From NCBI GenBank assembly GCA_965221165.1, contig CBDCRP010000003.1, forward strand, positions 1,120,001 through 1,184,000: a stretch of DNA of 64,000 nt, read 5' to 3'. Source of the DNA: a bacterium. Lineage in GTDB: Bacteria; UBA8248. The notes below the pieces were generated by a model. The model was not told where the DNA came from, did not search any database, and saw nothing but the letters and a program-made list of their open reading frames with translations. Shown here piece by piece: positions 1-64,000 of the stretch (its first letter is position 1; every line of letters starts with the position of its first letter). A program made the position numbers and the translations under genes.

Positions 1-263
1 CTGCTCGCCATACATGTACGGTCATAATTGTCCGGCAAGAAAAAAGAAACCAACCCCAAGTGATGATGCCAGACCGCCCAAATATACTTTTCATGGGGCG
101 CATCGATCACTTTGTCATGAAAATCCGTTTTCGGAGAGACCATTGTTGAAGTAGCGTAGACCGCTTTCAAATAACTCGCGATGGCCATACCGCCTAGCCA
201 AACCGAAAGAGGCGCGTCGGGATCACGTCCCCATTCATCATAGGTGATCGTATTTTCATGCAT
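1..263 (-). CDS. DUF374/LpxJ-like lipid A acyltransferase family protein, 5' part (runs off window)
   Basis: Manual translation from ATG 263 (overlaps lpxB stop): MHENTITYDEWG...KYIWAVWHHHLG...RTCMAS. The W-H and MAS motifs and the position after lpxB fit DUF374. Not in the ORF track. Confidence 0.55.
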   Translation of the reverse strand, partial: MHENTITYDEWGRDPDAPLSVWLGGMAIASYLKAVYATSTMVSPKTDFHDKVIDAPHEKYIWAVWHHHLGLVSFFLPDNYDRTCMAS

Positions 264-1443
264 TCTGCGTGTCCTGTGCACCAAAGCCGAGCTCTGTTGC
301 TATATGCGTCGCGGCACACGCATAGGGACTCACTCCTTTCAAAGCGTTTTGAATTCTCTCAAACGCTTTGATTTGCCTTGCTCGGACATCATCATTCCAA
401 AATACTTCTCTCAACGCATTCGCAATAGGTTGTGGGCGCGCCTGTTTTTGGCACAATTCGGGGACCGCCTCATATCCGGACAATAAATTCACAAGGCTAA
501 TATAATCCACTTGAATTAAGAAATACTTGCTCAACAGATACGAAAGTATATCCCCGGCATATAAAACAACCATCGGCACACCCAAAAGGGCTGTCTCCAG
601 CGAAGCCGTGCCACTTGCCACGACTACGACATCGGCCGCGCGAATCACTTTTTTTGAATCGCCCCTGATAGTCCGTATTTCGACTCCCGATGACTTCAAT
701 CGATTCGAAACATACCCCTCGGGCAATGAAATCGCCTCTGAAATCAAAAAGCGCATCCAAGGTGTTTCCGCATGGATTATCTTGAGAGCATCCACCATGG
801 CATCCATATGAAAATCAATTTCTTTGAGCCGACTCCCAGGTAGAAGTGAAATCACCTTGTCGTTCATCGGTATGTTCAATGAGCGTCGAGCCATTGCTTT
901 AGAAGGTGCATCTCTGAGCTCGTAGGCGATGGGATTACCGATAAACATGGCTCTTCCACCTAAATCATTAAAAATTCGAGGCTCAAACGGAAATATGTTC
1001 AAGGCCAGATCAAAAACATCTACAATGGTGCGGGCACGGCCTTTCCACCAGGCCCATACCTGGGGGGTGATGAAATATATGCACTTCGGCGGTTGCGTCA
1101 GGGCGCGCACCGAGCGCGCGCAAGAAAGATTGAATCCCGGGTAATCTACAAAAATTACCGCTTGTGGCTTTTGCTCTCCAATTTTCTCCAGCAAATCTCT
1201 TTTAATTTTTCGCAGCTTGGGATAAATGCGGGGAATGCCGGCGAAACCAACGATAGATATGTCACCGATGTTGTGAATGAGGTCGACGCCTGCCTCGGCC
1301 ATCGATCGCCCACCCATGCCGGATACCTGGAGATTGGGAATCTTAGCGGAAAGCGCATTCACTAAATTCGCGGCGTGAATATCTCCAGACGGCTCTCCAG
1401 CGACCACCATGATGCCGTTTGCGCAGTTTTCATCCTTGCTCAT
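256..1443 (-). CDS. lpxB: Lipid-A-disaccharide synthase
   Basis: VAGEPSGD, DYPGFN, PQVWAW, LLPGSR, ASGTASLE motifs. Start moved from 1503 to ATG 1443. Confidence 0.95.
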   Translation of the reverse strand: MSKDENCANGIMVVAGEPSGDIHAANLVNALSAKIPNLQVSGMGGRSMAEAGVDLIHNIGDISIVGFAGIPRIYPKLRKIKRDLLEKIGEQKPQAVIFVDYPGFNLSCARSVRALTQPPKCIYFITPQVWAWWKGRARTIVDVFDLALNIFPFEPRIFNDLGGRAMFIGNPIAYELRDAPSKAMARRSLNIPMNDKVISLLPGSRLKEIDFHMDAMVDALKIIHAETPWMRFLISEAISLPEGYVSNRLKSSGVEIRTIRGDSKKVIRAADVVVVASGTASLETALLGVPMVVLYAGDILSYLLSKYFLIQVDYISLVNLLSGYEAVPELCQKQARPQPIANALREVFWNDDVRARQIKAFERIQNALKGVSPYACAATHIATELGFGAQDTQNA

Positions 1444-2260
1444 TTTCCGACCACCCGACAACGACGATGCCAGTTGCGTCGGCTTCCCGTGCGAAACGCT
1501 CACGATCGATGAGAAAAGTTCGGCCGGCCTCCAAGATCAACGCCGACGCACCACCCTCGCGCATCACGTGCAACGTCTCGGGCCCGACTGAGGGTACATC
1601 GTAGCGCATATCCTGTTTGGGGCGAGCCACCTTGCAAACAACAGCCCCTTTTCCAGCAAGAGAACACCCTCTTCGAATCGCCTCATCCGTACCTTCCACC
1701 CCCTCCACGGCAACCACAGTCCCTTTATGGACCACCACAGTTTGGCCTATCTCTAACGCCGCAACACTTCGGGCTATCTGAAACGCATACTCCATATTTT
1801 TTCGTTGATTCTGGCGCAATTTCTTTTTTGTAATAGCCCCACGGGGAGTAATGAGATGTTCCAGATACTCTGTTTGTGGAACCACCTTCATCCCATTTTC
1901 TTCCATAAGCTCCATAACAGCATTCATTATCGTTGCATCGGCCATATTCTTGGCATTCTTCATGAAGCGCAGAGCCGTCAGATCGAAACGTAAAGATTGG
2001 AATAAGAGGCTTTTCTCAACCTTCCCCACGAACCCTATTTCCCCAACATTCTTGTCACTGAAAAACCGGATGATTTTCTTTGGCTGGGTAGGAGGAATGT
2101 GGGAGACGAAATCCGCTTCGCCCGATAATGTATCCTTTATCTCAGAGGACAAAGCCACCACGGACACATGCTTACCCCGCTCTTTCGCACAGGAAACAAA
2201 CTCAGAGGACAACGTTCCCGAACCTGCGATTAGGCCAATTCTTTCTTGGGAATCCGGCAT
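1430..2260 (-). CDS. lpxI: UDP-2,3-diacylglucosamine diphosphatase LpxI (DUF1009)
   Basis: IGLIAGSG, IGQTVVV, AVEGVEGTD, QDMRYDVP motifs; lies between lpxA and lpxB. Confidence 0.9.
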   Translation of the reverse strand: MPDSQERIGLIAGSGTLSSEFVSCAKERGKHVSVVALSSEIKDTLSGEADFVSHIPPTQPKKIIRFFSDKNVGEIGFVGKVEKSLLFQSLRFDLTALRFMKNAKNMADATIMNAVMELMEENGMKVVPQTEYLEHLITPRGAITKKKLRQNQRKNMEYAFQIARSVAALEIGQTVVVHKGTVVAVEGVEGTDEAIRRGCSLAGKGAVVCKVARPKQDMRYDVPSVGPETLHVMREGGASALILEAGRTFLIDRERFAREADATGIVVVGWSENEQG

Positions 2261-2267
2261 GGAAGTT

Positions 2268-3239
2268 TTAGAGCGTCGAGGACATGGATTTTTTCAGCAT
2301 CCCTACAACACGAATGGCGATATCCAGAGACCGCAATTCTTTTTCCGGCTCAGAAACAACATCCAAGACCTGTACCGATTGTAAGAAATGCCGCAATTCC
2401 AGTTTGAGCGGATTGCCTTTATGGACAAATACCCTTTCCACTTGAAATTGTTCGCGATACTTGAGTTCTTCACGTGTCAAATGATGTTCGCTCATCGCTT
2501 GGCGATGAATTCTGAGTTCTTGGTCTGCGTAATCAAGCGTAATGAACGCATCCGGTTGTGATACGGAGAGTGTTCTGATCTTATTCTGTGTCACCCGGCT
2601 CGCGGTAAGATTCGCCACACATCCACTGGCGAAGCAAATCTGCACATTCGCCACGTCATCTCGCTCAGACAAAACACTGGCACCGGTTGCCGACAGTAAA
2701 TCAATTTGCTCATCCACCAGCCGCAAGACGATGTCGAGATCATGAATCATCAAGTCAAGCACAACGCCGTCTTCTCTCACCCTCGGCGTGAAGGGCCCTA
2801 GCCTGCGGCATTCAATCAGGGTGGGAGCGTCCACAATGTTGCCCAACTCCTGCACAGCTCCATTAAAGCGCTCCACATGGCCAATGTGAAGAACCAAATT
2901 GCTTTGGGTTGCCAAGTCAAATAATTTCCGGGCGTCTTCCATCGTTGTGCAAATGGGTTTCTCCACCAGCACATGCACGCCATTCTCGAGGAATATCCGA
3001 GACACTTCAAAATGCTGCAAGGTAGGAACAGCGATAGTAACTGCATCTACACAGTCGATAAGATCGGCTGGATCAGAAAACGCCTTCGTCCCATATCTAT
3101 CAGACAATTCCTGAGCGCGACTGGCATCCAAATCACAAACAGCCGCTAGATTCGCCTCCAAAAGTTCGGAAAGCGCAGCTACATGATAACTCCCCATATG
3201 GCCAACGCCGACGACGCCAACTCGCAGAGGATCCAGCAT
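2268..3239 (-). CDS. Gfo/Idh/MocA NAD-dependent oxidoreductase (GnnA-like)
   Basis: GVGHMG, VLVEKP, GHVERFN, DLMIHDLD motifs; located inside the lpx operon. Confidence 0.85.
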   Translation of the reverse strand: MLDPLRVGVVGVGHMGSYHVAALSELLEANLAAVCDLDASRAQELSDRYGTKAFSDPADLIDCVDAVTIAVPTLQHFEVSRIFLENGVHVLVEKPICTTMEDARKLFDLATQSNLVLHIGHVERFNGAVQELGNIVDAPTLIECRRLGPFTPRVREDGVVLDLMIHDLDIVLRLVDEQIDLLSATGASVLSERDDVANVQICFASGCVANLTASRVTQNKIRTLSVSQPDAFITLDYADQELRIHRQAMSEHHLTREELKYREQFQVERVFVHKGNPLKLELRHFLQSVQVLDVVSEPEKELRSLDIAIRVVGMLKKSMSSTL

Positions 3240-3268
3240 GGGCTTTTAACCTCGCAAAAAACTTACAC

Positions 3269-4051
3269 TTACACGCGGCCTTGATAGATGCCATTCTTCG
3301 AATTCCGCACGAATTCTACCACGGATTGAATTTCCGCTCCTAATGGCACCTGCGCTTCTATTTTCTCTATTTTTTGCGCCATCGTACCCGGTTCGTTGAA
3401 AAGGATTTTGTACGCCCTTTTTATATCCGCTCTCACTTCAGCCGAAACGCCGTTTCTCCGCAAACCAACCACATTCAATCCAATGACACGCAGAGGGTCA
3501 TCTGCCATCTTGACGAATGGAGGCACATCTTTTCTCGCCGCAGCGGGGCCCACCACAATCGAACCCTCTCCAACTCGCATATACTGATGCACGCCAATGA
3601 AGTTAGATATGAAACATTTATTCCCGACTTCCACATGTCCCCCCAAAGAACAATGGTTCACCAAGATCGACTGATCACCTACACGGCAATCGTGGCCCAC
3701 ATGCGCACCGACCATGATGTAGCATTTCCTGCCTAGTATCGTGTTTTGGCCCTGATACATAGAGCGATGAATTGTCGCTGTTTCACGGACAATAGTGCCT
3801 GCTCCGATTTCAACCCCACCTGAATCCGACGGCAAATCGACAACTTGCGCTTCTAAGCCGATGACGGCATTCGGAAAAATCCGACACCCCTCACCTATAA
3901 CGGCAGGCCCCTGAATGGTTGCATTCGGACCGATTTCACATCCATCTCGAAGAATTACATTTGCGCCGATAAAAGCACCTGGTCCGATTTTCAAATCCTG
4001 CCCGAGTTGCGCTGCCGGGTTGATATTCGAAGTGGGGGCTATATCGTTCAA
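3269..4051 (-). CDS. lpxA: UDP-GlcNAc acyltransferase
   Basis: Hexapeptide repeats, HVGHDC, GLNVVGLRR; follows fabZ. Confidence 0.93.
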   Translation of the reverse strand: MNDIAPTSNINPAAQLGQDLKIGPGAFIGANVILRDGCEIGPNATIQGPAVIGEGCRIFPNAVIGLEAQVVDLPSDSGGVEIGAGTIVRETATIHRSMYQGQNTILGRKCYIMVGAHVGHDCRVGDQSILVNHCSLGGHVEVGNKCFISNFIGVHQYMRVGEGSIVVGPAAARKDVPPFVKMADDPLRVIGLNVVGLRRNGVSAEVRADIKRAYKILFNEPGTMAQKIEKIEAQVPLGAEIQSVVEFVRNSKNGIYQGRV

Positions 4052-4054
4052 TGT

Positions 4055-4495
4055 CTATTGGGATCGGGGAATAGCATAGGCGGTGAAAAGACCTTCGACG
4101 GCTATCTGACCCCCTGCAAATGCTCGCCCTTCAAACTTCCACAGCGTCCTTTTGTTTTTCAAGAGTTTTGCGTGCAACTGCAACAAATCTCCGGGAACAA
4201 CCGGACGTCTGAATTTTACCTGCTCGATGCCAGTGAAGAAAAATTCAGCCCCTGGGTCGATCAATTTCAACTCAAAAAGGCAAATCAAACCGGTTTGCGC
4301 CAACGCCTCTATGATCAATACACCCGGCATGATGGGATTGCCAGGGAAATGACCCTCTAAATATGGTTCATCTTTGGTGATATTCTTCTGGGCTACGATA
4401 GAAATTTCTTCCGGGTCAAGCTCTGTTACCCGATCAACCAATAGAAACGGATCTCTGTGTGGGATTATTTCCTGTATCCGCTGACTATCCATCAT
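4055..4495 (-). CDS. fabZ: 3-hydroxyacyl-ACP dehydratase
   Basis: [12 protein letters not shown] and [20 protein letters not shown] motifs. Confidence 0.96.
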
Positions 4496-5499
4496 GATTC
4501 TAATTTACCAATCTTTCTTTCGAGTTCATTTATTTTTTCTGCTATCCTCGGCAAATTCCTCAAAACCGCAATTCGCCTGCGCGCATCACGAATTTCTGTC
4601 GCAGGAGCGTGGAGATACACCTTCCCTCCTTCTAAACTCTTCGGCACACCGGTTCCCGCTCCTAGTTTCGCACCATCTCCGATTTCAACATGATCAGCCA
4701 CCCCGACATTGCCGCCCATCATGACGCCTCGACCAATTTTCGCGCTACCCGAGATGCCTACCTGGCTCGCTAATATGCAATCCTCGCCAATAACGACATT
4801 GTGAGCGATTTGCACCAGGTTGTCGATTTTCGTGCCACGGCCGATTCTCGTTTCTCTTAGAGTGGCCCGATCGATTGTGCTGTTCGCCCCGATTTCCACA
4901 TCGTCCTCAATGACGACCGTGCCCGTTTGCGGGTATTTGAAAGTACGACCCTCCTCATCGGGAATATATCCAAATCCATCTGAACCGACGACAACTCCCG
5001 CATGAAGAATAACTCTGGACCATATCTCCACATCAGCATACAAAACACAATTAGGGTATATGTAACATTCAGAACCTATCCTCACGTTTTGGTCGATATG
5101 CACACCCGCCCCGATGTAGGAATCATCACCCACCACAACACCACTGGCAAGAGATGCAAATGGCCCTACATATACACCGTCTCCCACACGGGCCGTATCA
5201 GAGATGCTGGCGTTGGCGTCAATCCCGGGCTGGAATTTTTGAGGTGGGCGGAACAACAAGACCGCGCGGGCGAAAGATAAACGAGGGTTTTTCGTAGAAA
5301 TACATGGACGACCAGTTTCCAGTCCATGAGGAACGATAAGGGCACCCGCATCAGAGTGTGTACTAAGCTTTTTCGCTGACTCCACATAGCTCAAATCTTT
5401 TGGCGAGGCCTTTTCATATTCGGCTACATCCTGGACATCTACGTTTCCGTCGCCAATCAATTCCCCGCCAAGCAGATTCGCGATCTCTGCCAGAAACAT
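4492..5499 (-). CDS. lpxD: UDP-3-O-acylglucosamine N-acyltransferase
   Basis: [31 protein letters not shown] motifs. Confidence 0.96.
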
Positions 5500-5500
5500 T

Positions 5501-6070
5501 TCATTTCTTCTTCTGATCGTACAGCTTTATCACCTTTTCCGTCAGATCCACTCCCGGAGTATAAAACAAAACACCGCCAGAGGTACTGTCTACAATAACA
5601 TCCAAACCTTCTTGCTTTCCAAGTTCACTAACAATATCTTTCACCTCTTTTAGTACCTTTGTCACGGCCATCCTTCGGCGCTCTTCAAGATCTCGTTGGC
5701 TCTCCCGCAACAATCGCCTCAGATTATCCTGCTCGCGAGAGAGATCCCTCCTTTGGGATCGCAACTCGAACGCCTTGCGCTCTTTTTCCTCTTGGCGCCA
5801 AATCGCGCTTTTCTGGTCGATCTCCAATTGCAAATCACGCACTTTATTCGCAATTTGAGCCAAATCATTGCGCCTTTTCCGAATCGTGGTTTCGAGCCTC
5901 TTTTTCTCTCTGTCCAAAGACGAACTCGCGGCCCGTCCGCTTTTTGAAATTCGCAATACGCGCTGAATATTGACAACGCCATATTTCGCATTGGCCGATT
6001 CCACATCACCGGCATAAGCAAAGACAAAAAATATCGATACGAGCAAAATCGATAGTCCAAAACCCTTCAC
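5501..6070 (-). CDS. skp: OmpH/Skp periplasmic chaperone
   Basis: Signal peptide, GVVNIQRV, coiled coil, VDLTEKVI; lies between bamA and lpxD; GGAGG RBS before GTG. Confidence 0.88.
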
Positions 6071-6110
6071 CTAAACATCCTCCGTACCAAAGGCAATATC
6101 GGCAAACACC

Positions 6111-8426
6111 CTAAAAAGCAGCGCCAATCCCCAAATGCGTTTCTCTTCTACGTTCATTCGATTTTCTATCCAGCTTATATCCAACATCAAACCGCATGGG
6201 ACCGATTGGCGTCACGATGCGCAAACCAACTCCAGCACCATATCGCAAATCACCTAGATCCAACGCATCGTCCTCATCCCAAATATTTCCCACATCGAAG
6301 AAAGCCGCGACTTGGGTCGGACCGATAAAGGGATGCGAAAATTCCACGGAGGCGAGAGCCGCAGAAAACCCGCCTATCGCATCACCCTGCGTATCTTGAG
6401 GGCCAAGATCGTTGGAACTGAAGCCGCGGACAGTATGCCTTCTGCCGCTATATAACCGGCGGAACGCTGGCAATTCACCTTTTAACGAATCAACGTAGCG
6501 GACATTTCCTCTCAAACTCAAAACCAAATCCCGCAAAACACGGATCCGGAGGCGTTCTCCAATATTATAGTATTGCCGGAATTCCGCTTCCAAAGAGAAT
6601 ACATCGACATTTCCACCTAATATCGATGTAGAAATTGTGGAGGAAATGCTCCAGAACGTGCCATCCGTCGGGAAAATAGGTCTGTTCCGATTATCAAAAA
6701 TCAACTTCGGAATAATGCTACTTTCCAGAAAAGTGTCTCCATCCTGCGCACGAATCGACGCTGTCGCCATGGCACCAACGTTGCTGATACGGGATTCTGC
6801 GAGCTCATAAGAAACGAATGCCTTCAAGAACTCCTGGAACTCCTTACCAACCGTTATTCGGCCACCCCGTTTCTCGTTATCGAAGGTTTCATATTCCTGA
6901 TCGACAAAAAACAGGCTTCCTCCGAGTGAAAAGCCGGAATCCCGGAAGTTCGGGTCCGAGTATTCTGCAACCAAATCAAAGCGTTCAGAAGAAAGTCTGG
7001 TGAACAATGAAGCAATCAAACCTTTTCCGAATAAATTCGACTCTTTCAATTCTCCCTGCCCATAAAAGCCCTCGTCACTATTGATGCCAATGCCGCCTGT
7101 GATGGAGCCGGTTGGCTTCTCCTTCACCTCAATATCGATATCGAGTATTTCATCGCTACCAGGGCGCCGTTTTTCAGCGACTTTCACTGTCTCGAAATAA
7201 TTCGTGCGAGTGAGACGCTGACGTGTCAGCGCCAATCCTCTCGCGTTATACAGAGACCCCTCTATTACCCGGACATCCCGACGAATTACATTCTCACGGG
7301 TCCGGGTGTTACCTCTTATCTCCACTTTTCCAATGTATACTCTTCGTCCTTTATTGATTTGAACCGTTATGTCGACCGTATTCTTGTCATCGTCTGTCTT
7401 GGTGATGGGGTTAACATCAGCAAACGCATAGCCACGGTTCGAAAATTGGTTTGTTATCGCTCGCACATCGGTGATTAAGCGAGTTTTGTTGAAAACATCG
7501 CCCACAAAAAGAAGCATCTTCCCTCTGATCTCTTCTTGGGGAATGACATCCTCTCCACCACGAATATCGATTTTTGAGATTCGGTACCGAAAGCCTTCGC
7601 TGATAGGTATCGTTATATAAATCCGGCCTTTTTCTCGATCCTCGCGAATAATGGGCTGGGCAACTTGAACCTTGACGTACCCACGACTCTCATATAACAG
7701 GCGGAGCCGCACCAAATCCTTTTGCAACGCATCTTCGCTGAATATCCCTGAGTTCGTGAGAAAAGAGAAAAATCCCGACTCGCCGGTTTCCATTGCTTTG
7801 AGCAAATCTTTTCTGGAGACATTATCGTTGCCTTCAAAATTAATCGCTCCAATGCGTACACTTTCCCCTTCATCTATCAAGAACGTGACGGCCACGGTAT
7901 TCTGGCCGCTTTCTTTCAACACAGCTTCTATGCGGGCGAAATAATAGCCTTGTTCTTGATATAATTTTCGGATGTTCCGAACAGTTTCCTTCAGGATGGA
8001 TTCGCTCACAATGGTCTGAACCTTCACTGTGACGCGCTCTTGGATTTTCTCGAGGTCTATGCTGCTGTTTCCAATGATTTCAATCTGATTAATAGTGGGT
8101 TTTTCGATGATACGATAAATAACCCGGAGTCCCCCTTCGAGAGACTCCACCTGGGCATTAACATCTCTGAAAAATCCAAGTTTGTATATGGCACGAACGT
8201 CCGCGCGTATTTGCTTAACCAATTCTACGTTGGTGTAGTTTTTCCCTTCTTTCAACTGAACGTAAAAAAGAACCGTAGAGCGATCAACCCTACGATTCCC
8301 TTGGATTTCAATTGCCTTTATTGTGATGGCCGGTGAAGGCGACTGCCCCATCGCCTCATGAGAAACAACCATAAGTGACATGACGGCCATAACGGCGCAG
8401 GACAGCACCTTCGCCGCAAAGTGCAT
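6111..8426 (-). CDS. bamA: Outer membrane protein assembly factor BamA
   Basis: POTRA repeats (IEIQGN, GNTRT), VRGF motif, TPIGPMRFDVGY, C-terminal Phe. Start probably ATG 8426 (ORF open from 8495). Confidence 0.95.
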   Translation of the reverse strand: MHFAAKVLSCAVMAVMSLMVVSHEAMGQSPSPAITIKAIEIQGNRRVDRSTVLFYVQLKEGKNYTNVELVKQIRADVRAIYKLGFFRDVNAQVESLEGGLRVIYRIIEKPTINQIEIIGNSSIDLEKIQERVTVKVQTIVSESILKETVRNIRKLYQEQGYYFARIEAVLKESGQNTVAVTFLIDEGESVRIGAINFEGNDNVSRKDLLKAMETGESGFFSFLTNSGIFSEDALQKDLVRLRLLYESRGYVKVQVAQPIIREDREKGRIYITIPISEGFRYRISKIDIRGGEDVIPQEEIRGKMLLFVGDVFNKTRLITDVRAITNQFSNRGYAFADVNPITKTDDDKNTVDITVQINKGRRVYIGKVEIRGNTRTRENVIRRDVRVIEGSLYNARGLALTRQRLTRTNYFETVKVAEKRRPGSDEILDIDIEVKEKPTGSITGGIGINSDEGFYGQGELKESNLFGKGLIASLFTRLSSERFDLVAEYSDPNFRDSGFSLGGSLFFVDQEYETFDNEKRGGRITVGKEFQEFLKAFVSYELAESRISNVGAMATASIRAQDGDTFLESSIIPKLIFDNRNRPIFPTDGTFWSISSTISTSILGGNVDVFSLEAEFRQYYNIGERLRIRVLRDLVLSLRGNVRYVDSLKGELPAFRRLYSGRRHTVRGFSSNDLGPQDTQGDAIGGFSAALASVEFSHPFIGPTQVAAFFDVGNIWDEDDALDLGDLRYGAGVGLRIVTPIGPMRFDVGYKLDRKSNERRRETHLGIGAAF

Positions 8427-8478
8427 AAGACCACCCCCCGAGGAAGAAGGGGAAACCAGTTTCAATTTTTCAGTGAAA

Positions 8479-10923
8479 CTATAGGTCTTGGACACTGAGC
8501 ACTTCCGTGTCTTCTTTCAGTTCGAATACCAATTCATCCCCAGCCAACTTCGCCAGGATCGTTCCCCCATCCTGGAATTTACCATGCAAAACTTCTTCGC
8601 TGAGGGTATCTTCGATGTGTCTCTGGATGACGCGACGCAGAGGCCTTGCTCCATAAGCCGGCTCAAACCCCTGCTTGGCAAGCCAGTCTTTGGCCTCTTC
8701 GCTCAGTTCAATCGTCATTTCCTTCTCACCCAGCGTCACATTGACCTTGGCGATTTCAATATCCACGATTTTCAGGATGTCCTCATGGGTCAATGGCCGG
8801 AAGATGATGACATCATCAATCCGGTTCAGGAACTCGGGATTAAAGGTGCGCTTCAACTCATCGCGAATGCTGTCTTTAATCTTGTCGAAGCCAAGGCCTG
8901 AGTCCACCTTCTGGAAACCGAGGGATGTGCCTTTCTCAATGGATCGGGCCGCCAAATTCGAAGTCATGATGATGACGGTGTTCTTGAAGTCGATGTTGCG
9001 GCCATAGCTGTCCGTGAGCAGACCATCGTCCATCACCTGCAACAAGACATGGTAGACATCGGGGTGCGCCTTCTCGATCTCATCAAGCAGTATAACGGAG
9101 TAAGGCTTTCTGCGAACGCGCTCGGTGAGCTGCCCCCCCTCCTCGTAACCGACGTATCCCGGAGGCGCTCCGGTGAGGCGGGAGACGTTGAATCTCTCCA
9201 TGTATTCACTCATGTCAATGCGAATGAGAGCGCTCGGGTCGCCGAACATGAACTGGGCGAGCATTCGAGCCATCTCGGTCTTACCTACACCCGTAGGGCC
9301 TAGAAACAAGAAGCTACCGATTGGTCTCTTCGGCCCTTTCAGGCCTGCACGCGCCCGGCGAACCGCCTTCGTCAAAGCGCGCGTGGCTTCTTCTTGCCCG
9401 ATGATGCAGCTATTCAATTCCTCTTCCATTCGGAGAAGACGCTCGTTCTCCACTTCCCCGATGCGCTGCAACGGAATCCCGGTCATCCGGCTGACCACGT
9501 ACGCCACATCTTCATCGGTGACAAAAGGCTCTTCATCCGTTTGGCCCGCTTCCCATTCCGCTTTCAACTCGTCAAGCCTGCTTCTGTCCTGCTCCTCCTG
9601 GTCGCGTAACTCGACAGCCTTTTCAAAATCCTGTTTCTCGATCATATCTTTTTTGGTGCGAACCGTTTCTTCAATTTGGCGCTGAAGATCCCGAATGTTG
9701 CTCGGGAAGGTTTCTTTCTCAAGACGAACCTTGCTGCACGCCTCATCGATGACGTCTATGGCTTTATCCGGCAAGAAGCGATCCGATACATATTGGGACG
9801 ACAAGCGAACTGCGGAGACTAGCGCGTCATCCGTCAACTGCGCGCGGTGGTGTTTCTCATATTTGTCTCTCAGACCCTTCAGTATATTGACTGTGTCATC
9901 GACGGAAGGCGGATCCACCATGACACTTTGGAAACGACGCTCTAAAGCGCCGTTTTTCTCGATATATTTTCGATACTCATCCAACGTGGTGGCGCCGATA
10001 CACTGAACTTCTCCACGGCTGAGCGCGGGTTTTAACATGTTCGAAGCATCTATGGAGCCTTCCGCCGCGCCCGCACCCACCAAAGTATGCAGCTCATCAA
10101 TAAAGATAATCACATCCTGGCTTTGCGTGATTTCTTTCATGATGGCTTTCAAGCGCGCCTCGAACTGTCCACGGTATTTCGTCCCTGCAACCAAAGCGCC
10201 CAAATCAAGCTGAACCACGCGCTTGTTGTACAAAATCTGGGGAACTTCTTTCGACATAATCGATTGAGCCAAGCCCTCGACAATCGCTGTTTTCCCTACG
10301 CCGGGCTCTCCGATCAAGACAGGGTTGTTTTTCGTCCTTCGGGCGAGAATCTGGATGACACGCTCTATTTCATTCTCCCGACCGATGACGGGATCGAGTT
10401 TTCCCTCATCCGCAAACTCCGTGAGGTCGCGCCCAAACTCATCAAGCGCCGGCGTCTTGCTCTTCTCGCGAGAACGCGCCGCCACGGGTTCCCTTAAGAG
10501 ATTAATGGTCTGTTCCCGCGTTTGCTGGAGTTTTACGCCGAAGCTAGCCAGAATTTTAGCCGCCAATCCGTCTTTCTCTCTGACAATACCCAACAACAGA
10601 TGTTCGGTGCCGATATAGTTGTGACCCATCAAACGGGCCTCTTCGACGGCGTATTCAAGTACTTTTTTCGCCTTCGGGGTAAACGGGATATCCCCCTCCA
10701 CGGGGCCGCTCAAACTCTTGGGTAAATTACGCTCAAGCTCCAACCGAAGCTGCTTGGGGTCGACCCCTAACTTCTGCAAAACAGCTATGGCGATTCCGCC
10801 CCCATCCTTCAGTACACCAAGCAGGATATGTTCGGTCCCCAGATATTCGTGTCGGTAGTGTTCCGCTTCCTCTCTGGCCAAGATAATGACTTTGCGGGCA
10901 CGCTCGGTGAATCGCTTGAACAT
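8479..10923 (-). CDS. clpC: ATP-dependent Clp protease ATPase subunit ClpC
   Basis: Clp N repeats, two Walker A motifs ([16 protein letters not shown]), UVR-type middle domain, LGF ClpP-binding loop. Confidence 0.93.
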
Positions 10924-10933
10924 ACGGCCCTCC

Positions 10934-11668
10934 TTACTTTTTATGAGCTATTTTCCCGTCCACCACGGCGATCACACGATCCATTCTTTCCGCCATCGAA
11001 TTATTGTGCGTCGCCACCAAAATTGTTTGCTTGTTTCTTTGGTTTATCTCTCGAAGCAATTCAAATATCGTTTCCGCGGTTGAGGAGTCCAAATTCCCCG
11101 TTGGTTCATCCGCAAGTACTACAGAAGGATTGTTAATTAACGCGCGGGCAATAGCAACCCTTTGTTGCTCTCCTCCAGAAAGTTCTCCAGGCCGATGGTT
11201 CCATCTATCAGCCAAGTCCATCCGGCTTAACAACTCCTTCGCCTGCTGCTCCACCTCCTTTTTGGGGGCACCACGGATCAACCCGGGCATCATAACATTT
11301 TCTAGTCCAGAAAACTCCGGCAACAAGTGGTGAAACTGGAATACAAAACCCACATACTGATTTCTCAATCGCGCTAATTCTATTTCCGAGCAATCAGAGA
11401 GGCTTTTGCCTTCCAAAATCACTTCACCCTTCGTCGGCTTGTCGAGTGCTCCCAAAAGGTGAAGCAGGGTGGTTTTCCCTGCTCCTGAAACCCCCATGAT
11501 GGCCACCATTTCGCCATGACCAATTTCGAGGTTGACCCCGCTCAGAGCCACCACCTCGCCACTGCTCATAGAGTATGATTTCGCCAGTCCCCTAGTGACG
11601 ATAACCTGCGGTAACACACCTTTGGGTGAAGCAGATTCACTCATCTCCAATATGCTCGAATCAACCAT
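10934..11668 (-). CDS. lolD: Lipoprotein-releasing ABC transporter ATPase
   Basis: GVSGAGKT, GFVFQFHHLL, LSGGEQQR, ADEPTGNLD motifs. Confidence 0.92.
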   Translation of the reverse strand: MVDSSILEMSESASPKGVLPQVIVTRGLAKSYSMSSGEVVALSGVNLEIGHGEMVAIMGVSGAGKTTLLHLLGALDKPTKGEVILEGKSLSDCSEIELARLRNQYVGFVFQFHHLLPEFSGLENVMMPGLIRGAPKKEVEQQAKELLSRMDLADRWNHRPGELSGGEQQRVAIARALINNPSVVLADEPTGNLDSSTAETIFELLREINQRNKQTILVATHNNSMAERMDRVIAVVDGKIAHKK

Positions 11669-12926
11669 AACGGAGATTTTCTACCGGATCGACGCGCGAA
11701 GCACGCCACGCTGGGTAAAGTGTCGCCGCCAAACAGATTAACAAGGCGGACACTGCAGTAATAGAAACATCAAAAGACGTCATCTGCACCGGTAACTTCT
11801 CTATATGGTAAACGCTGGGCGGTAGGATGTCCAGGCCAAACACGCGTTCTAAAAAATCCTCCACTACATGGAGATTCCACCCCAGAACGAGACCTCCACT
11901 GGTTCCCAGCACAGCGCCCAAGAGCCCTATGAAAGCGCCTTGAACGAAAAAAATCCTCAAAATTGCGCCGCTCGTAGCTCCCATCGACTTCAAGATCGCG
12001 ATTTCGCGACCTTTTTCCATCACCACCATGACCAGGGAGCCTATGATGTTGAAGGCGGCGACAACAACGACCAGAAGGAGAAGTATGGTAAGCGTGGTTT
12101 TTTCCGTCTTTAACGCGGAAAACAGGTTACGATTCATTTCTTGCCAAGAACGAGACAAATATGCCGCCGGGAGGGTGCTCTGGATTTTGCGAGAAATAAG
12201 CTCAGCCGAGAAAATATCCTTCACCCGCAAATGCACCCCCGTTACAGAATCGCCGAATCCAAAGAAGGTCTGGCTCTCTTTCATGGAAATAAATGCGAGT
12301 CCTGCGTCGTATTGGTAAAATCCGCTGCGAAAGACCCCCACCACTTGAAATTTTTTTGTTCGGGGCACGAGGCCCATCGGCGTAATCACTCCCACAGGGC
12401 TCACCATCGTCACCGAATCACCCACCTTGAGGTACAAGTTCTTCGCGAGTTCGTTCCCGAGTATGACGCCGGGTTTATCGGCGCTGTTTTTTTTATCCAA
12501 AATCTTTTCTAATGCATCACCCTCGAGATACCTCTTAATATCTGTCACATCGATTTCCCGGGCAGGGTCGATTCCACGCACCACCGAACCCATCACGCGA
12601 TTCTTGGCTGAGAACATTGCCTGCCCATATACAAAAGGACTGGCCGCCACTACACCCGGCTGTTTACTAACCTTCTCCAAAGTATTCCGCCATTCTTTCA
12701 TCAATGAAGCACCTGATCTCGTCACAACAATATGGCTTTGTGTACCCAATATTTTTTCACGGAATTCCCGCTGAAACCCTGTCATCACTCCCACGACGAC
12801 GATGAGTGTAGCGACGCCCAGCGCGACGCCCAGCACAGATATCCAGGTAGTGAGTGAGACAAAAGCGAGTTTGCTCCGCGAGCGCAAGTGCCTGAGACCA
12901 ATGAACAGTTCCGTGGAAAAAGCCAT
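11661..12926 (-). CDS. lolC: Lipoprotein-releasing ABC transporter permease LolC/E
   Basis: LIVVVGVMTGF, VAAFNII, EKGREIAILKSMG, TLYPAWRA motifs. Confidence 0.9.
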   Translation of the reverse strand: MAFSTELFIGLRHLRSRSKLAFVSLTTWISVLGVALGVATLIVVVGVMTGFQREFREKILGTQSHIVVTRSGASLMKEWRNTLEKVSKQPGVVAASPFVYGQAMFSAKNRVMGSVVRGIDPAREIDVTDIKRYLEGDALEKILDKKNSADKPGVILGNELAKNLYLKVGDSVTMVSPVGVITPMGLVPRTKKFQVVGVFRSGFYQYDAGLAFISMKESQTFFGFGDSVTGVHLRVKDIFSAELISRKIQSTLPAAYLSRSWQEMNRNLFSALKTEKTTLTILLLLVVVVAAFNIIGSLVMVVMEKGREIAILKSMGATSGAILRIFFVQGAFIGLLGAVLGTSGGLVLGWNLHVVEDFLERVFGLDILPPSVYHIEKLPVQMTSFDVSITAVSALLICLAATLYPAWRASRVDPVENLRYG

Positions 12927-12928
12927 CT

Positions 12929-14461
12929 TCAGCCCTGATGTTTCCGCATAAGGGGAAAAAGGATTACATCCCGAATCGAGTGTGTATTCGTCAGTAGCAT
13001 CGCGAGCCTATCGATTCCGATTCCCTCACCTGCCGTAGGCGGCAAGCCATATTCCAGGGCCGTGAGATAATCCCAATCGATCTCATGGGCTTCCTCATCG
13101 CCGGCATCCCTCGCCGCTTCTTGTTGCTCAAAGCGGACGCGCTGATCGTCTGGATCATTCAATTCCGTATAGGCGTTGGCAATCTCGCGCCCGGCAATGA
13201 TGAGTTCAAACCGCTCCACAATATCGGGATCATCTTCCCTGCTCTTGGACAGCGGTGAAAGGGACTTGGGAAAATCATAGATGAAAGTTGGCTGCCTGAG
13301 TTTCGGCTCCACCAACTCTTCGAACAGATACTCCAGGACGTGCGCATGGCTCATTGCATCCGATATGGGGTAGCCCTTCGGCTCTGCGATTTCTTGCGCA
13401 AAAAGGCGGGCTTTTTCTTCAGCTTCTACTACTTCGCTCGGCGCGCCACCCACGGCCACGATGGAATCGTGCCATTTATATCGCGCCCAAGGCGCCTGAA
13501 ACGAGATTTCCTCGTCCCCATACTTCAGCACGTCACCTCCCAAAATATCCTGAGCCAAAGAGGCCACCATCTTCTCCGTCAATCTCATCAAATCGTTATA
13601 ATCCGCATAGGCCATATAGAACTCAAGCATCGTAAATTCCGGGTTGTGCTGCGTGGATATGCCTTCATTTCTGAAATTGCGGTTAATCTCATAGACACGA
13701 TCCATTCCACCCACAACCAGGCGCTTGAGATAAAGCTCGGGCGCCACGCGAAGGTACAAGGGCATTTCCAGGGTATTGTGGTAGGTGGTAAACGGTCTGG
13801 CCGCCGCTCCGCCGGCGATGGCCTGCATCATCGGGGTTTCGACTTCAAGAAAATTCAAATCATCCAAAAAGTGGCGTATTGACTGAATTATCCGGGTGCG
13901 CACCCGAAACACTTCGACCACCTCAGGGTTTGCGATCAAATCCACATACCGCTGTCGGTAACGCGCCTCCACGTTCTGTAGGCCGTGCCATTTTTCAGGT
14001 AGCGGCCTCAAACTTTTCGTCAATAGGTTTACCCGGCGCACCCAAATGGAAAGCTCGCCCATCCTCGTTCGGAACACGCCTCCTTCCACGCCGACGATAT
14101 CGCCAATATCAAGTTCCTTTGCGGACTGAAAAGCGTCTTCGCCTATTTCATTCATCCGAATGAACAACTGAATTTGTCCTGTTCCATCTCGCAGATCGAT
14201 AAAGGCGACTTTACCCTGCACCCGCTTGGCGATGATTCTCCCCGCCACGGAGAAATTCGTCTGTTTCGCCTCACCAAAACCATCCGTCGGCACTTCATCG
14301 AACTCTTGGACGACAGCGCCAATCTGATGGGTCGTCGAAAATCGATTCACAAACGGGTTGGCTCCGGACGCACGAATCCGATTGAGCTTTTTTCTCCGCT
14401 GTTGGGTCAAAACATTTTCATCATCTCGTTCATCTGGCAATGGTATCGTTTCATCCGCCAC
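12929..14461 (-). CDS. lysS: Lysyl-tRNA synthetase, class II
   Basis: [38 protein letters not shown] motifs. Confidence 0.98.
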
Positions 14462-14549
14462 CGGGGCACTCCTCCCATACCCTCTTTCAGCATCCCGTGG
14501 ATATTATTGTTTTCCTCATTCGTCTCAAGCTCAATTCAGCCCCCGGCGA

Positions 14550-15672
14550 TTACGCGCGCGTATTCGCCTTCTCTTCTATCAACGAGAGAAGGTAGGCGTC
14601 GATAAACTTATCGATATCCCCATCCAACACGGCATTCACATCCGAGAGTTCCACATCGGTTCGATGATCTTTCACCATCCGGTACGGATGCAATATGTAG
14701 GAACGAATCTGACTCCCAAACCCAATCGTCTTTTTCATGGCATGTTGGACTTCTTTTTCCTCATCGCGCTTTCGTTTCTCCATTTCATATAACTGACCGC
14801 GTAGCAATTTCATGGCCGTAGCGCGATTTTTATGCTGGCTTCTCTCATTTTGGCATGAGACCACGATATTCGTCGGCAAGTGTGTAATCCTCACCGCGGA
14901 ATCCGTGGTATTCACATGTTGGCCACCAGCACCCGAACTCCTGAACACATCAATTCTCAAATCGTTCTCATCGATCTCGATTTCCACATCATCCGATACC
15001 TCTGGAACGACATCCACGGAAGCAAACGAGGTGTGTCTCTTGGAACTGGCGTCAAAGGGCGAAATTCTTATCAACCGATGTACGCCGACTTCCGCTCGGA
15101 GGTAACCATAGGCGTAATCCCCCTGAATGATCAGGGTAACGTTTTTAATCCCAGCCTCCTCCCCTCCAAGTATGGAAACAAGACGCGCTTGGTATCCCCT
15201 CTCCTCCGCCCATCTCGTATACATGCGGAAGAGCATTTCGGCCCAATCCTGGCTCTCGACACCACCTGCTCCCGCATTCACGGAGAGAATGGCGTTGGCC
15301 CTGTCTTCCTCGGAATCCATGACCAGGTGAAACTCCAGGCGCTCGGTTTCTTCTAAAAGAGAGGAAAGAGCATTTTCGATATCACTCAGGAGTTCTGATT
15401 CGGACGTTTCTTCCATTTGGAGAAGCTGGAGAAGTTCTTTCTGTTCTTTGAGTCCCCCGTTCAGGTTCTCCCAATTCCGGATCGTTTTCTCAAGAGACGC
15501 GCGCTGCCTCAGTGTGTTTTGCGCGGTTTCAGCGTCGTTCCAAAAACCCGTCTCTCCGGCGAGTTTATCCAGCTTGGCGCATTCCGCCTCCAAACGATCG
15601 AGGTCAAAGCCGCCCTCGCAGTTCAAGGAGGCGTGCCTCCAGTTGCTCAGATTTTTTACACAAATCTTCCAT
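14550..15672 (-). CDS. prfB: Peptide chain release factor 2 (programmed +1 frameshift at CTT-TGA-C, 15609-15603)
   Basis: ATG 15672 (GGAG RBS) reads MEDLCKKSEQLEARLLELRGRL to CTT TGA; the +1 frame continues DLDRLEAE. SPF and GGQ motifs present. Confidence 0.96.
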
Positions 15673-15737
15673 GGATATCTCCAATCTTTCGAAACACAAC
15701 TCTATGGCCTGTCGGCATGGAGTCCACCTGGGCAGTT

Positions 15738-17285
15738 CTAATTATCATACCACATTCGAGAGTCCCGTCTGGAGCGAAACAGCAAAACCCCCGCCACAGA
15801 AACGAAAACACACAGATACGCGAACATATCCCCCATCCTGGCATAAGCGCTAGGGGCGTCTTTTTTCAACAAAATGGCATCAGAGTGTATCCACTCCTCA
15901 AAAAGGGGGCTTCGCTTTCGAATCGCTCCGGTAGGATCGACCAACGCGCTGATCCCCGTATTCGCTGAACGAACAATCGGCATTCGGAATTCCACCGCCC
16001 GGAACGCCACCATCGACAGGTGCTGTTCAGAGGCCGCAGTTTTCCCGAACCACGCATCATTCGTGATGTTGATGAGAAACTGCGCACCTTTCATCCGTCG
16101 CACCACACGGGGGAAAATGGCTTCAAAACAAATCAAGACGCCGAACTTCGCGCTGGCGGCATCAAATATCTTCGGCTCGTCTCCTGGCTTGAACGTCCCA
16201 ATCACCGGCACCAGTTTTTGCACAAAAAACAATAGTTTACCGAGTGGAACATATTCGCCGAAGGGCAGTAAATGCATCTTGTCATATCGGCCAATTTCCT
16301 CGCCGCGCGGGTTGAGGAGATATGCCGAGTTCGTTAATCCCGGCCCTTGTCTTACGTCACGCTCCCCGAGGGCGCCAAACAGCAGATAGGAATTCGTATC
16401 CCTTGCGAGTTGACGAAGATGCCTTCTCTCGTGCGCTCGTCGTTGGTAAACAAGAGGAGCCGCCGCCTCCGGCCAAACAACAATGGGAGGAGTGGCCAAT
16501 CCGTTTTTCGGGAAACGACCACTCAAGTCCCCCGTTAATTTTCCCATCTTCTCGAGAATGCTCTTTTGCCACCGGGGAGACCATTTGACGGCCTGATCGA
16601 CATTCCCCTGTACGATACCCACCGGACGCGCTGCGCCTTCCGTTTGGATAGGTACTTCGTGGAGACGCAGATAACCATAGCCCCACACAACCGCCGTCAT
16701 GAGCGAAACGCTAATGACAACAGCGTAGGTCGCTTTCTGCGGAAAGCGAAAAAAATGCCAAATCGCCGCGTTGACGAACACGATGACAAATGACACGCCA
16801 TACACACCTGCCAGATCGGCGATTTGAATAACATGCAAATAGCGATATTGACTATAGCCCAGTAGCGCCCACGGGAAACCCGACAAAGCATAGGCACGCA
16901 ACAATTCCAAGGAGACCCAAAGGGGCGCCGCGACTAGAAAGGTGAAAATGGAGCCACCCGCCTGCATACGCACCATAAAAAACGCAAATAGCGCCGGGTA
17001 CAACGCGAGATAAACCGCGAGGACGACGGTAATCAGCCACGCAAGGACCGCAGGCAGACCACCATAGGTGGTCATGGAAATCTTTACCCACCAGATGATG
17101 ATTCCGAACGAAATCAGCCCGGCCAGCAACCCCAGCACAAACGCTTCATGCGCTTTTTTTCCCTCCAGAGCCCACAAGAGGGGAACGAGCGCAACCCAGG
17201 CTAAAATTTCAAATTGAAACGGCGGAAACAAAGACGCCAGCAAAAGACCCGAGAATATGGAATATCCCACATCTTTCGCTTTCAA
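15738..17285 (-). CDS. lnt: Apolipoprotein N-acyltransferase
   Basis: TM helices, GFPW, VQGN, WPEAA, YDKMHLLPFGEY, ICFE, TNDAWFG, RSANTGIS motifs. Confidence 0.95.
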   Translation of the reverse strand: MKAKDVGYSIFSGLLLASLFPPFQFEILAWVALVPLLWALEGKKAHEAFVLGLLAGLISFGIIIWWVKISMTTYGGLPAVLAWLITVVLAVYLALYPALFAFFMVRMQAGGSIFTFLVAAPLWVSLELLRAYALSGFPWALLGYSQYRYLHVIQIADLAGVYGVSFVIVFVNAAIWHFFRFPQKATYAVVISVSLMTAVVWGYGYLRLHEVPIQTEGAARPVGIVQGNVDQAVKWSPRWQKSILEKMGKLTGDLSGRFPKNGLATPPIVVWPEAAAPLVYQRRAHERRHLRQLARDTNSYLLFGALGERDVRQGPGLTNSAYLLNPRGEEIGRYDKMHLLPFGEYVPLGKLLFFVQKLVPVIGTFKPGDEPKIFDAASAKFGVLICFEAIFPRVVRRMKGAQFLINITNDAWFGKTAASEQHLSMVAFRAVEFRMPIVRSANTGISALVDPTGAIRKRSPLFEEWIHSDAILLKKDAPSAYARMGDMFAYLCVFVSVAGVLLFRSRRDSRMWYDN

Positions 17286-19195
17286 GGCTTGCTTGTCTGA
17301 GAAGTACTTTTCCCAGCTCCTTCGGCAAATGCGCCCTCGCCCCCGAGCTTTTCCCTCAAGGCGGTCACAAGCCCCGGCGTAATGCCTTCTACTTCGAGCA
17401 GTTTGAAATCGCTCGCTTCCAAAACGCCTCTCAAGCTCCCGAACGTTCGCAGAAGCGCGCGCCTGCGCTTTGGACCCAAACCAGGCACATCGTCAAGACC
17501 GCTCTTTATTCCAGTGCGTCTGCGGCGCGTCCGGTGGAACGTCAACACGAACCGATGCACCTCATCGCGAATCTTTTGCAGCATGAGTTTAGGCGCACTT
17601 CCTTCTTTCAGTTGAATGGGGTCCGCCTGTCCGGGCAGAAAAATAACATCTTGCGCTTCCGGGTTCTCAGAACTTCTGCCTTTCGCAATCGCGCACAATG
17701 CCACATCCGCCACGCCGAGTTCTTCCAGCGCCGAGGCGGCCGATGAGAGTTGCCCCTTCCCACCGTCGATAAGCAGAAGATCGGGCAACTCCCCTCCTTC
17801 GTTCACCAAACGCTCCAAGCGCCTGAAAACAATCTCGCGCATGGAGGAATAATCATCGGGGGATTCCCCCACGCTCCTAATCTTGTAGCGACGATAGCCA
17901 TCTTTCAAGGAGCGCCCTTCCTGGAACATGACGCTGGCGCCGACGATATGACTTCCCTGTAAATTCGATACGTCAAACGCTTCAATCCGCACCGGCAGTT
18001 CCTCAAGCCCCAACGCCTGCCGAACTTCTTCGAGCGTTTTCTGCTCTTTGCTGACCAAAGCGCTTTCCTGTTCCATGGCATGCGACGCGTTCTCGCTCGC
18101 CATCTCGACCAGGCGGCGTTTATCCCCCCGACGGGGATGCAAAACAGACATCTTTTTGCCCCGCCTCTCGGACAACCATTGCGCGATAAGCGAAGCATCA
18201 TTCACCGGGGACGGCAAAAGCACTTCATCAGGGAAAAAAGTCTTGTTGTCGTAATACTGTTTCACAAATGCGGAGACGACTTCCCCATCGGGAACATCTT
18301 CTCGAGCGGCCACATGGAATCCCTGGTCTCCCAGCAACCTGCCGCCTCGAATAAAAAACAATCGAAACGTCGCTTTTTGTCCTTCGCGATGGTAGCCGAG
18401 CACATCCTGATCGCCCCCTTTCACGGATAACATGGTCTGTCGCTCGGTGACATGCTCGATTCCCTTAATCTGATCTCTCACCTTTGCGGCGGCTTCATAT
18501 TGCAATTCCCGGGAGTGTTCTTGCATCTGTTTTTTGAGTCTCCGAACCAACTCCTGATTTTTCCCTTTAAGAAAATCAAGGGCGTCGTAAACACCGCTTC
18601 CATATGCTTCCCGGCTTTGATAATCATCACACGGCCCCATGCACTGGCCCATTTGAAAATAGATGCACCGCTTCGCCGTTTTATCTTCAAGACCACCCGT
18701 GCAGGGCCTGATATGAAACGTTTTTTGCAAAAAACGAATCGTGCGTCTCAGGCTACTCGCCGATGGGAAGGGCCCCATGTACGAATCGCCATCTCCGGCG
18801 GGGCGACGAACAATGCTCAGACGCGGGTAGTCCTCGCCCGTGCTGAGCTTTAGGTAGGGGAAATGTTTGTCGTCGCGTAGCAGCACGTTATGGCGGGGCT
18901 TGTGCTTTTTTACATAATTACTCTCGAGGATGAGCGCCTCGATTTCGTTAGCCGTTACAATATGCTCAATCGTGGATAACTCTTCCACCATTTTTTGAAT
19001 CCAGGGCCCTCGGCCGGTCCTTTTTACAAAATAACTGCGCACCCTGCTCCTTAAGCGCAAGGCCTTGCCGACATAGAGGACATCTCCCGAACGGTTCCTG
19101 AAAATATAAATCCCCGGCTTCTCGGGCAAAGACTTCAAAAACGAGCGGTCCTCTCCCACGGAAACCAGTCTGGCGGAAAGTGCGGAATCACTCAT
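17282..19195 (-). CDS. uvrC: Excinuclease ABC subunit C
   Basis: PGIY...YVGKA GIY-YIG domain, [18 protein letters not shown]-terminal HhH. Confidence 0.97.
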
Positions 19196-21201
19196 GTTGT
19201 GATTTCGGAGGTTCTAAGACCAAGCTGCCGGCGCTCGATGGTGAGAATCTTGTCGCGAATCTCGGCAGCTCTTTCAAATTCGAGCTTCTGGGCCGCTTCG
19301 TGCATTTGGGCGCGAAGTTCGTCTAAAGCCAATGCATCCATCTCCGACAACAGGGGCGATTCCATATCTTCCCACTGGAAGGAGGTTTCATAATCATGAT
19401 CGCCGGATGTTTCCAATAGTTCATCCATCTTGCGGCTGATGGAGCGGGGAACAATCCCGTTCGCTTCGTTGTAAGCGAGTTGAATGCTCCTTCTTCTATC
19501 CATCTCATCGAGTGCCCGGCGCATGCTGTCCGTAACGCGGTCCGCATACATGATGACACGGCCATTGATATGCCTGGCCGCACGGCCCGAAGTTTGAATC
19601 AAAGAAGTTTCCGAGCGCAAAAACCCTTCTTTATCCGCGTCAAATATGGCCACGAGAGCAACTTCGGGCAAATCCAATCCCTCCCGCAGGAGATTGATGC
19701 CGATCAACACGTCAAAAACGCCCGAGCGCAGATCGCGAATTATCCGCACCCGCTCGAGTGCGTCGATGTCGCTGTGCATATACCGAACCCGGACCCCTAA
19801 ATCTTCATAGTACTCCGTTAAATCCTCAGCAAATCTTTTTGTCAGGGTGGTGACGAGTACGCGATCTCCCACCGCCGCCACCTGGCGCACCTCGGCCAGC
19901 AAGTCATCCACCTGTCCTTGCACTGGGCGAATCTCCACAGGGGGATCAACCAAACCGGTAGGCCTTAACAACTGTTCCACAATAACGCCTTCGCTTTTCT
20001 CTAATTCGTAGGGTCCGGGAGTCGCCGAAACGTAGATCGTGTTCTTCAGATTCGCCTCGAACTCTTTCATTTCAAGTGGGCGATTATCCAAAGCCGATGG
20101 CAGCCTGAAACCATACGAAACCAGGGTTTCCTTGCGGGAGCGATCTCCTCGGTACATCCCCCGCAACTGGGGGATGCTTTGATGGCTCTCATCTATCACC
20201 ACCAGATGATCGCGGGAGAAATATGAAAACAAGGTCGCGGGCGGCTCGCCCTGCAAACGCGCGTCGAGGTGTAAACTATAGTTCTCCACCCCGTGGCAGT
20301 AACCGACTTCCCTGAGCATCTCTATATCCTGCAAAGTTCGCTGCTGTAAGCGCTGCGCCTCATAGGATTTATCCTGCTCGTTCAATTTCGCCACCTGCTC
20401 CCACAATTCCTCCTGAATCCCTTCGATGGCGGACGAGAGCCTCTCCTCGGGCGTGATGTAATGGCTGTTGGGGTAAATCTCCACCCGGTCGAGTTTTCTT
20501 AAAGCGATTCCCCGCATCGGCTCAATCTCCGTGATGCTGTCGATTTCTTCCCCAAAAAACTCTACGCGAATCGCTTGCCCTTCTTCATGGGCGGGTATGA
20601 TTTCGACGACATCTCCGCGCGCGCGAAAAGAGGCGCGACGCAGAGCCGCATCCGAACGCCGGTACTGAATTCTTATCAATTGCGTGAGCAACTCCTCACG
20701 ATCCATTTCCATGCCGACAGAAATATCGATGTGCAGATCGAAATAATCGGCTGGTGAACCCAACCCATAGATGGAACTCACACTCGCAACCACGATGACG
20801 TCTTCGCGCATCAAGGCAGAGCGTGTGGCCGAGTGGCGCAGGCAGTCCAGCTCATCGTTGATGGAGGCATCTTTTTCGATAAAGGTATCCGTGGTAGGCA
20901 CATAAGCTTCCGGCTGATAGTAATCATAATAACTAACGAAATACTCCACCGCGTTGTTCGGGAAAAACCCCTTAAGCTCATTGTAAAGTTGGGCGGCCAG
21001 GGTTTTGTTATGGGCGATGACAAGCGTGGGTTTTCCCATCTTCGCGATGACATTCGCCACCGTGAACGTCTTGCCGGAACCGGTGACGCCCAAGAGAACC
21101 TGATGATTTAGTCCCTCTTCGAATTGCCGGACGATAGCGTCTATGGCTTCGGGCTGATCGCCCGTGGGCGAGAATTTCGAATGGAGCTCGAAGCTACTCA
21201 T
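19192..21201 (-). CDS. uvrB: Excinuclease ABC subunit B
   Basis: [35 protein letters not shown] motifs. Start ATG 21201 (ORF open from 21222). Confidence 0.98.
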
Positions 21202-21290
21202 GAAGGGTCCTCTGCCTCCCACTAAGGCGGCTCGAAAAAACGAGCGGAAGAAAGTCTAACGGATAAAGGAAGACGGATAAACCCTGTGAC

Positions 21291-21860
21291 TCAAGCGAAT
21301 TGAGCGGGGTGGAGGTATTTTTCCCATACATTTTGCACGGTTCGAGGAAAACGATGGTTCAGGTGATGCAATATGAACGATTTTGGTTTCTGGGGCGGCG
21401 TTTTCAGCTTCAAGCCTGCCTCATCAGGCGTACGATCTCCTTTTTTCGCATTGCATTTCCGGCAACTGCAAACCACATTCTCCCAAATGGAGCGGCCACC
21501 ACGGGAACGAGGCAACACATGATCCACCGTTAAATACCCGCCTTTGGCGCCGCAATATTGACAAGTACTCTCATCGCGACGCATCACATTCTTTTTGCTG
21601 AATGGAATCCGACTCCTGCGCGGAACATAGACATACGCTCTCAACCGTATGACGGCGGGGAGATGAAACTCCATCGCTTCGCTGCGGACGATTAGGCCAT
21701 TCGTCTCAATGGTATCCGCTTTTCCCGTGATCATCATGCGAATCGCACGGCGAGCGTTGCAAACATGAATCGGCTCATATGTCTGGTTGAGCACCAAAAC
21801 GCGCGATTGCTCAAACACCCTATACGCTCCCCTTGAGACAAGTGGGCGACGGGATACCAA
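21291..21860 (-). CDS. HNH endonuclease (COG1403/McrA-like)
   Basis: VLVLNQTYEP, RDESTCQYCG, TVDHVLPRSRGG, CRKCNAKKG motifs. Confidence 0.9.
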   Translation of the reverse strand: MVSRRPLVSRGAYRVFEQSRVLVLNQTYEPIHVCNARRAIRMMITGKADTIETNGLIVRSEAMEFHLPAVIRLRAYVYVPRRSRIPFSKKNVMRRDESTCQYCGAKGGYLTVDHVLPRSRGGRSIWENVVCSCRKCNAKKGDRTPDEAGLKLKTPPQKPKSFILHHLNHRFPRTVQNVWEKYLHPAQFA

Positions 21861-21929
21861 TAATATCTCCGTATCCCTTTATGTCGACCTCGTTTCTCCT
21901 TGTCAACGAGCAATTGCTTTTTTCAGACA

Positions 21930-21958
21930 TTGCGAAAATGATGTCGCAAATTTATAAT
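21930..21958 (+). promoter_or_regulatory. sigma70-like promoter for the PBP1A gene, overlapping a TTGCGA-N8-TCGCAA palindrome
   Basis: TTGCGA(21930-35)-17 bp-TATAAT(21953-58). A divergent TTGACA lies at 21906-21901. Confidence 0.55.
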
Positions 21959-21974
21959 TGAAGGTCTTCGCAAA

Positions 21975-24245
21975 TTGCGGAGAGACGCCTCGAAAATTCA
22001 TCTCCCAAAGAGGATCACTTCGTTGTTGCCCCGGTCCCGACGCGGAAAAATAGTCCTTCTCGTACTGGGCGTTCTGGCCGTTGTATGCGGAATGGGAGCC
22101 GGCGCGGGCTTTAGTTATCTATATGATTTTCCCGAACTCGAGCGTCTCCAAAATTATAAACCCAACACCATCACGCGTATTTACGCCCGCGGGGGTGAAC
22201 TTCTCGCGGAATTGTACCAGGAAAGAAGAAAGCCCATTCCTTTAAAACAAATCCCTACCACGCTACGCCAAGCATTTCTGGCCATAGAAGACAGCCGCTT
22301 TTATGACCACCCGGGAGTCAGCTATCCAGATATTTTCCGGGCGTTCATCAAAAACCTTCGAGCGGGCCATTTCGTGCAGGGGGGCAGCACCATTACCCAA
22401 CAATTGGCAAAAGTTCTCTTTTTAACGCCTGAGAGAAAACTCAAGCGAAAAATTCGAGAAGCGTTAATGGCCCTTGAGATTGAACGGCGCTTCACGAAAG
22501 ATGAAATACTCGAATTTTATCTGAATCAAATCTACCTCGGCAGCGGAGCGTACGGGGTGCAGGCCGCCGCCCAAATCTATTTTGGGAAAACGGTCGCTCA
22601 ACTCACGCTGGCCGAATCCGCCATGATCGCCGGACTGCCCAAGGCGCCCACACGGTTTAATCCCAAAACCAACCCCGAGAAAGCGCTGAGGCGACGCAAT
22701 TTGGTATTCACAAGAATGCGGGCATCCGGCTTTATCACCGCTGAGCAAGAAAAAATCGCCCGCGAAGAGCCAATCCGACTCGTTCCCCGGGTGGCCAATA
22801 TCGTACCCGAAGCCGCATATTTCATTGAAAAAACACGCATCAGCCTCAGCCGCAGGTATGGACAGTCCCTCTACAAAAGCGGTCTGGAGATTCATACGAC
22901 CATTGACATCGGCTTACAGAAAATTGCGCATCAAGCGCTCATCAACGGGGTTGAAAAAATAAACCAAAGGCGCGGATTCATGAACCCTGGAACGAAAATG
23001 AAGAGGCCGCCACGCCTGGGGGATGGGTTCCAATTTCGCATCCTCGATATCACGGGAAACATGGTGAGCGGGCTCATCGGAAACTATGAAGCCGAGATGC
23101 TTCTTCCCGAACGCATCGACCCCAAAAGGCTTAGAGAAGGAGATTTGCTTTTGGGCCGCGTGATCAAGGTGGACCGCAGCTCGAAAAAGCTCTTCTTGGA
23201 ATGGCAAGAAACCGTACAAGGCGCCGTCATCGCATTCGACTCCAAAACCGGAGCGCTCCGCGCCCTGACGGGAGGGACCAACTTCCGTCGCTTCCCGTTC
23301 AACCGGGCCACGCAGGCGCATCGTCAGCCAGGCTCGGCTTTCAAGCCCATCATCATGGGGACAGCCCTGTCTCAGGGCTACACGCCTGCGCACATTCTCA
23401 TGGATACCCCCTTTGTCCGCCGTATGCCGGGCACGCTAAAGGATTGGAAACCCAGGAATTACACCAACAAATTCTATGGTCCCGTCACCATGAGAAAGGC
23501 CCTGCAGTCTTCACTGAACCTGGCCACCATCAAGCTACTGGACCAGATGGGGCCGCAAAAAGCGATCACGTTCGCACATCGGATCGGCATCCGCTCGAAA
23601 ATGAACCCGTATCTCTCCCTGGCGCTCGGCTCCATCGAGGTGACGCCATACCAATTCACGGCCTCATACATTCCATTCGCCATGCAGGGCGTATATGCGC
23701 GGCCCTATGAAATCACGAAAGTCACCGACGGAAGAAACCGGATACTGGAGGAGAACGTTCCCACAACGCATCTCGCCATCACGCCCGAGGCGGCCTATCA
23801 ACTAAAAATGTTGCTGCGCGGCGTCATTACGCATGGAACCGGAAAAAAAGCCAAAAAGATCGGCACATTTCTGGCGGGAAAAACAGGCACGACAAACGAG
23901 TATCGAGACGCCTGGTTCATCGGCTTCTCGGAAGACCTCGTCTTGGGAGTCTGGGTGGGCCGTGACGACAACAAGCACATGGGCTACCGGGCTTCGGGCG
24001 GAAGCGCGGCCTTGCCGATATGGATCGATGTGATGAAAGGCTGGCTCGAAGGCGAAGAATCAGAAGTCCGTCTCCCCGAGCCGCCACCGGGTATCACCTT
24101 GGTGAAGGTGGATTCGCGTTCAGGGCATTTACCCTCGACATGGTGCGAAGGGGAACCGATACTGGAAGCCTTTGTGGAGGGGACGGAACCCTCCGAGCAT
24201 TGTCCTAAGAAATCCCGCCTGCCGGCGATATTGAGCGACGGTTGA
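21975..24245 (+). CDS. mrcA: Penicillin-binding protein 1A (transglycosylase/transpeptidase)
   Basis: N-terminal TM, EDSRFYDH, QGGSTITQQL, SAFK, SLN, KTGT motifs. Confidence 0.93.
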   Translation: MRRDASKIHLPKRITSLLPRSRRGKIVLLVLGVLAVVCGMGAGAGFSYLYDFPELERLQNYKPNTITRIYARGGELLAELYQERRKPIPLKQIPTTLRQAFLAIEDSRFYDHPGVSYPDIFRAFIKNLRAGHFVQGGSTITQQLAKVLFLTPERKLKRKIREALMALEIERRFTKDEILEFYLNQIYLGSGAYGVQAAAQIYFGKTVAQLTLAESAMIAGLPKAPTRFNPKTNPEKALRRRNLVFTRMRASGFITAEQEKIAREEPIRLVPRVANIVPEAAYFIEKTRISLSRRYGQSLYKSGLEIHTTIDIGLQKIAHQALINGVEKINQRRGFMNPGTKMKRPPRLGDGFQFRILDITGNMVSGLIGNYEAEMLLPERIDPKRLREGDLLLGRVIKVDRSSKKLFLEWQETVQGAVIAFDSKTGALRALTGGTNFRRFPFNRATQAHRQPGSAFKPIIMGTALSQGYTPAHILMDTPFVRRMPGTLKDWKPRNYTNKFYGPVTMRKALQSSLNLATIKLLDQMGPQKAITFAHRIGIRSKMNPYLSLALGSIEVTPYQFTASYIPFAMQGVYARPYEITKVTDGRNRILEENVPTTHLAITPEAAYQLKMLLRGVITHGTGKKAKKIGTFLAGKTGTTNEYRDAWFIGFSEDLVLGVWVGRDDNKHMGYRASGGSAALPIWIDVMKGWLEGEESEVRLPEPPPGITLVKVDSRSGHLPSTWCEGEPILEAFVEGTEPSEHCPKKSRLPAILSDG

Positions 24246-24279
24246 AATCTAGCTTCCCGTTATGAGGCCGCTCCGGCCA

Positions 24280-25239
24280 TTAGTCGCCGAAAATCGCTTC
24301 GATGAAAGCATCTGCATCAAAATCAATGAGGTCTTCCACCGATTCACCCACGCCGACATATCTTATGGGTATGCCGCTCTCATAAGTGGCGCCCAACACC
24401 ACGCCGCCCTTGGCCGTACCATCGAGCTTGGTGAGCACAAGACCCGTTACGCCCAAGGCGGGGCCAAACTCCCGCACTTGGGAGAGCACGTTTTGCCCCG
24501 ATGTCGCGTCCAACACGAGCAGCACCTCATGGGGCGCGGTATCGATGAGGCGCTGCGTCACGCGTCTGAGCTTCTTTAATTCTTCCATGAGATTCTTTTT
24601 CGTATGCAAGCGCCCCGCCGTATCCACAAGCAATACATCGACGCCACGCGCCCTCGCAGCCTGAACTGCGTCATATACCACGGCGGATGAGTCCGCTCCC
24701 TCCTGGTGACGAACAATCTCGCATCCACTTCTCTCCGCCCATATCGTCAACTGCTCTCCGGCCGCGGCGCGAAACGTATCCCCCGCCGCGAGCATGACCT
24801 TATGTTTTTCGGCCGAGAAGCGCGATGCGAGTTTTCCCGCCGTCGTCGTCTTGCCCACACCATTGACTCCCACCAGCAAAATGATTTTTGGCTCCCCGAC
24901 AGGAGGATCCTGCGGCGCAAACGCAGGTGGGCATGCCGGGTTTTCAAAACATGAGCGCATGATTTCCTTCACACGCGCCTTCGCATCCATCCCCGTTCCC
25001 TCTCCCGTTTTCAGTCTTTCCAGCAGCGCCTCGACGAGGAGAGGACCCAAATCCGCCATATAGAGAACTTCCTCCAATTCCTCGAGCGTATCCTCATCAA
25101 TGCGTCCCGCCAGCAAGCCCTGCACCCGGGCGAGAAAACCCCCTCTCGTCTTCGCAAGGCCATCGCGCAATTGACCGAACCAGCCTCTTGCGCCGGCACC
25201 CTTCTCTGCGCTTTCTTTCTTCCCGGAACCAGACGTCAA
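24280..25239 (-). CDS. ftsY: Signal recognition particle receptor FtsY
   Basis: GVNGVGKTT, DTFRAAA, DTAGR, TKLDGTAKGG motifs. Start probably TTG 25239 after GGAGG. Confidence 0.96.
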   Translation of the reverse strand: MTSGSGKKESAEKGAGARGWFGQLRDGLAKTRGGFLARVQGLLAGRIDEDTLEELEEVLYMADLGPLLVEALLERLKTGEGTGMDAKARVKEIMRSCFENPACPPAFAPQDPPVGEPKIILLVGVNGVGKTTTAGKLASRFSAEKHKVMLAAGDTFRAAAGEQLTIWAERSGCEIVRHQEGADSSAVVYDAVQAARARGVDVLLVDTAGRLHTKKNLMEELKKLRRVTQRLIDTAPHEVLLVLDATSGQNVLSQVREFGPALGVTGLVLTKLDGTAKGGVVLGATYESGIPIRYVGVGESVEDLIDFDADAFIEAIFGD

Positions 25240-25335
25240 AGATATTTCCTCCGGCGCACTCCACGCAAAATCAACCCCGGCGCCAGTGCACCGGGGCAAT
25301 ATCCAGCAAAATCTTTCTTGAAAATACGGGTAATG

Positions 25336-28300
25336 CTACACCTGCGATTCCAGCACCGCTTCCCCTACACCATTTACCCTTGTATCCTCGCGGTTCAGTT
25401 TTACGGAGACGATTTCCGAAACACCTTTCTCTCTTTGCGTTACCCCGTAAAGTTGATTCGCAAACGACATGGTCTTTTTATTATGGGTGATGATAATGAA
25501 CTGGCTCCGATCCTCGAGTTCGCCTATCACTTCCCGAAAACGTCCGACATTGGCGTCGTCCAGGGTGGCGTCCACCTCGTCGAGAATGCAAAACGGGCTC
25601 GGCCGAACGCTGAAGACCGCGAACAACAAAGAAAGAGCGGTGAGCGCCTTCTCCCCAGCGGAGAGGAGCATGATGTTCGATGGACGCTTGCCCGGTGGCC
25701 TCACCTCAATGTCGACGCCCGTCTCCAGGGGGTCATTCGGATCGAGTAAGTACATGCGCGCCTCACCACCCTGGAAAAGGCGGCCAAAGATGTCTGCGAA
25801 GGCATTGCCCACCTCCTCGAACGCCGCCAAGAAACGGGATCTCGTCGTCTTGTTCAGTCTCTCGATCGTGGCGTGGAGATCGGTGATGGAGTTTTCCAAA
25901 TCCTGGCGCTGTTCTTGTAAGAAGACATATTCCTGGTTGATTTCATCATATTCTTGCGCGGCCAGAGGATTCACCTCCCCCATGCGGGAAAGCCTTTGAT
26001 TCAGCATCTCCAGGCGATTGACAATCTCCTGATACTCGGGCATCTCTTCGCGCCGACTCTCCGCCGTCTCCTCAAGATTGACCTCATATTCCACTTTGGC
26101 GGATTCCACCATGGATTCTCGTTGGACGCGGAGCGTCGTCCGCCGCTCCGCCGCCACGCTTACCGCAGTATTCAGATCGGAGGAGCTCTCCTTCGTCTCG
26201 CGAATCGAATCGCCCAGTTCCTCATCACGTGATTGCACTTCCCGCAAAATGCGATCACGCTCGGCCTGCTCGGCTTCCACTTTGGCTTTCTCATCCTGAA
26301 GAGTGAGGATTTCCCCTTTGCTTTGCGCGAGGCTCTCTTCAAAGCGTTTTCTTTTATCTTTCGATTCGCGCTGTTCTTCTTCTCTGCGAATTTTGCGGGC
26401 TGAATTCTGGGATATCCCCTCCTCAAGCCGTTGGACCTCGGCCCGACCACCTGCCACCTGCCCGTTGATTTCCGTCATGGCGACTTTTTTGTCCGTGACA
26501 CGCACCTCTACTTCTGAATATCGTCGGCTGGCGTCACCCACCTTTCTCTCGATATCCTCAACACGCGAGGTGAATTCCTGAATTGCTTCTTCCGAGCGGA
26601 GACTTTCGTCTTTGGCCGCCTGGAACGCCTCTACGAGACGCATCTGCTCCACGCGAATCTCCTCTTGCGTGGACTCGAGCGCGACCAGCCGTTTTTGCAA
26701 TTCCTCGCGCTTATCTTCCATCAAGCGGAGGGTTCCCTCCGCCTCCACGCGCATCACCTCGGCCCGTTGATTCGCCTCAGTCGCATGACGGCTTCTTTGC
26801 TCCGCTGTTGTGAGTTGCTCGCTCATTTTTTGGGAGCTCGGAACCAACTCGAGAAGTTGCTCTTCGAAATGTTCAGCCTTCAGGCGCATCTCCTCACATC
26901 TTCTGGAACGCTCCAAAAAACCTTCGTTTCGAGTCAAACCGCCTTCCACCGCACCGTTTGCGTGAATAATTTCACCACCCAAAGTCACACATACGACGCC
27001 TTGCGGCCCATTGCACCATGCCGCCTGCGCGGCATCGATATCCGCCACCACAACAACATTCCCGAGCAGCGATTGAATGAGGGGCCGATAATCCGCATTG
27101 CAACGAACAAAATCCGCCGCCGCTCCCAGAACTCCCTCTCCCAGCGGAACGACGGCACCCGGCTGAACACCCACTTCCATCGGCAGAACCACACCTCGCC
27201 CGGCTTCCGAACCCATCAGCGTACGAACCGCATTCACCGCATCACCCGGAGTCTTCACCACCACACCCAGCAATTTATCACCAAGTGCCGTTTCGATGGC
27301 TTTTTCAAATTTCGGGTCGACTCGAATGACGTCGGAGAAAGACGCCAACACCTGAGCACCGCAAGATCTGAACACCTCCATATCCGCTATTCCGCTTTCG
27401 CCGGAGTCAAGAAGCCCTTCCAAAGCCAAGAGTGCGGATTTTGCCTCCATCAAAGACTCTTTCGTCTCAGCCACGGATTCTTCGTGGCGGCTCAACGACT
27501 CGGATGTTCTCGCACACTCGGACATTGACTGTTCAAGCTCTTGTTTTGCGTGGCTTTCAGATGCAACCAGCGATTCCACCCGGCTTCTCGCAGCATCTAC
27601 ATCGGCCTGGGTCGATTCAATTTGACGCTTGATTCTCTCGGCCTCGTCGTCCATCTTCTCCGTGGACTCGGCCAGCCCTTCGCGTCTCGATTCGATGGAG
27701 GCAATCTGCTGACGCGCCACGCTCAAACGCTCCCTTTCCTCTCCTTGAGCGCACCTGGCCTCATCAAGCGCCCGCTCGAGTTCTCTCAAACTCTCACGAA
27801 CAGCGGCCAGTTCCGCTGCACTGACTTCATACTCCTGGCGCGCAAGGCCCGATTGTTGCGTAAGCGTCTCAAGCGTTGAGGAAAGCTTGATTCTCGCATT
27901 CTTCAAGACCGTGGTTTCAGCGTCGAGAGTCTGAATTTCCTCCGCGCGACGCTCATCTTCCGCATCGAGTTCCGCGAGGCGGCTGCCAAGCATCTCGGTT
28001 CGGTTCTCCAGACGCTGAAGGCAACCCTCCACCTCTACTGCACGGCGGCGGGATTCCGCCAATGCCTCTGAGCGCTCGGCAATCAAAATGCGCCCTTTTT
28101 CCCTATCGGTTTCAAGGGAAGATATTTTCGCCAAAACCGCTTGTTCTTCTTCTTTGACGCGGTTATACGATTTTTCCGCCGGAACAAGCTCATCGACAAG
28201 TTTGAGGTAGTCGAGCGCCATGATTCTGGTGGCAAGATCGGCAATCTCGGTTCGGTATTCCTTGTGAAACGTCGCTTTTCTCGCCTGGCGGCGCAAAGAC

Positions 28301-28920
28301 CGCAGGCGGGTCTCTTTCTCACGCATGATGTCGGCCACACGCAGCAGATTCGCCTGCGCAAGCTCCAATTTCCTCAATGCTTCGTTCCGCCTGCTCTTGT
28401 ACTTCATGATACCGGCGGCCTCTTCAATCAGAATCCGCCTATCTATGGGCCTGGCGTTTACGAGAGTCTCGATCTTGCCCTGCTCCACGATGGAGAAGGT
28501 GTCGAGAGAAACACCTGTGTCGAGAAACAAATCGACAATATCTTTGAGTCGGGAGGGATTACGATTGATGAGATATTCACTTTCCCCGGAGCGATACAAT
28601 CGCCGGGTAACCACCACTTCGTCAAAATCCTTGAATGTCGGAGAGGTCACTACGCCTTTGAGATCGGTGATGGTAAGCGAGACCTCGGACATTCCGAGTT
28701 GTTTGCGCTCGGCGCTTCCATTGAAGATGACGTCTTCCATCTTCCTGGATCGCATGTTTTTCGGCGCCTGCTCACCCAGAACCCACCGAACGGCATCGCA
28801 TACATTGCTTTTGCCGCATCCGTTGGGTCCGACCACAGCCGTAAGACCATCACCAATTTCGATCACGGTTTTGTCAACGAAGGACTTGAACCCCTGCATC
28901 TCCAAGCGTTGGAATCGCAA
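25336..28920 (-). CDS. smc: Chromosome segregation protein SMC
   Basis: GFKSF, GPNGCGKSN, coiled coils and hinge, LSAGEK, LDEVDA. Start probably TTG 28920 after GAGGTG. Confidence 0.96.
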   Translation of the reverse strand: MRFQRLEMQGFKSFVDKTVIEIGDGLTAVVGPNGCGKSNVCDAVRWVLGEQAPKNMRSRKMEDVIFNGSAERKQLGMSEVSLTITDLKGVVTSPTFKDFDEVVVTRRLYRSGESEYLINRNPSRLKDIVDLFLDTGVSLDTFSIVEQGKIETLVNARPIDRRILIEEAAGIMKYKSRRNEALRKLELAQANLLRVADIMREKETRLRSLRRQARKATFHKEYRTEIADLATRIMALDYLKLVDELVPAEKSYNRVKEEEQAVLAKISSLETDREKGRILIAERSEALAESRRRAVEVEGCLQRLENRTEMLGSRLAELDAEDERRAEEIQTLDAETTVLKNARIKLSSTLETLTQQSGLARQEYEVSAAELAAVRESLRELERALDEARCAQGEERERLSVARQQIASIESRREGLAESTEKMDDEAERIKRQIESTQADVDAARSRVESLVASESHAKQELEQSMSECARTSESLSRHEESVAETKESLMEAKSALLALEGLLDSGESGIADMEVFRSCGAQVLASFSDVIRVDPKFEKAIETALGDKLLGVVVKTPGDAVNAVRTLMGSEAGRGVVLPMEVGVQPGAVVPLGEGVLGAAADFVRCNADYRPLIQSLLGNVVVVADIDAAQAAWCNGPQGVVCVTLGGEIIHANGAVEGGLTRNEGFLERSRRCEEMRLKAEHFEEQLLELVPSSQKMSEQLTTAEQRSRHATEANQRAEVMRVEAEGTLRLMEDKREELQKRLVALESTQEEIRVEQMRLVEAFQAAKDESLRSEEAIQEFTSRVEDIERKVGDASRRYSEVEVRVTDKKVAMTEINGQVAGGRAEVQRLEEGISQNSARKIRREEEQRESKDKRKRFEESLAQSKGEILTLQDEKAKVEAEQAERDRILREVQSRDEELGDSIRETKESSSDLNTAVSVAAERRTTLRVQRESMVESAKVEYEVNLEETAESRREEMPEYQEIVNRLEMLNQRLSRMGEVNPLAAQEYDEINQEYVFLQEQRQDLENSITDLHATIERLNKTTRSRFLAAFEEVGNAFADIFGRLFQGGEARMYLLDPNDPLETGVDIEVRPPGKRPSNIMLLSAGEKALTALSLLFAVFSVRPSPFCILDEVDATLDDANVGRFREVIGELEDRSQFIIITHNKKTMSFANQLYGVTQREKGVSEIVSVKLNREDTRVNGVGEAVLESQV

Positions 28921-29059
28921 ATTCAACACCTCGGCGGGCGAATGAACTTCATTTTCAGGGGGCGGTCTGAAATAACACAAGGGCGGTAGGAATCAATAAG
29001 TTACCAGAATTCTCCCGTATCCGCAAAGGAAAAATATCGCATTCCCGGAATCCGGTGCG

Positions 29060-29737
29060 CTAGGCTTCTCCGATCTTATGAACGGCTTCCTTCGCGGCCA
29101 CCTGCTCGGCCGCCTTTTTGGTCGTGCCCTGCCCACATCCCATTACCTTACGACCAAGACGAACCTCGACCTCGAATTCTTTTTCGTGTTCAGGGCCGCT
29201 CTCTCGAACCAGACGATACCCGGGCTGCTTATCTCCATTTTTTTGAGCCAAACGCTGAAGCCGGCTTTTGAAATCCTGCGATAGGACATCTTCCTCATTC
29301 AGGCCCGGAGACCAGAACCATGATTCCGCCCATTGCGCGCAACGCGCATAACCGGCATCGATATATATGGCGCCGACCAACGCCTCGAATGCTCCCGCCT
29401 GGATGGAGGGTTTCTTTCGGCCACCCGTTTTCTCCTCCCCTTTGCCCAAGCGAAGGAATTCCCCCAACCCACGACGCCAAAAAACGTTCGCCAAAGAGCG
29501 CCCGTTCACCCGTTCTGATCGCAGGTGCGTCAAGACACCCTCATCATCCATCGGAAAATCCTTCCAGAGTTTTTCCGTCACGATGAGTTGCAAGACTGCA
29601 TCGCCTAAAAATTCCAGGCGTTCATTGTCTGAAGCGGGAGTCGAGCTTTCTTGAGAAAAAGAGCGATGCGTCAGGGCCTGGACGAGGAGTTCCTTATCTA
29701 AAAACGAATAGCCGATCTGGGTTTCGATTTCATCCAG
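29060..29737 (-). CDS. rnc: Ribonuclease III (start codon uncertain)
   Basis: ALTHRS, NERLEFLGDAVL, C-terminal dsRBD (KSRLQ, GPEHEK). The track start at 29917 is inside fabF; CTG 29737 is proposed instead. Confidence 0.93.
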   Translation of the reverse strand: MDEIETQIGYSFLDKELLVQALTHRSFSQESSTPASDNERLEFLGDAVLQLIVTEKLWKDFPMDDEGVLTHLRSERVNGRSLANVFWRRGLGEFLRLGKGEEKTGGRKKPSIQAGAFEALVGAIYIDAGYARCAQWAESWFWSPGLNEEDVLSQDFKSRLQRLAQKNGDKQPGYRLVRESGPEHEKEFEVEVRLGRKVMGCGQGTTKKAAEQVAAKEAVHKIGEA

Positions 29738-29801
29738 GGTGATGCCCCCTGCACCGAAACCAGAGAACTTCCCGTTTCCATTGACGGTGGAACCACTCTT
29801 T

Positions 29802-31079
29802 TTAAGCCGCGTCGTTTTCCGCTTTTTTGAAGAGGAGCGACGCGTTGGTTCCCCCGAAACCGAACGAATTTGTGAGGGCACAGTCGATGTCCGCTTCCCG
29901 GGCAGAATTGGGCACATAGTCGAGATCGCATTCCGGGTCTGGGTTATCCAGATTGATGGTGGGAGGAATGCACTGGTTTTTCAGTGCCAAGATGGTGAAA
30001 ACCGATTCCACGCCTCCCGCCGCGCCCAGAAGATGCCCAGTCATTGATTTTGTGGAACTTACACTGAGTTTGTAGGCATGCTCGCCAAATGTTCTCTTGA
30101 TGGCTGTCGTTTCGAGTTTGTCTCCCGCGCCGGTGGATGTGCCATGCGCGTTGATGTAATCCACATCCTCGGGCGCAAGCCCCGCATCATTCAGCGCCAT
30201 GCCCATGCAGCGGGCCGCCCCGTCACCACCCGGGTCTGGAGAGGTAATGTGGTGGGCGTCGGAAGTCAATCCGTAGCCGCTGAGTTCGGCGTAAATATCC
30301 GCACCTCGCGCTACGGCATGTTCATAACGCTCCAGGATCATGACGCCCGCTCCTTCCGCCATCACGAATCCATCCCTGTCCACATCAAAAGGACGGCTCG
30401 CCCCCTCGGGGTCATCGTTGCGGGTGCTGAGTGCTCGCATCGCGCAAAATCCTGCCATGGCCAACTCCGTGATACACGACTCACTCCCACCGGCCACCAT
30501 GACATCGACCACGCCGCGTTGGATGCACTTCATCGCGTCCCCGATGGCGTGATTCCCGGACGCGCACGCCGTCGTAGTGCAAACGTTCGGTCCTTTTAAT
30601 CCCCAACGCATCGAAACCTGACCGGCGGCCAAATTCCCCAATAACATGGGAATGAAAAAAGGGCTGATGCGTGTCGGGTCTCTGCTGTCCAATATCTTCT
30701 TATTTGCCTCGATGGCAGGCAAACCGCCCAAACCGACACCAATGATGGTGCCGTATCTCGGCGCAAATTCCTTGTCCGGGGCTTCCAGGCCTGCACCATC
30801 GAAGGCCATTTGAGTGGCCGCGATAACGTACTGTATGAAAGTGTCCATTCTCTTGAGTTCTTTGCGGCTAACGTAATTCTCAGGTTCAAAACCTTTTACC
30901 TCACCGCTGATCCGCGACGTCAAGCGATCCGAAGTAAATCGAGACACTTTACTGATACCCGAGCGGCCCTGCATCAAGGCTCCCCAGTTCTCATCCACCG
31001 ACAAGCCCAGCGGCGTAAGCAGCCCGAGTCCCGTAACGACAACACGAACATCCGACCTTAATAAACCTTGACTATCCAT
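29802..31079 (-). CDS. fabF: 3-oxoacyl-ACP synthase II
   Basis: VVVTGLG, TACASG, NAHGTST, KSMTGHLLGAAG, NSFGFGG motifs. Confidence 0.97.
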   Translation of the reverse strand: MDSQGLLRSDVRVVVTGLGLLTPLGLSVDENWGALMQGRSGISKVSRFTSDRLTSRISGEVKGFEPENYVSRKELKRMDTFIQYVIAATQMAFDGAGLEAPDKEFAPRYGTIIGVGLGGLPAIEANKKILDSRDPTRISPFFIPMLLGNLAAGQVSMRWGLKGPNVCTTTACASGNHAIGDAMKCIQRGVVDVMVAGGSESCITELAMAGFCAMRALSTRNDDPEGASRPFDVDRDGFVMAEGAGVMILERYEHAVARGADIYAELSGYGLTSDAHHITSPDPGGDGAARCMGMALNDAGLAPEDVDYINAHGTSTGAGDKLETTAIKRTFGEHAYKLSVSSTKSMTGHLLGAAGGVESVFTILALKNQCIPPTINLDNPDPECDLDYVPNSAREADIDCALTNSFGFGGTNASLLFKKAENDAA

Positions 31080-31114
31080 GCTTCCTCTTCAATTTGCTGA
31101 CGGACGAGGTTTCG

Positions 31115-31357
31115 TTAATCTCCAGGCACTTTGGAGATATAGTCATACGCATCCTGAACCTTGGAGATTTTCTCCGCTTCTTCATCGGGTATTTCAATAC
31201 CGAATTTCTCCTCAAAAGCCATGACGAGTTCTACGGTATCCAACGAATCTGCTCCCAGATCATCGGTAAATGAAGCTTCCGGAACTACCTTTTCAGGCTC
31301 CACGCTCAACTGCTCAACGATAATCTCTTTTATTTGTTCTTTGATATCATCTGTCAC
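31115..31357 (-). CDS. acpP: Acyl carrier protein
   Basis: [18 protein letters not shown] motif. Confidence 0.97.
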
Positions 31358-31528
31358 GCCAATTCCTCCGAAAATCTTTCTCTCAAACCGGTATTGAGTT
31401 GTCTTTTCGACAAGAACATGGACTCAATACTCTTTTCACATGATCAGGGCATTCATTCCGAATTCCATAAACCTGTTTCCGCTTTTGCACATCCAGACTT
31501 CAACAATCATCATACACAGGCATGAAAT

Positions 31529-32467
31529 TCAGTTGAACTCGCCCAAGGCCGAAGCCGTTTGCTCCAGACTCCGCGTATCTTCCACATTGTGCACTGGTAT
31601 ACCCTTCAATATCCGCTTATTCAATCCTGAGAGCACTCTCCCGGGACCCAATTCGACCATCACATCGGGTTTTTCCTCGCCTGCCGCGCGCACAGCATCC
31701 TCCCAGCGCACGGCGGAGCAAATTTGCCGTTTGAGCAATTCTTTTACTCGTTCTCCCTCCCGCACGGGTTGGGCGGTCACATTCGCATAGACGGGGATCG
31801 AAGGAGCGGCGATATCCACTTCGTCGAGAACTTCACTCATACGCTCCGCCGCTTCGCTCAGCAAAGAACAATGAAAGGGCGCTCCCACCGGAAGCATGAC
31901 AACCTTCCCGACCCCCTTGTCTTTCGCCAAACGCGCGGCGGATTCCACCGCATCCCTGTCTCCCGACAAGACATATTGGCCGGGGGCATTATAATTTGCA
32001 ACCTCCACCACACCTTCGACTTCCCCGCAAATGGCTTCGGCAACTTCTCTCTGTATGCCGAGCAGGGCCGCCATGGCGCCGCCCCGTTCGGGGACGGCCT
32101 CGTACATGAAGCGGCCTCTTTTCTTCACCAACTCGACGGAGGTCTGAAAATTGATGGCCCCGGACGCCAGCAGGGCGGAATATTCCCCCAAACTGTGCCC
32201 CAAGGCGAGAGAAGGGCCGAAGCCGCACTCGCGCAGCAGGTTGCAGGCGATATGGCTATGAACCAGAATCGCGGGCTGGGTGTGACAAGTGAGCGTCAAC
32301 TCCGACTTGGGGCCTTCAAAACTGAGCTTGGTGAGGTCCCATCCCAAAATATCACTCGCCTGTTGATAGGCTTCTCGCGCAAGCGGGTATTCATCATAGA
32401 ACTGCTTGCCCATGCCAACATATTGCGAACCTTGGCCTGGAAACAAATACGCAATCTTCACACCCAT
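31529..32467 (-). CDS. fabD: Malonyl-CoA:ACP transacylase
   Basis: FPGQGSQ, GHSLGEY, APFH motifs. Confidence 0.96.
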   Translation of the reverse strand: MGVKIAYLFPGQGSQYVGMGKQFYDEYPLAREAYQQASDILGWDLTKLSFEGPKSELTLTCHTQPAILVHSHIACNLLRECGFGPSLALGHSLGEYSALLASGAINFQTSVELVKKRGRFMYEAVPERGGAMAALLGIQREVAEAICGEVEGVVEVANYNAPGQYVLSGDRDAVESAARLAKDKGVGKVVMLPVGAPFHCSLLSEAAERMSEVLDEVDIAAPSIPVYANVTAQPVREGERVKELLKRQICSAVRWEDAVRAAGEEKPDVMVELGPGRVLSGLNKRILKGIPVHNVEDTRSLEQTASALGEFN

Positions 32468-32572
32468 CTCAAAACCCTTGCCAACGGCATGAACGGCGAA
32501 GCTTTAATCTATTATGCTCGCGGATAAAACAGGGCGGGGGGTAAAGCAAAATCCTTGCGTGCACTCATATCA

Positions 32573-33562
32573 TCACTTCCACTCGACCAAAACCGCACCC
32601 CAAGTGAGGCCTCCACCGAAAGCAGCCATGAGAACATTATCTCCGCTTCGAACTTTCCCCTCCCTCACCGATTCATCCAGAGCAACCGGGATGGTGGCCG
32701 CGGACATATTGCCATATTTGTTAATCGTGACGATCACTTTTTCCATCGACAATTTAAGCCGTTTCGCCACGGCTTCGATAATGCGCAGATTCGCCTGATG
32801 GGGGATGAATACATCCACATCATCCAAGGTGAGGCCGCTTCGCTCCAGCGTTTCATTGCATACATCCGAGAAATAGCGTACCGCTGTTTTGAACGTCTCC
32901 TGTCCTCTCATTTGCAGCAAATGCTCTTTGTTATGCACATCGTCCGGCGTCATCGGGGCGAATCGTGAACCGCCTCCGGGGACCACAATGAGTTCCCCGG
33001 CTTTCCCGTCGCTATACACCCTGGAATCCATGACGCCTCTGTTTCCATTTTCCGATGCCCCGATTACAACGGCGCCCGCTCCATCTCCCCACAAAACGCA
33101 TGTGCCCCTATCCTCCCAATTGGTCACCCGCGTCATGACGTCGGCGGAAACCAGGAGCACTTTTTTCATCACGCCTGAGCGGATGTATGCATCCGCCGCC
33201 TGAAGGCCATAGACGAATCCCGTGCACGCCGCATTCAAATCAAACGCCGCTGCCCTGTGCGCGCCGATATGAGCCTGGAGCCAGCAAGCGGCCGCCGGGC
33301 ACATCGTATCCGGCGTGAAGGTGGTTACGATGATGAGGTCGATGTCCTCGGCGCACACCTCCGCCGCCTCCAGCGCCTGATTGGCGGCATGTATCGACAG
33401 GTGGGAAGTGGCCTCATCTGCCTTCGCCACACGCCTCTCGCTGATTCCCGTTCGAGCGCGAATCCACTGGTCGCTGGTGTCGACCATCTTTTCCAGATCG
33501 GCATTCGAAAGAACTCTTTCAGGGACATAAGAACCTGTCCCCAAAATGACGGAGTGGGTCAC
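32573..33562 (-). CDS. fabH: 3-oxoacyl-ACP synthase III
   Basis: WIRARTGI, AACTGF, PHQAN, YGN, GGGLTWG motifs. Confidence 0.96.
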   Translation of the reverse strand: MTHSVILGTGSYVPERVLSNADLEKMVDTSDQWIRARTGISERRVAKADEATSHLSIHAANQALEAAEVCAEDIDLIIVTTFTPDTMCPAAACWLQAHIGAHRAAAFDLNAACTGFVYGLQAADAYIRSGVMKKVLLVSADVMTRVTNWEDRGTCVLWGDGAGAVVIGASENGNRGVMDSRVYSDGKAGELIVVPGGGSRFAPMTPDDVHNKEHLLQMRGQETFKTAVRYFSDVCNETLERSGLTLDDVDVFIPHQANLRIIEAVAKRLKLSMEKVIVTINKYGNMSAATIPVALDESVREGKVRSGDNVLMAAFGGGLTWGAVLVEWK

Positions 33563-33629
33563 AATATGATTCCCTATTCGGGCGAGATTACTGCCAGGGT
33601 GCGATCGTATTCGAAAATCGACTCAGATA

Positions 33630-34742
33630 TCAAGAGGGCTTATTTTCTTCATCGCTACTCTCTTGCTCATCTTCCGTTACCTTTTCGTAGAAAATGCCCG
33701 TTCGTATCTGATTCCATAAACGCCAACCGACATCTCCGCTACGCTGTATGGAGATATGTTTGTCAATCTCTTTTTGTATCTTGGCATTGAGATCCACGTG
33801 GACGATATTCGCCGTTGTCCGGATGGCGTTTTTCACGGCCTTCGCGTTGCTACGGCCATGTCCAATTGTACAAATTCCACCCAAGCCCAGCAATGGCGCG
33901 GCTCCATATTCGGAATAATCGGTTCTTTGGCGCATGGACTTCAGGCCATTCTGCAAAAACATATACCCGATCTTGCTGCGCATCGAACCGATGATTTGCT
34001 CTCTAAGCAGCGTCGTCAGCATTTCACTGAGACTCTCGCTCACCTTCAAGGCCACGTTGCCCGAGAATCCGTCGCACACGATCACGTCCGTGCCGCCCTG
34101 AAAAATAGTGCTCCCCTCGACATTGCCCACAAAATTCAAATCGCTTTTCACAAAAATCTCATGGACCGTCTTGAGCACTTCGGTTCCTTTGGAATCCTCG
34201 CCCCCCACGTTCAACAAGCCCACGGTGGGCGCGGGTTTCTTGAACACCTCCTCGGTATACACGGAACCCATGATCCCGAACTGGAACAAGTGCTGCGCCC
34301 GCGGGCTCAAATTCGCTCCCACGTCCAACATAACGGAAAATCCTTTGAGGGTAGGGATCAAAGCGGCAATGGCGGGCCGCTGAACCCCTCGCATACGCTG
34401 TAAAACCGTCAAACCCGTGGCGAAGGCGCCTCCGGTATCGCCCGCGCTGAATACCGCCTGCGCCTCCCCGTCCTTGACCAACTGAAGAGCGACGCGCATG
34501 GATGAGTCCGGCTTCGACTTCACCGACTTCGTGGGCGATTCGCCCATATCGATAACTTGACTCGCCGCGCGAATGTCAAAGATATCCCCAGAAGCTCCGA
34601 GACGCGCGAGTTCCGCTTCGATTCGCTCCGGCACGCCCACCAGGATGGATTCGATTTCCTCTTCCCGGTGAGCTTCCAACGCCCCTTCTATTACTGCCGA
34701 AGGCGCGTTGTCTCCACCCATGGCATCTATGGCTATTTTCAT
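33630..34742 (-). CDS. plsX: Phosphate acyltransferase PlsX
   Basis: MKIAIDAMGGD, RPAIA, LDVGAN, DGFSGNVALK, GHGRS motifs. Start ATG 34742. Confidence 0.96.
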   Translation of the reverse strand: MKIAIDAMGGDNAPSAVIEGALEAHREEEIESILVGVPERIEAELARLGASGDIFDIRAASQVIDMGESPTKSVKSKPDSSMRVALQLVKDGEAQAVFSAGDTGGAFATGLTVLQRMRGVQRPAIAALIPTLKGFSVMLDVGANLSPRAQHLFQFGIMGSVYTEEVFKKPAPTVGLLNVGGEDSKGTEVLKTVHEIFVKSDLNFVGNVEGSTIFQGGTDVIVCDGFSGNVALKVSESLSEMLTTLLREQIIGSMRSKIGYMFLQNGLKSMRQRTDYSEYGAAPLLGLGGICTIGHGRSNAKAVKNAIRTTANIVHVDLNAKIQKEIDKHISIQRSGDVGWRLWNQIRTGIFYEKVTEDEQESSDEENKPS

Positions 34743-34762
34743 CGTCTCTTCCTGCGGTGGTT

Positions 34763-34942
34763 TTATTCCTTCACTTCTAAAACTTTTTGTCCCTTGTAAT
34801 ACCCGCAGACATTGCATACCCGATGGGGCAGCACCGGATTATTGCAGTTCGAACAAACTGCGACTGATGGTTTGGCCACTTTATAATGCGTTCTTCTTTT
34901 GCGGCCTCGCGTCTGCGAGTGCCGACGTTTGGGAAGTCCCAC
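34763..34942 (-). CDS. rpmF: 50S ribosomal protein L32 (59 aa, zinc-ribbon form; missed by ORF track)
   Basis: Manual translation: MGLPKRRHSQTRGRKRRTHYKVAKPSVAVCSNCNNPVLPHRVCNVCGYYKGQKVLEVKE. AAGGAG RBS; canonical yceD-rpmF-plsX order. Confidence 0.95.
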   Translation of the reverse strand: MGLPKRRHSQTRGRKRRTHYKVAKPSVAVCSNCNNPVLPHRVCNVCGYYKGQKVLEVKE

Positions 34943-35086
34943 AGCACCGTGCTCCTTTCAAGATAATGCGTCAAACACGACCATTTCCCTCGCATGCCTC
35001 TCGGCTTCACGTCCGGAAATGAATCACCATATAGTATCACATATTCCAAATTTCAGATTCATCACACACGAATTACCACAGACTCA

Positions 35087-35623
35087 TCATGCGGAACCTG
35101 GTTGTTTCCAGTCCTTGAGCACCCCCCACCTCGGGTCTGATCCCGCCCCCACGCCGACGGATTCCCCTTCATCGAGTTTCCGGCAGGTTTCAGGCGCTTC
35201 TCCCAAACATTTTTCAGGACATCTGGGCTGTATGGGAATCGCCAGCCCGATTTGATCGCAAACGGGCGTCGTCAGATCTACCGTTTCGCTTTCGATGTAT
35301 GCGACCTCGAGATCATCTTCATTCAGTTCAATTTCACCTTCCGGGCCCAAATCTTGCGGCATCCGGGAAAAATAGACGGCCAAAGGCTCATTGAACGAAA
35401 GCGGAAACTCCGCCAGCCCGAGAGAGCATTCCAACAACACCCGACCACTCAACCGACCCTGGAAACTCACCTGGTGAAGACCCGTTTTCTCCAACCTGCC
35501 GGTGAGCTTTAGACCGGAAGCCCTGAACCAGACTTCCTCCAAATCATCTGTTTCCAAATCCAGAGCGACATCAAGACCATTATCCGGAATTTGGGTGAGA
35601 GGAAATTGAAGTATTTTCCCCAT
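35087..35623 (-). CDS. yceD: YceD/DUF177 family protein
   Basis: LECS...VDL...IGLAIPIQPRC...C...DPRW motifs; upstream of rpmF. Start ATG 35623. Confidence 0.85.
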   Translation of the reverse strand: MGKILQFPLTQIPDNGLDVALDLETDDLEEVWFRASGLKLTGRLEKTGLHQVSFQGRLSGRVLLECSLGLAEFPLSFNEPLAVYFSRMPQDLGPEGEIELNEDDLEVAYIESETVDLTTPVCDQIGLAIPIQPRCPEKCLGEAPETCRKLDEGESVGVGAGSDPRWGVLKDWKQPGSA

Positions 35624-35714
35624 ATCGATTCCCCAGAGGAAGTGCGCCAACAGATAGGTGCGCTCCCCGGCCATCACGGCGCATAGCGCTCCTATCCACA
35701 ACGCTCAAATTCAA

Positions 35715-35743
35715 AATATAGGCAGGCGGTAAGGCCGTGTCAA
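35715..35743 (-). promoter_or_regulatory. sigma70 promoter of the yceD-rpmF-plsX-fab operon
   Basis: TTGACA(35743-38)-17 bp-TATATT(35720-15). Confidence 0.7.
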
Positions 35744-35824
35744 ACAACAACAGTACAAGGATCGACTCGGGGCGTTGCCTATTCCATTGAATTAACGCAC
35801 GTCGCGCAATCGCTCCCGGCAACC

Positions 35825-36775
35825 CTACGGACGCGACTCCAGTAACTCCAGAAGCCGTCCCTCACGAACACCACCGGTTGATATGCCTAACTCCCTCTTT
35901 TGCCCCCACCGCAACAGCGCGCGCGCGACGATGAGGCCGGCGAGCGCTACGTCCTCACGCCCTGACTCTAAGCCGCAAAGCCCACTTCTTTCCTCATAAG
36001 ACATTCCAGCAAACCGATCGACCCATTCCTCAAAAAAAGAGGCCTGCAGCGAGAGGCCATCGACGCCCCCGCCCGGCGGCGCGCCTTCGGTTATAAACCA
36101 GGCCAGCGCCACCACCCCCCCGCATCCGACAAAGGGGCGTTCCGCGAGTGCTACCTCACCAAAATCAATATCCGCCAACATCGCACCCACCGCCTCCGAA
36201 CAGGCCTGCACCTGCTCATCCGGCGTGGGCATTCTTTTCAGGTAACGCTCCGTCAGATACACCACGCCTGCGGGCAAACTCACCATCTCCCGAACCCCAT
36301 CTCCCTCGGCGAGTATTACTTCGAGGCTTCCTCCGCCGACATCGAAGACCAAGGCGCGTTCGGGCCTGGCCTGCTCGCCGGCGAAAACGCCAGCCAGCGC
36401 CAGCCGCGCCTCTTCCTCGGCCGGAATGACCCGCATCGCAATGCCCAGCCGCGAGGCGCGCGCAATGAATACGTCCGCGTTTCGCGCTTCACGCAGCGCG
36501 CTCGTCGCCATGGCATCGGTGAGGTTGACGCGACGCTCCTGAATGATTTGCGCAAATCGCGATAGGCAGGCGAGTCCTCTTTCCATGGCCCTCTCGGAGA
36601 GCATGCCCGTTTCACGAACTCCCTCACCCAGGCGTATCAGTTCACGCCAGCGGCCCCGCGATTCCAGCCTCCCCGCATCATCGAGCGTGGCGAGCGCCAA
36701 GCGGGCTGCGTTCGTGCCCAAATCCACCACCGCGGCAAGTGGAGCCGGGGCAATGATGCGAGATTTTTTAGACAT
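35825..36775 (-). CDS. Ppx/GppA family phosphatase
   Basis: VDLGTN, ATSALREARN, EEEARL, DVGGGSLE, GVREG motifs. Confidence 0.9.
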   Translation of the reverse strand: MSKKSRIIAPAPLAAVVDLGTNAARLALATLDDAGRLESRGRWRELIRLGEGVRETGMLSERAMERGLACLSRFAQIIQERRVNLTDAMATSALREARNADVFIARASRLGIAMRVIPAEEEARLALAGVFAGEQARPERALVFDVGGGSLEVILAEGDGVREMVSLPAGVVYLTERYLKRMPTPDEQVQACSEAVGAMLADIDFGEVALAERPFVGCGGVVALAWFITEGAPPGGGVDGLSLQASFFEEWVDRFAGMSYEERSGLCGLESGREDVALAGLIVARALLRWGQKRELGISTGGVREGRLLELLESRP

Positions 36776-36799
36776 TTAAAAGTAGTTTTTCCGGAGTGG

Positions 36800-37309
36800 T
36801 CATGAATTCCTAAAGCGTTCTTTGTTGTTCATGTAAGAAACGGCGGTGTTCTTGAAGCGCGCTCTTTCCTCATCGCTCAAGTCGCGAACATATCTGGCGG
36901 GCGCGCCCAGCCAAAGGGTTCCGGGATCAATCACCTTGTTCTCGGGCACGAGGGCGCCCGCTCCGACGACGGCGCCCTCGCCCACCTTCACGTTGTTCAG
37001 CACTATTGCGCCCATCGCGATAACAGCGCCGTCTCCCACCTCGCACCCATGCACGATGGCCATATGACCCACAGAAACGCCATCGCCCAGTACGCAGTCG
37101 TATTTCCCGCCCTCGATGTGCAGGATCGAGCCATCCTGTATGTTGGTGCGCTTGCCTACGCGGATGGGCATATGATCCCCGCGCAAAACGCAGTTGTACC
37201 AAACGCTGCTGTGCTCGCCGATCTCCACATCGCCAATAACGACGGCAGTCTCCGCCAACCAGGCGGTTTCATGAATTTTAGGCAGCATTCCCTCGAAGGG
37301 AATCAACAT
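36800..37309 (-). CDS. Gamma carbonic anhydrase family protein (YrdA/PaaY-like)
   Basis: VIGDVEIG, VLRGD, TNIQDG, VGHMAIVHGC motifs. Confidence 0.92.
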   Translation of the reverse strand: MLIPFEGMLPKIHETAWLAETAVVIGDVEIGEHSSVWYNCVLRGDHMPIRVGKRTNIQDGSILHIEGGKYDCVLGDGVSVGHMAIVHGCEVGDGAVIAMGAIVLNNVKVGEGAVVGAGALVPENKVIDPGTLWLGAPARYVRDLSDEERARFKNTAVSYMNNKERFRNS

Positions 37310-37338
37310 GGGCGCTTCTCCCTCGTTTCATTTTCAGT

Positions 37339-38880
37339 TCAAAGACGTGGTGTTCGCTTACCCTCGGCACCGAACAAAGGCTCGTGGGCCGCGGGTGAAG
37401 CCTGAGATACCTTCAGCAGGGGCAAGTTGTCAAACATCGTTCGCCGCTCGTCCAGAATCCTTTTGAAAGCCGGCCGCAGCGAACGGGGAAGCGGCATGCC
37501 TTTGGGAAGCTCCGCCTTCAAGGGGTCCAAATGCCGGCCCCGACGGATGATCCTGTAATCGAGGTGGGGGCCGGTAGACAAACCCGTGGAACCCACGTAG
37601 CCGATCACCTGGCCCTGGTGGACCCGCCTGCCCGTGCGAATTCCGCGCGCGTATCGATACAAGTGGAGATAGGCGGTTCTATAACCTCCCCCATGGCGTA
37701 GTTCAACCGTCTTGCCGGCCTGGCGTTTTCGGCTCGCCCGGGTGACGACTCCATCGGCGACCGCATACACGGGCGTACCCCGGGGTGCGGCATAGTCTAC
37801 GCCGAGGTGGGGGCGGTAGCGCTTGAGCAGGGGATGGAAGCGCCTCCACGAGAAACGCGAGCTGATCCGCGTATAGCGCAGCGGAGATCGCAAAAATGCG
37901 CGCCTCAAGGATTCGCCCTCGAAGTTATAATACGTGCCGCCTGCGTGCTCGAAATACACGGCGGTGTGTCGCCTCCTCCCCACGATGAACTCAGCCGCCA
38001 GAATCTTCTCGTAGCCGGCGAATTCCCCTTCGAAGCGCTTTCTCTCAACCAGGACTTCCACTTGGTCTCCGGTTTGTAAATCCTTATGAAAATCAATGAC
38101 ATACGCAAAAATATCGCTCAGCCTATTCGCGAGGACAGGAGCCCCCCCGCCATCGGAAATGGCCTGATGCAAGGAACTGTCGATGCGGGATTGAATGCGC
38201 ACGACATCTATGGAATAGGGTATGGCCTCTTTCGTGGCTTTCAACGCGCCGTTCGGCGTTCGCGCGATTCTGAGCCGATTTGTATTGTCGAGTTGAAGAA
38301 CGAATTCACGAAATTCGCCATCCTTTTTTTTTACCTCATATCGGCGACCCGCCCGAACACGCGAAAAAATACGTTTTTCACGGACGCTCTCCAAAACTTC
38401 CTGAATCTCAGAGCGCCTCACACCATGGGTTTTTAGCACGCCGATGACGGTGTCCGCTTTCGAGAATTTGCCCGCTTTCGTCGTGAATTCCTCCTCTTTC
38501 AGCGGGCTCTCGACCGGCGCGCTCACAACCGGTGGTCTCTCGACTCGGGGGCTCTCGACCGGCGCGCTATCGACTGGCGGGCTCTTGAGGGTTTTCTTCA
38601 AAGGATTTTCTTTGGGCTTCTCGCGCGCCTGATTCCGAGGTGCCCGGGCGAGTTCGTGCTGCGTCGTATTCTTGCGCGCCTTTTCGGCTTCACGCGCATC
38701 CGGTCGCGCAACGTAGTTATCAGATGGGTCGGGAGAAATATATACGGAAGAACCAACGCCCGAGAACACGCCAAAGCCGAGCGCCAACGACACGCCAACT
38801 ACCCAGAACTTTACGGGACTCCCGGCAGATTTTAATTCGGAAATAAATTGCCTGGCGAAGCGCTCTAGCTTCCTGCGCAT
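37339..38880 (-). CDS. M23 family peptidoglycan DD-endopeptidase (MepM-like)
   Basis: N-terminal TM, ISSRF, HLGVDYAA (HxxxD), STGPHLDY (HxH position reads HLD). Start probably ATG 38880. Confidence 0.9.
   Translation of the reverse strand: MRRKLERFARQFISELKSAGSPVKFWVVGVSLALGFGVFSGVGSSVYISPDPSDNYVARPDAREAEKARKNTTQHELARAPRNQAREKPKENPLKKTLKSPPVDSAPVESPRVERPPVVSAPVESPLKEEEFTTKAGKFSKADTVIGVLKTHGVRRSEIQEVLESVREKRIFSRVRAGRRYEVKKKDGEFREFVLQLDNTNRLRIARTPNGALKATKEAIPYSIDVVRIQSRIDSSLHQAISDGGGAPVLANRLSDIFAYVIDFHKDLQTGDQVEVLVERKRFEGEFAGYEKILAAEFIVGRRRHTAVYFEHAGGTYYNFEGESLRRAFLRSPLRYTRISSRFSWRRFHPLLKRYRPHLGVDYAAPRGTPVYAVADGVVTRASRKRQAGKTVELRHGGGYRTAYLHLYRYARGIRTGRRVHQGQVIGYVGSTGLSTGPHLDYRIIRRGRHLDPLKAELPKGMPLPRSLRPAFKRILDERRTMFDNLPLLKVSQASPAAHEPLFGAEGKRTPRL
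38504..38585. repeat. Intragenic 15-bp-period repeat encoding a Pro-rich linker
   Basis: Exact 20-mer GGGCTCTCGACCGGCGCGCT at 38504 and 38549; encodes SPPVDSAPVESPRVERPPVVSAPVESP. Confidence 0.8.
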
Positions 38881-39258
38881 CGAAATTCCTTTCGAAATAC
38901 CGGGCGGATATCCCGTAAAGCAGGCAAGTCCAGCAAAAACTGCATCTTCCAATGGCGATGCCATTTTAACAGAGCTTCCCGATTTTTCAAATTTCCATAC
39001 CAAGCGCGGCCGCAGAAAATAGAATTCTCCCGGCGCGTTCATCGTTCACCATTTTTCGTATACCGGATATTCCCAAAAAGTGGGCCTTTTCAAAATATAC
39101 GCCGCCTCCACGCAGTTGCCCGCATTTGCGGGGCGAACGCGCCGCTCCATTTCCATATATTCCACGGCCCCGGCCCCTCCTGCGCCGGAGCGATGGCCGA
39201 GACGCGCCGCAAGCAAACGCTTCCTCTCGATGTGGGAGCCCTCATCCAGGAGAGTGAA

Positions 39259-40338
39259 ATGGGGCATCGCTTCATGTATCAAAATCTCATCGATGACGAG
39301 ACGGCCATCACCGCCACTTCGGTGGAAACGGGTTTCGTCGGCGCGGGCGTGCCACGCGTCGCCAACGCGGGCGGCTCGATGATATTCTCGGGCGCCTACG
39401 CCGGAGACGACAGGGAAGTCTACTCCGTGGAAATCGACGCCCCGGGTGATGTGGGAAGCGCTCGTTTCAAGTGGCGCAAGACCTCGACTTCGGCGGGTGG
39501 CTGGGAAGCCTCGAACATCCCCACCGCACTGAAAGACGTCGCCCTCGATGCAGGTGTGAAGGTCCGCTTCGCGGATGGAGCGAATTCACCCGCTTTCGCT
39601 TTGGGAGATCGTTGGCAGGCCACGGCGAATCGCTTTCACTCGCCAAGAAGAACCTACGATCTGGACCCCGGCACGAGGATGAGGAGCGCCTCCCCTCCCG
39701 AAGACCCCTGGTCGCTTGCCCTTGATTTCGGCGAGGAGAAATCTCCCGACGTATTCATCGCCCACCTCCACAACTTCACGCCAGAAACAAGTCTCAAGAT
39801 TCAGGCGAACTCAACTGCCGACTGGCGCGCGCCCGCGCTCGAGGAAGCGCTCGCCTGGAGAAGCCCCACGCTCGTCCATTATCTCACCACCACGCCCCGC
39901 CCGTATCGCTACTGGCGGCTTCTGGCGGAAGGCGGCGGCGCCAACCCGGATGCTTATCTGGAAATCTCGGAAATATATTTAGGCGGCTTTTTTGAGCCTG
40001 CCGATCATTTCTGGTTCGGAAACGTGGTGGGAGAAGAATCCTTCGAGGAAACAGGCCGCGCGGAGAACAGGGCGGACCGTCTGGTGCTCCTGAACCGCGC
40101 TCGCACGGCCACCCTCCCCTATCAGCGCATCTCCGGTGAGCAGCGCGGCGAATTCCTCGCCATGTACCGGGCGGTGAAGGACATTCAGGCAGGGCGGGCC
40201 AAACCGCTATTCGTTCATCTGGACGTGGATGACCCCGCCTCGCTCATTCTCGCCAACCTCATGGGCGATTTTTTGCCGCGCCAGACGGGGCCGGATGATT
40301 TCTCCTTCGAGCTTCAGCTCAAGGAGAGACTCTCATGA
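39259..40338 (+). CDS. Putative distal tail (Dit-like) protein with discoidin/F5-8-like domain
   Basis: ATG 39259 after AGGAG. LALDFG, HNF, YRYWRL, YLEISEIYLG discoidin-like motifs; C-terminal FELQLKE typical of Dit-like proteins. Confidence 0.6.
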   Translation: MGHRFMYQNLIDDETAITATSVETGFVGAGVPRVANAGGSMIFSGAYAGDDREVYSVEIDAPGDVGSARFKWRKTSTSAGGWEASNIPTALKDVALDAGVKVRFADGANSPAFALGDRWQATANRFHSPRRTYDLDPGTRMRSASPPEDPWSLALDFGEEKSPDVFIAHLHNFTPETSLKIQANSTADWRAPALEEALAWRSPTLVHYLTTTPRPYRYWRLLAEGGGANPDAYLEISEIYLGGFFEPADHFWFGNVVGEESFEETGRAENRADRLVLLNRARTATLPYQRISGEQRGEFLAMYRAVKDIQAGRAKPLFVHLDVDDPASLILANLMGDFLPRQTGPDDFSFELQLKERLS

Positions 40339-40868
40339 GACGGGCCACGGACCATGCCATCGCGGATATCGCCGAACATGCGGGCAAAAACGCTTTCGTC
40401 ATCTATCACCTCTCCACCGCCGGCGGAAAGCGCGTGTTTTGCGGAAAGCAGGTACCCGATTCGCTGATCGGGCAAGGCGGAAAAATCTACTTCCTCGATG
40501 GCGCCCGGATTCTCGACGGCTCACTCCTGCTGGGAGAAGGAGCCGAAGTGCTCCTCGGCGCTCATGATTGGATAGAGGATGGCGGACGCTTCTCCCTCGG
40601 CGCGTTTCAGGGCCCCTCCGCTCTCGAAGCATTCAGGCAAAAAGAACTCTCCGGCCTTACGATATTCATCAACAACAACTCCGATATGGACGGCCACCCG
40701 CGTATGAGCCGCATCCTCGCGACGGAACCGCTCGTGGGCGGGAGGGTGGACGTCCGCGTCGGGTTTTCGGGGCAAACCATAGCCGATGTTCTTTCGATCG
40801 CGAGTTTCACGGTTCGCCGAATCATCGAGCGCATCGACCTGGTCACGATTGAATGCGAGGGAAACTAG
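40335..40868 (+). CDS. Putative tail hub N-terminal-like protein
   Basis: ATGA overlap with the previous gene; VDVRVGF...VTIECE pattern; in frame with the next gene. Confidence 0.5.
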   Translation: MRRATDHAIADIAEHAGKNAFVIYHLSTAGGKRVFCGKQVPDSLIGQGGKIYFLDGARILDGSLLLGEGAEVLLGAHDWIEDGGRFSLGAFQGPSALEAFRQKELSGLTIFINNNSDMDGHPRMSRILATEPLVGGRVDVRVGFSGQTIADVLSIASFTVRRIIERIDLVTIECEGN

Positions 40869-42080
40869 ATGGCCGACCTGACGACGGACCGGCTCTCGGA
40901 TTCATTTCAGATAGGGCGCGCCTCGAGATACGCCGCTCCTGAGTTCGAAGACCAGAGCCTCCCCATCATCTACGGGAATTTAACCATCCCCTCGCGTGAG
41001 AATTCGGGTGTCTACGCGCTCCCGAAAATCGACACCACAGGCGACGGCCTCTACTGCGTGGCCGGGCATGAAATATCAGGCGGCGTCACGTTGTTTGATG
41101 ACGATGGCCGCATCGAGCCGGATGACTATGCGCTGGAACTCGCCCGCAACTATCTGGGCAAGGGGGTCATCGCCACCGCCGTCTTTTCCGCCCCGCCCAA
41201 GGGGAGAGTAACCGCCGTATGCAAGGGCAAGATGGACGCTGCGGGCGCGCTCATCGAAAACCCCGCCGCAATCATTTATGACCTGATGACGAGCGTCTGG
41301 GGTTTCAGCGAACAGGACATCGACATGCAGGCCCTCTCACGCGCGGCGGCCTGCGCGAACGCTCTCGCCTACCGGGCGGGCGGAATACTCATGGACGATC
41401 ATGCGCCCGCCGACGTTCTCACCGCGCTTTTGGGCGATTTTCTCGCGCGATACGAAATCGACCCGTTCGGTCGCCTGGGAGTTCGCATCGCCGGGGAGGA
41501 ATCTTCCGGGGTTCTTCCGAAAAAGGTTCTGCCCCGCTTCGGCCAATGGCGCATCGAGGCGGAGATGGCGCGCGACACGGTCATCAACCAGGTTCCGGCG
41601 CTCTACGCGAGGGACTACGTAAGCGCGCGGCACATGAAGCACGATGATGGCGAGACTACAAAAAACACGTCCTCCCAAAGGCTCTATGGCGTCAGGATGC
41701 CTCCGCAAAGCCCGCTCAGGCTCGAATGGGTCCGGCGCGAGAGCGTGGCCGCCACGATTCAATCGCGCATCGTGGAACGCTATCACCAACCCACCCGCAT
41801 GCTCACCATCGAGGACAACACCCTGAGAGCACTCGAGGTCGAACCGGACGACTACGTCGCGTTCAGCGTGCCCTGGATGCGCTCGGAAAACCTCGAACCC
41901 CTCGTGAATCAAATCGGGGAAGTGATTGAGGTGAACTACGACCTGAGTGAACAAAACATGGAGTTCAAAATCCGGGATACCGGCTTTTTCCTGACATCCT
42001 CCCCTCTTCTGGATGGGACCAGAACACTCGAAGGCGGCCGGCTCCTGGGTGCCGAGCGCGACGCCGCCACCTACGCGTAA
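40869..42080 (+). CDS. Putative tail hub / tip attachment (Tal/gpJ-like) protein
   Basis: LPIIYG, ENPAAIIYDL, SQRLYG, LEWVR, LEVEPDDYV patterns recalled from siphovirus hub proteins. Confidence 0.65.
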   Translation: MADLTTDRLSDSFQIGRASRYAAPEFEDQSLPIIYGNLTIPSRENSGVYALPKIDTTGDGLYCVAGHEISGGVTLFDDDGRIEPDDYALELARNYLGKGVIATAVFSAPPKGRVTAVCKGKMDAAGALIENPAAIIYDLMTSVWGFSEQDIDMQALSRAAACANALAYRAGGILMDDHAPADVLTALLGDFLARYEIDPFGRLGVRIAGEESSGVLPKKVLPRFGQWRIEAEMARDTVINQVPALYARDYVSARHMKHDDGETTKNTSSQRLYGVRMPPQSPLRLEWVRRESVAATIQSRIVERYHQPTRMLTIEDNTLRALEVEPDDYVAFSVPWMRSENLEPLVNQIGEVIEVNYDLSEQNMEFKIRDTGFFLTSSPLLDGTRTLEGGRLLGAERDAATYA

Positions 42081-42091
42081 AGGAGAAAAAA

Positions 42092-43033
42092 ATGCCCATC
42101 GGCGCTGATCTGTCCGCCCGCTACACCGAGGAAGCCCTCGGCGGCAACCATCCGACGAAAGCCCGCGTCATCGACCGCCTGGCCCTCGCCGCCCTGTTTC
42201 AGGACGGAAAAATCAGGGCCAACAGACAGCCCATCGAATGCGCGGGCAGGCTCGACTACGTGAACGCCACCACCCTGGCCCTCAAACCGACGCTCAACTC
42301 CGCCTATTATCCCGCCGTCGCTAATCCCGTGGCGGGCCGCCATGTACCCTTCATCGACGGGGCGTCGGGCGACGTCTATTACGAGGATTTGCCTTGGGAG
42401 GGGGTTAGCATAACGAACGCGGACCTCGTGGCGAACGAATCCTATGCGGTATTCGTCTACGATGATGGGGGCGCGCTCAAACTCGAATTCGAGGCCACGG
42501 GTAACTGGGCGTTCGACCCCGCCACGGGTCTTGCGCACAAAACGGACGATGTGAGCCGCACCCTCGTCGGCATCGCGAGAACGGACGCTACATCCCAATT
42601 CGTTCTCGCGAACGACGTGTACGTCAGGAGTTTTTGGAACAAGGCGGAATACGCCGCCCAATCCAAAGGCGCGCTCGCCACTACCACTTCCACGAACTGG
42701 GCCTCTATCACCACGCACGAGATATTGATGTGGCCGGGCCACGATGTCGTGCGCCAGGAAGCAGGCGGACAGGGCTGGGTGAATTCAACGAGCAGACCAG
42801 GGCTACTGGGCCTGGACATGGATCTCGCCCTGTTCAACGGGTCGGGGCAAGCCTATCCGCAGGTCGAAATCATCGGTTCATCCAGCAACGAAAAAGACAA
42901 TTTCGGGATGGTGAAAACACAAATATACACCGAGGCGCTCGGCGAGGTTCACTCTACGTTCGTCTTTCGCGTGCCCCAAGCGACCATCCTGAGCGTTGGC
43001 GATTATCTCTTCCAAAGCGTCGTTTTGATTTAG
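42092..43033 (+). CDS. Putative tail fibre / receptor-binding protein
   Basis: AAGGAG RBS. Beta-rich GRLDYVNATTL...ANESYAVFVYDDGG...KTDDVSRTLVG block resembles phage fibre domains; position after the hub. Confidence 0.5.
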   Translation: MPIGADLSARYTEEALGGNHPTKARVIDRLALAALFQDGKIRANRQPIECAGRLDYVNATTLALKPTLNSAYYPAVANPVAGRHVPFIDGASGDVYYEDLPWEGVSITNADLVANESYAVFVYDDGGALKLEFEATGNWAFDPATGLAHKTDDVSRTLVGIARTDATSQFVLANDVYVRSFWNKAEYAAQSKGALATTTSTNWASITTHEILMWPGHDVVRQEAGGQGWVNSTSRPGLLGLDMDLALFNGSGQAYPQVEIIGSSSNEKDNFGMVKTQIYTEALGEVHSTFVFRVPQATILSVGDYLFQSVVLI

Positions 43034-43042
43034 GAGACCGAA

Positions 43043-43744
43043 ATGGAAATGGAAGTGACGAAAGCGATCGGCCCGCATTTTCGCGGTGAACTCGAAGCGG
43101 CCGGGCTTGCGCACCTATACCTGGGGGCAGCGCACCGACTGGAGGCGAACATGATCCCCGACGCCGCCTGGCGGCCCAAGCCCGGCGAGGCGGAATCGGC
43201 CCGTCCCGAAATCCAAGGACCCGGGCTGGATTTGTGGATCATCAACGTGGCCGATTCGACCACCGAAGCGCAGCGAGACGCCATTCTCGCCGCTCATGAT
43301 GCGCATGCGCCCGATGGCGTCGCGCAAATCCACCGGGACCAGGCGAAAGAGAAACTCCATTTGTTGCTCAACGGCGCCAAGGCGCGCATTGTGGGTGTTC
43401 CGGTAAGCGCTCTGGGCGGCAAGCTGGCCGAGTATGAGGAAAAAGCCAAGCTCATCGACGCCTGGGCGCAGGATTCCGACCCGGACTCGGACAAGCTCAC
43501 CAAACCGGGGTTCCTGCTCGTCAAAAACCGAAAAGACGCCTACCCGACACGCGACGCGACGGGCCAAAGCGTGGTGGATGAGTGGACGACCCTGAGGGCG
43601 GCTCTCCTCGGCAAGCTCGCCTCTCTCGTGAAAATCTACGACGAGAGCGTGCGTGACACCCAGGATGCGAGCATCACCACGAGCGTAGCGACCCTCGATG
43701 CGAAGCTCGCAGAAGCCGCCTCCTCTTTCGACGCCGTGCGCTGA
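43043..43744 (+). CDS. Putative tail fibre assembly / DUF4376-like phage protein
   Basis: AGGAG RBS. IGPHFRGELEAAGL, AILAAHD and RKDAYPT motifs; follows the fibre gene. Confidence 0.45.
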   Translation: MEMEVTKAIGPHFRGELEAAGLAHLYLGAAHRLEANMIPDAAWRPKPGEAESARPEIQGPGLDLWIINVADSTTEAQRDAILAAHDAHAPDGVAQIHRDQAKEKLHLLLNGAKARIVGVPVSALGGKLAEYEEKAKLIDAWAQDSDPDSDKLTKPGFLLVKNRKDAYPTRDATGQSVVDEWTTLRAALLGKLASLVKIYDESVRDTQDASITTSVATLDAKLAEAASSFDAVR

Positions 43745-44127
43745 TGGCCTCCGAAGCAAACGGGAAAGGGCTCCAGATTTTCCTGTCCATCCTGAGCATC
43801 GCCGGCCTCGGGGTCGCCGCCTACACCCCGCTCTACAACCAAATCGTAAACGTGGAAACGCGTTTGGCGGCCCACATGGGAGAGCGTGGCCACCCCTGGC
43901 TTCTGGAGAAAAACGCGGGCGCGCGCGTTCGCTTCCAGGAGGTGGAGACCCAGTTCCGTGAGGCGAAGACGATCGCCGATCTCAAATTCCGTGAACTCAA
44001 GGGAATTTCCGCCAAAAAAACGCGCGAGGACACGCAAACCTTTGCGCAAATACTGCGCCGTCTGCGCGAAGTCGAAATCGCGCTCGCCAAACTCGACGAG
44101 CGCTTGAACAAGGAGCGTCAACCATGA
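43744..44127 (+). CDS. Membrane-anchored coiled-coil phage protein (holin-like position)
   Basis: TGATG overlap; one TM (LQIFLSILSIAGLGVAAY) followed by a coiled coil. Confidence 0.5.
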   Translation: MASEANGKGLQIFLSILSIAGLGVAAYTPLYNQIVNVETRLAAHMGERGHPWLLEKNAGARVRFQEVETQFREAKTIADLKFRELKGISAKKTREDTQTFAQILRRLREVEIALAKLDERLNKERQP

Positions 44128-44246
44128 TTCCCCATCTTCTCGCAGCGCTTTTCTCGGTCGCCGCCGTCGTGTGCGCCATTGCGGCCATCGAGCCGCGTCT
44201 CATCACGAACCATCTGTGGCACTTCATCAACCCCTGGGCGGATTAG
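44124..44246 (+). CDS. 40-aa single-TM small protein (missed by ORF track)
   Basis: AAGGAG RBS and ATGA overlap; MIPHLLAALFSVAAVVCAIAAIEPRLITNHLWHFINPWAD. Confidence 0.55.
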   Translation: MIPHLLAALFSVAAVVCAIAAIEPRLITNHLWHFINPWAD

Positions 44247-44405
44247 AACGATCGGGCATGTCGCGCCTCTCCAAAACCGAGTTGGCGTGGGAAAACTCCT
44301 CGCCTTCGAGCCGTTCTTGAACCTGCATGACCCGGAAGAATCGAGTTCCAAAGGAAGCGATGAGGCGCGTCGCATTCAGCATCTTATTCAGGAATGGGAG
44401 ATTCC

Positions 44406-46085
44406 ATGCCGGAGCACACCTATAAAATCTCGGTGACAAAGAGAATAGACTTGCACTCTGGAAACAGCCTCAAAACACTTGCCCGGTTCACCAAAACGGC
44501 GGGCCAGGCGCGAACCGCCACGGAACAACTGAATGCCGAAACCCGCGAGTCCCGCGATGCGCTTAAAAAATCGAGCCGCGCCTTCATAGAATCCTCGAAA
44601 AAACTCGAAAAGGTCGGCGACTCGTTCATGGACGCAGCCGACGGGATAAGCACCCTGGGAAAGAGCGCGGAACAGGCCGGTTCCCAACTCGACTCCGGTC
44701 CGCTCGCCAAAGGCCTGAGCGACATTCAAAAGAAAGCCACGGCACTGCCCGCCTCTTTCGAGATCGCCGGAAGGGTGATGGATGACTTCGCAAGAGCGAG
44801 CGAGGAATCGCTTGCCCGGTTTTTCTCACGCGCCCTCTCCGGCAAAATCGCGGATGCCAAGGATCTGTTCAGCGACCTGAAAAACCACGCTATCAACATG
44901 GTGCGGGATGCCGCCGTCGAGATGGCCAGCACGCAATTCATCCAACCGGCGGTGGGCGCTCTCAAGAAGCTGGGCGTCGATTTGCTGGGTGACGTGGGTG
45001 AGGGTCTGTTCAAGGTGCTCGGCTTCGCCAAAGGCGGTCTGGTGAAAAAACCGACTCTGGGCCTGATCGGCGAGGCCGGGCCGGAACTCGTGGTGCCGCT
45101 GGCGAAAATCGGCGGCGAGGCGGGACTTTTGCGGCTTTTCAAATCCGTCTCCGAGATCGAGGCGGCGAATCGCCTGGGGGGCACGGAGGTCGCCACCACG
45201 CTGGGCGCAAAGGCGAGCGGCGAACTGGCCGCGCGGATCGCAGCCGCAAAGGCGGCGGCGTCCCTGCAAATCGTTTTTTCAGCGCTCGATTTCCTGAGGG
45301 GCCCGAAAACCCTGAAGAGAGGGGCGAATCTGGGCATTAACGTCGCCGGCGCCATCCCGGCGCTATCGGGCGCCACGGGCCTCGCCGCCTTCGGGCCGGC
45401 GGCAGGCGCTTTTTTGCTCACGGACGTGTTGTTCAACAAAGGAGGCGCCATCAAACAGGCGCTTTCTTTCCTGGGCATCAAGGGCCTCATCAGCGATTCC
45501 ACGCCCTTCACCAGGGGAATAGGGAATCTCGCACAGGCGGCCGAACTCTATCTGGCGCTCAGGAACTTCCGCACAACCGGCGTGGCGGATGAACCGATAA
45601 ACCTGTCGATTCCAAAAGCGGTCTACGAGGGCCGGATGAGCGTGGACGGTATTTTACTGAGGACTGCCGGATCTACGTTTCAGCGCATTCAACGAGCAGC
45701 GGGAAGAACCGGCATCTCGCCCCAGGAAGGGGTGCGCCGGTATTTCGGCAAGGAGCTTCACGCCGCCTACCTGAATGCGCTTCCCGTCTTCGAGGGCGAC
45801 GCGGCGGGGCGTTTCGTCAAGCGCTCTGCTCTCAGGCTCGTGGGCGAAGCGGGACCCGAGCACATCATGAACGTGAACCACCCCCAATCGATCGATTTCT
45901 TTCAGCGCGGCGTGCAGCCCATCATCCGCGACGCGATACGAGAAGAACTGGGAGAGCGCGGAGGCGACACGCATATCTACCATATACATATCGAGGGAAA
46001 CCTGAGCGACAACCGCACGCTCGAGAAACTCTCGCGCAAACTGGAGGACATCAACAAGCGCCGCCGCCGCTACGGAGGGGCTTGA
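44406..46085 (+). CDS. Tail tape-measure-like protein (559 aa)
   Basis: Ala-rich helical N-half, hydrophobic Gly/Ala centre, FAKGGLV...IGEAGPELVVPL TMP C-terminal motif. ATG 44406 after GGGAG. Confidence 0.75.
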   Translation: MPEHTYKISVTKRIDLHSGNSLKTLARFTKTAGQARTATEQLNAETRESRDALKKSSRAFIESSKKLEKVGDSFMDAADGISTLGKSAEQAGSQLDSGPLAKGLSDIQKKATALPASFEIAGRVMDDFARASEESLARFFSRALSGKIADAKDLFSDLKNHAINMVRDAAVEMASTQFIQPAVGALKKLGVDLLGDVGEGLFKVLGFAKGGLVKKPTLGLIGEAGPELVVPLAKIGGEAGLLRLFKSVSEIEAANRLGGTEVATTLGAKASGELAARIAAAKAAASLQIVFSALDFLRGPKTLKRGANLGINVAGAIPALSGATGLAAFGPAAGAFLLTDVLFNKGGAIKQALSFLGIKGLISDSTPFTRGIGNLAQAAELYLALRNFRTTGVADEPINLSIPKAVYEGRMSVDGILLRTAGSTFQRIQRAAGRTGISPQEGVRRYFGKELHAAYLNALPVFEGDAAGRFVKRSALRLVGEAGPEHIMNVNHPQSIDFFQRGVQPIIRDAIREELGERGGDTHIYHIHIEGNLSDNRTLEKLSRKLEDINKRRRRYGGA

Positions 46086-46593
46086 TAACAAAGGAGGCCG
46101 GATGTTTCATGCTTCTATACCTCCTTGGGAATACGGTGTCTTCCTGGCGTGCTTCACCGGGAGATCCCTGAAAGTTTCATGCTTTCGCCTGTTTTGGTGA
46201 AGGCCATTTTTTCCGGGTGGATTCAGACCGGCCGCCGCCCGAAGAGTCTCCTGAGACGCACGAGCGATGAGGAGCGATTCTCTCGCCGATAACCTGAAAC
46301 GGATACGAAGCGGCTCATTTCACGCGGCACGCGAGACGTGAAAGAACCTGAAAGATGAGTTCTCGAAAAGATGGGGAAAAGACGATATGCAGAGGGTTCA
46401 TTCAGAAGCAAGGAACAATAGGTCGTGTGGAGAGGGATGGCTTAAAACATCGCCGACTTCACTCGCGCCATTTCGCGCCGGGGAAAGGCGCATGAAGCCT
46501 GCAATGCACTCAAACGATGGGGTGATGAGGCGTGATATCCACGTAAACCAACCATCAAATATACCCACGAAAAAAAAATATTTTCGCGCGTGC

Positions 46594-46718
46594 ATTTCCC
46601 GGTTTTTCCCGGTATTTACCGGCATTTCATCGCATTTGCCAGTCTTGTTTTTCCGGTATTTTCCGCTTTTTTTTCGCTATTTTTCACCTTTTTCCACTAT
46701 TTTTTACTTTTTCTCGCA
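46594..46718. repeat. Degenerate ~10-bp tandem repeat with phased T-tracts
   Basis: ATTTCCCGGT, TTTTCCCGGT, ATTTACCGGC, ATTTCATCGC, ATTTGCCAGT ... ATTTTCCGCT, ATTTTTCACC, TTTTTCCACT, ATTTTTTACT; about 12 units. Confidence 0.75.
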
Positions 46719-47981
46719 TCATGTAAGCGGGTCGAGCCCCAGCACCGCGCGGCGCACGAGTTCCATCCCGTAGATAGGCGCGCGCGACTGCACGAACTGC
46801 TCGTTGCCCCCGAAGCTCGATGAGAAGGTGAACACGTCCCCTCCTGTGTCCAGCGCCATGTGTGTGGCACCCAGCGCCGGCGCGCGGCGGGAATTTTCCG
46901 GCTCGATGTTCTCGGGCGGATTGGGGCCGAAGACGGCGAGACCCATGTCGGCGTCCGACTCCTCGCGCACCCTCCGGGCGAGCGTCCTGGTGAAATCTTG
47001 AGGCCCTTCGTTCTCATCCACCCCGAACATGCGCGCCAACTCCTCCGCGTGAAGGCCGATGACGCCGCGTTTCAAGAATTGCACGCGCTCGGGCCAGGCG
47101 TTCAGCCTCTGAATCAAGGCTCCTCCGGTGTTCGACTCGACGATTGCAATGGTCTTGCCGCTCTGGGCCAGCACGCGCCCCAGCGTCTCCTCGAGCGTCG
47201 CGTTTCCCGTGGCGTAAACGGCCGAGCCCAGAATCTCGCGCACCTTGACCTCGAGCCCCGCAATCATGTTATCCGCTTCTTCGATATTCTGCGCGCGCGC
47301 GGTGATGCGCACGTCCACCTGCCCGGGGTGGGCGAGCACGCCGATGCTCGGATTGATAGATTCGCGAAACAGGTCCGATATCATCTCATCGACGCGCGAT
47401 TCGCCGAGGCCGCAGGTTTTGAGAACCTTCGTCCGGATGACCTCGCCCAGGTCGAATTTCTCCTGCAGGATGGGCACCGCGCATTGGGTGATGATGTAGC
47501 GCATCTCGTGGGGCACGCCCGGGCTCACGATGATGACCCCTTTTTCGTCCTCGCACATGAAGCAAGGCGCCGTTCCGCGCGGGTTTTCGATGGGCGTGGC
47601 CCCGGCGGGAATATAGGCCTGCTTTTTGTTGTTATCGCTCATGTGAAAACCGCGGCGACTGAAATAGGCGCTGATGTAATCATACAAATCCTGGCGAAAC
47701 TCGAGTTCAACGCCCATCACCTTGGCGCAGGCCCCTCTCGTCAAATCATCCACCGTGGGGCCGAGCCCGCCCGTGGTGATGACCACCTGGGAGCGCTCGT
47801 GCGCCTGTTTGATGACACCCGCGATTCTATCCAGATTGTCGCCGACGGTGGTCTTGAAATACATGTTGACGCCGATCGACTTGAGCTGGTCTGCAATGAA
47901 GGCGCTGTTGGTGTCGATGAGGTCGCCGAGCAGCATCTCGGTGCCGATGGCGACGATTTCGCCGCGAACAGGCTCTGCCAT
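46719..47981 (-). CDS. cinA: CinA-like protein (COG1058 pyrophosphatase domain plus degenerate PncC domain)
   Basis: IGTEMLLG, DTNS, VGDN, TGGLGPTVDDLTR, PGVPHEM motifs; C-terminal ESNTGG. Confidence 0.88.
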   Translation of the reverse strand: MAEPVRGEIVAIGTEMLLGDLIDTNSAFIADQLKSIGVNMYFKTTVGDNLDRIAGVIKQAHERSQVVITTGGLGPTVDDLTRGACAKVMGVELEFRQDLYDYISAYFSRRGFHMSDNNKKQAYIPAGATPIENPRGTAPCFMCEDEKGVIIVSPGVPHEMRYIITQCAVPILQEKFDLGEVIRTKVLKTCGLGESRVDEMISDLFRESINPSIGVLAHPGQVDVRITARAQNIEEADNMIAGLEVKVREILGSAVYATGNATLEETLGRVLAQSGKTIAIVESNTGGALIQRLNAWPERVQFLKRGVIGLHAEELARMFGVDENEGPQDFTRTLARRVREESDADMGLAVFGPNPPENIEPENSRRAPALGATHMALDTGGDVFTFSSSFGGNEQFVQSRAPIYGMELVRRAVLGLDPLT

Positions 47982-48075
47982 GAATGATTCCTTTATGTCG
48001 AAAATCAGAAAATGATGACCCCCGTGGGGAGTTGCATATTAGGCAAGTGGCTCCCCGCCGACAAGGCGGGAAGGC

Positions 48076-48807
48076 TCAAGGCGACCCCATAAGCCCCGAG
48101 AGAGCGAGCCAGCGCTCGAACCAGCGCGCAGCGCGCCTGTTCAAAGTCTTCAGGTGCCCCGGCGCATCGCTCAATATCGCCTGGGGGTCCGCGTCCGAGC
48201 GCGGGGAATTCATATCTCCCTCAAACGCGTCCAGCCACGTGGATATGTCCTCCACCCCGATTTCCAGGTGAAACTGGAAGGCGTAGGCGCGCTCCCCCCA
48301 CCGGAACGCCTGGTGCGGGTATCGCGCGGAAGACGCCAGATGAACGGCGCCCTCTGGGATGTCGAACGTATCTCCGTGCCACTGAAAAACGGGGAAGGAT
48401 TGCTCCTCATCCCCCAGCAGCGGATCCGCTTGCGCCTGGGACGTCAAATCCACCGGGAACCAGCCAATCTCCTTTTTCCCCTCTCCCGGGTACACGCGAG
48501 CGCCCAACGCCGCCGCCATGAGCTGCGCGCCCAGGCAAAGTCCGTAAACGGGAAAACCCGCGCGAAGCGCTTCGCCGATAAAACGAAGCTCATCGGCCAG
48601 CCAGGGGTATTTTTCTTCTTCATAAACGCCCATCGGCCCGCCCAGGACGATAATCGCCTTGGCATCTTCCAGATCATTCAAAGAATGCGGGAGGCGCTCC
48701 CCCTTGTGGAGGGCCACGTAGCGGGAGGGTATGCCCTTCTGCGCGAGTATTTCTTCGAGCAGCGAGAGCCTTTCCATGTCCACATGCTGAAGCGCCAGAA
48801 CCGACAA
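48076..48807 (-). CDS. Type 1 glutamine amidotransferase (stand-alone)
   Basis: VLGGPMGVY, GLCLGAQL, FQWHGD, FQFHLE (Cys-His-Glu triad). Start probably TTG 48807. Confidence 0.9.
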   Translation of the reverse strand: MSVLALQHVDMERLSLLEEILAQKGIPSRYVALHKGERLPHSLNDLEDAKAIIVLGGPMGVYEEEKYPWLADELRFIGEALRAGFPVYGLCLGAQLMAAALGARVYPGEGKKEIGWFPVDLTSQAQADPLLGDEEQSFPVFQWHGDTFDIPEGAVHLASSARYPHQAFRWGERAYAFQFHLEIGVEDISTWLDAFEGDMNSPRSDADPQAILSDAPGHLKTLNRRAARWFERWLALSGLMGSP

Positions 48808-48839
48808 CCGAATACCCTCATACAAACCGGACCTAGAGG

Positions 48840-49286
48840 AGGCTATTGAAAAAGCCCCAATGAACGAGAGTTTGACGCGACCGATGAAAGAGCAAGAAAC
48901 ACTCCCCCCTTGGGGGCTATAGGTGACCGAGTAGCGGAAAAACCACTCCCCCTTGAGGGTCGGTCTCATCCCTCGCGAGATATACAATTACTCCCCCCTT
49001 GAGGGGGAGTAGCAGAAGCCGAGCGTTTTGTGCGAAGGCTGATGCGTGGGGGGTCAATTTCGAGCGAAGAGCGAGAAATAGCGAACCGACTCTTTCCTCA
49101 CCCGTCTGCAATCGCTCCTTAATCAGTCGCGATTGACCCCCCACCGGCGCGACTTCAGACTTCGTCCTTGTCTTGCCGTCGGGCTTTCCCCTCGGAAAGC
49201 TCGACCCTCAAGGGGGGAGTGTTGTCTCCTCCCTTCCCGGTCGGCGACATTTACCGAATCACGAAATCAGGACTTTTTCAACAGCC
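48840..49286. mobile_element. Non-autonomous MITE-like element with IS5/IS1182-type terminal repeats
   Basis: GGCTATTGAAAAAGCCC (48841-57) and GGACTTTTTCAACAGCC (49269-85) are a 15/17 inverted match. Flanked by direct repeat CCTAGAGG (48832-39, 49287-94). Confidence 0.7.
48990..49220 (+). repeat. REP/REPIN-like palindromic element, copy 1
   Basis: Perfect 16-bp terminal IR ACTCCCCCCTTGAGGG / CCCTCAAGGGGGGAGT; homologous copy at 58110-58324. Confidence 0.85.
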
Positions 49287-49287
49287 C

Positions 49288-50049
49288 CTAGAGGCCCAGT
49301 ATCGAAAGCACGCTCTTAAGCTCCTGGATTTCAAAATCGGGCGGTTCGCCGCCCTCCGGCACGGGCGCTCCCTTTCTGTTGAGCCAGGCGCACGGCATGC
49401 CCACGCCTTGCGGCCCCTCTACGTCGGCCTCGAAAGTATCGCCCACGAAGAGCACTTCACCCGGCGCCACGCCCAAAGTTTCGGCCACCTTGAGAAACAA
49501 GGAAGCCGCCGGTTTCCTGAAACCCTCATCCTCTGAAATATGCACGGTATCGAGATACGGTGTGATGCCCCTTTGATCAATAATCCGCTTGGCGGTAGGC
49601 GCATGGTCGAAATTGCTTAAGAGCGCTATCGGCAGGCCGGCGTCTTTTATCCTCCCCAGCACGTCGAGCCGGCCCGGATCGAACACGACGGAGCTCTCGA
49701 TGCCGTACATGTGGGCGTTTAAGGCCGTCAGCGCGGCCCGTTCCCTGTCTTGTGAGGGAATCGCCACCAAAAGCGCCATGAGACGCCTGAAACGAACTAT
49801 CGAGCGAATCTCTTTGTACTCGGGGTCGTTGTTGCGCTCGGCCCACACCTCTTTGGAGCTCTGCAGCCAGAGCTGGTGGAAGGCCAAATAATTCGGCACC
49901 AGGAAGCCACCCTTGTAAAGCGCGTCATAAGCCGCTTTGGACGTGGTCTTCTCCTCTTTGCCGTCGATTTCCACCACGGGAAAAAGAGAGATGTCGAAGT
50001 CAACGAGCGTGTCGAAAAGATCGAACGCAACCGCGCGGTACGAAGCCAA
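49288..50049 (-). CDS. HAD-superfamily hydrolase
   Basis: FDLFDTL, LSN, RKP, FVGDTFEADV motifs. Confidence 0.9.
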   Translation of the reverse strand: MASYRAVAFDLFDTLVDFDISLFPVVEIDGKEEKTTSKAAYDALYKGGFLVPNYLAFHQLWLQSSKEVWAERNNDPEYKEIRSIVRFRRLMALLVAIPSQDRERAALTALNAHMYGIESSVVFDPGRLDVLGRIKDAGLPIALLSNFDHAPTAKRIIDQRGITPYLDTVHISEDEGFRKPAASLFLKVAETLGVAPGEVLFVGDTFEADVEGPQGVGMPCAWLNRKGAPVPEGGEPPDFEIQELKSVLSILGL

Positions 50050-50085
50050 GGGAACTCCTCGTGAAATTAGGGCCTTGTTCAGGTA

Positions 50086-50598
50086 TCAGTCGTAGGAGCC
50101 GTCCATATCCATCTTCCGGTAGGCGCTGCCGTAGAAAAGAAGCGGGGCGTGCACCTCCTCCTCGATCAGGACGCGGGTCACGCGCCCCACGACGATGGTG
50201 TGATCACCTCCGGGAAGCTCCTCGTGCAGGTCGCACTCCAGAACGCCTACGTGTCCCGTGAGCAGCGGCGAGCCGTTTTCTCCGATTTCATGCGGGATAT
50301 CCGCGAACTGATCTTCCGCGTCCCTGCCCTTGCCCGCAAACCAGTCGGAAGCGCTCTTTTGCTCCTCGGACAGGAAATTGATGGCGAATTTTTTCGCTTC
50401 CTGCACCATCTTGAGACTCGACGCCTTGTTGTCGTAACACACCAGGACGAGCGGCGGATCGAGCGAGAGGGAGGAAAACGCGTTCGCCGTCATGCCCCGC
50501 GCTTCGGTTTCGGTTTTCGCGGTGACGACCGTGACGCCGGTGGCGAACCTGCCGAGGGCGGTTCTGAATTCTTTCTGGTCGATGCTCATGTGTGCCAT
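50086..50598 (-). CDS. Flavin reductase family protein
   Basis: FATGVTVVT, GMTANAFSSLSLDPPL, GGDHTIVVG motifs. Confidence 0.93.
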   Translation of the reverse strand: MAHMSIDQKEFRTALGRFATGVTVVTAKTETEARGMTANAFSSLSLDPPLVLVCYDNKASSLKMVQEAKKFAINFLSEEQKSASDWFAGKGRDAEDQFADIPHEIGENGSPLLTGHVGVLECDLHEELPGGDHTIVVGRVTRVLIEEEVHAPLLFYGSAYRKMDMDGSYD

Positions 50599-50620
50599 CC
50601 CCTAAAATGAACGCTTTGGA

Positions 50621-51235
50621 TTAGTCCGAATATCTCTCTTCTCTGAACGGGTCCGCGTCGTTGTGGTATCCGCGCGTCTCCCAGAAACCGGGTTTGTCGA
50701 CGACGGAAAACTCCACTCCTGTAACCCACTTTGCGCTTTTCCAGAAATATCGCCCCGGAACAACCAGCCTGAGCGGCCAGCCGTGCTCGGGCGTCAAATC
50801 TTCCTCATCGTGCTTCCAGGCCCACAGCACGTCATCGTCCATACATGCCGAGAGAGGCAGATTCGTCGTGTAGCCGCACTCGCAATGGACGATGACGAAC
50901 CCGGCGTTTTTCTTGAGTCTCACCCGCTTCATCAGTTCCCGAAAGGATACCCCGTGAAACCGGTTATCCATCCGGCTCCAGTGGGTGACGCAGTGAATAT
51001 CGCAGGAGACATCGACGGTGGGCATCGAGGTGAACTCCTCGTAGCTGAACTCGAGTTCCTCATCCACCTCACCGAACACGCGGAATTTCCACGATTCGAG
51101 GTCGACCTGCGGCACCTCGTCGAGGTGAAGTACGGGCCACTTTTCCGTCGCGGTCTGGCCCGGCGGAATGCGCCCGCCATATTTTTCCTTGAGCTCTTTT
51201 TTTCTGGAAAAAAGCGCCGCCATTCTTCGTCCCAA
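50621..51235 (-). CDS. Sulfite oxidase-like molybdopterin oxidoreductase (cytoplasmic, YuiH-like)
   Basis: PPGQ, DIHCVTHWS, HGWPLRLVVP, WKSAKW, GFWETRGYH motifs; no Tat signal. Confidence 0.9.
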   Translation of the reverse strand: MGRRMAALFSRKKELKEKYGGRIPPGQTATEKWPVLHLDEVPQVDLESWKFRVFGEVDEELEFSYEEFTSMPTVDVSCDIHCVTHWSRMDNRFHGVSFRELMKRVRLKKNAGFVIVHCECGYTTNLPLSACMDDDVLWAWKHDEEDLTPEHGWPLRLVVPGRYFWKSAKWVTGVEFSVVDKPGFWETRGYHNDADPFREERYSD

Positions 51236-51237
51236 GT

Positions 51238-52272
51238 CTACCCGATGGGCGCCAGGAGCACCTTCAGCCCGGCCCCGCGCCGCATGATGTCGAAACCAGC
51301 CTCCCAGTCATCGAGCGAGAGCACATCAGATACCATGGCTTCGGTGTCGATTCTGCCCGCCTCCATCAACTTGAGCGCCAGCAGCCAGGCGGAGCGCTTC
51401 TGGCCGAATGTGCCGACCAGGCGAATCTCCTTAAACGCCAACCGATCCATATCGACGGGAACCGGCGCTCCGGGCAGCCCCACCTGGAGAACTTCTCCTC
51501 CTTTTCTCACCGCCTCGATGCAAACCTCGAGCGCGCCGGGAGCGCCCGCCGCCTCGACCGCCAAATCGACCCCCCAGCCGTTCGTGACCGCGAGAACCCG
51601 CTCGAGAACGCTTTCTTTCTCCACGTTCACCGTCCATTCCGCGCCGAACGAGCGGGCGAGAGCGAGCCTGTGCGCATCCTTCTCGGCCCCTGCCACCATA
51701 ACCCGCGCACCGTGGGCGACCGCGACCTGGGCGCACCCCAGGCCGATGGCGCCCGGCCCCATGATGAGGACGAAATCTCCCTCCCGCACGCTGCATTGCT
51801 CACACATCCCGTGCACGCACACCGCCAGGGGTTCGGAGAGCGCGGCCGCCTTGAGACTCACGTTATCGGGCAGGCGATGAATCGACTCCGCCCGCGTGAC
51901 CACGTAGTCCGTGAAAGCGCCGTTGCTCACCACGCCCGCGATGTCGCGCTCATCACACCGATTGTAGCGGCCCGAGATGCAGTGCGGGCAGACGCGGCAG
52001 GTCGATTTCGTGGGTTCGGCCGTCACCCTTGTCCCGAGAGGAATTCCCTCGACTCCCGGGCCAATTTCCACCACTTCGCCCGAAAACTCGTGGCCCAGCA
52101 CCAAGGGGGGGAAATAGTGAAAAAACTCGCCCGATGCGATGTGCACGTCCGTCCCGCAGATGCCGGCATGGGTGATTTTGACCTTCACCTGCCCGGTACC
52201 CACGCGAGGCTCCTCCACGTCGAGAAGCGCCATGTTTCCAGGCCCTTTCGCCTGTTTCACCAAGGCCTTCAT
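51238..52272 (-). CDS. Zinc-dependent medium-chain dehydrogenase
   Basis: GICGTDVH, GHEFSG, CxxCxxC-x7-C, GPGAIG motifs. Confidence 0.92.
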   Translation of the reverse strand: MKALVKQAKGPGNMALLDVEEPRVGTGQVKVKITHAGICGTDVHIASGEFFHYFPPLVLGHEFSGEVVEIGPGVEGIPLGTRVTAEPTKSTCRVCPHCISGRYNRCDERDIAGVVSNGAFTDYVVTRAESIHRLPDNVSLKAAALSEPLAVCVHGMCEQCSVREGDFVLIMGPGAIGLGCAQVAVAHGARVMVAGAEKDAHRLALARSFGAEWTVNVEKESVLERVLAVTNGWGVDLAVEAAGAPGALEVCIEAVRKGGEVLQVGLPGAPVPVDMDRLAFKEIRLVGTFGQKRSAWLLALKLMEAGRIDTEAMVSDVLSLDDWEAGFDIMRRGAGLKVLLAPIG

Positions 52273-52293
52273 ATTCGCCTCGCGCGAGAGGAA

Positions 52294-53007
52294 TCAGGCG
52301 TTCAGCACGGCGATCGCCCGTATCGGCGAACCCGACCCGCCCCGAATCTTGAGCGGAAGCCCGATGTAGAGAAACTCCTTACCCACCACCAGTTCGATGT
52401 TGCACAGGTTTTCCGTGTTGGTGCGGCCCAGGTCACGACAAACGAGGTGGCAGGGGTATTCCGGGCTGGTGGCCATATCCATGCTGGGGGCGTCGGTACC
52501 CACGTTGATGGCCCCGCATTCGCCATACACAAACTCGGCCGCATCGCGCGTCCAACCGGCGTAGGCCGTCGTGTAGAGGGGAGTCGGGTGGTGGCGCTCG
52601 AAGTGCCCGTAGGTGTAGAGGAGGGTATCGCCCGGCCTGATCTCGTAGTCATAGTGGTCGAGCCTGCGCTTCACGTCATCCGCGTTGATGTAGCTGTTAT
52701 CCTCGACGTTCTCGAAATCAATCGCTATTCCGCGGCTGTAGAAAGAATCGAAGTTCATCTCGTCGATGTGCGGCGCGTCGGGCGAGGGGTCGAGATGGCT
52801 GATGGAATCCACGTGCGTGGGGCCGTGCTCGCAGAACTGGATGATGCCCGAATAATAGCTCATCTCGCTCTTGAAGCGCCCGCTGGCGGCGCTTTCCTCG
52901 TGCGTCATATTCGTCCAGCGCCAGGTCTCGGGGTGCCCCACGAACACCGGCTGCCCCTGATAGATGTCTTGCGAGAGATCAACGATTTCGTGATTCTTAT
53001 ACGCCAT
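52294..53007 (-). CDS. Cyclase family metallohydrolase (kynurenine formamidase-like)
   Basis: VDLS, EHGPTHVDSISH, VGTD, ENL, PLKIRGGSGSPIRA motifs. Confidence 0.88.
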   Translation of the reverse strand: MAYKNHEIVDLSQDIYQGQPVFVGHPETWRWTNMTHEESAASGRFKSEMSYYSGIIQFCEHGPTHVDSISHLDPSPDAPHIDEMNFDSFYSRGIAIDFENVEDNSYINADDVKRRLDHYDYEIRPGDTLLYTYGHFERHHPTPLYTTAYAGWTRDAAEFVYGECGAINVGTDAPSMDMATSPEYPCHLVCRDLGRTNTENLCNIELVVGKEFLYIGLPLKIRGGSGSPIRAIAVLNA

Positions 53008-53168
53008 GGTGATTCTCCTTCGGCATGTTCCGCGTTATAAGTGAACTATTCGAATCCTTGCGATTCGCTGCATGAAGCGCGTCTTTTGAACCAACGCCAA
53101 AACCGGTGAAATGACTGCCCTTATCCGGGTTTCTTACACGAGATGTCGTGGGTTTTGAGCGCTTCCCG

Positions 53169-53261
53169 ATATTAGGGTCGGCATGAAGCCTTGTCAACGG
53201 AACGGCTACTTGAGAGAGCGCCCATAGAGAATTGACATATAAAAGCCCGCCTCCTTACCAT
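53169..53261. promoter_or_regulatory. Back-to-back divergent sigma70 promoters
   Basis: Minus strand: TTGACA(53197-92)-17-TAATAT(53174-69). Plus strand: TTGACA(53232-37)-18-TACCAT(53256-61). Confidence 0.6.
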
Positions 53262-53308
53262 GCCGATGAAACGCAAGTCTTCTCTTTTCTTTCGGTGGAA
53301 AGCACTCT

Positions 53309-53944
53309 ATGGCGGACGCGCGCCGCGTATCGGCGATACTGCTTGCCGCAGGCCTCTCGAAACGCCTGGGGCGAAACAAACTTCTCCTGCCCCTGGGCGA
53401 TGAGACCGTCATCCGCAAGACGGCGAAGGCGGTGCTCGCCGCCGCAGTTTCAGATGTCATCCTCGTGACGGGTCATGAGGAGGCGTTGGTGAAACAGGCC
53501 GTCAGGGGCCTGAACGTGCGCCTCAAGCACAACCCCCGCTACGCCCAAGGACAGAGCACGAGCATGGTCGCAGGGGTCGAGGCGGCTTCCGAGGCCGCCG
53601 ACGCCTACCTGTTCGTCCTGGGCGATCAGCCCCTGCTGACGCCGGGAATCGTGAACGACATGATTTCCCTGTATCAGACATCCCGGCCCGACACACTGGT
53701 CGTGGCGCCGGCCTTCGAGGGCAGGCGCGGAAACCCCACGCTATTTTCCGCCTTCCTCAGAAACGAACTGCTCCAGACGAGCGGAGATGCGGGCGGCAGG
53801 GGAATCATCCAAAGACTGGAAAAGGAATCTCCTGGAAAGATCGTTTTTCTCCACTTGCCCAATGATGATATCTTTCTCGACATCGACACGGAAAAAGATT
53901 ACGAATTCATGCTTCGTAAATTCCCAAAAGCCTCATATGAGTAG
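53309..53944 (+). CDS. mocA: Molybdenum cofactor cytidylyltransferase-like nucleotidyltransferase
   Basis: LLAAGLSKRLG.NKLL, LGDQP, RGNP, GDAGGR, DIDT motifs. Confidence 0.82.
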   Translation: MADARRVSAILLAAGLSKRLGRNKLLLPLGDETVIRKTAKAVLAAAVSDVILVTGHEEALVKQAVRGLNVRLKHNPRYAQGQSTSMVAGVEAASEAADAYLFVLGDQPLLTPGIVNDMISLYQTSRPDTLVVAPAFEGRRGNPTLFSAFLRNELLQTSGDAGGRGIIQRLEKESPGKIVFLHLPNDDIFLDIDTEKDYEFMLRKFPKASYE

Positions 53945-53959
53945 CGAAGGAGTGTATTC

Positions 53960-55102
53960 ATGGTGAAAGCGTTTGAAATTGCATCCGGCCCCCGCGTTCG
54001 CTTCGGTCGCGGAGAGGCCGCCCACATCGGAGAGGAAGCGAAGGGCCTGGGGATGGCGAAGCCGATGTTCGTCACCGATCCGGGACTCGCATCGAGCGGG
54101 GCGCTCGATTCGGTCATCAAGGGGCTCGAAGACGGATCGATTGATTACCAGTTCTACGATCAGGCCGAAGCCAACCCCTCCGACACCAGCATCATCGCGG
54201 CCCGCGATTTTTTCAATCGGCGCGGGTGCGACGGCTTCATCGCCGCGGGCGGGGGCAGCACGATGGACACCGCCAAGGCGACCCTCGCCATCACCGCGAA
54301 CGGAGGCGTGCCGAGCGACTACTACGGCCGCGGGAAGGCCACGAAGCCCGGTCCGCCGCTCATCACCGTTCCCACCACGGCGGGCACGGGCAGCGAGGTC
54401 ACCATGAGTTCCATCGTCACGGACACGAAGCTGATGATCAAAGCGGTCCTGGCCGACGACTCGCTGTTCGCGAAACTCGCCATCGTCGACTCGGCGCTTC
54501 TGGCCAAACTTCCCTCCCACATCGCGGCGGGCGCGATGATGGACGCCTTGACCCACGCGATCGAATCGGTCGGCTCGCCCAACTCCAGCCCCTGGACGGA
54601 AGCCCTGGCGTTTCAGTCGATCACCTATATCGGCAAACACGGGAGAGCCTACGTGGACGACCCCTCAGACCCCGAGGCGGCCGACGCCATCTCCCTCTCG
54701 GCCATGCTCGCGGGACGCGCATTCACCAACACGGGCCTCGGCATCGTGCACTCGCTCGCGCATCCGCTCGGAGCCTACCACGGGCTGCACCACGGCACGG
54801 CGAACGGCATCTTCCTGCCGCCCGTGATGGAGTTCAACCTCCCCGTCATGCGGGAGACCTACGCGCGCATGGCGCCGCTTCTCAGAGAAGGTGCTGCGCA
54901 CACGGCCGAGGCGGCGATAGACGCCATCCGCGAACTCAACACGGACATCGGCATTCCGGGCAGCTTGAGAGAGGCGGACGTCGTGAACGAGGATTTGGAC
55001 GTCCTGACGAAAGACGCGGCGGAAAGCCACCAGGTCACCACGAACCCGGTCCCTTCGACCCAGGAGGACCTGAAGCGCCTGCTGTTGGCCGTTCTCGAGT
55101 AG
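53960..55102 (+). CDS. Iron-containing alcohol dehydrogenase
   Basis: GGGSTMDTAK, PTTAGTGSEVT, DALTHAIES, HSLAH, HGTAN motifs. Confidence 0.93.
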   Translation: MVKAFEIASGPRVRFGRGEAAHIGEEAKGLGMAKPMFVTDPGLASSGALDSVIKGLEDGSIDYQFYDQAEANPSDTSIIAARDFFNRRGCDGFIAAGGGSTMDTAKATLAITANGGVPSDYYGRGKATKPGPPLITVPTTAGTGSEVTMSSIVTDTKLMIKAVLADDSLFAKLAIVDSALLAKLPSHIAAGAMMDALTHAIESVGSPNSSPWTEALAFQSITYIGKHGRAYVDDPSDPEAADAISLSAMLAGRAFTNTGLGIVHSLAHPLGAYHGLHHGTANGIFLPPVMEFNLPVMRETYARMAPLLREGAAHTAEAAIDAIRELNTDIGIPGSLREADVVNEDLDVLTKDAAESHQVTTNPVPSTQEDLKRLLLAVLE

Positions 55103-55105
55103 ACG

Positions 55106-55627
55106 ATGCCCGCAAACGAGATACTGATACCGCAGGCGGACATCCAGAATCGCCTGTCGGAACTCGCCGCCGAAATCAACGCGGCCTCTCCCGCCGGGCC
55201 GATGCACGTCGTCATGATACTGAAAGGATCGGTTTTCTTCGGCGTCGATCTGGCCCGCGCCCTCATGCGCAACACCACGCTCGGCTTCCTCTCCGCCTCG
55301 AGCTACGGGGAGAGAACGCAAAGCACGGGCCGGGTGGAGATCGACGCCAGTCACCTGGGCGAAATCGAGGAGCGAAACGTGCTGCTCATCGACGATATTC
55401 TGGATACGGGGCATACGTTCTCGAAAACCATTGATCTTTTGAGAGAACTGCGCCCCGCAACTCTCAGGACTTGCGTGTTGATGGACAAGCCCGCGAGGAG
55501 AGAAGTCGAGGTGCAGGCGGACCACGTCGGATTCACGATAGAAAATCATTTCGTCGTCGGGTATGGCCTGGACTGCGGAGAGGCGTACCGCACCCTGCCG
55601 GATATCCGGATTTATGCGCCCGAATGA
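55106..55627 (+). CDS. hpt: Hypoxanthine phosphoribosyltransferase
   Basis: ILKGS, ASSYG, LLIDDILDTGHT, FVVGYGLD motifs. Confidence 0.92.
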   Translation: MPANEILIPQADIQNRLSELAAEINAASPAGPMHVVMILKGSVFFGVDLARALMRNTTLGFLSASSYGERTQSTGRVEIDASHLGEIEERNVLLIDDILDTGHTFSKTIDLLRELRPATLRTCVLMDKPARREVEVQADHVGFTIENHFVVGYGLDCGEAYRTLPDIRIYAPE

Positions 55628-55719
55628 ATCCCTCTCGGAGGGAGTCATGAGCGGGCCTCAGAGGTCTTGTCCTCTTTTTGTCTGATGTGAAGAGACGCTA
55701 GTCCTCCATTCATACAGGA

Positions 55720-56832
55720 GTGATGTTCATGCCGATTCAGAAAATAACGGTCTGGGATACCGCCGTGGAAGTCGCCCAGCAATCCAGAAACCGCTACGGG
55801 GGCGCGTCCACACTCGAAAGAGTCGTGGTTCGCCTCACGAACGATGACGGAAAAGAGGGCTGGGGCGAGGCGGCGCCTCTGATGTACATCACGCAGGAAA
55901 CCGGCTCGGAGATGGCAGCCAGGCTACGGGAGGCCGCCCCCCGCATACAGGTAAAAGAGGCGGATGAGTTGCTCGCCACGCTCGATGAGACGGTGGATTT
56001 CAAGGGTATGGGCGCCACGCGCACCGCCCTGGAAATCGCCGCCATCGACTTGGCCGCCAAAATCAACCAGACACCGTTCGCACAAGTTTTCAGCGGACAC
56101 AGGAGAAACACCGTCACGCTCGACGGCCCCATCGGCCTCCTCCCTTATGATGAGGCCATCAAGAAAGCGGAAACACTCGTCAATCAAGGCGTCAAGACCC
56201 TCAAAGTGAAATCAGGTGTCGACGCGGAGGCGGACGCAGAGCGCATCGTCAGGCTGCGCGAGAGATTCGGCCCGCAAATCAAGCTGAGAACGGATGCGAA
56301 CGGCGGGTTTTCGCCCGATGAAGCCCTCCGCTTTACGGACAAGATGGTCGAGATCGGCCTCGAACACTTCGAGCAGCCCGTGCTTCCCACGGAGGAGAAG
56401 TGCATCGACGTGTTTCGGGAGATCCGCGCCCGGGGCATGCAGGTCGCCGTGGATGAGTCGCTGTTCTCCATCGACGACGCGCGCCGCCTCGTCGATGCGG
56501 AGGCCGCCGACGTCGCCGTCATCAAGATCGCGAAGTTCGGCGGCCCCAGAAACGCCTGGGAGGTGGCGCGGGTTTTCGACGCCGCCGGGAAACCCGCTCT
56601 CTTGAGTTCGCCCTACGAATCGTATATCGCCAAATCGGCGGGGTTCGCCCTCGCCCTGTCACTTGAGACCGCGGACAGGGCGCACGAACTCGCCCATTTT
56701 CTCGATGAAGAACCATACGCCGAGTGGAGCCACTCCATATCAGAAGGCGCGTTCACACTGGCGGATTCCCGCGGACACGGAGCCTTGGGGCTCCCCTCCC
56801 GCGTCGAGAAGATAGCGAGAACCACGGTATAA
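55720..56832 (+). CDS. Enolase superfamily protein, muconate-lactonizing/dipeptide epimerase subgroup
   Basis: GWGEA, KVK, DAN, EQP, DES, IKIAKFGG motifs. Confidence 0.88.
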   Translation: MMFMPIQKITVWDTAVEVAQQSRNRYGGASTLERVVVRLTNDDGKEGWGEAAPLMYITQETGSEMAARLREAAPRIQVKEADELLATLDETVDFKGMGATRTALEIAAIDLAAKINQTPFAQVFSGHRRNTVTLDGPIGLLPYDEAIKKAETLVNQGVKTLKVKSGVDAEADAERIVRLRERFGPQIKLRTDANGGFSPDEALRFTDKMVEIGLEHFEQPVLPTEEKCIDVFREIRARGMQVAVDESLFSIDDARRLVDAEAADVAVIKIAKFGGPRNAWEVARVFDAAGKPALLSSPYESYIAKSAGFALALSLETADRAHELAHFLDEEPYAEWSHSISEGAFTLADSRGHGALGLPSRVEKIARTTV

Positions 56833-56876
56833 CGTAACGGGAACGGACCCTTTACTTGCTCAGGAGAATGAATGCG

Positions 56877-57791
56877 ATGAGTCTCCCCACAAAGGTCGAC
56901 ATCGTCGAGGTAGGCACGCGAGACGGCCTTCAGAACGAAAAGCAACACATCACGCCGGAGGATAAGATAAAACTTCTGGATACCATCACCGACGCCGGCG
57001 TTCGCCGTATCGAGGTGACGAGTTTCGTGAGTCCAAAACACGTCCCCCAGATGAGGGACGCACAGGAGGTGCTGGCCGGGTGCAAGCGCAACCCCGATGC
57101 CGAGTATGAAGCCCTGGTTCCCAACGTCCGGGGCATGGAGTGCGCGCTCGAATGCGAACTGGACGGCGTCATGTTGTTCGTCGCCGCCAGCGAGACATTC
57201 AACCAGAAGAACATACGCGCGAGCCGGGAGGAAATGCTCGGAGTCGCCCGGGAAGTCGCTAAAATGGCGAAGGGAGCGAACCTAAAACTCAGAGGCGGCG
57301 TGGTCGCCGCGTTCGGCTGCCCGTATGAGGGGCGCATCTCCTATGAAGACGTGGAGTGGGTGGTCGGCGAATACGTGGACATGGGCTGTGAGGAAATCGG
57401 CTTGGCCGACACCGTGGGCATGACGAACCCGGCCGAAATCAAAAGGCTCACTGAACATATCCGCGATAAATATCCCTCCGTCCGCTACGCGCTTCACCTC
57501 CACAACACGAGAGGGGCCGGTCTCGCCAACCTCCTGGCGGGCCTGGAAGTCGGCATAGATACGTTCGACACGTCCATCGGCGGCCTGGGCGGTTGTCCTT
57601 TCGCGCCCCGCGCCACGGGCAACATCTCGAGCGAGGACACGATCAACATGCTCCACGAGATGGGGATCGAAACCGGCGTCGACCTGCCGAAACTACTCGA
57701 TGCCGTCGCTTATGCGGAGAAAATCCTCGATCGCCAACTACCGGGCCAACTCCTCCACGCCGGAATCCCGGAATGGGAAATGGCGTCCTGA
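56877..57791 (+). CDS. HMG-CoA lyase family protein
   Basis: RDGLQNE, FGCPY, LADTVG, HLHNTRG, GLGGCPFAP motifs. Start ATG 56877 (or slightly upstream). Confidence 0.92.
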   Translation: MSLPTKVDIVEVGTRDGLQNEKQHITPEDKIKLLDTITDAGVRRIEVTSFVSPKHVPQMRDAQEVLAGCKRNPDAEYEALVPNVRGMECALECELDGVMLFVAASETFNQKNIRASREEMLGVAREVAKMAKGANLKLRGGVVAAFGCPYEGRISYEDVEWVVGEYVDMGCEEIGLADTVGMTNPAEIKRLTEHIRDKYPSVRYALHLHNTRGAGLANLLAGLEVGIDTFDTSIGGLGGCPFAPRATGNISSEDTINMLHEMGIETGVDLPKLLDAVAYAEKILDRQLPGQLLHAGIPEWEMAS

Positions 57792-57856
57792 AGCAACTCC
57801 AGTGGATGGCGCATGAGCGCTCCCGATACTCTCGACGGGCCACGCCACCGTATCGA

Positions 57857-57983
57857 CCTCACCCTGAGTAGCCGCCGAAGGCGGCGTATCGAAGGGCTGT
57901 CCTGAGCCTGTCGAAGGAGGCGCTCCCGATGCACCCCGGCTCTCCCTCGATACGGCGCGCGAGCGCGCCTACTCGGGATGAGG
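57857..57983. repeat. REP-like palindromic element (CTCACCCTGAG...CGAAGG type)
   Basis: CCTCACCCTGAGTA / TACTCGGGATGAGG terminal IR; inner GTATCGAAGGG / CCCTCGATAC; embedded GTCCTGAGCCTGTCGAAGG. Confidence 0.7.
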
Positions 57984-58005
57984 GAGGAGTGTCGTCGCGG
58001 GTCAA

Positions 58006-58056
58006 ACGCGATTGATGAATGAGTGTTTGACGCGATTGATGAATGAGTGTTTGACG
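58006..58056. repeat. 24-bp tandem repeat x2
   Basis: ACGCGATTGATGAATGAGTGTTTG at 58006 and 58030; related sequence at 48860-48892. Confidence 0.9.
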
Positions 58057-58109
58057 ACCGACGAGGGAGGTATTACGTGCCAGGGCGGCGAATGCGCCGC
58101 AGGCGTTTT

Positions 58110-58324
58110 CCCCTTGAGGGTCGGGCTTTCCGAGGGGAAAGTCCGTCGGCAAAACGAGGGCGAAGCCCGAAGTCGCGCTGGTGGGGGTCAGCCCCGACTG
58201 AGGAAGGAGGGGCTGCCAGACTTAAAAAGGTGCAATCGCTCCCTCCTCGGTCGCGATTGACCCCCCACGCATCAGCCTTCGCACAAACCGCTCGGCTTCT
58301 GCTACTCCCCCTCAAGGGGGGAGT
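58110..58324 (-). repeat. REP/REPIN-like palindromic element, copy 2 (opposite orientation)
   Basis: Reverse complement begins ACTCCCCCCTTGAGGGGGAGTAGCAGAAGCCGAGCG.TTTGTGCGAAGGCTGATGCGTGGGGGGTCAAT, as at 48990. Confidence 0.85.
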
Positions 58325-58483
58325 GGTTCCGCCATACTCTATCGTGAAGATGCCCCCTCAAGGGGTCAATCCCGACCAAGGCGGGAGGGATTGTGTTGTC
58401 TCCTCCCTCCCCGCCGCGCCGGTTTTCTTCCCAAAATCCAGTCCGGCGCATTCGGAAACCCTTGACTTTACGGCCCAAAGCTG

Positions 58484-58495
58484 ATTGTATGCAAT
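58484..58495. promoter_or_regulatory. Putative GntR/FCD operator (MdcY/MatR-like box)
   Basis: ATTGTATGCAAT near-palindrome, 16 bp after TTGACT (58462-67) and 21 bp before the decarboxylase operon start. Confidence 0.55.
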
Positions 58496-58516
58496 GTACA
58501 CTTTAGGAGACGCGCA

Positions 58517-60079
58517 TTGCCGCTCGATCCGAATCGACAAGACCCGATAGATGAACTTAAAGCGCTGACCTCCAAGGCGCGGGCTCTGGGAGGTGAGGCT
58601 GCGAAAGAACGCCAGCACAAGCAGGGGAAGCTGACCGCCAGGGAGCGGATTGGCCTTCTGCTCGACCCCGAGAGTTTTTCGGAAATCAACCTTTTCGTCG
58701 AAACGCGCGCAACGGATTTCGGGATGGATGCGAGGCGGTCGCCGGGGGACGGCGTCGTCACCGGCAGCGGATACGTGAACGGCCAGCTCGTGTTCGTGGC
58801 CTCGCAGGATTTCGGCTCCCTCGGCGGCTCTCTGGGAGAGATGCACGCGGAAAAAATCGTGAAGATGCAGGAACACGCCATGAAGGCGGGCGCGCCCATC
58901 GTCACCATTCTCGATTCGGGCGGCGCGCGCATACAAGAGGGCGTTCTCGCGCTGCACGGCTATGCGCGCATCTTTCAGCGCAACACCCACGCATCGGGCG
59001 TGATTCCCCAGATATCGGTCATTCTCGGCCCCTGCGCGGGCGGGGCCGTCTACTCACCCGCCATCACGGATTTCGTTTTCATGGTCGACGGGTTGAGCAA
59101 GATGTTCATCACCGGGCCGGAAGTCATCAAGGCGGTGACGGGAGAAGACGTATCCGTCGAGGAGTTGGGCGGCGGCGCGGTGCATAGCTCGACGAGCGGG
59201 AACGCGCACTTTCTCGCCAAAGACGAGCGTGAATGTTTCGAGATGGTGAAAAAACTGCTCTCCTTCCTGCCATCGAACAATCTCGACGATCCTCCTCTGT
59301 CCGATGCGCCGGAGTGGCCGCCCGATGAGAACCCCGAACTGGACGGCATCGTCCCGGCGGAGGCCACGAGCGCCTACGACGTTCGGGATTTGGTGACCAA
59401 CGTCTTCGACGACGGAGATTTTCTGGAGGTACATGCGGATTTCGCCAAAAACATCGTCGTCGGGTTCACGCGTTTGAGGGGGAAACCCGTCGGCGTCGTG
59501 GGAAACCAGCCCACGCACCTGGCCGGCGTACTGGACATCGACAGTTCCGACAAGCTCGCCCGCTTCGTACGCTTCTGCGACGCCTTCAACTTACCGCTCA
59601 TCAACTTCGTGGACGTTCCCGGCTATCTGCCCGGCACCCAGCAGGAATACGGCGGCGTCATCCGCCACGGAGCCAAGGTGCTCTTTGCCTACAGCGAGGC
59701 GAACGTGCCGAAAATCGCCTTGATCGTTCGCAAAAGCTATGGCGGCGCTTATATCGCGATGAGCGGGTTCGGTCTGGGCTACGACCGCGTTCTCGCATAT
59801 CCGTTCGCCGAGATCGCCGTGATGGGTCCCGAGGGCGCCGCCAACATCATCTTCCGGCGCGAAATCGGAGAAGCCGAGGACCCCGAAAAAGTCCGACAGG
59901 AGAAGATTGAAGAATACCGCAGGCTTTTCGCCAAACCCTACACGACCGCGAAATACGGGCTCGTAGACGCCGTCATCGAGCCGCGCCATACGAGAGGCGC
60001 GCTCATCCGCGCCCTGGAGATGACCGCGAACAAGCGAGAGGACAGGCCGCAGAAAAAACACGGAAACATTCCGCTGTAA
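58517..60079 (+). CDS. mmdA: Acyl-CoA carboxyltransferase / methylmalonyl-CoA decarboxylase alpha subunit
   Basis: GKLTARERI, DSGGARIQEG, GPCAGGAVYSPA, DVPGYLPG, KKHGNIPL motifs; operon context. Confidence 0.85.
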   Translation: MPLDPNRQDPIDELKALTSKARALGGEAAKERQHKQGKLTARERIGLLLDPESFSEINLFVETRATDFGMDARRSPGDGVVTGSGYVNGQLVFVASQDFGSLGGSLGEMHAEKIVKMQEHAMKAGAPIVTILDSGGARIQEGVLALHGYARIFQRNTHASGVIPQISVILGPCAGGAVYSPAITDFVFMVDGLSKMFITGPEVIKAVTGEDVSVEELGGGAVHSSTSGNAHFLAKDERECFEMVKKLLSFLPSNNLDDPPLSDAPEWPPDENPELDGIVPAEATSAYDVRDLVTNVFDDGDFLEVHADFAKNIVVGFTRLRGKPVGVVGNQPTHLAGVLDIDSSDKLARFVRFCDAFNLPLINFVDVPGYLPGTQQEYGGVIRHGAKVLFAYSEANVPKIALIVRKSYGGAYIAMSGFGLGYDRVLAYPFAEIAVMGPEGAANIIFRREIGEAEDPEKVRQEKIEEYRRLFAKPYTTAKYGLVDAVIEPRHTRGALIRALEMTANKREDRPQKKHGNIPL

Positions 60080-60096
60080 ATAATAAGGATTTCCCC

Positions 60097-60417
60097 GTGG
60101 ATACATTCTTGCCCGGAATCATGCTGACGATCATCGGCATGGGCGTCGTATTCGGTTCCCTGATCGTGCTGATGGTTGTCATCCTGCTTCTGAAGAAATT
60201 CGTCGGCTCAGGGCTTCAGGAAACCGAAGCGGCTGCCGAGGAGGAGAAGACCTCGCCGGAAAGCGGCGATCTGGAAATCGTTCTCGCCGCCGCCGCCGGA
60301 TATTTTCTGGAAACGGACAGTCCCGAGATTCACGTTCCCCCGGTGCGCCGGAATGTAAATTCCATTTGGGCGCGAACCGCCCGCCTGGGCCACTTCGACC
60401 AGCGGAGGCGGCGGTGA
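60097..60417 (+). CDS. mmdD: OadG-family decarboxylase delta/gamma subunit
   Basis: GMGVVFGSLIVL TM; IVLAAAA; SIWARTAR. Confidence 0.8.
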   Translation: MDTFLPGIMLTIIGMGVVFGSLIVLMVVILLLKKFVGSGLQETEAAAEEEKTSPESGDLEIVLAAAAGYFLETDSPEIHVPPVRRNVNSIWARTARLGHFDQRRRR

Positions 60418-60821
60418 GAAATTTCCATCTGACCATCAACGGAAAACGCTACGCGGTGAGCGTCGAGCGCGACCCCGGCTCGAACGATCTCGATGTCACG
60501 GTAGACGGCCAAACCCATCGCGTGGGGGTGGAAGAAGAGGAGAAGGCCACCCCCGCCGCTCCCCGTCCATCCGCCGCGCGCAAGCCCTCACCCAAGCCGG
60601 TGAGCACCGGCGGGAGAATACTGGCCCCCTTGCCGGGCGAGGTTTTATCCGTCGAGGTGGCTCCCGGCGATGCGGTGCGCGCCGGGGACACGCTTTTGGT
60701 GCTCGAAGCCATGAAGATGGAAAACGTGATTTCGGCTGATTCCGATTGCACGGTTCAGGCTGTTCACGTGCGCAAAGGCGACAAGGTGGAAGCCTCTCAA
60801 CTGCTGATGGAAATTTCATGA
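60414..60821 (+). CDS. mmdC: Biotin carrier subunit
   Basis: GTG 60414 overlaps the previous stop; [11 protein letters not shown], Ala/Pro linker, EAMKM biotinylation motif. Confidence 0.88.
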
Positions 60822-61942
60822 GCCGCTTGTTCTACTCGGTCGCCGATTTCATATCCGTCACCGGATTTTCGTCGCTGGGTTTCGGCGACGTCCTCATGCT
60901 CGGAATCTCCTGCCTCCTGCTATACCTGGCCATCCAGAAGGGTTTCGAGCCCTTGCTCCTGGTGCCCATCGGATTCGGAATGCTGCTCTCGAACCTCCCC
61001 GAAACCGGTATTTTCGACGAGGGCGGCCTCATCCGCTATTTCTACTTCGGGGTGAAGGCCGGCGTGTTTCCGCCCCTGATCTTCATGGGCATCGGCGCGC
61101 TCACGGACTTCGGCCCACTGCTGGCGAATCCCAAGACATTGCTCCTCGGCGCGGCGGCGCAGTTCGGCATCTTCGCCACGCTGCTCGGAAGCATATTCCT
61201 GGGCTTCAACCTCTCCGAAGCCGGCGCCATCGGCATCATCGGCGGCGCGGACGGCCCCACGGCCATCTATACCGCCTCGAAACTGGCGCCTCACCTGCTC
61301 GGCCCCATCGCCGTGGCCGCCTACAGCTATATGGCGCTCGTGCCGCTGATACAGCCCCCCATCATGAAGGCGTTGACCACCGAGGAGGAACGCGCCCGAG
61401 CGATGATGCAGCTCAGAGAAATCGAAAAACCCGTCCGCATCCTCTTCCCCATCATCACGACGCTGCTCACTGGTCTTCTTCTCCCCTCGGCGGCGCCCCT
61501 CATCGGGATGCTCATGCTCGGCAACCTCTTCCGCGAGTGCGGGGTCGTCGAGAGGCTCCTCAAGACCTCCGAGGATGCGCTGCTCAACATGGTGACGATA
61601 TTCCTCGGCGTATCCGTGGGCGCTTCGATGACGGCCGAGAGTTTTCTCAAGTGGGAGACCATCGGCATCCTCTTGCTGGGCTTCATCGCCTTCAGCATCG
61701 GCACGGCCACCGGCGTGATCTTCGGCAAGATAATGGCCGCGTTCAGCAGTACGCCGATCAATCCCCTCATCGGCGCCGCCGGCGTGAGCGCAGTTCCCAT
61801 GGCGGCCCGCGTCGTCCAGAAGGTGGGAGCCGACGAGAATCCGGGCAATTTTCTGCTCATGCACGCGATGGGTCCCAACGTGGCGGGCGTCATCGGCTCG
61901 GCGATTGCGGCCGGCGTGCTGATATCACTCATTCGAACCTGA
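60818..61942 (+). CDS. mmdB: Sodium ion-translocating decarboxylase beta subunit
   Basis: [45 protein letters not shown] motifs. ATG 60818. Confidence 0.95.
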
Positions 61943-61956
61943 TGGAGCGAACCCTT

Positions 61957-63147
61957 ATGTCTGGACCACTGGAAGGTATCCGGGTAGTCGACCTGACGCG
62001 AATTCTCGCAGGTCCTTATTGCACCATGATGCTGGGCGATATGGGTGCCGAAATCATCAAGATCGAAAATCCCGACGGAGGAGACGATACGCGAAGCTGG
62101 GGTCCCCCTTTCCTGAACGGAGTGAGCGCATACTTCATCTCCATTAACCGGAACAAGAAAAGCCTCACGCTCAACTTGAAAGATGAACGCGGAAAGGAGC
62201 TTCTGCGGGATTTGATTCGCAACAGCGACGTGACGGTGGAGAATTTCAGGCCCGGCACCCTGGATAAACTCGGGTTTTCCTGGGAGGAAATCCACCGGAT
62301 CAACCCCGCGATGATATTCGCCTCGCTCTCGGGCTTCGGCCAGACCGGCCCCAGAAAAAGCGAACCCGGCTTCGACGTGGTCATCCAGGGAGAGGGCGGG
62401 CTGATGAGCATCACCGGAGAGCCCGACGGCCCGCCCAACAAGGTGGGCGCATCCGTCGCGGACATCACGGCGGGAATGCTCGCCGCCCAGGGCATTCTGC
62501 TCTCCTTGTATCATCGCGAGAAAACGGGGGTGGGGCAGATGGTCGACGTCGGCATGCTCGACGGGCAGGTGGCCCTGCTCACCTACCATGCGAACGGCTA
62601 CTTCGCGACCGGAAAGGTGCCGCCGAGGCGGGGGAACAAACATCCCTCCATCACGCCTTATGAAACATATTCGTGCAAGGACGGATATTTCAACCTAGGC
62701 GTGGGCAACGACAGCCTGTGGCGAAGATTCTGCGACGCGATGGGGTTGGGGCACATCAAGGAAGACCCCAAATTCGCCGTCAACAAGGACCGGGTGGACA
62801 ACCGCCTGGAGCTGCAGGAGATTCTCGACGCACTCTTCGCCGAGAAGACGGTGGAAGAAACGCTCGAAGCCCTGCGGGGAGCGGGCATTCCGTGCGGCCC
62901 GATCAACAATCTCGCACAGGTGCTGAGCGAACCCCAGGTCCTCGCCCGGGACATGGTGGTGGACCTCGACGTGCCCATCGCCGGCCCAACAAAAGTGACT
63001 GGCGTGCCCATCAAACTCTCCGAAACACCGGGCGCCGTGCGGACTCCTCCGCCCACGCTGGGCCAACACACCGAAGAGGTGCTGGAAACCGTTCTCGGAA
63101 TGGATGAAGCGCAAAGAAACACCCTTCGACAAGAAGGCGTGGTCTGA
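61957..63147 (+). CDS. Class III CoA-transferase (CaiB/BaiF)
   Basis: LEGIRVVDL, AGPY, NRNKKSL, ENFRPG, GFGQTGP, SVAD, LGQHT motifs. Start ATG 61957 (or 61942). Confidence 0.93.
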   Translation: MSGPLEGIRVVDLTRILAGPYCTMMLGDMGAEIIKIENPDGGDDTRSWGPPFLNGVSAYFISINRNKKSLTLNLKDERGKELLRDLIRNSDVTVENFRPGTLDKLGFSWEEIHRINPAMIFASLSGFGQTGPRKSEPGFDVVIQGEGGLMSITGEPDGPPNKVGASVADITAGMLAAQGILLSLYHREKTGVGQMVDVGMLDGQVALLTYHANGYFATGKVPPRRGNKHPSITPYETYSCKDGYFNLGVGNDSLWRRFCDAMGLGHIKEDPKFAVNKDRVDNRLELQEILDALFAEKTVEETLEALRGAGIPCGPINNLAQVLSEPQVLARDMVVDLDVPIAGPTKVTGVPIKLSETPGAVRTPPPTLGQHTEEVLETVLGMDEAQRNTLRQEGVV

Positions 63148-63227
63148 GGATCAAGATGGGGACATCTTCTGGGACTTCTCCATCATCGGGCCACTGATGC
63201 GCGATAGGACATTTTCTGGGGATTGAC

Positions 63228-63896
63228 ATGCGAATACCGGGCGTTCAAATCGAAAAACCCAAATCCTTGAGCAAGATGGTGTCGGAGCAGATAAAAGACG
63301 CCATCCTGAGCGGAATCTTTCAGCCCGGAGACAAGCTGGTCGAGACGACGCTGACCGAATCGATGGGCGTAAGCAGAACGCCGCTTCGAGAAGCCTTCCG
63401 GGAACTCGCAGCGGAGGGCTATATCACCGTCGTTCCCCATAAGGGAGCGCATGTAAGCCTCGTGAGCGAGGATGAGGTTTTGGACATCTACGCCATCACC
63501 AGCGTGCTGGAGGGTCTCGCCACGCGCCTCGCGACCCCGAACCTCCAGGAGGGAAGGGCGAGCGAAAAGCTCCATCAGTTTTTCAATCAGTTGAAACAAC
63601 ACCATGAGCGCGGCGAGGTGGATTCCTACTGGGCGGCGAACCGCGATTTTCACCGCCACATCACGAGCGCTTGCGAGAACTCGAGACTTCAGGCGCTCAT
63701 CGGAAACCTCCGGCAGCAAATCATGAAAACCCGCGTGGTGACGCTCCATGCGCCCGGGCGCCTCGACGGCTCCATGGCCGAGCACGAGGAAATACTCCAT
63801 GCCATTCTCGGCGATGACGGGAGAACCGCCGAGCGCCTGGTGATAAGACACCTGGAAATTCAAGGGAAATTCGTGCTGGACCTCATCAAGGGATAA
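63228..63896 (+). CDS. GntR family regulator with FCD domain
   Basis: GVSRTPLREA HTH; NRDFH and EHEEIL FCD motifs. Confidence 0.93.
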   Translation: MRIPGVQIEKPKSLSKMVSEQIKDAILSGIFQPGDKLVETTLTESMGVSRTPLREAFRELAAEGYITVVPHKGAHVSLVSEDEVLDIYAITSVLEGLATRLATPNLQEGRASEKLHQFFNQLKQHHERGEVDSYWAANRDFHRHITSACENSRLQALIGNLRQQIMKTRVVTLHAPGRLDGSMAEHEEILHAILGDDGRTAERLVIRHLEIQGKFVLDLIKG

Positions 63897-63918
63897 CCTG
63901 AAAAAGCGGGATTTCAGG
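63897..63918. terminator. Possible terminator hairpin between convergent genes
   Basis: CCTGAAA-N8-TTTCAGG directly after the GntR stop. Confidence 0.35.
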
Positions 63919-63930
63919 CGCAGGGAGCGA

Positions 63931-64000
63931 CTAGGAAATCACTTCCCTCGCGCTTAGGTGCTCCATTTGCAGTGCCTCGGCCACTCCCGCGTGCGTAATG
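63931..64000 (-). CDS. 3' end of a probable alanine dehydrogenase (runs off window)
   Basis: Manual translation ...ITHAGVAEALQMEHLSAREVIS* resembles the Ald C-terminus; only 22 aa visible. Confidence 0.4.
   Translation of the reverse strand, partial: ITHAGVAEALQMEHLSAREVIS

Follow-up and report, generated by a model that had tools for sequence, protein, structure and literature searches.

Gene transfer agents (GTAs) can be recognized by a handful of shared features, as set out in the sections of PMC9662315 drawn on here. They carry homologues of caudoviricete structural genes that are sufficient for a tailed particle, are fully endogenised (often at multiple loci), are mostly inherited vertically and co-diversify with their hosts, form a particle too small for their own gene set, and package mostly random host DNA that is delivered to other cells (PMC9662315). 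The same sections treat three independently exapted GTA groups; the genes of RcGTA occupy five loci, and those of BhGTA are probably dispersed (PMC9662315). A full-text literature search (one wording, main texts, judged by title and abstract) found no paper with a Nitrospinota GTA as its subject. In one of the papers that name both, the GTA-like sequences were alphaproteobacterial and Nitrospinota appeared merely as a community member. Experimentally supported GTAs are known from very few lineages.

The gene families of RcGTA include an HK97-type capsid (PF05065), a portal (PF04860) and tail DUF families, and RcGTA keeps one core of ~15 kb. F-type tailocins (e.g. F-pyocins) are domesticated, non-contractile siphovirus tails with a tape measure, hub and fibres, and are encoded on the chromosome. 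Known tailocins have shed head genes.

The host of the DNA studied here belongs to a Nitrospinota lineage. An earlier note on this DNA had described a headless phage tail-tip operon between host genes and had proposed that it belongs to a dispersed, host-encoded particle, either GTA-like or tailocin-like, rather than to a decaying prophage. On balance, we think this operon is probably the distal-tail locus of a vertically inherited, phage-derived, GTA-like particle system, with the full set of genes spread over three sites in the genome. The gene set, its dispersal and its inheritance uphold the proposal of a dispersed particle; the tailocin alternative is disfavoured, since purifying selection has kept capsid, portal and terminase.

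A tail-tip operon between host genes

The operon (locus C) spans 39259-46085 of the window, that is, of the whole stretch of 64,000 nucleotides that was analysed, and holds seven conserved genes, O1-O6 and O8. All are co-oriented, as described before, and lie as follows, together with the elements behind and between them:

39259..40338, + strand: O1, 359 aa, in the Dit position, with a CBM32/discoidin-like beta-sandwich domain (position and fold)
40335..40868, + strand: O2, 177 aa, putative small tail-tip protein (viral synteny)
40869..42080, + strand: O3, 403 aa, predicted baseplate hub/Tal, gp27-like, with a gpJ/pb3-type N-terminal part (fold)
42092..43033, + strand: O4, 313 aa, fibre/receptor-binding protein candidate (conserved N-terminal anchor)
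43043..43744, + strand: O5, 233 aa, genus-restricted protein (no Pfam/PHROG family)
43744..44127, + strand: O6, 127 aa, single N-terminal transmembrane helix at residues ~8-30 (hydropathy)
44128..44405, no strand: variable spacer between O6 and O8, whose 85-aa ORF (44179-44436) is not a gene
44394..46085, + strand: O8, 563 aa (559 aa from the MPEH start at 44406), predicted tape measure orthologue (PHROG, HMM)
46181..46204, + strand: terminator-like hairpin after O8 (consensus scan only; the number of such sites is not above that in shuffles)

The junctions are also as claimed, with an ATGA overlap between O1 and O2 and a TGATG overlap between O5 and O6, and GGAG-type ribosome-binding sites precede O1, O4 and O5. 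Frameshifts and internal stops are found neither in the window nor in 10 orthologous loci of the same genus. Separately, one relative (G005) has frameshifts in module and host genes alike. All genomes compared are metagenome assemblies, and that of the window has an estimated contamination of 8.5%. The host-like composition noted before holds (GC of 0.59-0.63 in the module vs 0.57-0.61 in the flanks). Upstream lie plsX, yceD, ppx, a hexapeptide transferase and an M23 peptidase, and downstream cinA, a GATase, a HAD hydrolase and a flavin reductase. There is indeed no capsid, portal, terminase, tube, integrase or repressor gene in or beside the module, and a search for flanking direct repeats gave no convincing att repeat.

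Pfam was of no use for O1-O8 (no match at E<=1 beyond noise), and the assignments of O1-O4 draw instead on fold and on the order of genes in viral contigs. O1, O2, O3 and the O4 anchor form one conserved block in 27/27 confirmed IMG/VR loci. This block stands directly behind an ORF of tape-measure size (652-1289 aa) in the seven viral contigs that were fully mapped, and in one annotated viral contig adaptor, Neck1, terminator and major tail genes come ahead of it. It is on viral contigs that O1-O3 have their closest relatives.

The start of O1 at 39259 agrees with its orthologues, and a homologue lies immediately upstream of O2/O3 in 27 viral contigs. The description of O1 as Dit-like was not confirmed. 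Its position behind the tape measure in viral contigs fits, and its AF2 model (pLDDT 87) matches viral tail proteins in BFVD by Foldseek (E down to 9e-13); against the PDB, however, the Foldseek matches are mostly of CBM32/discoidin type, with no solved Dit among the matches shown. A search of its profile against PDB sequences gave 0 hits. The assignment of O1 as Dit is positional only. O2 is intact in 10/10 relatives, and in viral contigs its HMM picks up the ORF that lies after O1 and before O3. In some phages O2 is fused to the N-terminus of the hub, and the O2 HMM matches the N-terminal part of such O2+O3 fusions of 561-577 aa.

O3 had been called hub/Tal-like, and its predicted structure agrees. 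The AF2 model is moderate overall (pLDDT 66), with residues 1-210 well predicted, and Foldseek against the PDB matches DT57C, T5 pb3, JBD30, Chi, lambda gpJ and the RcGTA hub at E values from 1.3e-7 to 1e-3. As modelled, O3 folds like a siphophage baseplate hub of the gp27-like kind. The Atlas clusters nearest O3 carry Phage-tail_3/TipJ, and a tblastn search with O3 against 50,697 phage records gave no match. LamG domains occur in some O3 homologues. For O4, the first ~40 residues alone match the ORF behind the hub in viral contigs and other genera, and the remainder diverges. This pattern of a conserved N-terminal anchor with a variable head bears out its reading as a fibre or receptor-binding protein.

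The genes behind O4 departed more from what had been described. O5, earlier likened to a fibre chaperone, matches no family, and its 30 homologues (64-100% identity) are all in this lineage and confined to the genus. Two small membrane proteins had been claimed, but only O6 stands; it has a weak PHROG match to phrog_34951, a family without known function. The other, the 85-aa ORF (O7), was rejected as a gene, given a GC3 of 0.55 vs 0.70-0.75 in the other genes and its lack of conservation in relatives. In four relatives (G001, G006, G007 and G022) an extra lipoprotein gene occupies the spacer. O8 matches PHROG tape-measure families (best E 5.4e-7), in line with the earlier description. Its HMM also matches a 561-aa ORF of G055 (E 2.4e-33) and a 485-aa ORF of G048 (E 5.7e-6), both placed between the tube gene and O1/O2-O3, as well as a 1267-aa viral ORF in the tape-measure position. 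By these matches O8 is the tape measure orthologue, displaced to the end of the operon. It holds the GEAGPE motif twice. BLASTP found no significant similarity between O8 and the tape measure of G027, and its profile returned only coiled-coil noise from the PDB.

Head, packaging and tube genes at two further loci

The idea that partner genes might lie elsewhere proved right. Searching the remaining genome for partner clusters found a large terminase (TerL) with a portal, a protease-capsid gene, connectors and a tube. These form two loci ~8 kb apart on contig C2, which is not the contig of the window:

G000:C2:876612-879726, - strand: locus A, split lambda-GpA-type TerL, then portal (PHROG/Pfam)
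C2:862166-868159, - strand: locus B, protease-major-capsid fusion, three connector-sized proteins, tube and a 130-aa protein (PHROG/Pfam)

In locus A, TerL consists of two ORFs, one for the ATPase (phrog_675 at 1e-50, PF05876 at 2.2e-17) and one of 215 aa for the nuclease (phrog_675 at 2.4e-10), and the portal matches phrog_10963 (1.3e-45). In locus B, the protease-capsid fusion is of the Phage_capsid_4 type (phrog_29592 at 7e-135, PF25209 at 8e-46), one connector is HK97 gp10-like (phrog_5 at 7e-17) and the tail tube matches PF18906 (4.5e-11). From its position, the 130-aa protein is likely a chaperone. The models PF05065, PF04860, PF03354, phrog_2 and PF03237 have no match in this genome, whose head genes belong to other families. 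It took homologues of neighbouring genes, from G027 and from viral contigs, to locate the head genes.

Neither a small terminase nor an endolysin/holin or regulator was identified, and no integrase, replication, repressor or lysis gene adjoins any of the three loci. A MuF-like head protein of the contiguous G027 cluster is without counterpart here. Another genome, G026, has a different, compact cluster whose head genes have no homologue in the window's genome.

Several candidates were rejected. A 376-aa ORF upstream of the portal could be taken for a truncated, pseudogenised terminase; its first ~160 codons are an out-of-frame reading of the ATPase ORF, and the seemingly intact 581-aa terminase ORF of G014 is the same artefact. 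Two ORFs beside cofC (x294 and x90) are not module genes, as both occur in the module-free genomes G008 and G009. Two ORFs upstream of TerL (u181 and u93) were discarded as small terminase; both are interrupted by stops in several relatives, and u181 also occurs in the module-free G009.

Distribution, inheritance and selection

O3, the capsid, the C-terminal part of TerL and a full-length portal are each found in the same 20/22 genomes of the genus. All three loci are intact in these 20, which is not the absence or pseudogenisation in close relatives that would have counted against the proposal. The other two, G008 and G009, are without all three loci; the flanking host genes are adjacent there, and G009 retains a 26-aa remnant of the portal. 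In a tree of four host proteins these two are separated with supports of 0.93-0.99 and are not sisters, which means two joint losses of all three loci.

The sites are also shared. Locus C has one and the same upstream flank in 11/11 loci of the genus, and the host genes on either side of loci A and B do not change across the 10/10 relatives examined. In the complete genomes G022, G007 and G001 the loci are 0.26, 1.7 and 2.0 Mb apart, respectively. The cluster is contiguous in G048, G055 and G041, which belong to three other genera. In the first two it ends at cofC-cofD, which flank locus B too. Its presence in several genera marks the gene set as ancient. The other genera of the family have the genes in the order tape measure, O1, O2, O3, fibre. 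O3 occurs in 31/41 of their genomes; both O3 and capsid are present in 30, neither in 7, and fragments of only one in 4. The system is absent from genus g22 (4/4 genomes), and only fragments of the cluster occur in genera g2 and g18 and in G027. Contiguous, prophage-like versions are seen in G027 and G032.

Trees agree with vertical inheritance, with Robinson-Foulds (RF) distances of 0/14 for loci A and B against host genes and of 2/14 for locus C against its flanks. Moreover, the dS of the module resembles that of the flanks (about 0.45-0.65 between members of the genus). With the shared sites and the shared cofC/cofD flank, this shows that the system has been inherited vertically.

All 15 genes compared are open in 11 genomes. 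By pairwise Nei-Gojobori estimates on related genomes, which do not form an independent sample, dN/dS is 0.15-0.32 in locus C (O1 0.23, O2 0.17, O4 0.25, O5 0.32, O6 0.15 and O8 0.24), 0.15-0.45 in loci A and B and 0.07-0.28 in flanking host genes. Locus C thus evolves like its host neighbours and not at a ratio near 1. Both terminase halves, the portal and the capsid have values of 0.15-0.23 with no stops in the 11 genomes. The neutral control, x294, has a dN/dS of 1.3 with 11 stops, and was rejected as a gene on these grounds.

What the three loci may do

We infer from the gene set that particles may be assembled, filled with host DNA, released and used for transfer. Among sequencing runs, only two, both from one sample, contain most of this stretch, and no RNA run is listed for it. 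The three loci would be expressed in a fraction of cells. Capsids would assemble on the portal and be filled with DNA by the terminase; tails would start from the O1/O2/O3 tip, with the O8 tape measure inside and the locus B tube polymerising, and O4 would bind recipient cells. With genes 0.26-2 Mb apart, the whole set would be beyond any single particle, and the system would therefore behave as a gene transfer agent (viriform) and not as a virus. In this genus, dispersal by hundreds of kb to Mb excludes one headful with all three loci; in other genera the set is contiguous at ~20 kb. The split large terminase could mean impaired packaging, though both halves are under purifying selection. The system is dispensable, being lost in 2/22 genomes of the genus and absent from g22.

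The particle could instead be kept for killing, adhesion or protein cargo delivery, with DNA packaging incidental or lost. A terminase in two ORFs and the failure to find a small terminase would suit such a role, as would the lineage-specific additions O5 and O6, and the carbohydrate-binding-type domain of O1 and the LamG domains of O3 homologues fit surface recognition. We consider it unlikely, since purifying selection on terminase, portal and capsid would not be expected if packaging were irrelevant. It is rather less probable still that the tail-tip operon works alone as a surface or defence complex, with the head and tube loci as relics in other roles. The three loci are held together in 20 genomes and were lost together in two non-sister species, and we know of no function for a tape measure and hub without a tube. 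The relocation of locus C in this genus, the gain of O5 and O6, and an upstream intergenic region and terminator-like hairpin of its own are what this explanation has in its favour.

Old prophage remnants without function, whose decay is still pending, would explain the missing regulatory, lysis and small-terminase genes and the fragmentary clusters of g2, g18 and G027. Such a delay is very improbable for 15 genes that stay open despite the dS between these genomes and that have dN/dS like housekeeping neighbours, while the non-coding controls behave neutrally (x294, and O7 with its low GC3). Finally, the viral contigs closest to O1-O3 and the contiguous prophage-like versions in G027 and G032 could point to a still-mobile temperate phage or phage satellite. 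The genes of a functional prophage would not be expected at three sites with host metabolic flanks and no flanking repeats, as observed here, at distances of up to 2 Mb in complete genomes. Neither integrase nor att repeats were found, different species have identical host flanks, the trees agree with that of the host and O3 matches none of the phage records. The explanation is contradicted by the synteny and is extremely improbable.

The best reading is therefore a GTA-like system of independent origin. A stronger version, which we put forward tentatively and with some doubt, is a bona fide GTA that was domesticated independently in the family ancestor and whose core, broken into three loci in one genus, is still at work. 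Its GpA-type terminase would be permanently divided into ATPase and nuclease subunits, a change to which it perhaps owes sequence-independent packaging of host DNA.

The gene set at three loci makes this system a strong GTA candidate in Nitrospinota. If particles are made, a phylum of mostly uncultured marine bacteria would gain a built-in gene-exchange device. The family also offers a natural experiment: some genera keep the gene set in one piece, one genus has it in fragments, and in others it is decaying or gone. The conserved split of the large terminase is a further one. Two independent triple losses define the functional unit without genetics. As to method, the key to a seemingly headless tail module was to query the rest of the genome with genes that neighbour its homologues in viral contigs and distant genomes; three standard Pfam head models had missed the head genes beforehand.

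Comparison with known systems

Judged from gene families, the set appears to provide what a tailed particle would need: split TerL, portal, protease-capsid, connectors, tube, tape measure, hub and fibre. It is endogenised at three loci between host genes on two contigs. In these respects it resembles RcGTA and the Rhodogtaviriformidae, which, in the sections of PMC9662315 consulted, likewise have siphovirus-derived head-tail genes without replication or integration genes and are endogenised, multi-locus and vertically inherited. The RcGTA hub chain 6tba_8A is also among the fold matches of O3. Unlike RcGTA, however, O1-O8 have no Pfam match and PF05065 and PF04860 were not found in the genome. 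With a PF25209-type capsid, sequence homology does not place the system in the Rhodogtaviriformidae. Its protease-capsid fusion of the Phage_capsid_4 type, its split GpA-type terminase and its host phylum all differ from those of RcGTA, and its structural core lies in three loci.

BaGTA (Bartonella) and BhGTA/VSH-1 (Brachyspira) are similar in being independent domestications of tailed phages that co-diversified with their hosts, as described in those parts of PMC9662315. They have other hosts and gene families, and their particles are experimentally supported, with transfer for BaGTA, whereas the present system is known from its genes. F-type tailocins share a domesticated siphovirus tail module with tape measure, hub and fibre. 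They are without capsid, portal and terminase, whereas here these are kept elsewhere in the genome, under purifying selection and with the same pattern of presence and absence, and the system is not tail-only. Compared with the distal tails of lambda/T5-type phages (TMP, Dit, gpJ/pb3 hub and fibres), the likeness is in the predicted hub fold of O3 and, for viral relatives and other genera of the family, in the gene order. In contrast to those tails, the tape-measure gene of this genus stands behind the fibre genes and not ahead of O1, the tube and head genes are detached from the module, and O5 and O6 are additions.

The tail operon and its host flanks

The listing for locus C, the tail operon of the window, holds eight ORFs. 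Orthologues set the start of O1 at 39259 (359 aa), and comparison with orthologues suggests that O8 probably starts at the methionine of its MPEH motif, at 44406.

ORF listing of locus C (window coordinates)
39193/39259-40338, +: O1
40335-40868, +: O2
40869-42080, +: O3
42092-43033, +: O4
43043-43744, +: O5
43744-44127, +: O6
44179-44436, +: 85-aa ORF, rejected as a gene
44394-46085, +: O8

The junctions are as the earlier note described them: ATGA and TGATG overlaps join O1 to O2 and O5 to O6, respectively, and GGAG-type ribosome-binding sites lie 5' of O1, O4 and O5. Of the two small membrane proteins it proposed, only one stands. O6 has a single N-terminal hydrophobic helix, and the 85-aa ORF is not a gene because its GC3 is low (0.55 versus 0.70-0.75 in the other genes) and it lacks conservation. 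The flanks are indeed host genes (upstream plsX, yceD, ppx, a hexapeptide transferase and an M23 peptidase; downstream cinA, a GATase, a HAD hydrolase and a flavin reductase). As the earlier note had it, the GC content of locus C is like that of its flanks, and no standout repeat borders it.

Across the window, GC is 0.47-0.51 in positions 1-16000 versus 0.58-0.62 in 36000-64000. Three imperfect 30-nt direct repeats (TTTTCCCGGTATTT-like), two of which are separated by 10 nt, occur in a T-rich stretch at 46594-46677; this stretch lies between the terminator-like hairpin of O8 and the cinA end, within a 128-aa ORF that is probably spurious.

Identity of the tail proteins

A Pfam search with the eight ORFs found no family, and PHROGs gave weak matches, the best to tape-measure families (O8 residues 144-256, E 5.4e-7). 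The AlphaFold model of O3 (mean pLDDT 66, moderate confidence; residues 1-210 good) matches baseplate-hub chains of DT57C, JBD30, Chi, T5, lambda and RcGTA (E 1.3e-7 to 1.2e-3), which supports the hub-like label first given to this protein; neighbours of O3 in the protein atlas carry Phage-tail_3/TipJ. For the model of O1 (pLDDT 87), BFVD gives numerous matches to viral 'tail protein' models, with E-values down to 9e-13, and the PDB matches listed are mostly CBM32/discoidin-type domains. O1 is best called a putative Dit-position protein, the label being positional.

Scanning IMG/VR with the O3 alignment yielded 27 confirmed loci, in which HMMs of O1, O2, O3 and the O4 N-terminus (~40 residues) match consecutive ORFs; in some, O2 and O3 form a single fused protein of 561-577 aa. 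A 652-1289-aa ORF precedes the O1-O4 block in the seven viral contigs mapped in full, and in one annotated contig head-tail adaptor, Neck1, tail terminator and major tail genes precede that long ORF. This conserved, consecutive block behind a long ORF identifies O1-O4 as the distal-tail block of a siphovirus group. O4 itself combines a conserved anchor with a variable head, the pattern of fibres.

Homologues of O5 and O8 are nearly all confined to this lineage. The O8 HMM gives a collinear match to a 561-aa protein of the relative G055 (E 2.4e-33) and also hits the 485-aa ORF that occupies this position in the relative G048 (E 5.7e-6); both ORFs sit in the tape-measure position, which marks O8 as the tape measure.

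Partner loci with head and packaging genes

Neither the head models PF05065, PF04860 and PF03354 nor the terminase models phrog_2 and PF03237 matched the window's genome. In G027, a genome of another family, a contiguous cluster ends in O1-O3 homologues; these follow TerL, portal, a MuF-like protein, protease-capsid, three connector-sized ORFs, tube and a 752-aa tape measure. Its ORFs, together with ORFs of viral contigs, served as tblastn queries against the window's own genome (G000) and led to two further loci, A and B, on the second contig, C2. The partner structural genes that the earlier note proposed to look for elsewhere in the genome are thus present.

Features of loci A and B
G000:C2:862166-868159, -: locus B, capsid to tail tube
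Locus B, 710 aa: protease-major-capsid fusion (phrog_29592 7e-135, phrog_4523 5e-52, PF25209 8e-46)
Locus B, 236 aa: protein
Locus B, 169 aa: HK97-gp10/Neck1-like (phrog_5 7e-17)
Locus B, about 150 aa: protein
Locus B, 379 aa: tail tube (PF18906 4.5e-11, phrog_290 2e-20)
Locus B, 130 aa: protein in chaperone position
Locus A, 458 aa: portal (phrog_10963 1.3e-45)
G000:C2:877988-879726, -: split lambda-GpA-type large terminase, ATPase ORF plus 215-aa nuclease ORF (loci L070, L071, L102)

Locus B is flanked by a diadenylate-cyclase gene and, at its other end, by cofC/cofD. Locus A, where the large terminase lies upstream of the portal, is ~8 kb away, with host genes on the opposite strand in between. 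Between loci A and B, in the region of G000:C2:873783-875765, are two tandem paralogous host genes (333 and 334 aa, 57% identical); every relative keeps them, the module-free G008 and G009 included.

The terminase is split into two ORFs. Its ATPase part matches phrog_675 positions 25-339 (E 1e-50) and PF05876 GpA_ATPase (E 2.2e-17, above the cut-off), and the TGA of this ORF overlaps the ATG of the nuclease ORF (ATGA), which matches phrog_675 positions 357-549. Both are open in 11/11 genus genomes, and their dN/dS values are 0.23 (ATPase) and 0.21 (nuclease); the one stop, in G020, falls close to where the query's open frame begins upstream, possibly ahead of the true start. The parts likewise lie in different frames in G043 and G055, from two other genera; in G041, from another genus, they share a frame, yet translation of the N part would stop short of the C part. 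A 376-aa ORF 5' of the portal, considered as a truncated terminase pseudogenised in relatives, proved an artefact, the ATPase domain lying in the other frame.

Upstream of the terminase, at G000:C2:879819-880259 (minus strand; L070:5819-6259), about 1.8 kb present in congeners is absent, leaving an ORF composed of a 70-residue N-terminus and the C-terminal half of a DUF520 protein.

Conservation and selection within the genus

Homologues carry the source names Nitrospinae, Nitrospinota and Nitrospinaceae, and 57%-identical proteins that of Candidatus Tectomicrobia. O3 is single-copy and stop-free, at 69-93% identity, in 20/22 other genomes of the genus. The synteny that the earlier note proposed to test holds for the module itself: in all 11 same-genus loci examined, the hexapeptide-transferase gene is followed by O1-O6 and O8 in unchanged order. 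M23 lies between that gene and the module in 8/11, and cinA 3' of O8 in 7/11; cinA was not found downstream of O8 in the fetched stretches of G002, G010, G012 and G020, where G010 has a CinA-domain match at 48% identity only.

All genomes compared are metagenome assemblies. Frameshifts in O1 and O4 of G005 were read as assembly errors because cinA and the GATase gene are hit too, and this genome was left out of the selection analysis.

dN/dS of locus C and host genes (pairwise Nei-Gojobori medians, 11 genomes; simple estimates, related genomes not being independent)
O1: 0.23
O2: 0.17
O3: 0.24
O4: 0.25
O5: 0.32
O6: 0.15
O8: 0.24
Host plsX: 0.09
Host hexapeptide transferase: 0.07
Host cinA: 0.14
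Host ppx: 0.19
Host yceD: 0.20
Host M23: 0.28

The module genes thus lie at 0.15-0.32, away from the value near 1 that the earlier note held against a maintained module, and no stops occur in locus C genes across the 11 genomes. Median dS is similar in the module (0.46-0.66) and in host genes (0.51-0.78). Genes of loci A and B, also without stops, give 0.15-0.45, against 1.3 and 11 stops in x294, a flanking ORF used as non-gene control.

The O6-O8 spacer (window 44128-44405) is a variable spot. It has 266-278 non-coding bases in the window, depending on the O8 start, and in four relatives it carries one more gene, 184-217 aa long and with a lipoprotein-like signal.

Extra spacer gene
L009:14513-15082: G001
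L010:13552-14106: G006
L012:13164-13817: G007
L013:13126-13779: G022

The G006 spacer also holds a second, partly duplicated copy of this gene. In G007 (L012:16104-18122), O8 and cinA are separated by an inserted tandem pair of 309-aa paralogous genes.

Joint loss and vertical inheritance

The capsid fusion, full-length portal and terminase C part each occur in the same 20/22 genus genomes as O3. The other two, G008 and G009, lack all three loci, and host flanks meet at each site: M23 adjoins cinA (site C), and the cyclase gene adjoins the flanking ORFs x294/x90 and cofC (site B). At site A of G009, upstream host genes are followed directly by the host gene h398, with 26 portal C-terminal residues left between them, a remnant that shows loss rather than primary absence. 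In G008 the terminase, portal and h398 are all gone, the other flanking host genes being present. On the host tree (FastTree, 1087 columns from four host proteins), G001, G006 and G008 form a group (supports 0.93, 0.99), and G009 is placed on the opposite side of those branches. Since the two are separated, all three loci were lost jointly, twice.

Vertical inheritance is borne out by the trees. Loci A and B give exactly the tree that eight host proteins give (RF 0 of 14; 10 genomes), and the locus C tree is one split apart from that of its flanking host genes (RF 2 of 14; 10 genomes). The distance between locus C and loci A/B, measured in complete genomes, is 0.26 Mb (G022), 1.7 Mb (G007) or 2.0 Mb (G001).

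Relatives in other genera and families

Of the 41 other genomes of the family, 31 carry O3 and 33 the capsid fusion: 30 have both, four have fragments of one only, and seven have neither (G008, G009, G047 and the small-genome genus g22 with all four of its genomes). In G045 a deletion fuses the capsid gene to the O3 end. The system is contiguous in G048, G055 and G041. The order in G055 is TerL-C, portal, cyclase gene plus partial host gene, capsid fusion, connectors, tube, a 302-aa ORF, the 561-aa O8 homologue, O2, O3 with a LamG extension, fibre-anchor ORFs and x90-cofC-cofD. Ancestrally, the whole cluster stood next to cofC/cofD. The window's genus has relocated its tape measure and tail-tip genes to the M23/cinA site, where the tape measure now comes last and O5 and O6 have joined the set; we infer that the variable O6-O8 spacer may be a scar of this rearrangement.

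G026, from another family of the order, has a compact cluster of ~15.4 kb (L023:18619 to L015:14044) flanked by host DUF169 and DUF481/CorA genes. It comprises, in order, a small ORF, TerL (487 aa), a portal-like protein (457 aa), ORFs of 198, 415, 91, 265 and 196 aa, a 904-aa O1-like protein (~530-aa insert), O2-like, O3-like and O4-like proteins, 138- and 75-aa ORFs, an SLT lysozyme and a 122-aa ORF. The cluster showed neither a long tape measure nor an integrase, and its head genes have no homologues in the window's genome. The G027 cluster has a different, phrog_2-type terminase; head modules are therefore mosaic. The O3 homologue is broken in distant genomes, by an in-frame TAG in G027 (L017:9515-10737) and into three pieces in G023 (G023:C132:4101-5259).

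Comparison with known systems

The earlier note preferred a dispersed, host-encoded particle locus to a decaying prophage. On the genomes compared, this preference is upheld by the partner loci, the fixed sites, the low dN/dS and the host-like trees. Integrase, replication, repressor and lysis genes are absent beside loci A, B and C, and no small terminase, lysis genes or regulators of the system were identified. The Introduction of PMC9662315 lists criteria for gene transfer agents/viriforms. To judge from sequence, the system fits those that can be read from a genome: caudoviricete-type structural genes, endogenisation at several loci, and vertical inheritance with co-diversification. We lean, with some reserve, towards a selected, particle-forming, GTA-like system; true gene transfer by it is a more tentative proposition, which we hold to be rather doubtful.

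The first reading had named both GTAs and tailocins as models. The GTA-like half of that proposal is retained, and the tailocin half is set aside because the system, unlike a tailocin, keeps head and packaging genes under selection. By sequence it is not kin of RcGTA, with which it shares no Pfam families and from which it differs in capsid and terminase types; the system would for these reasons represent an independent domestication.
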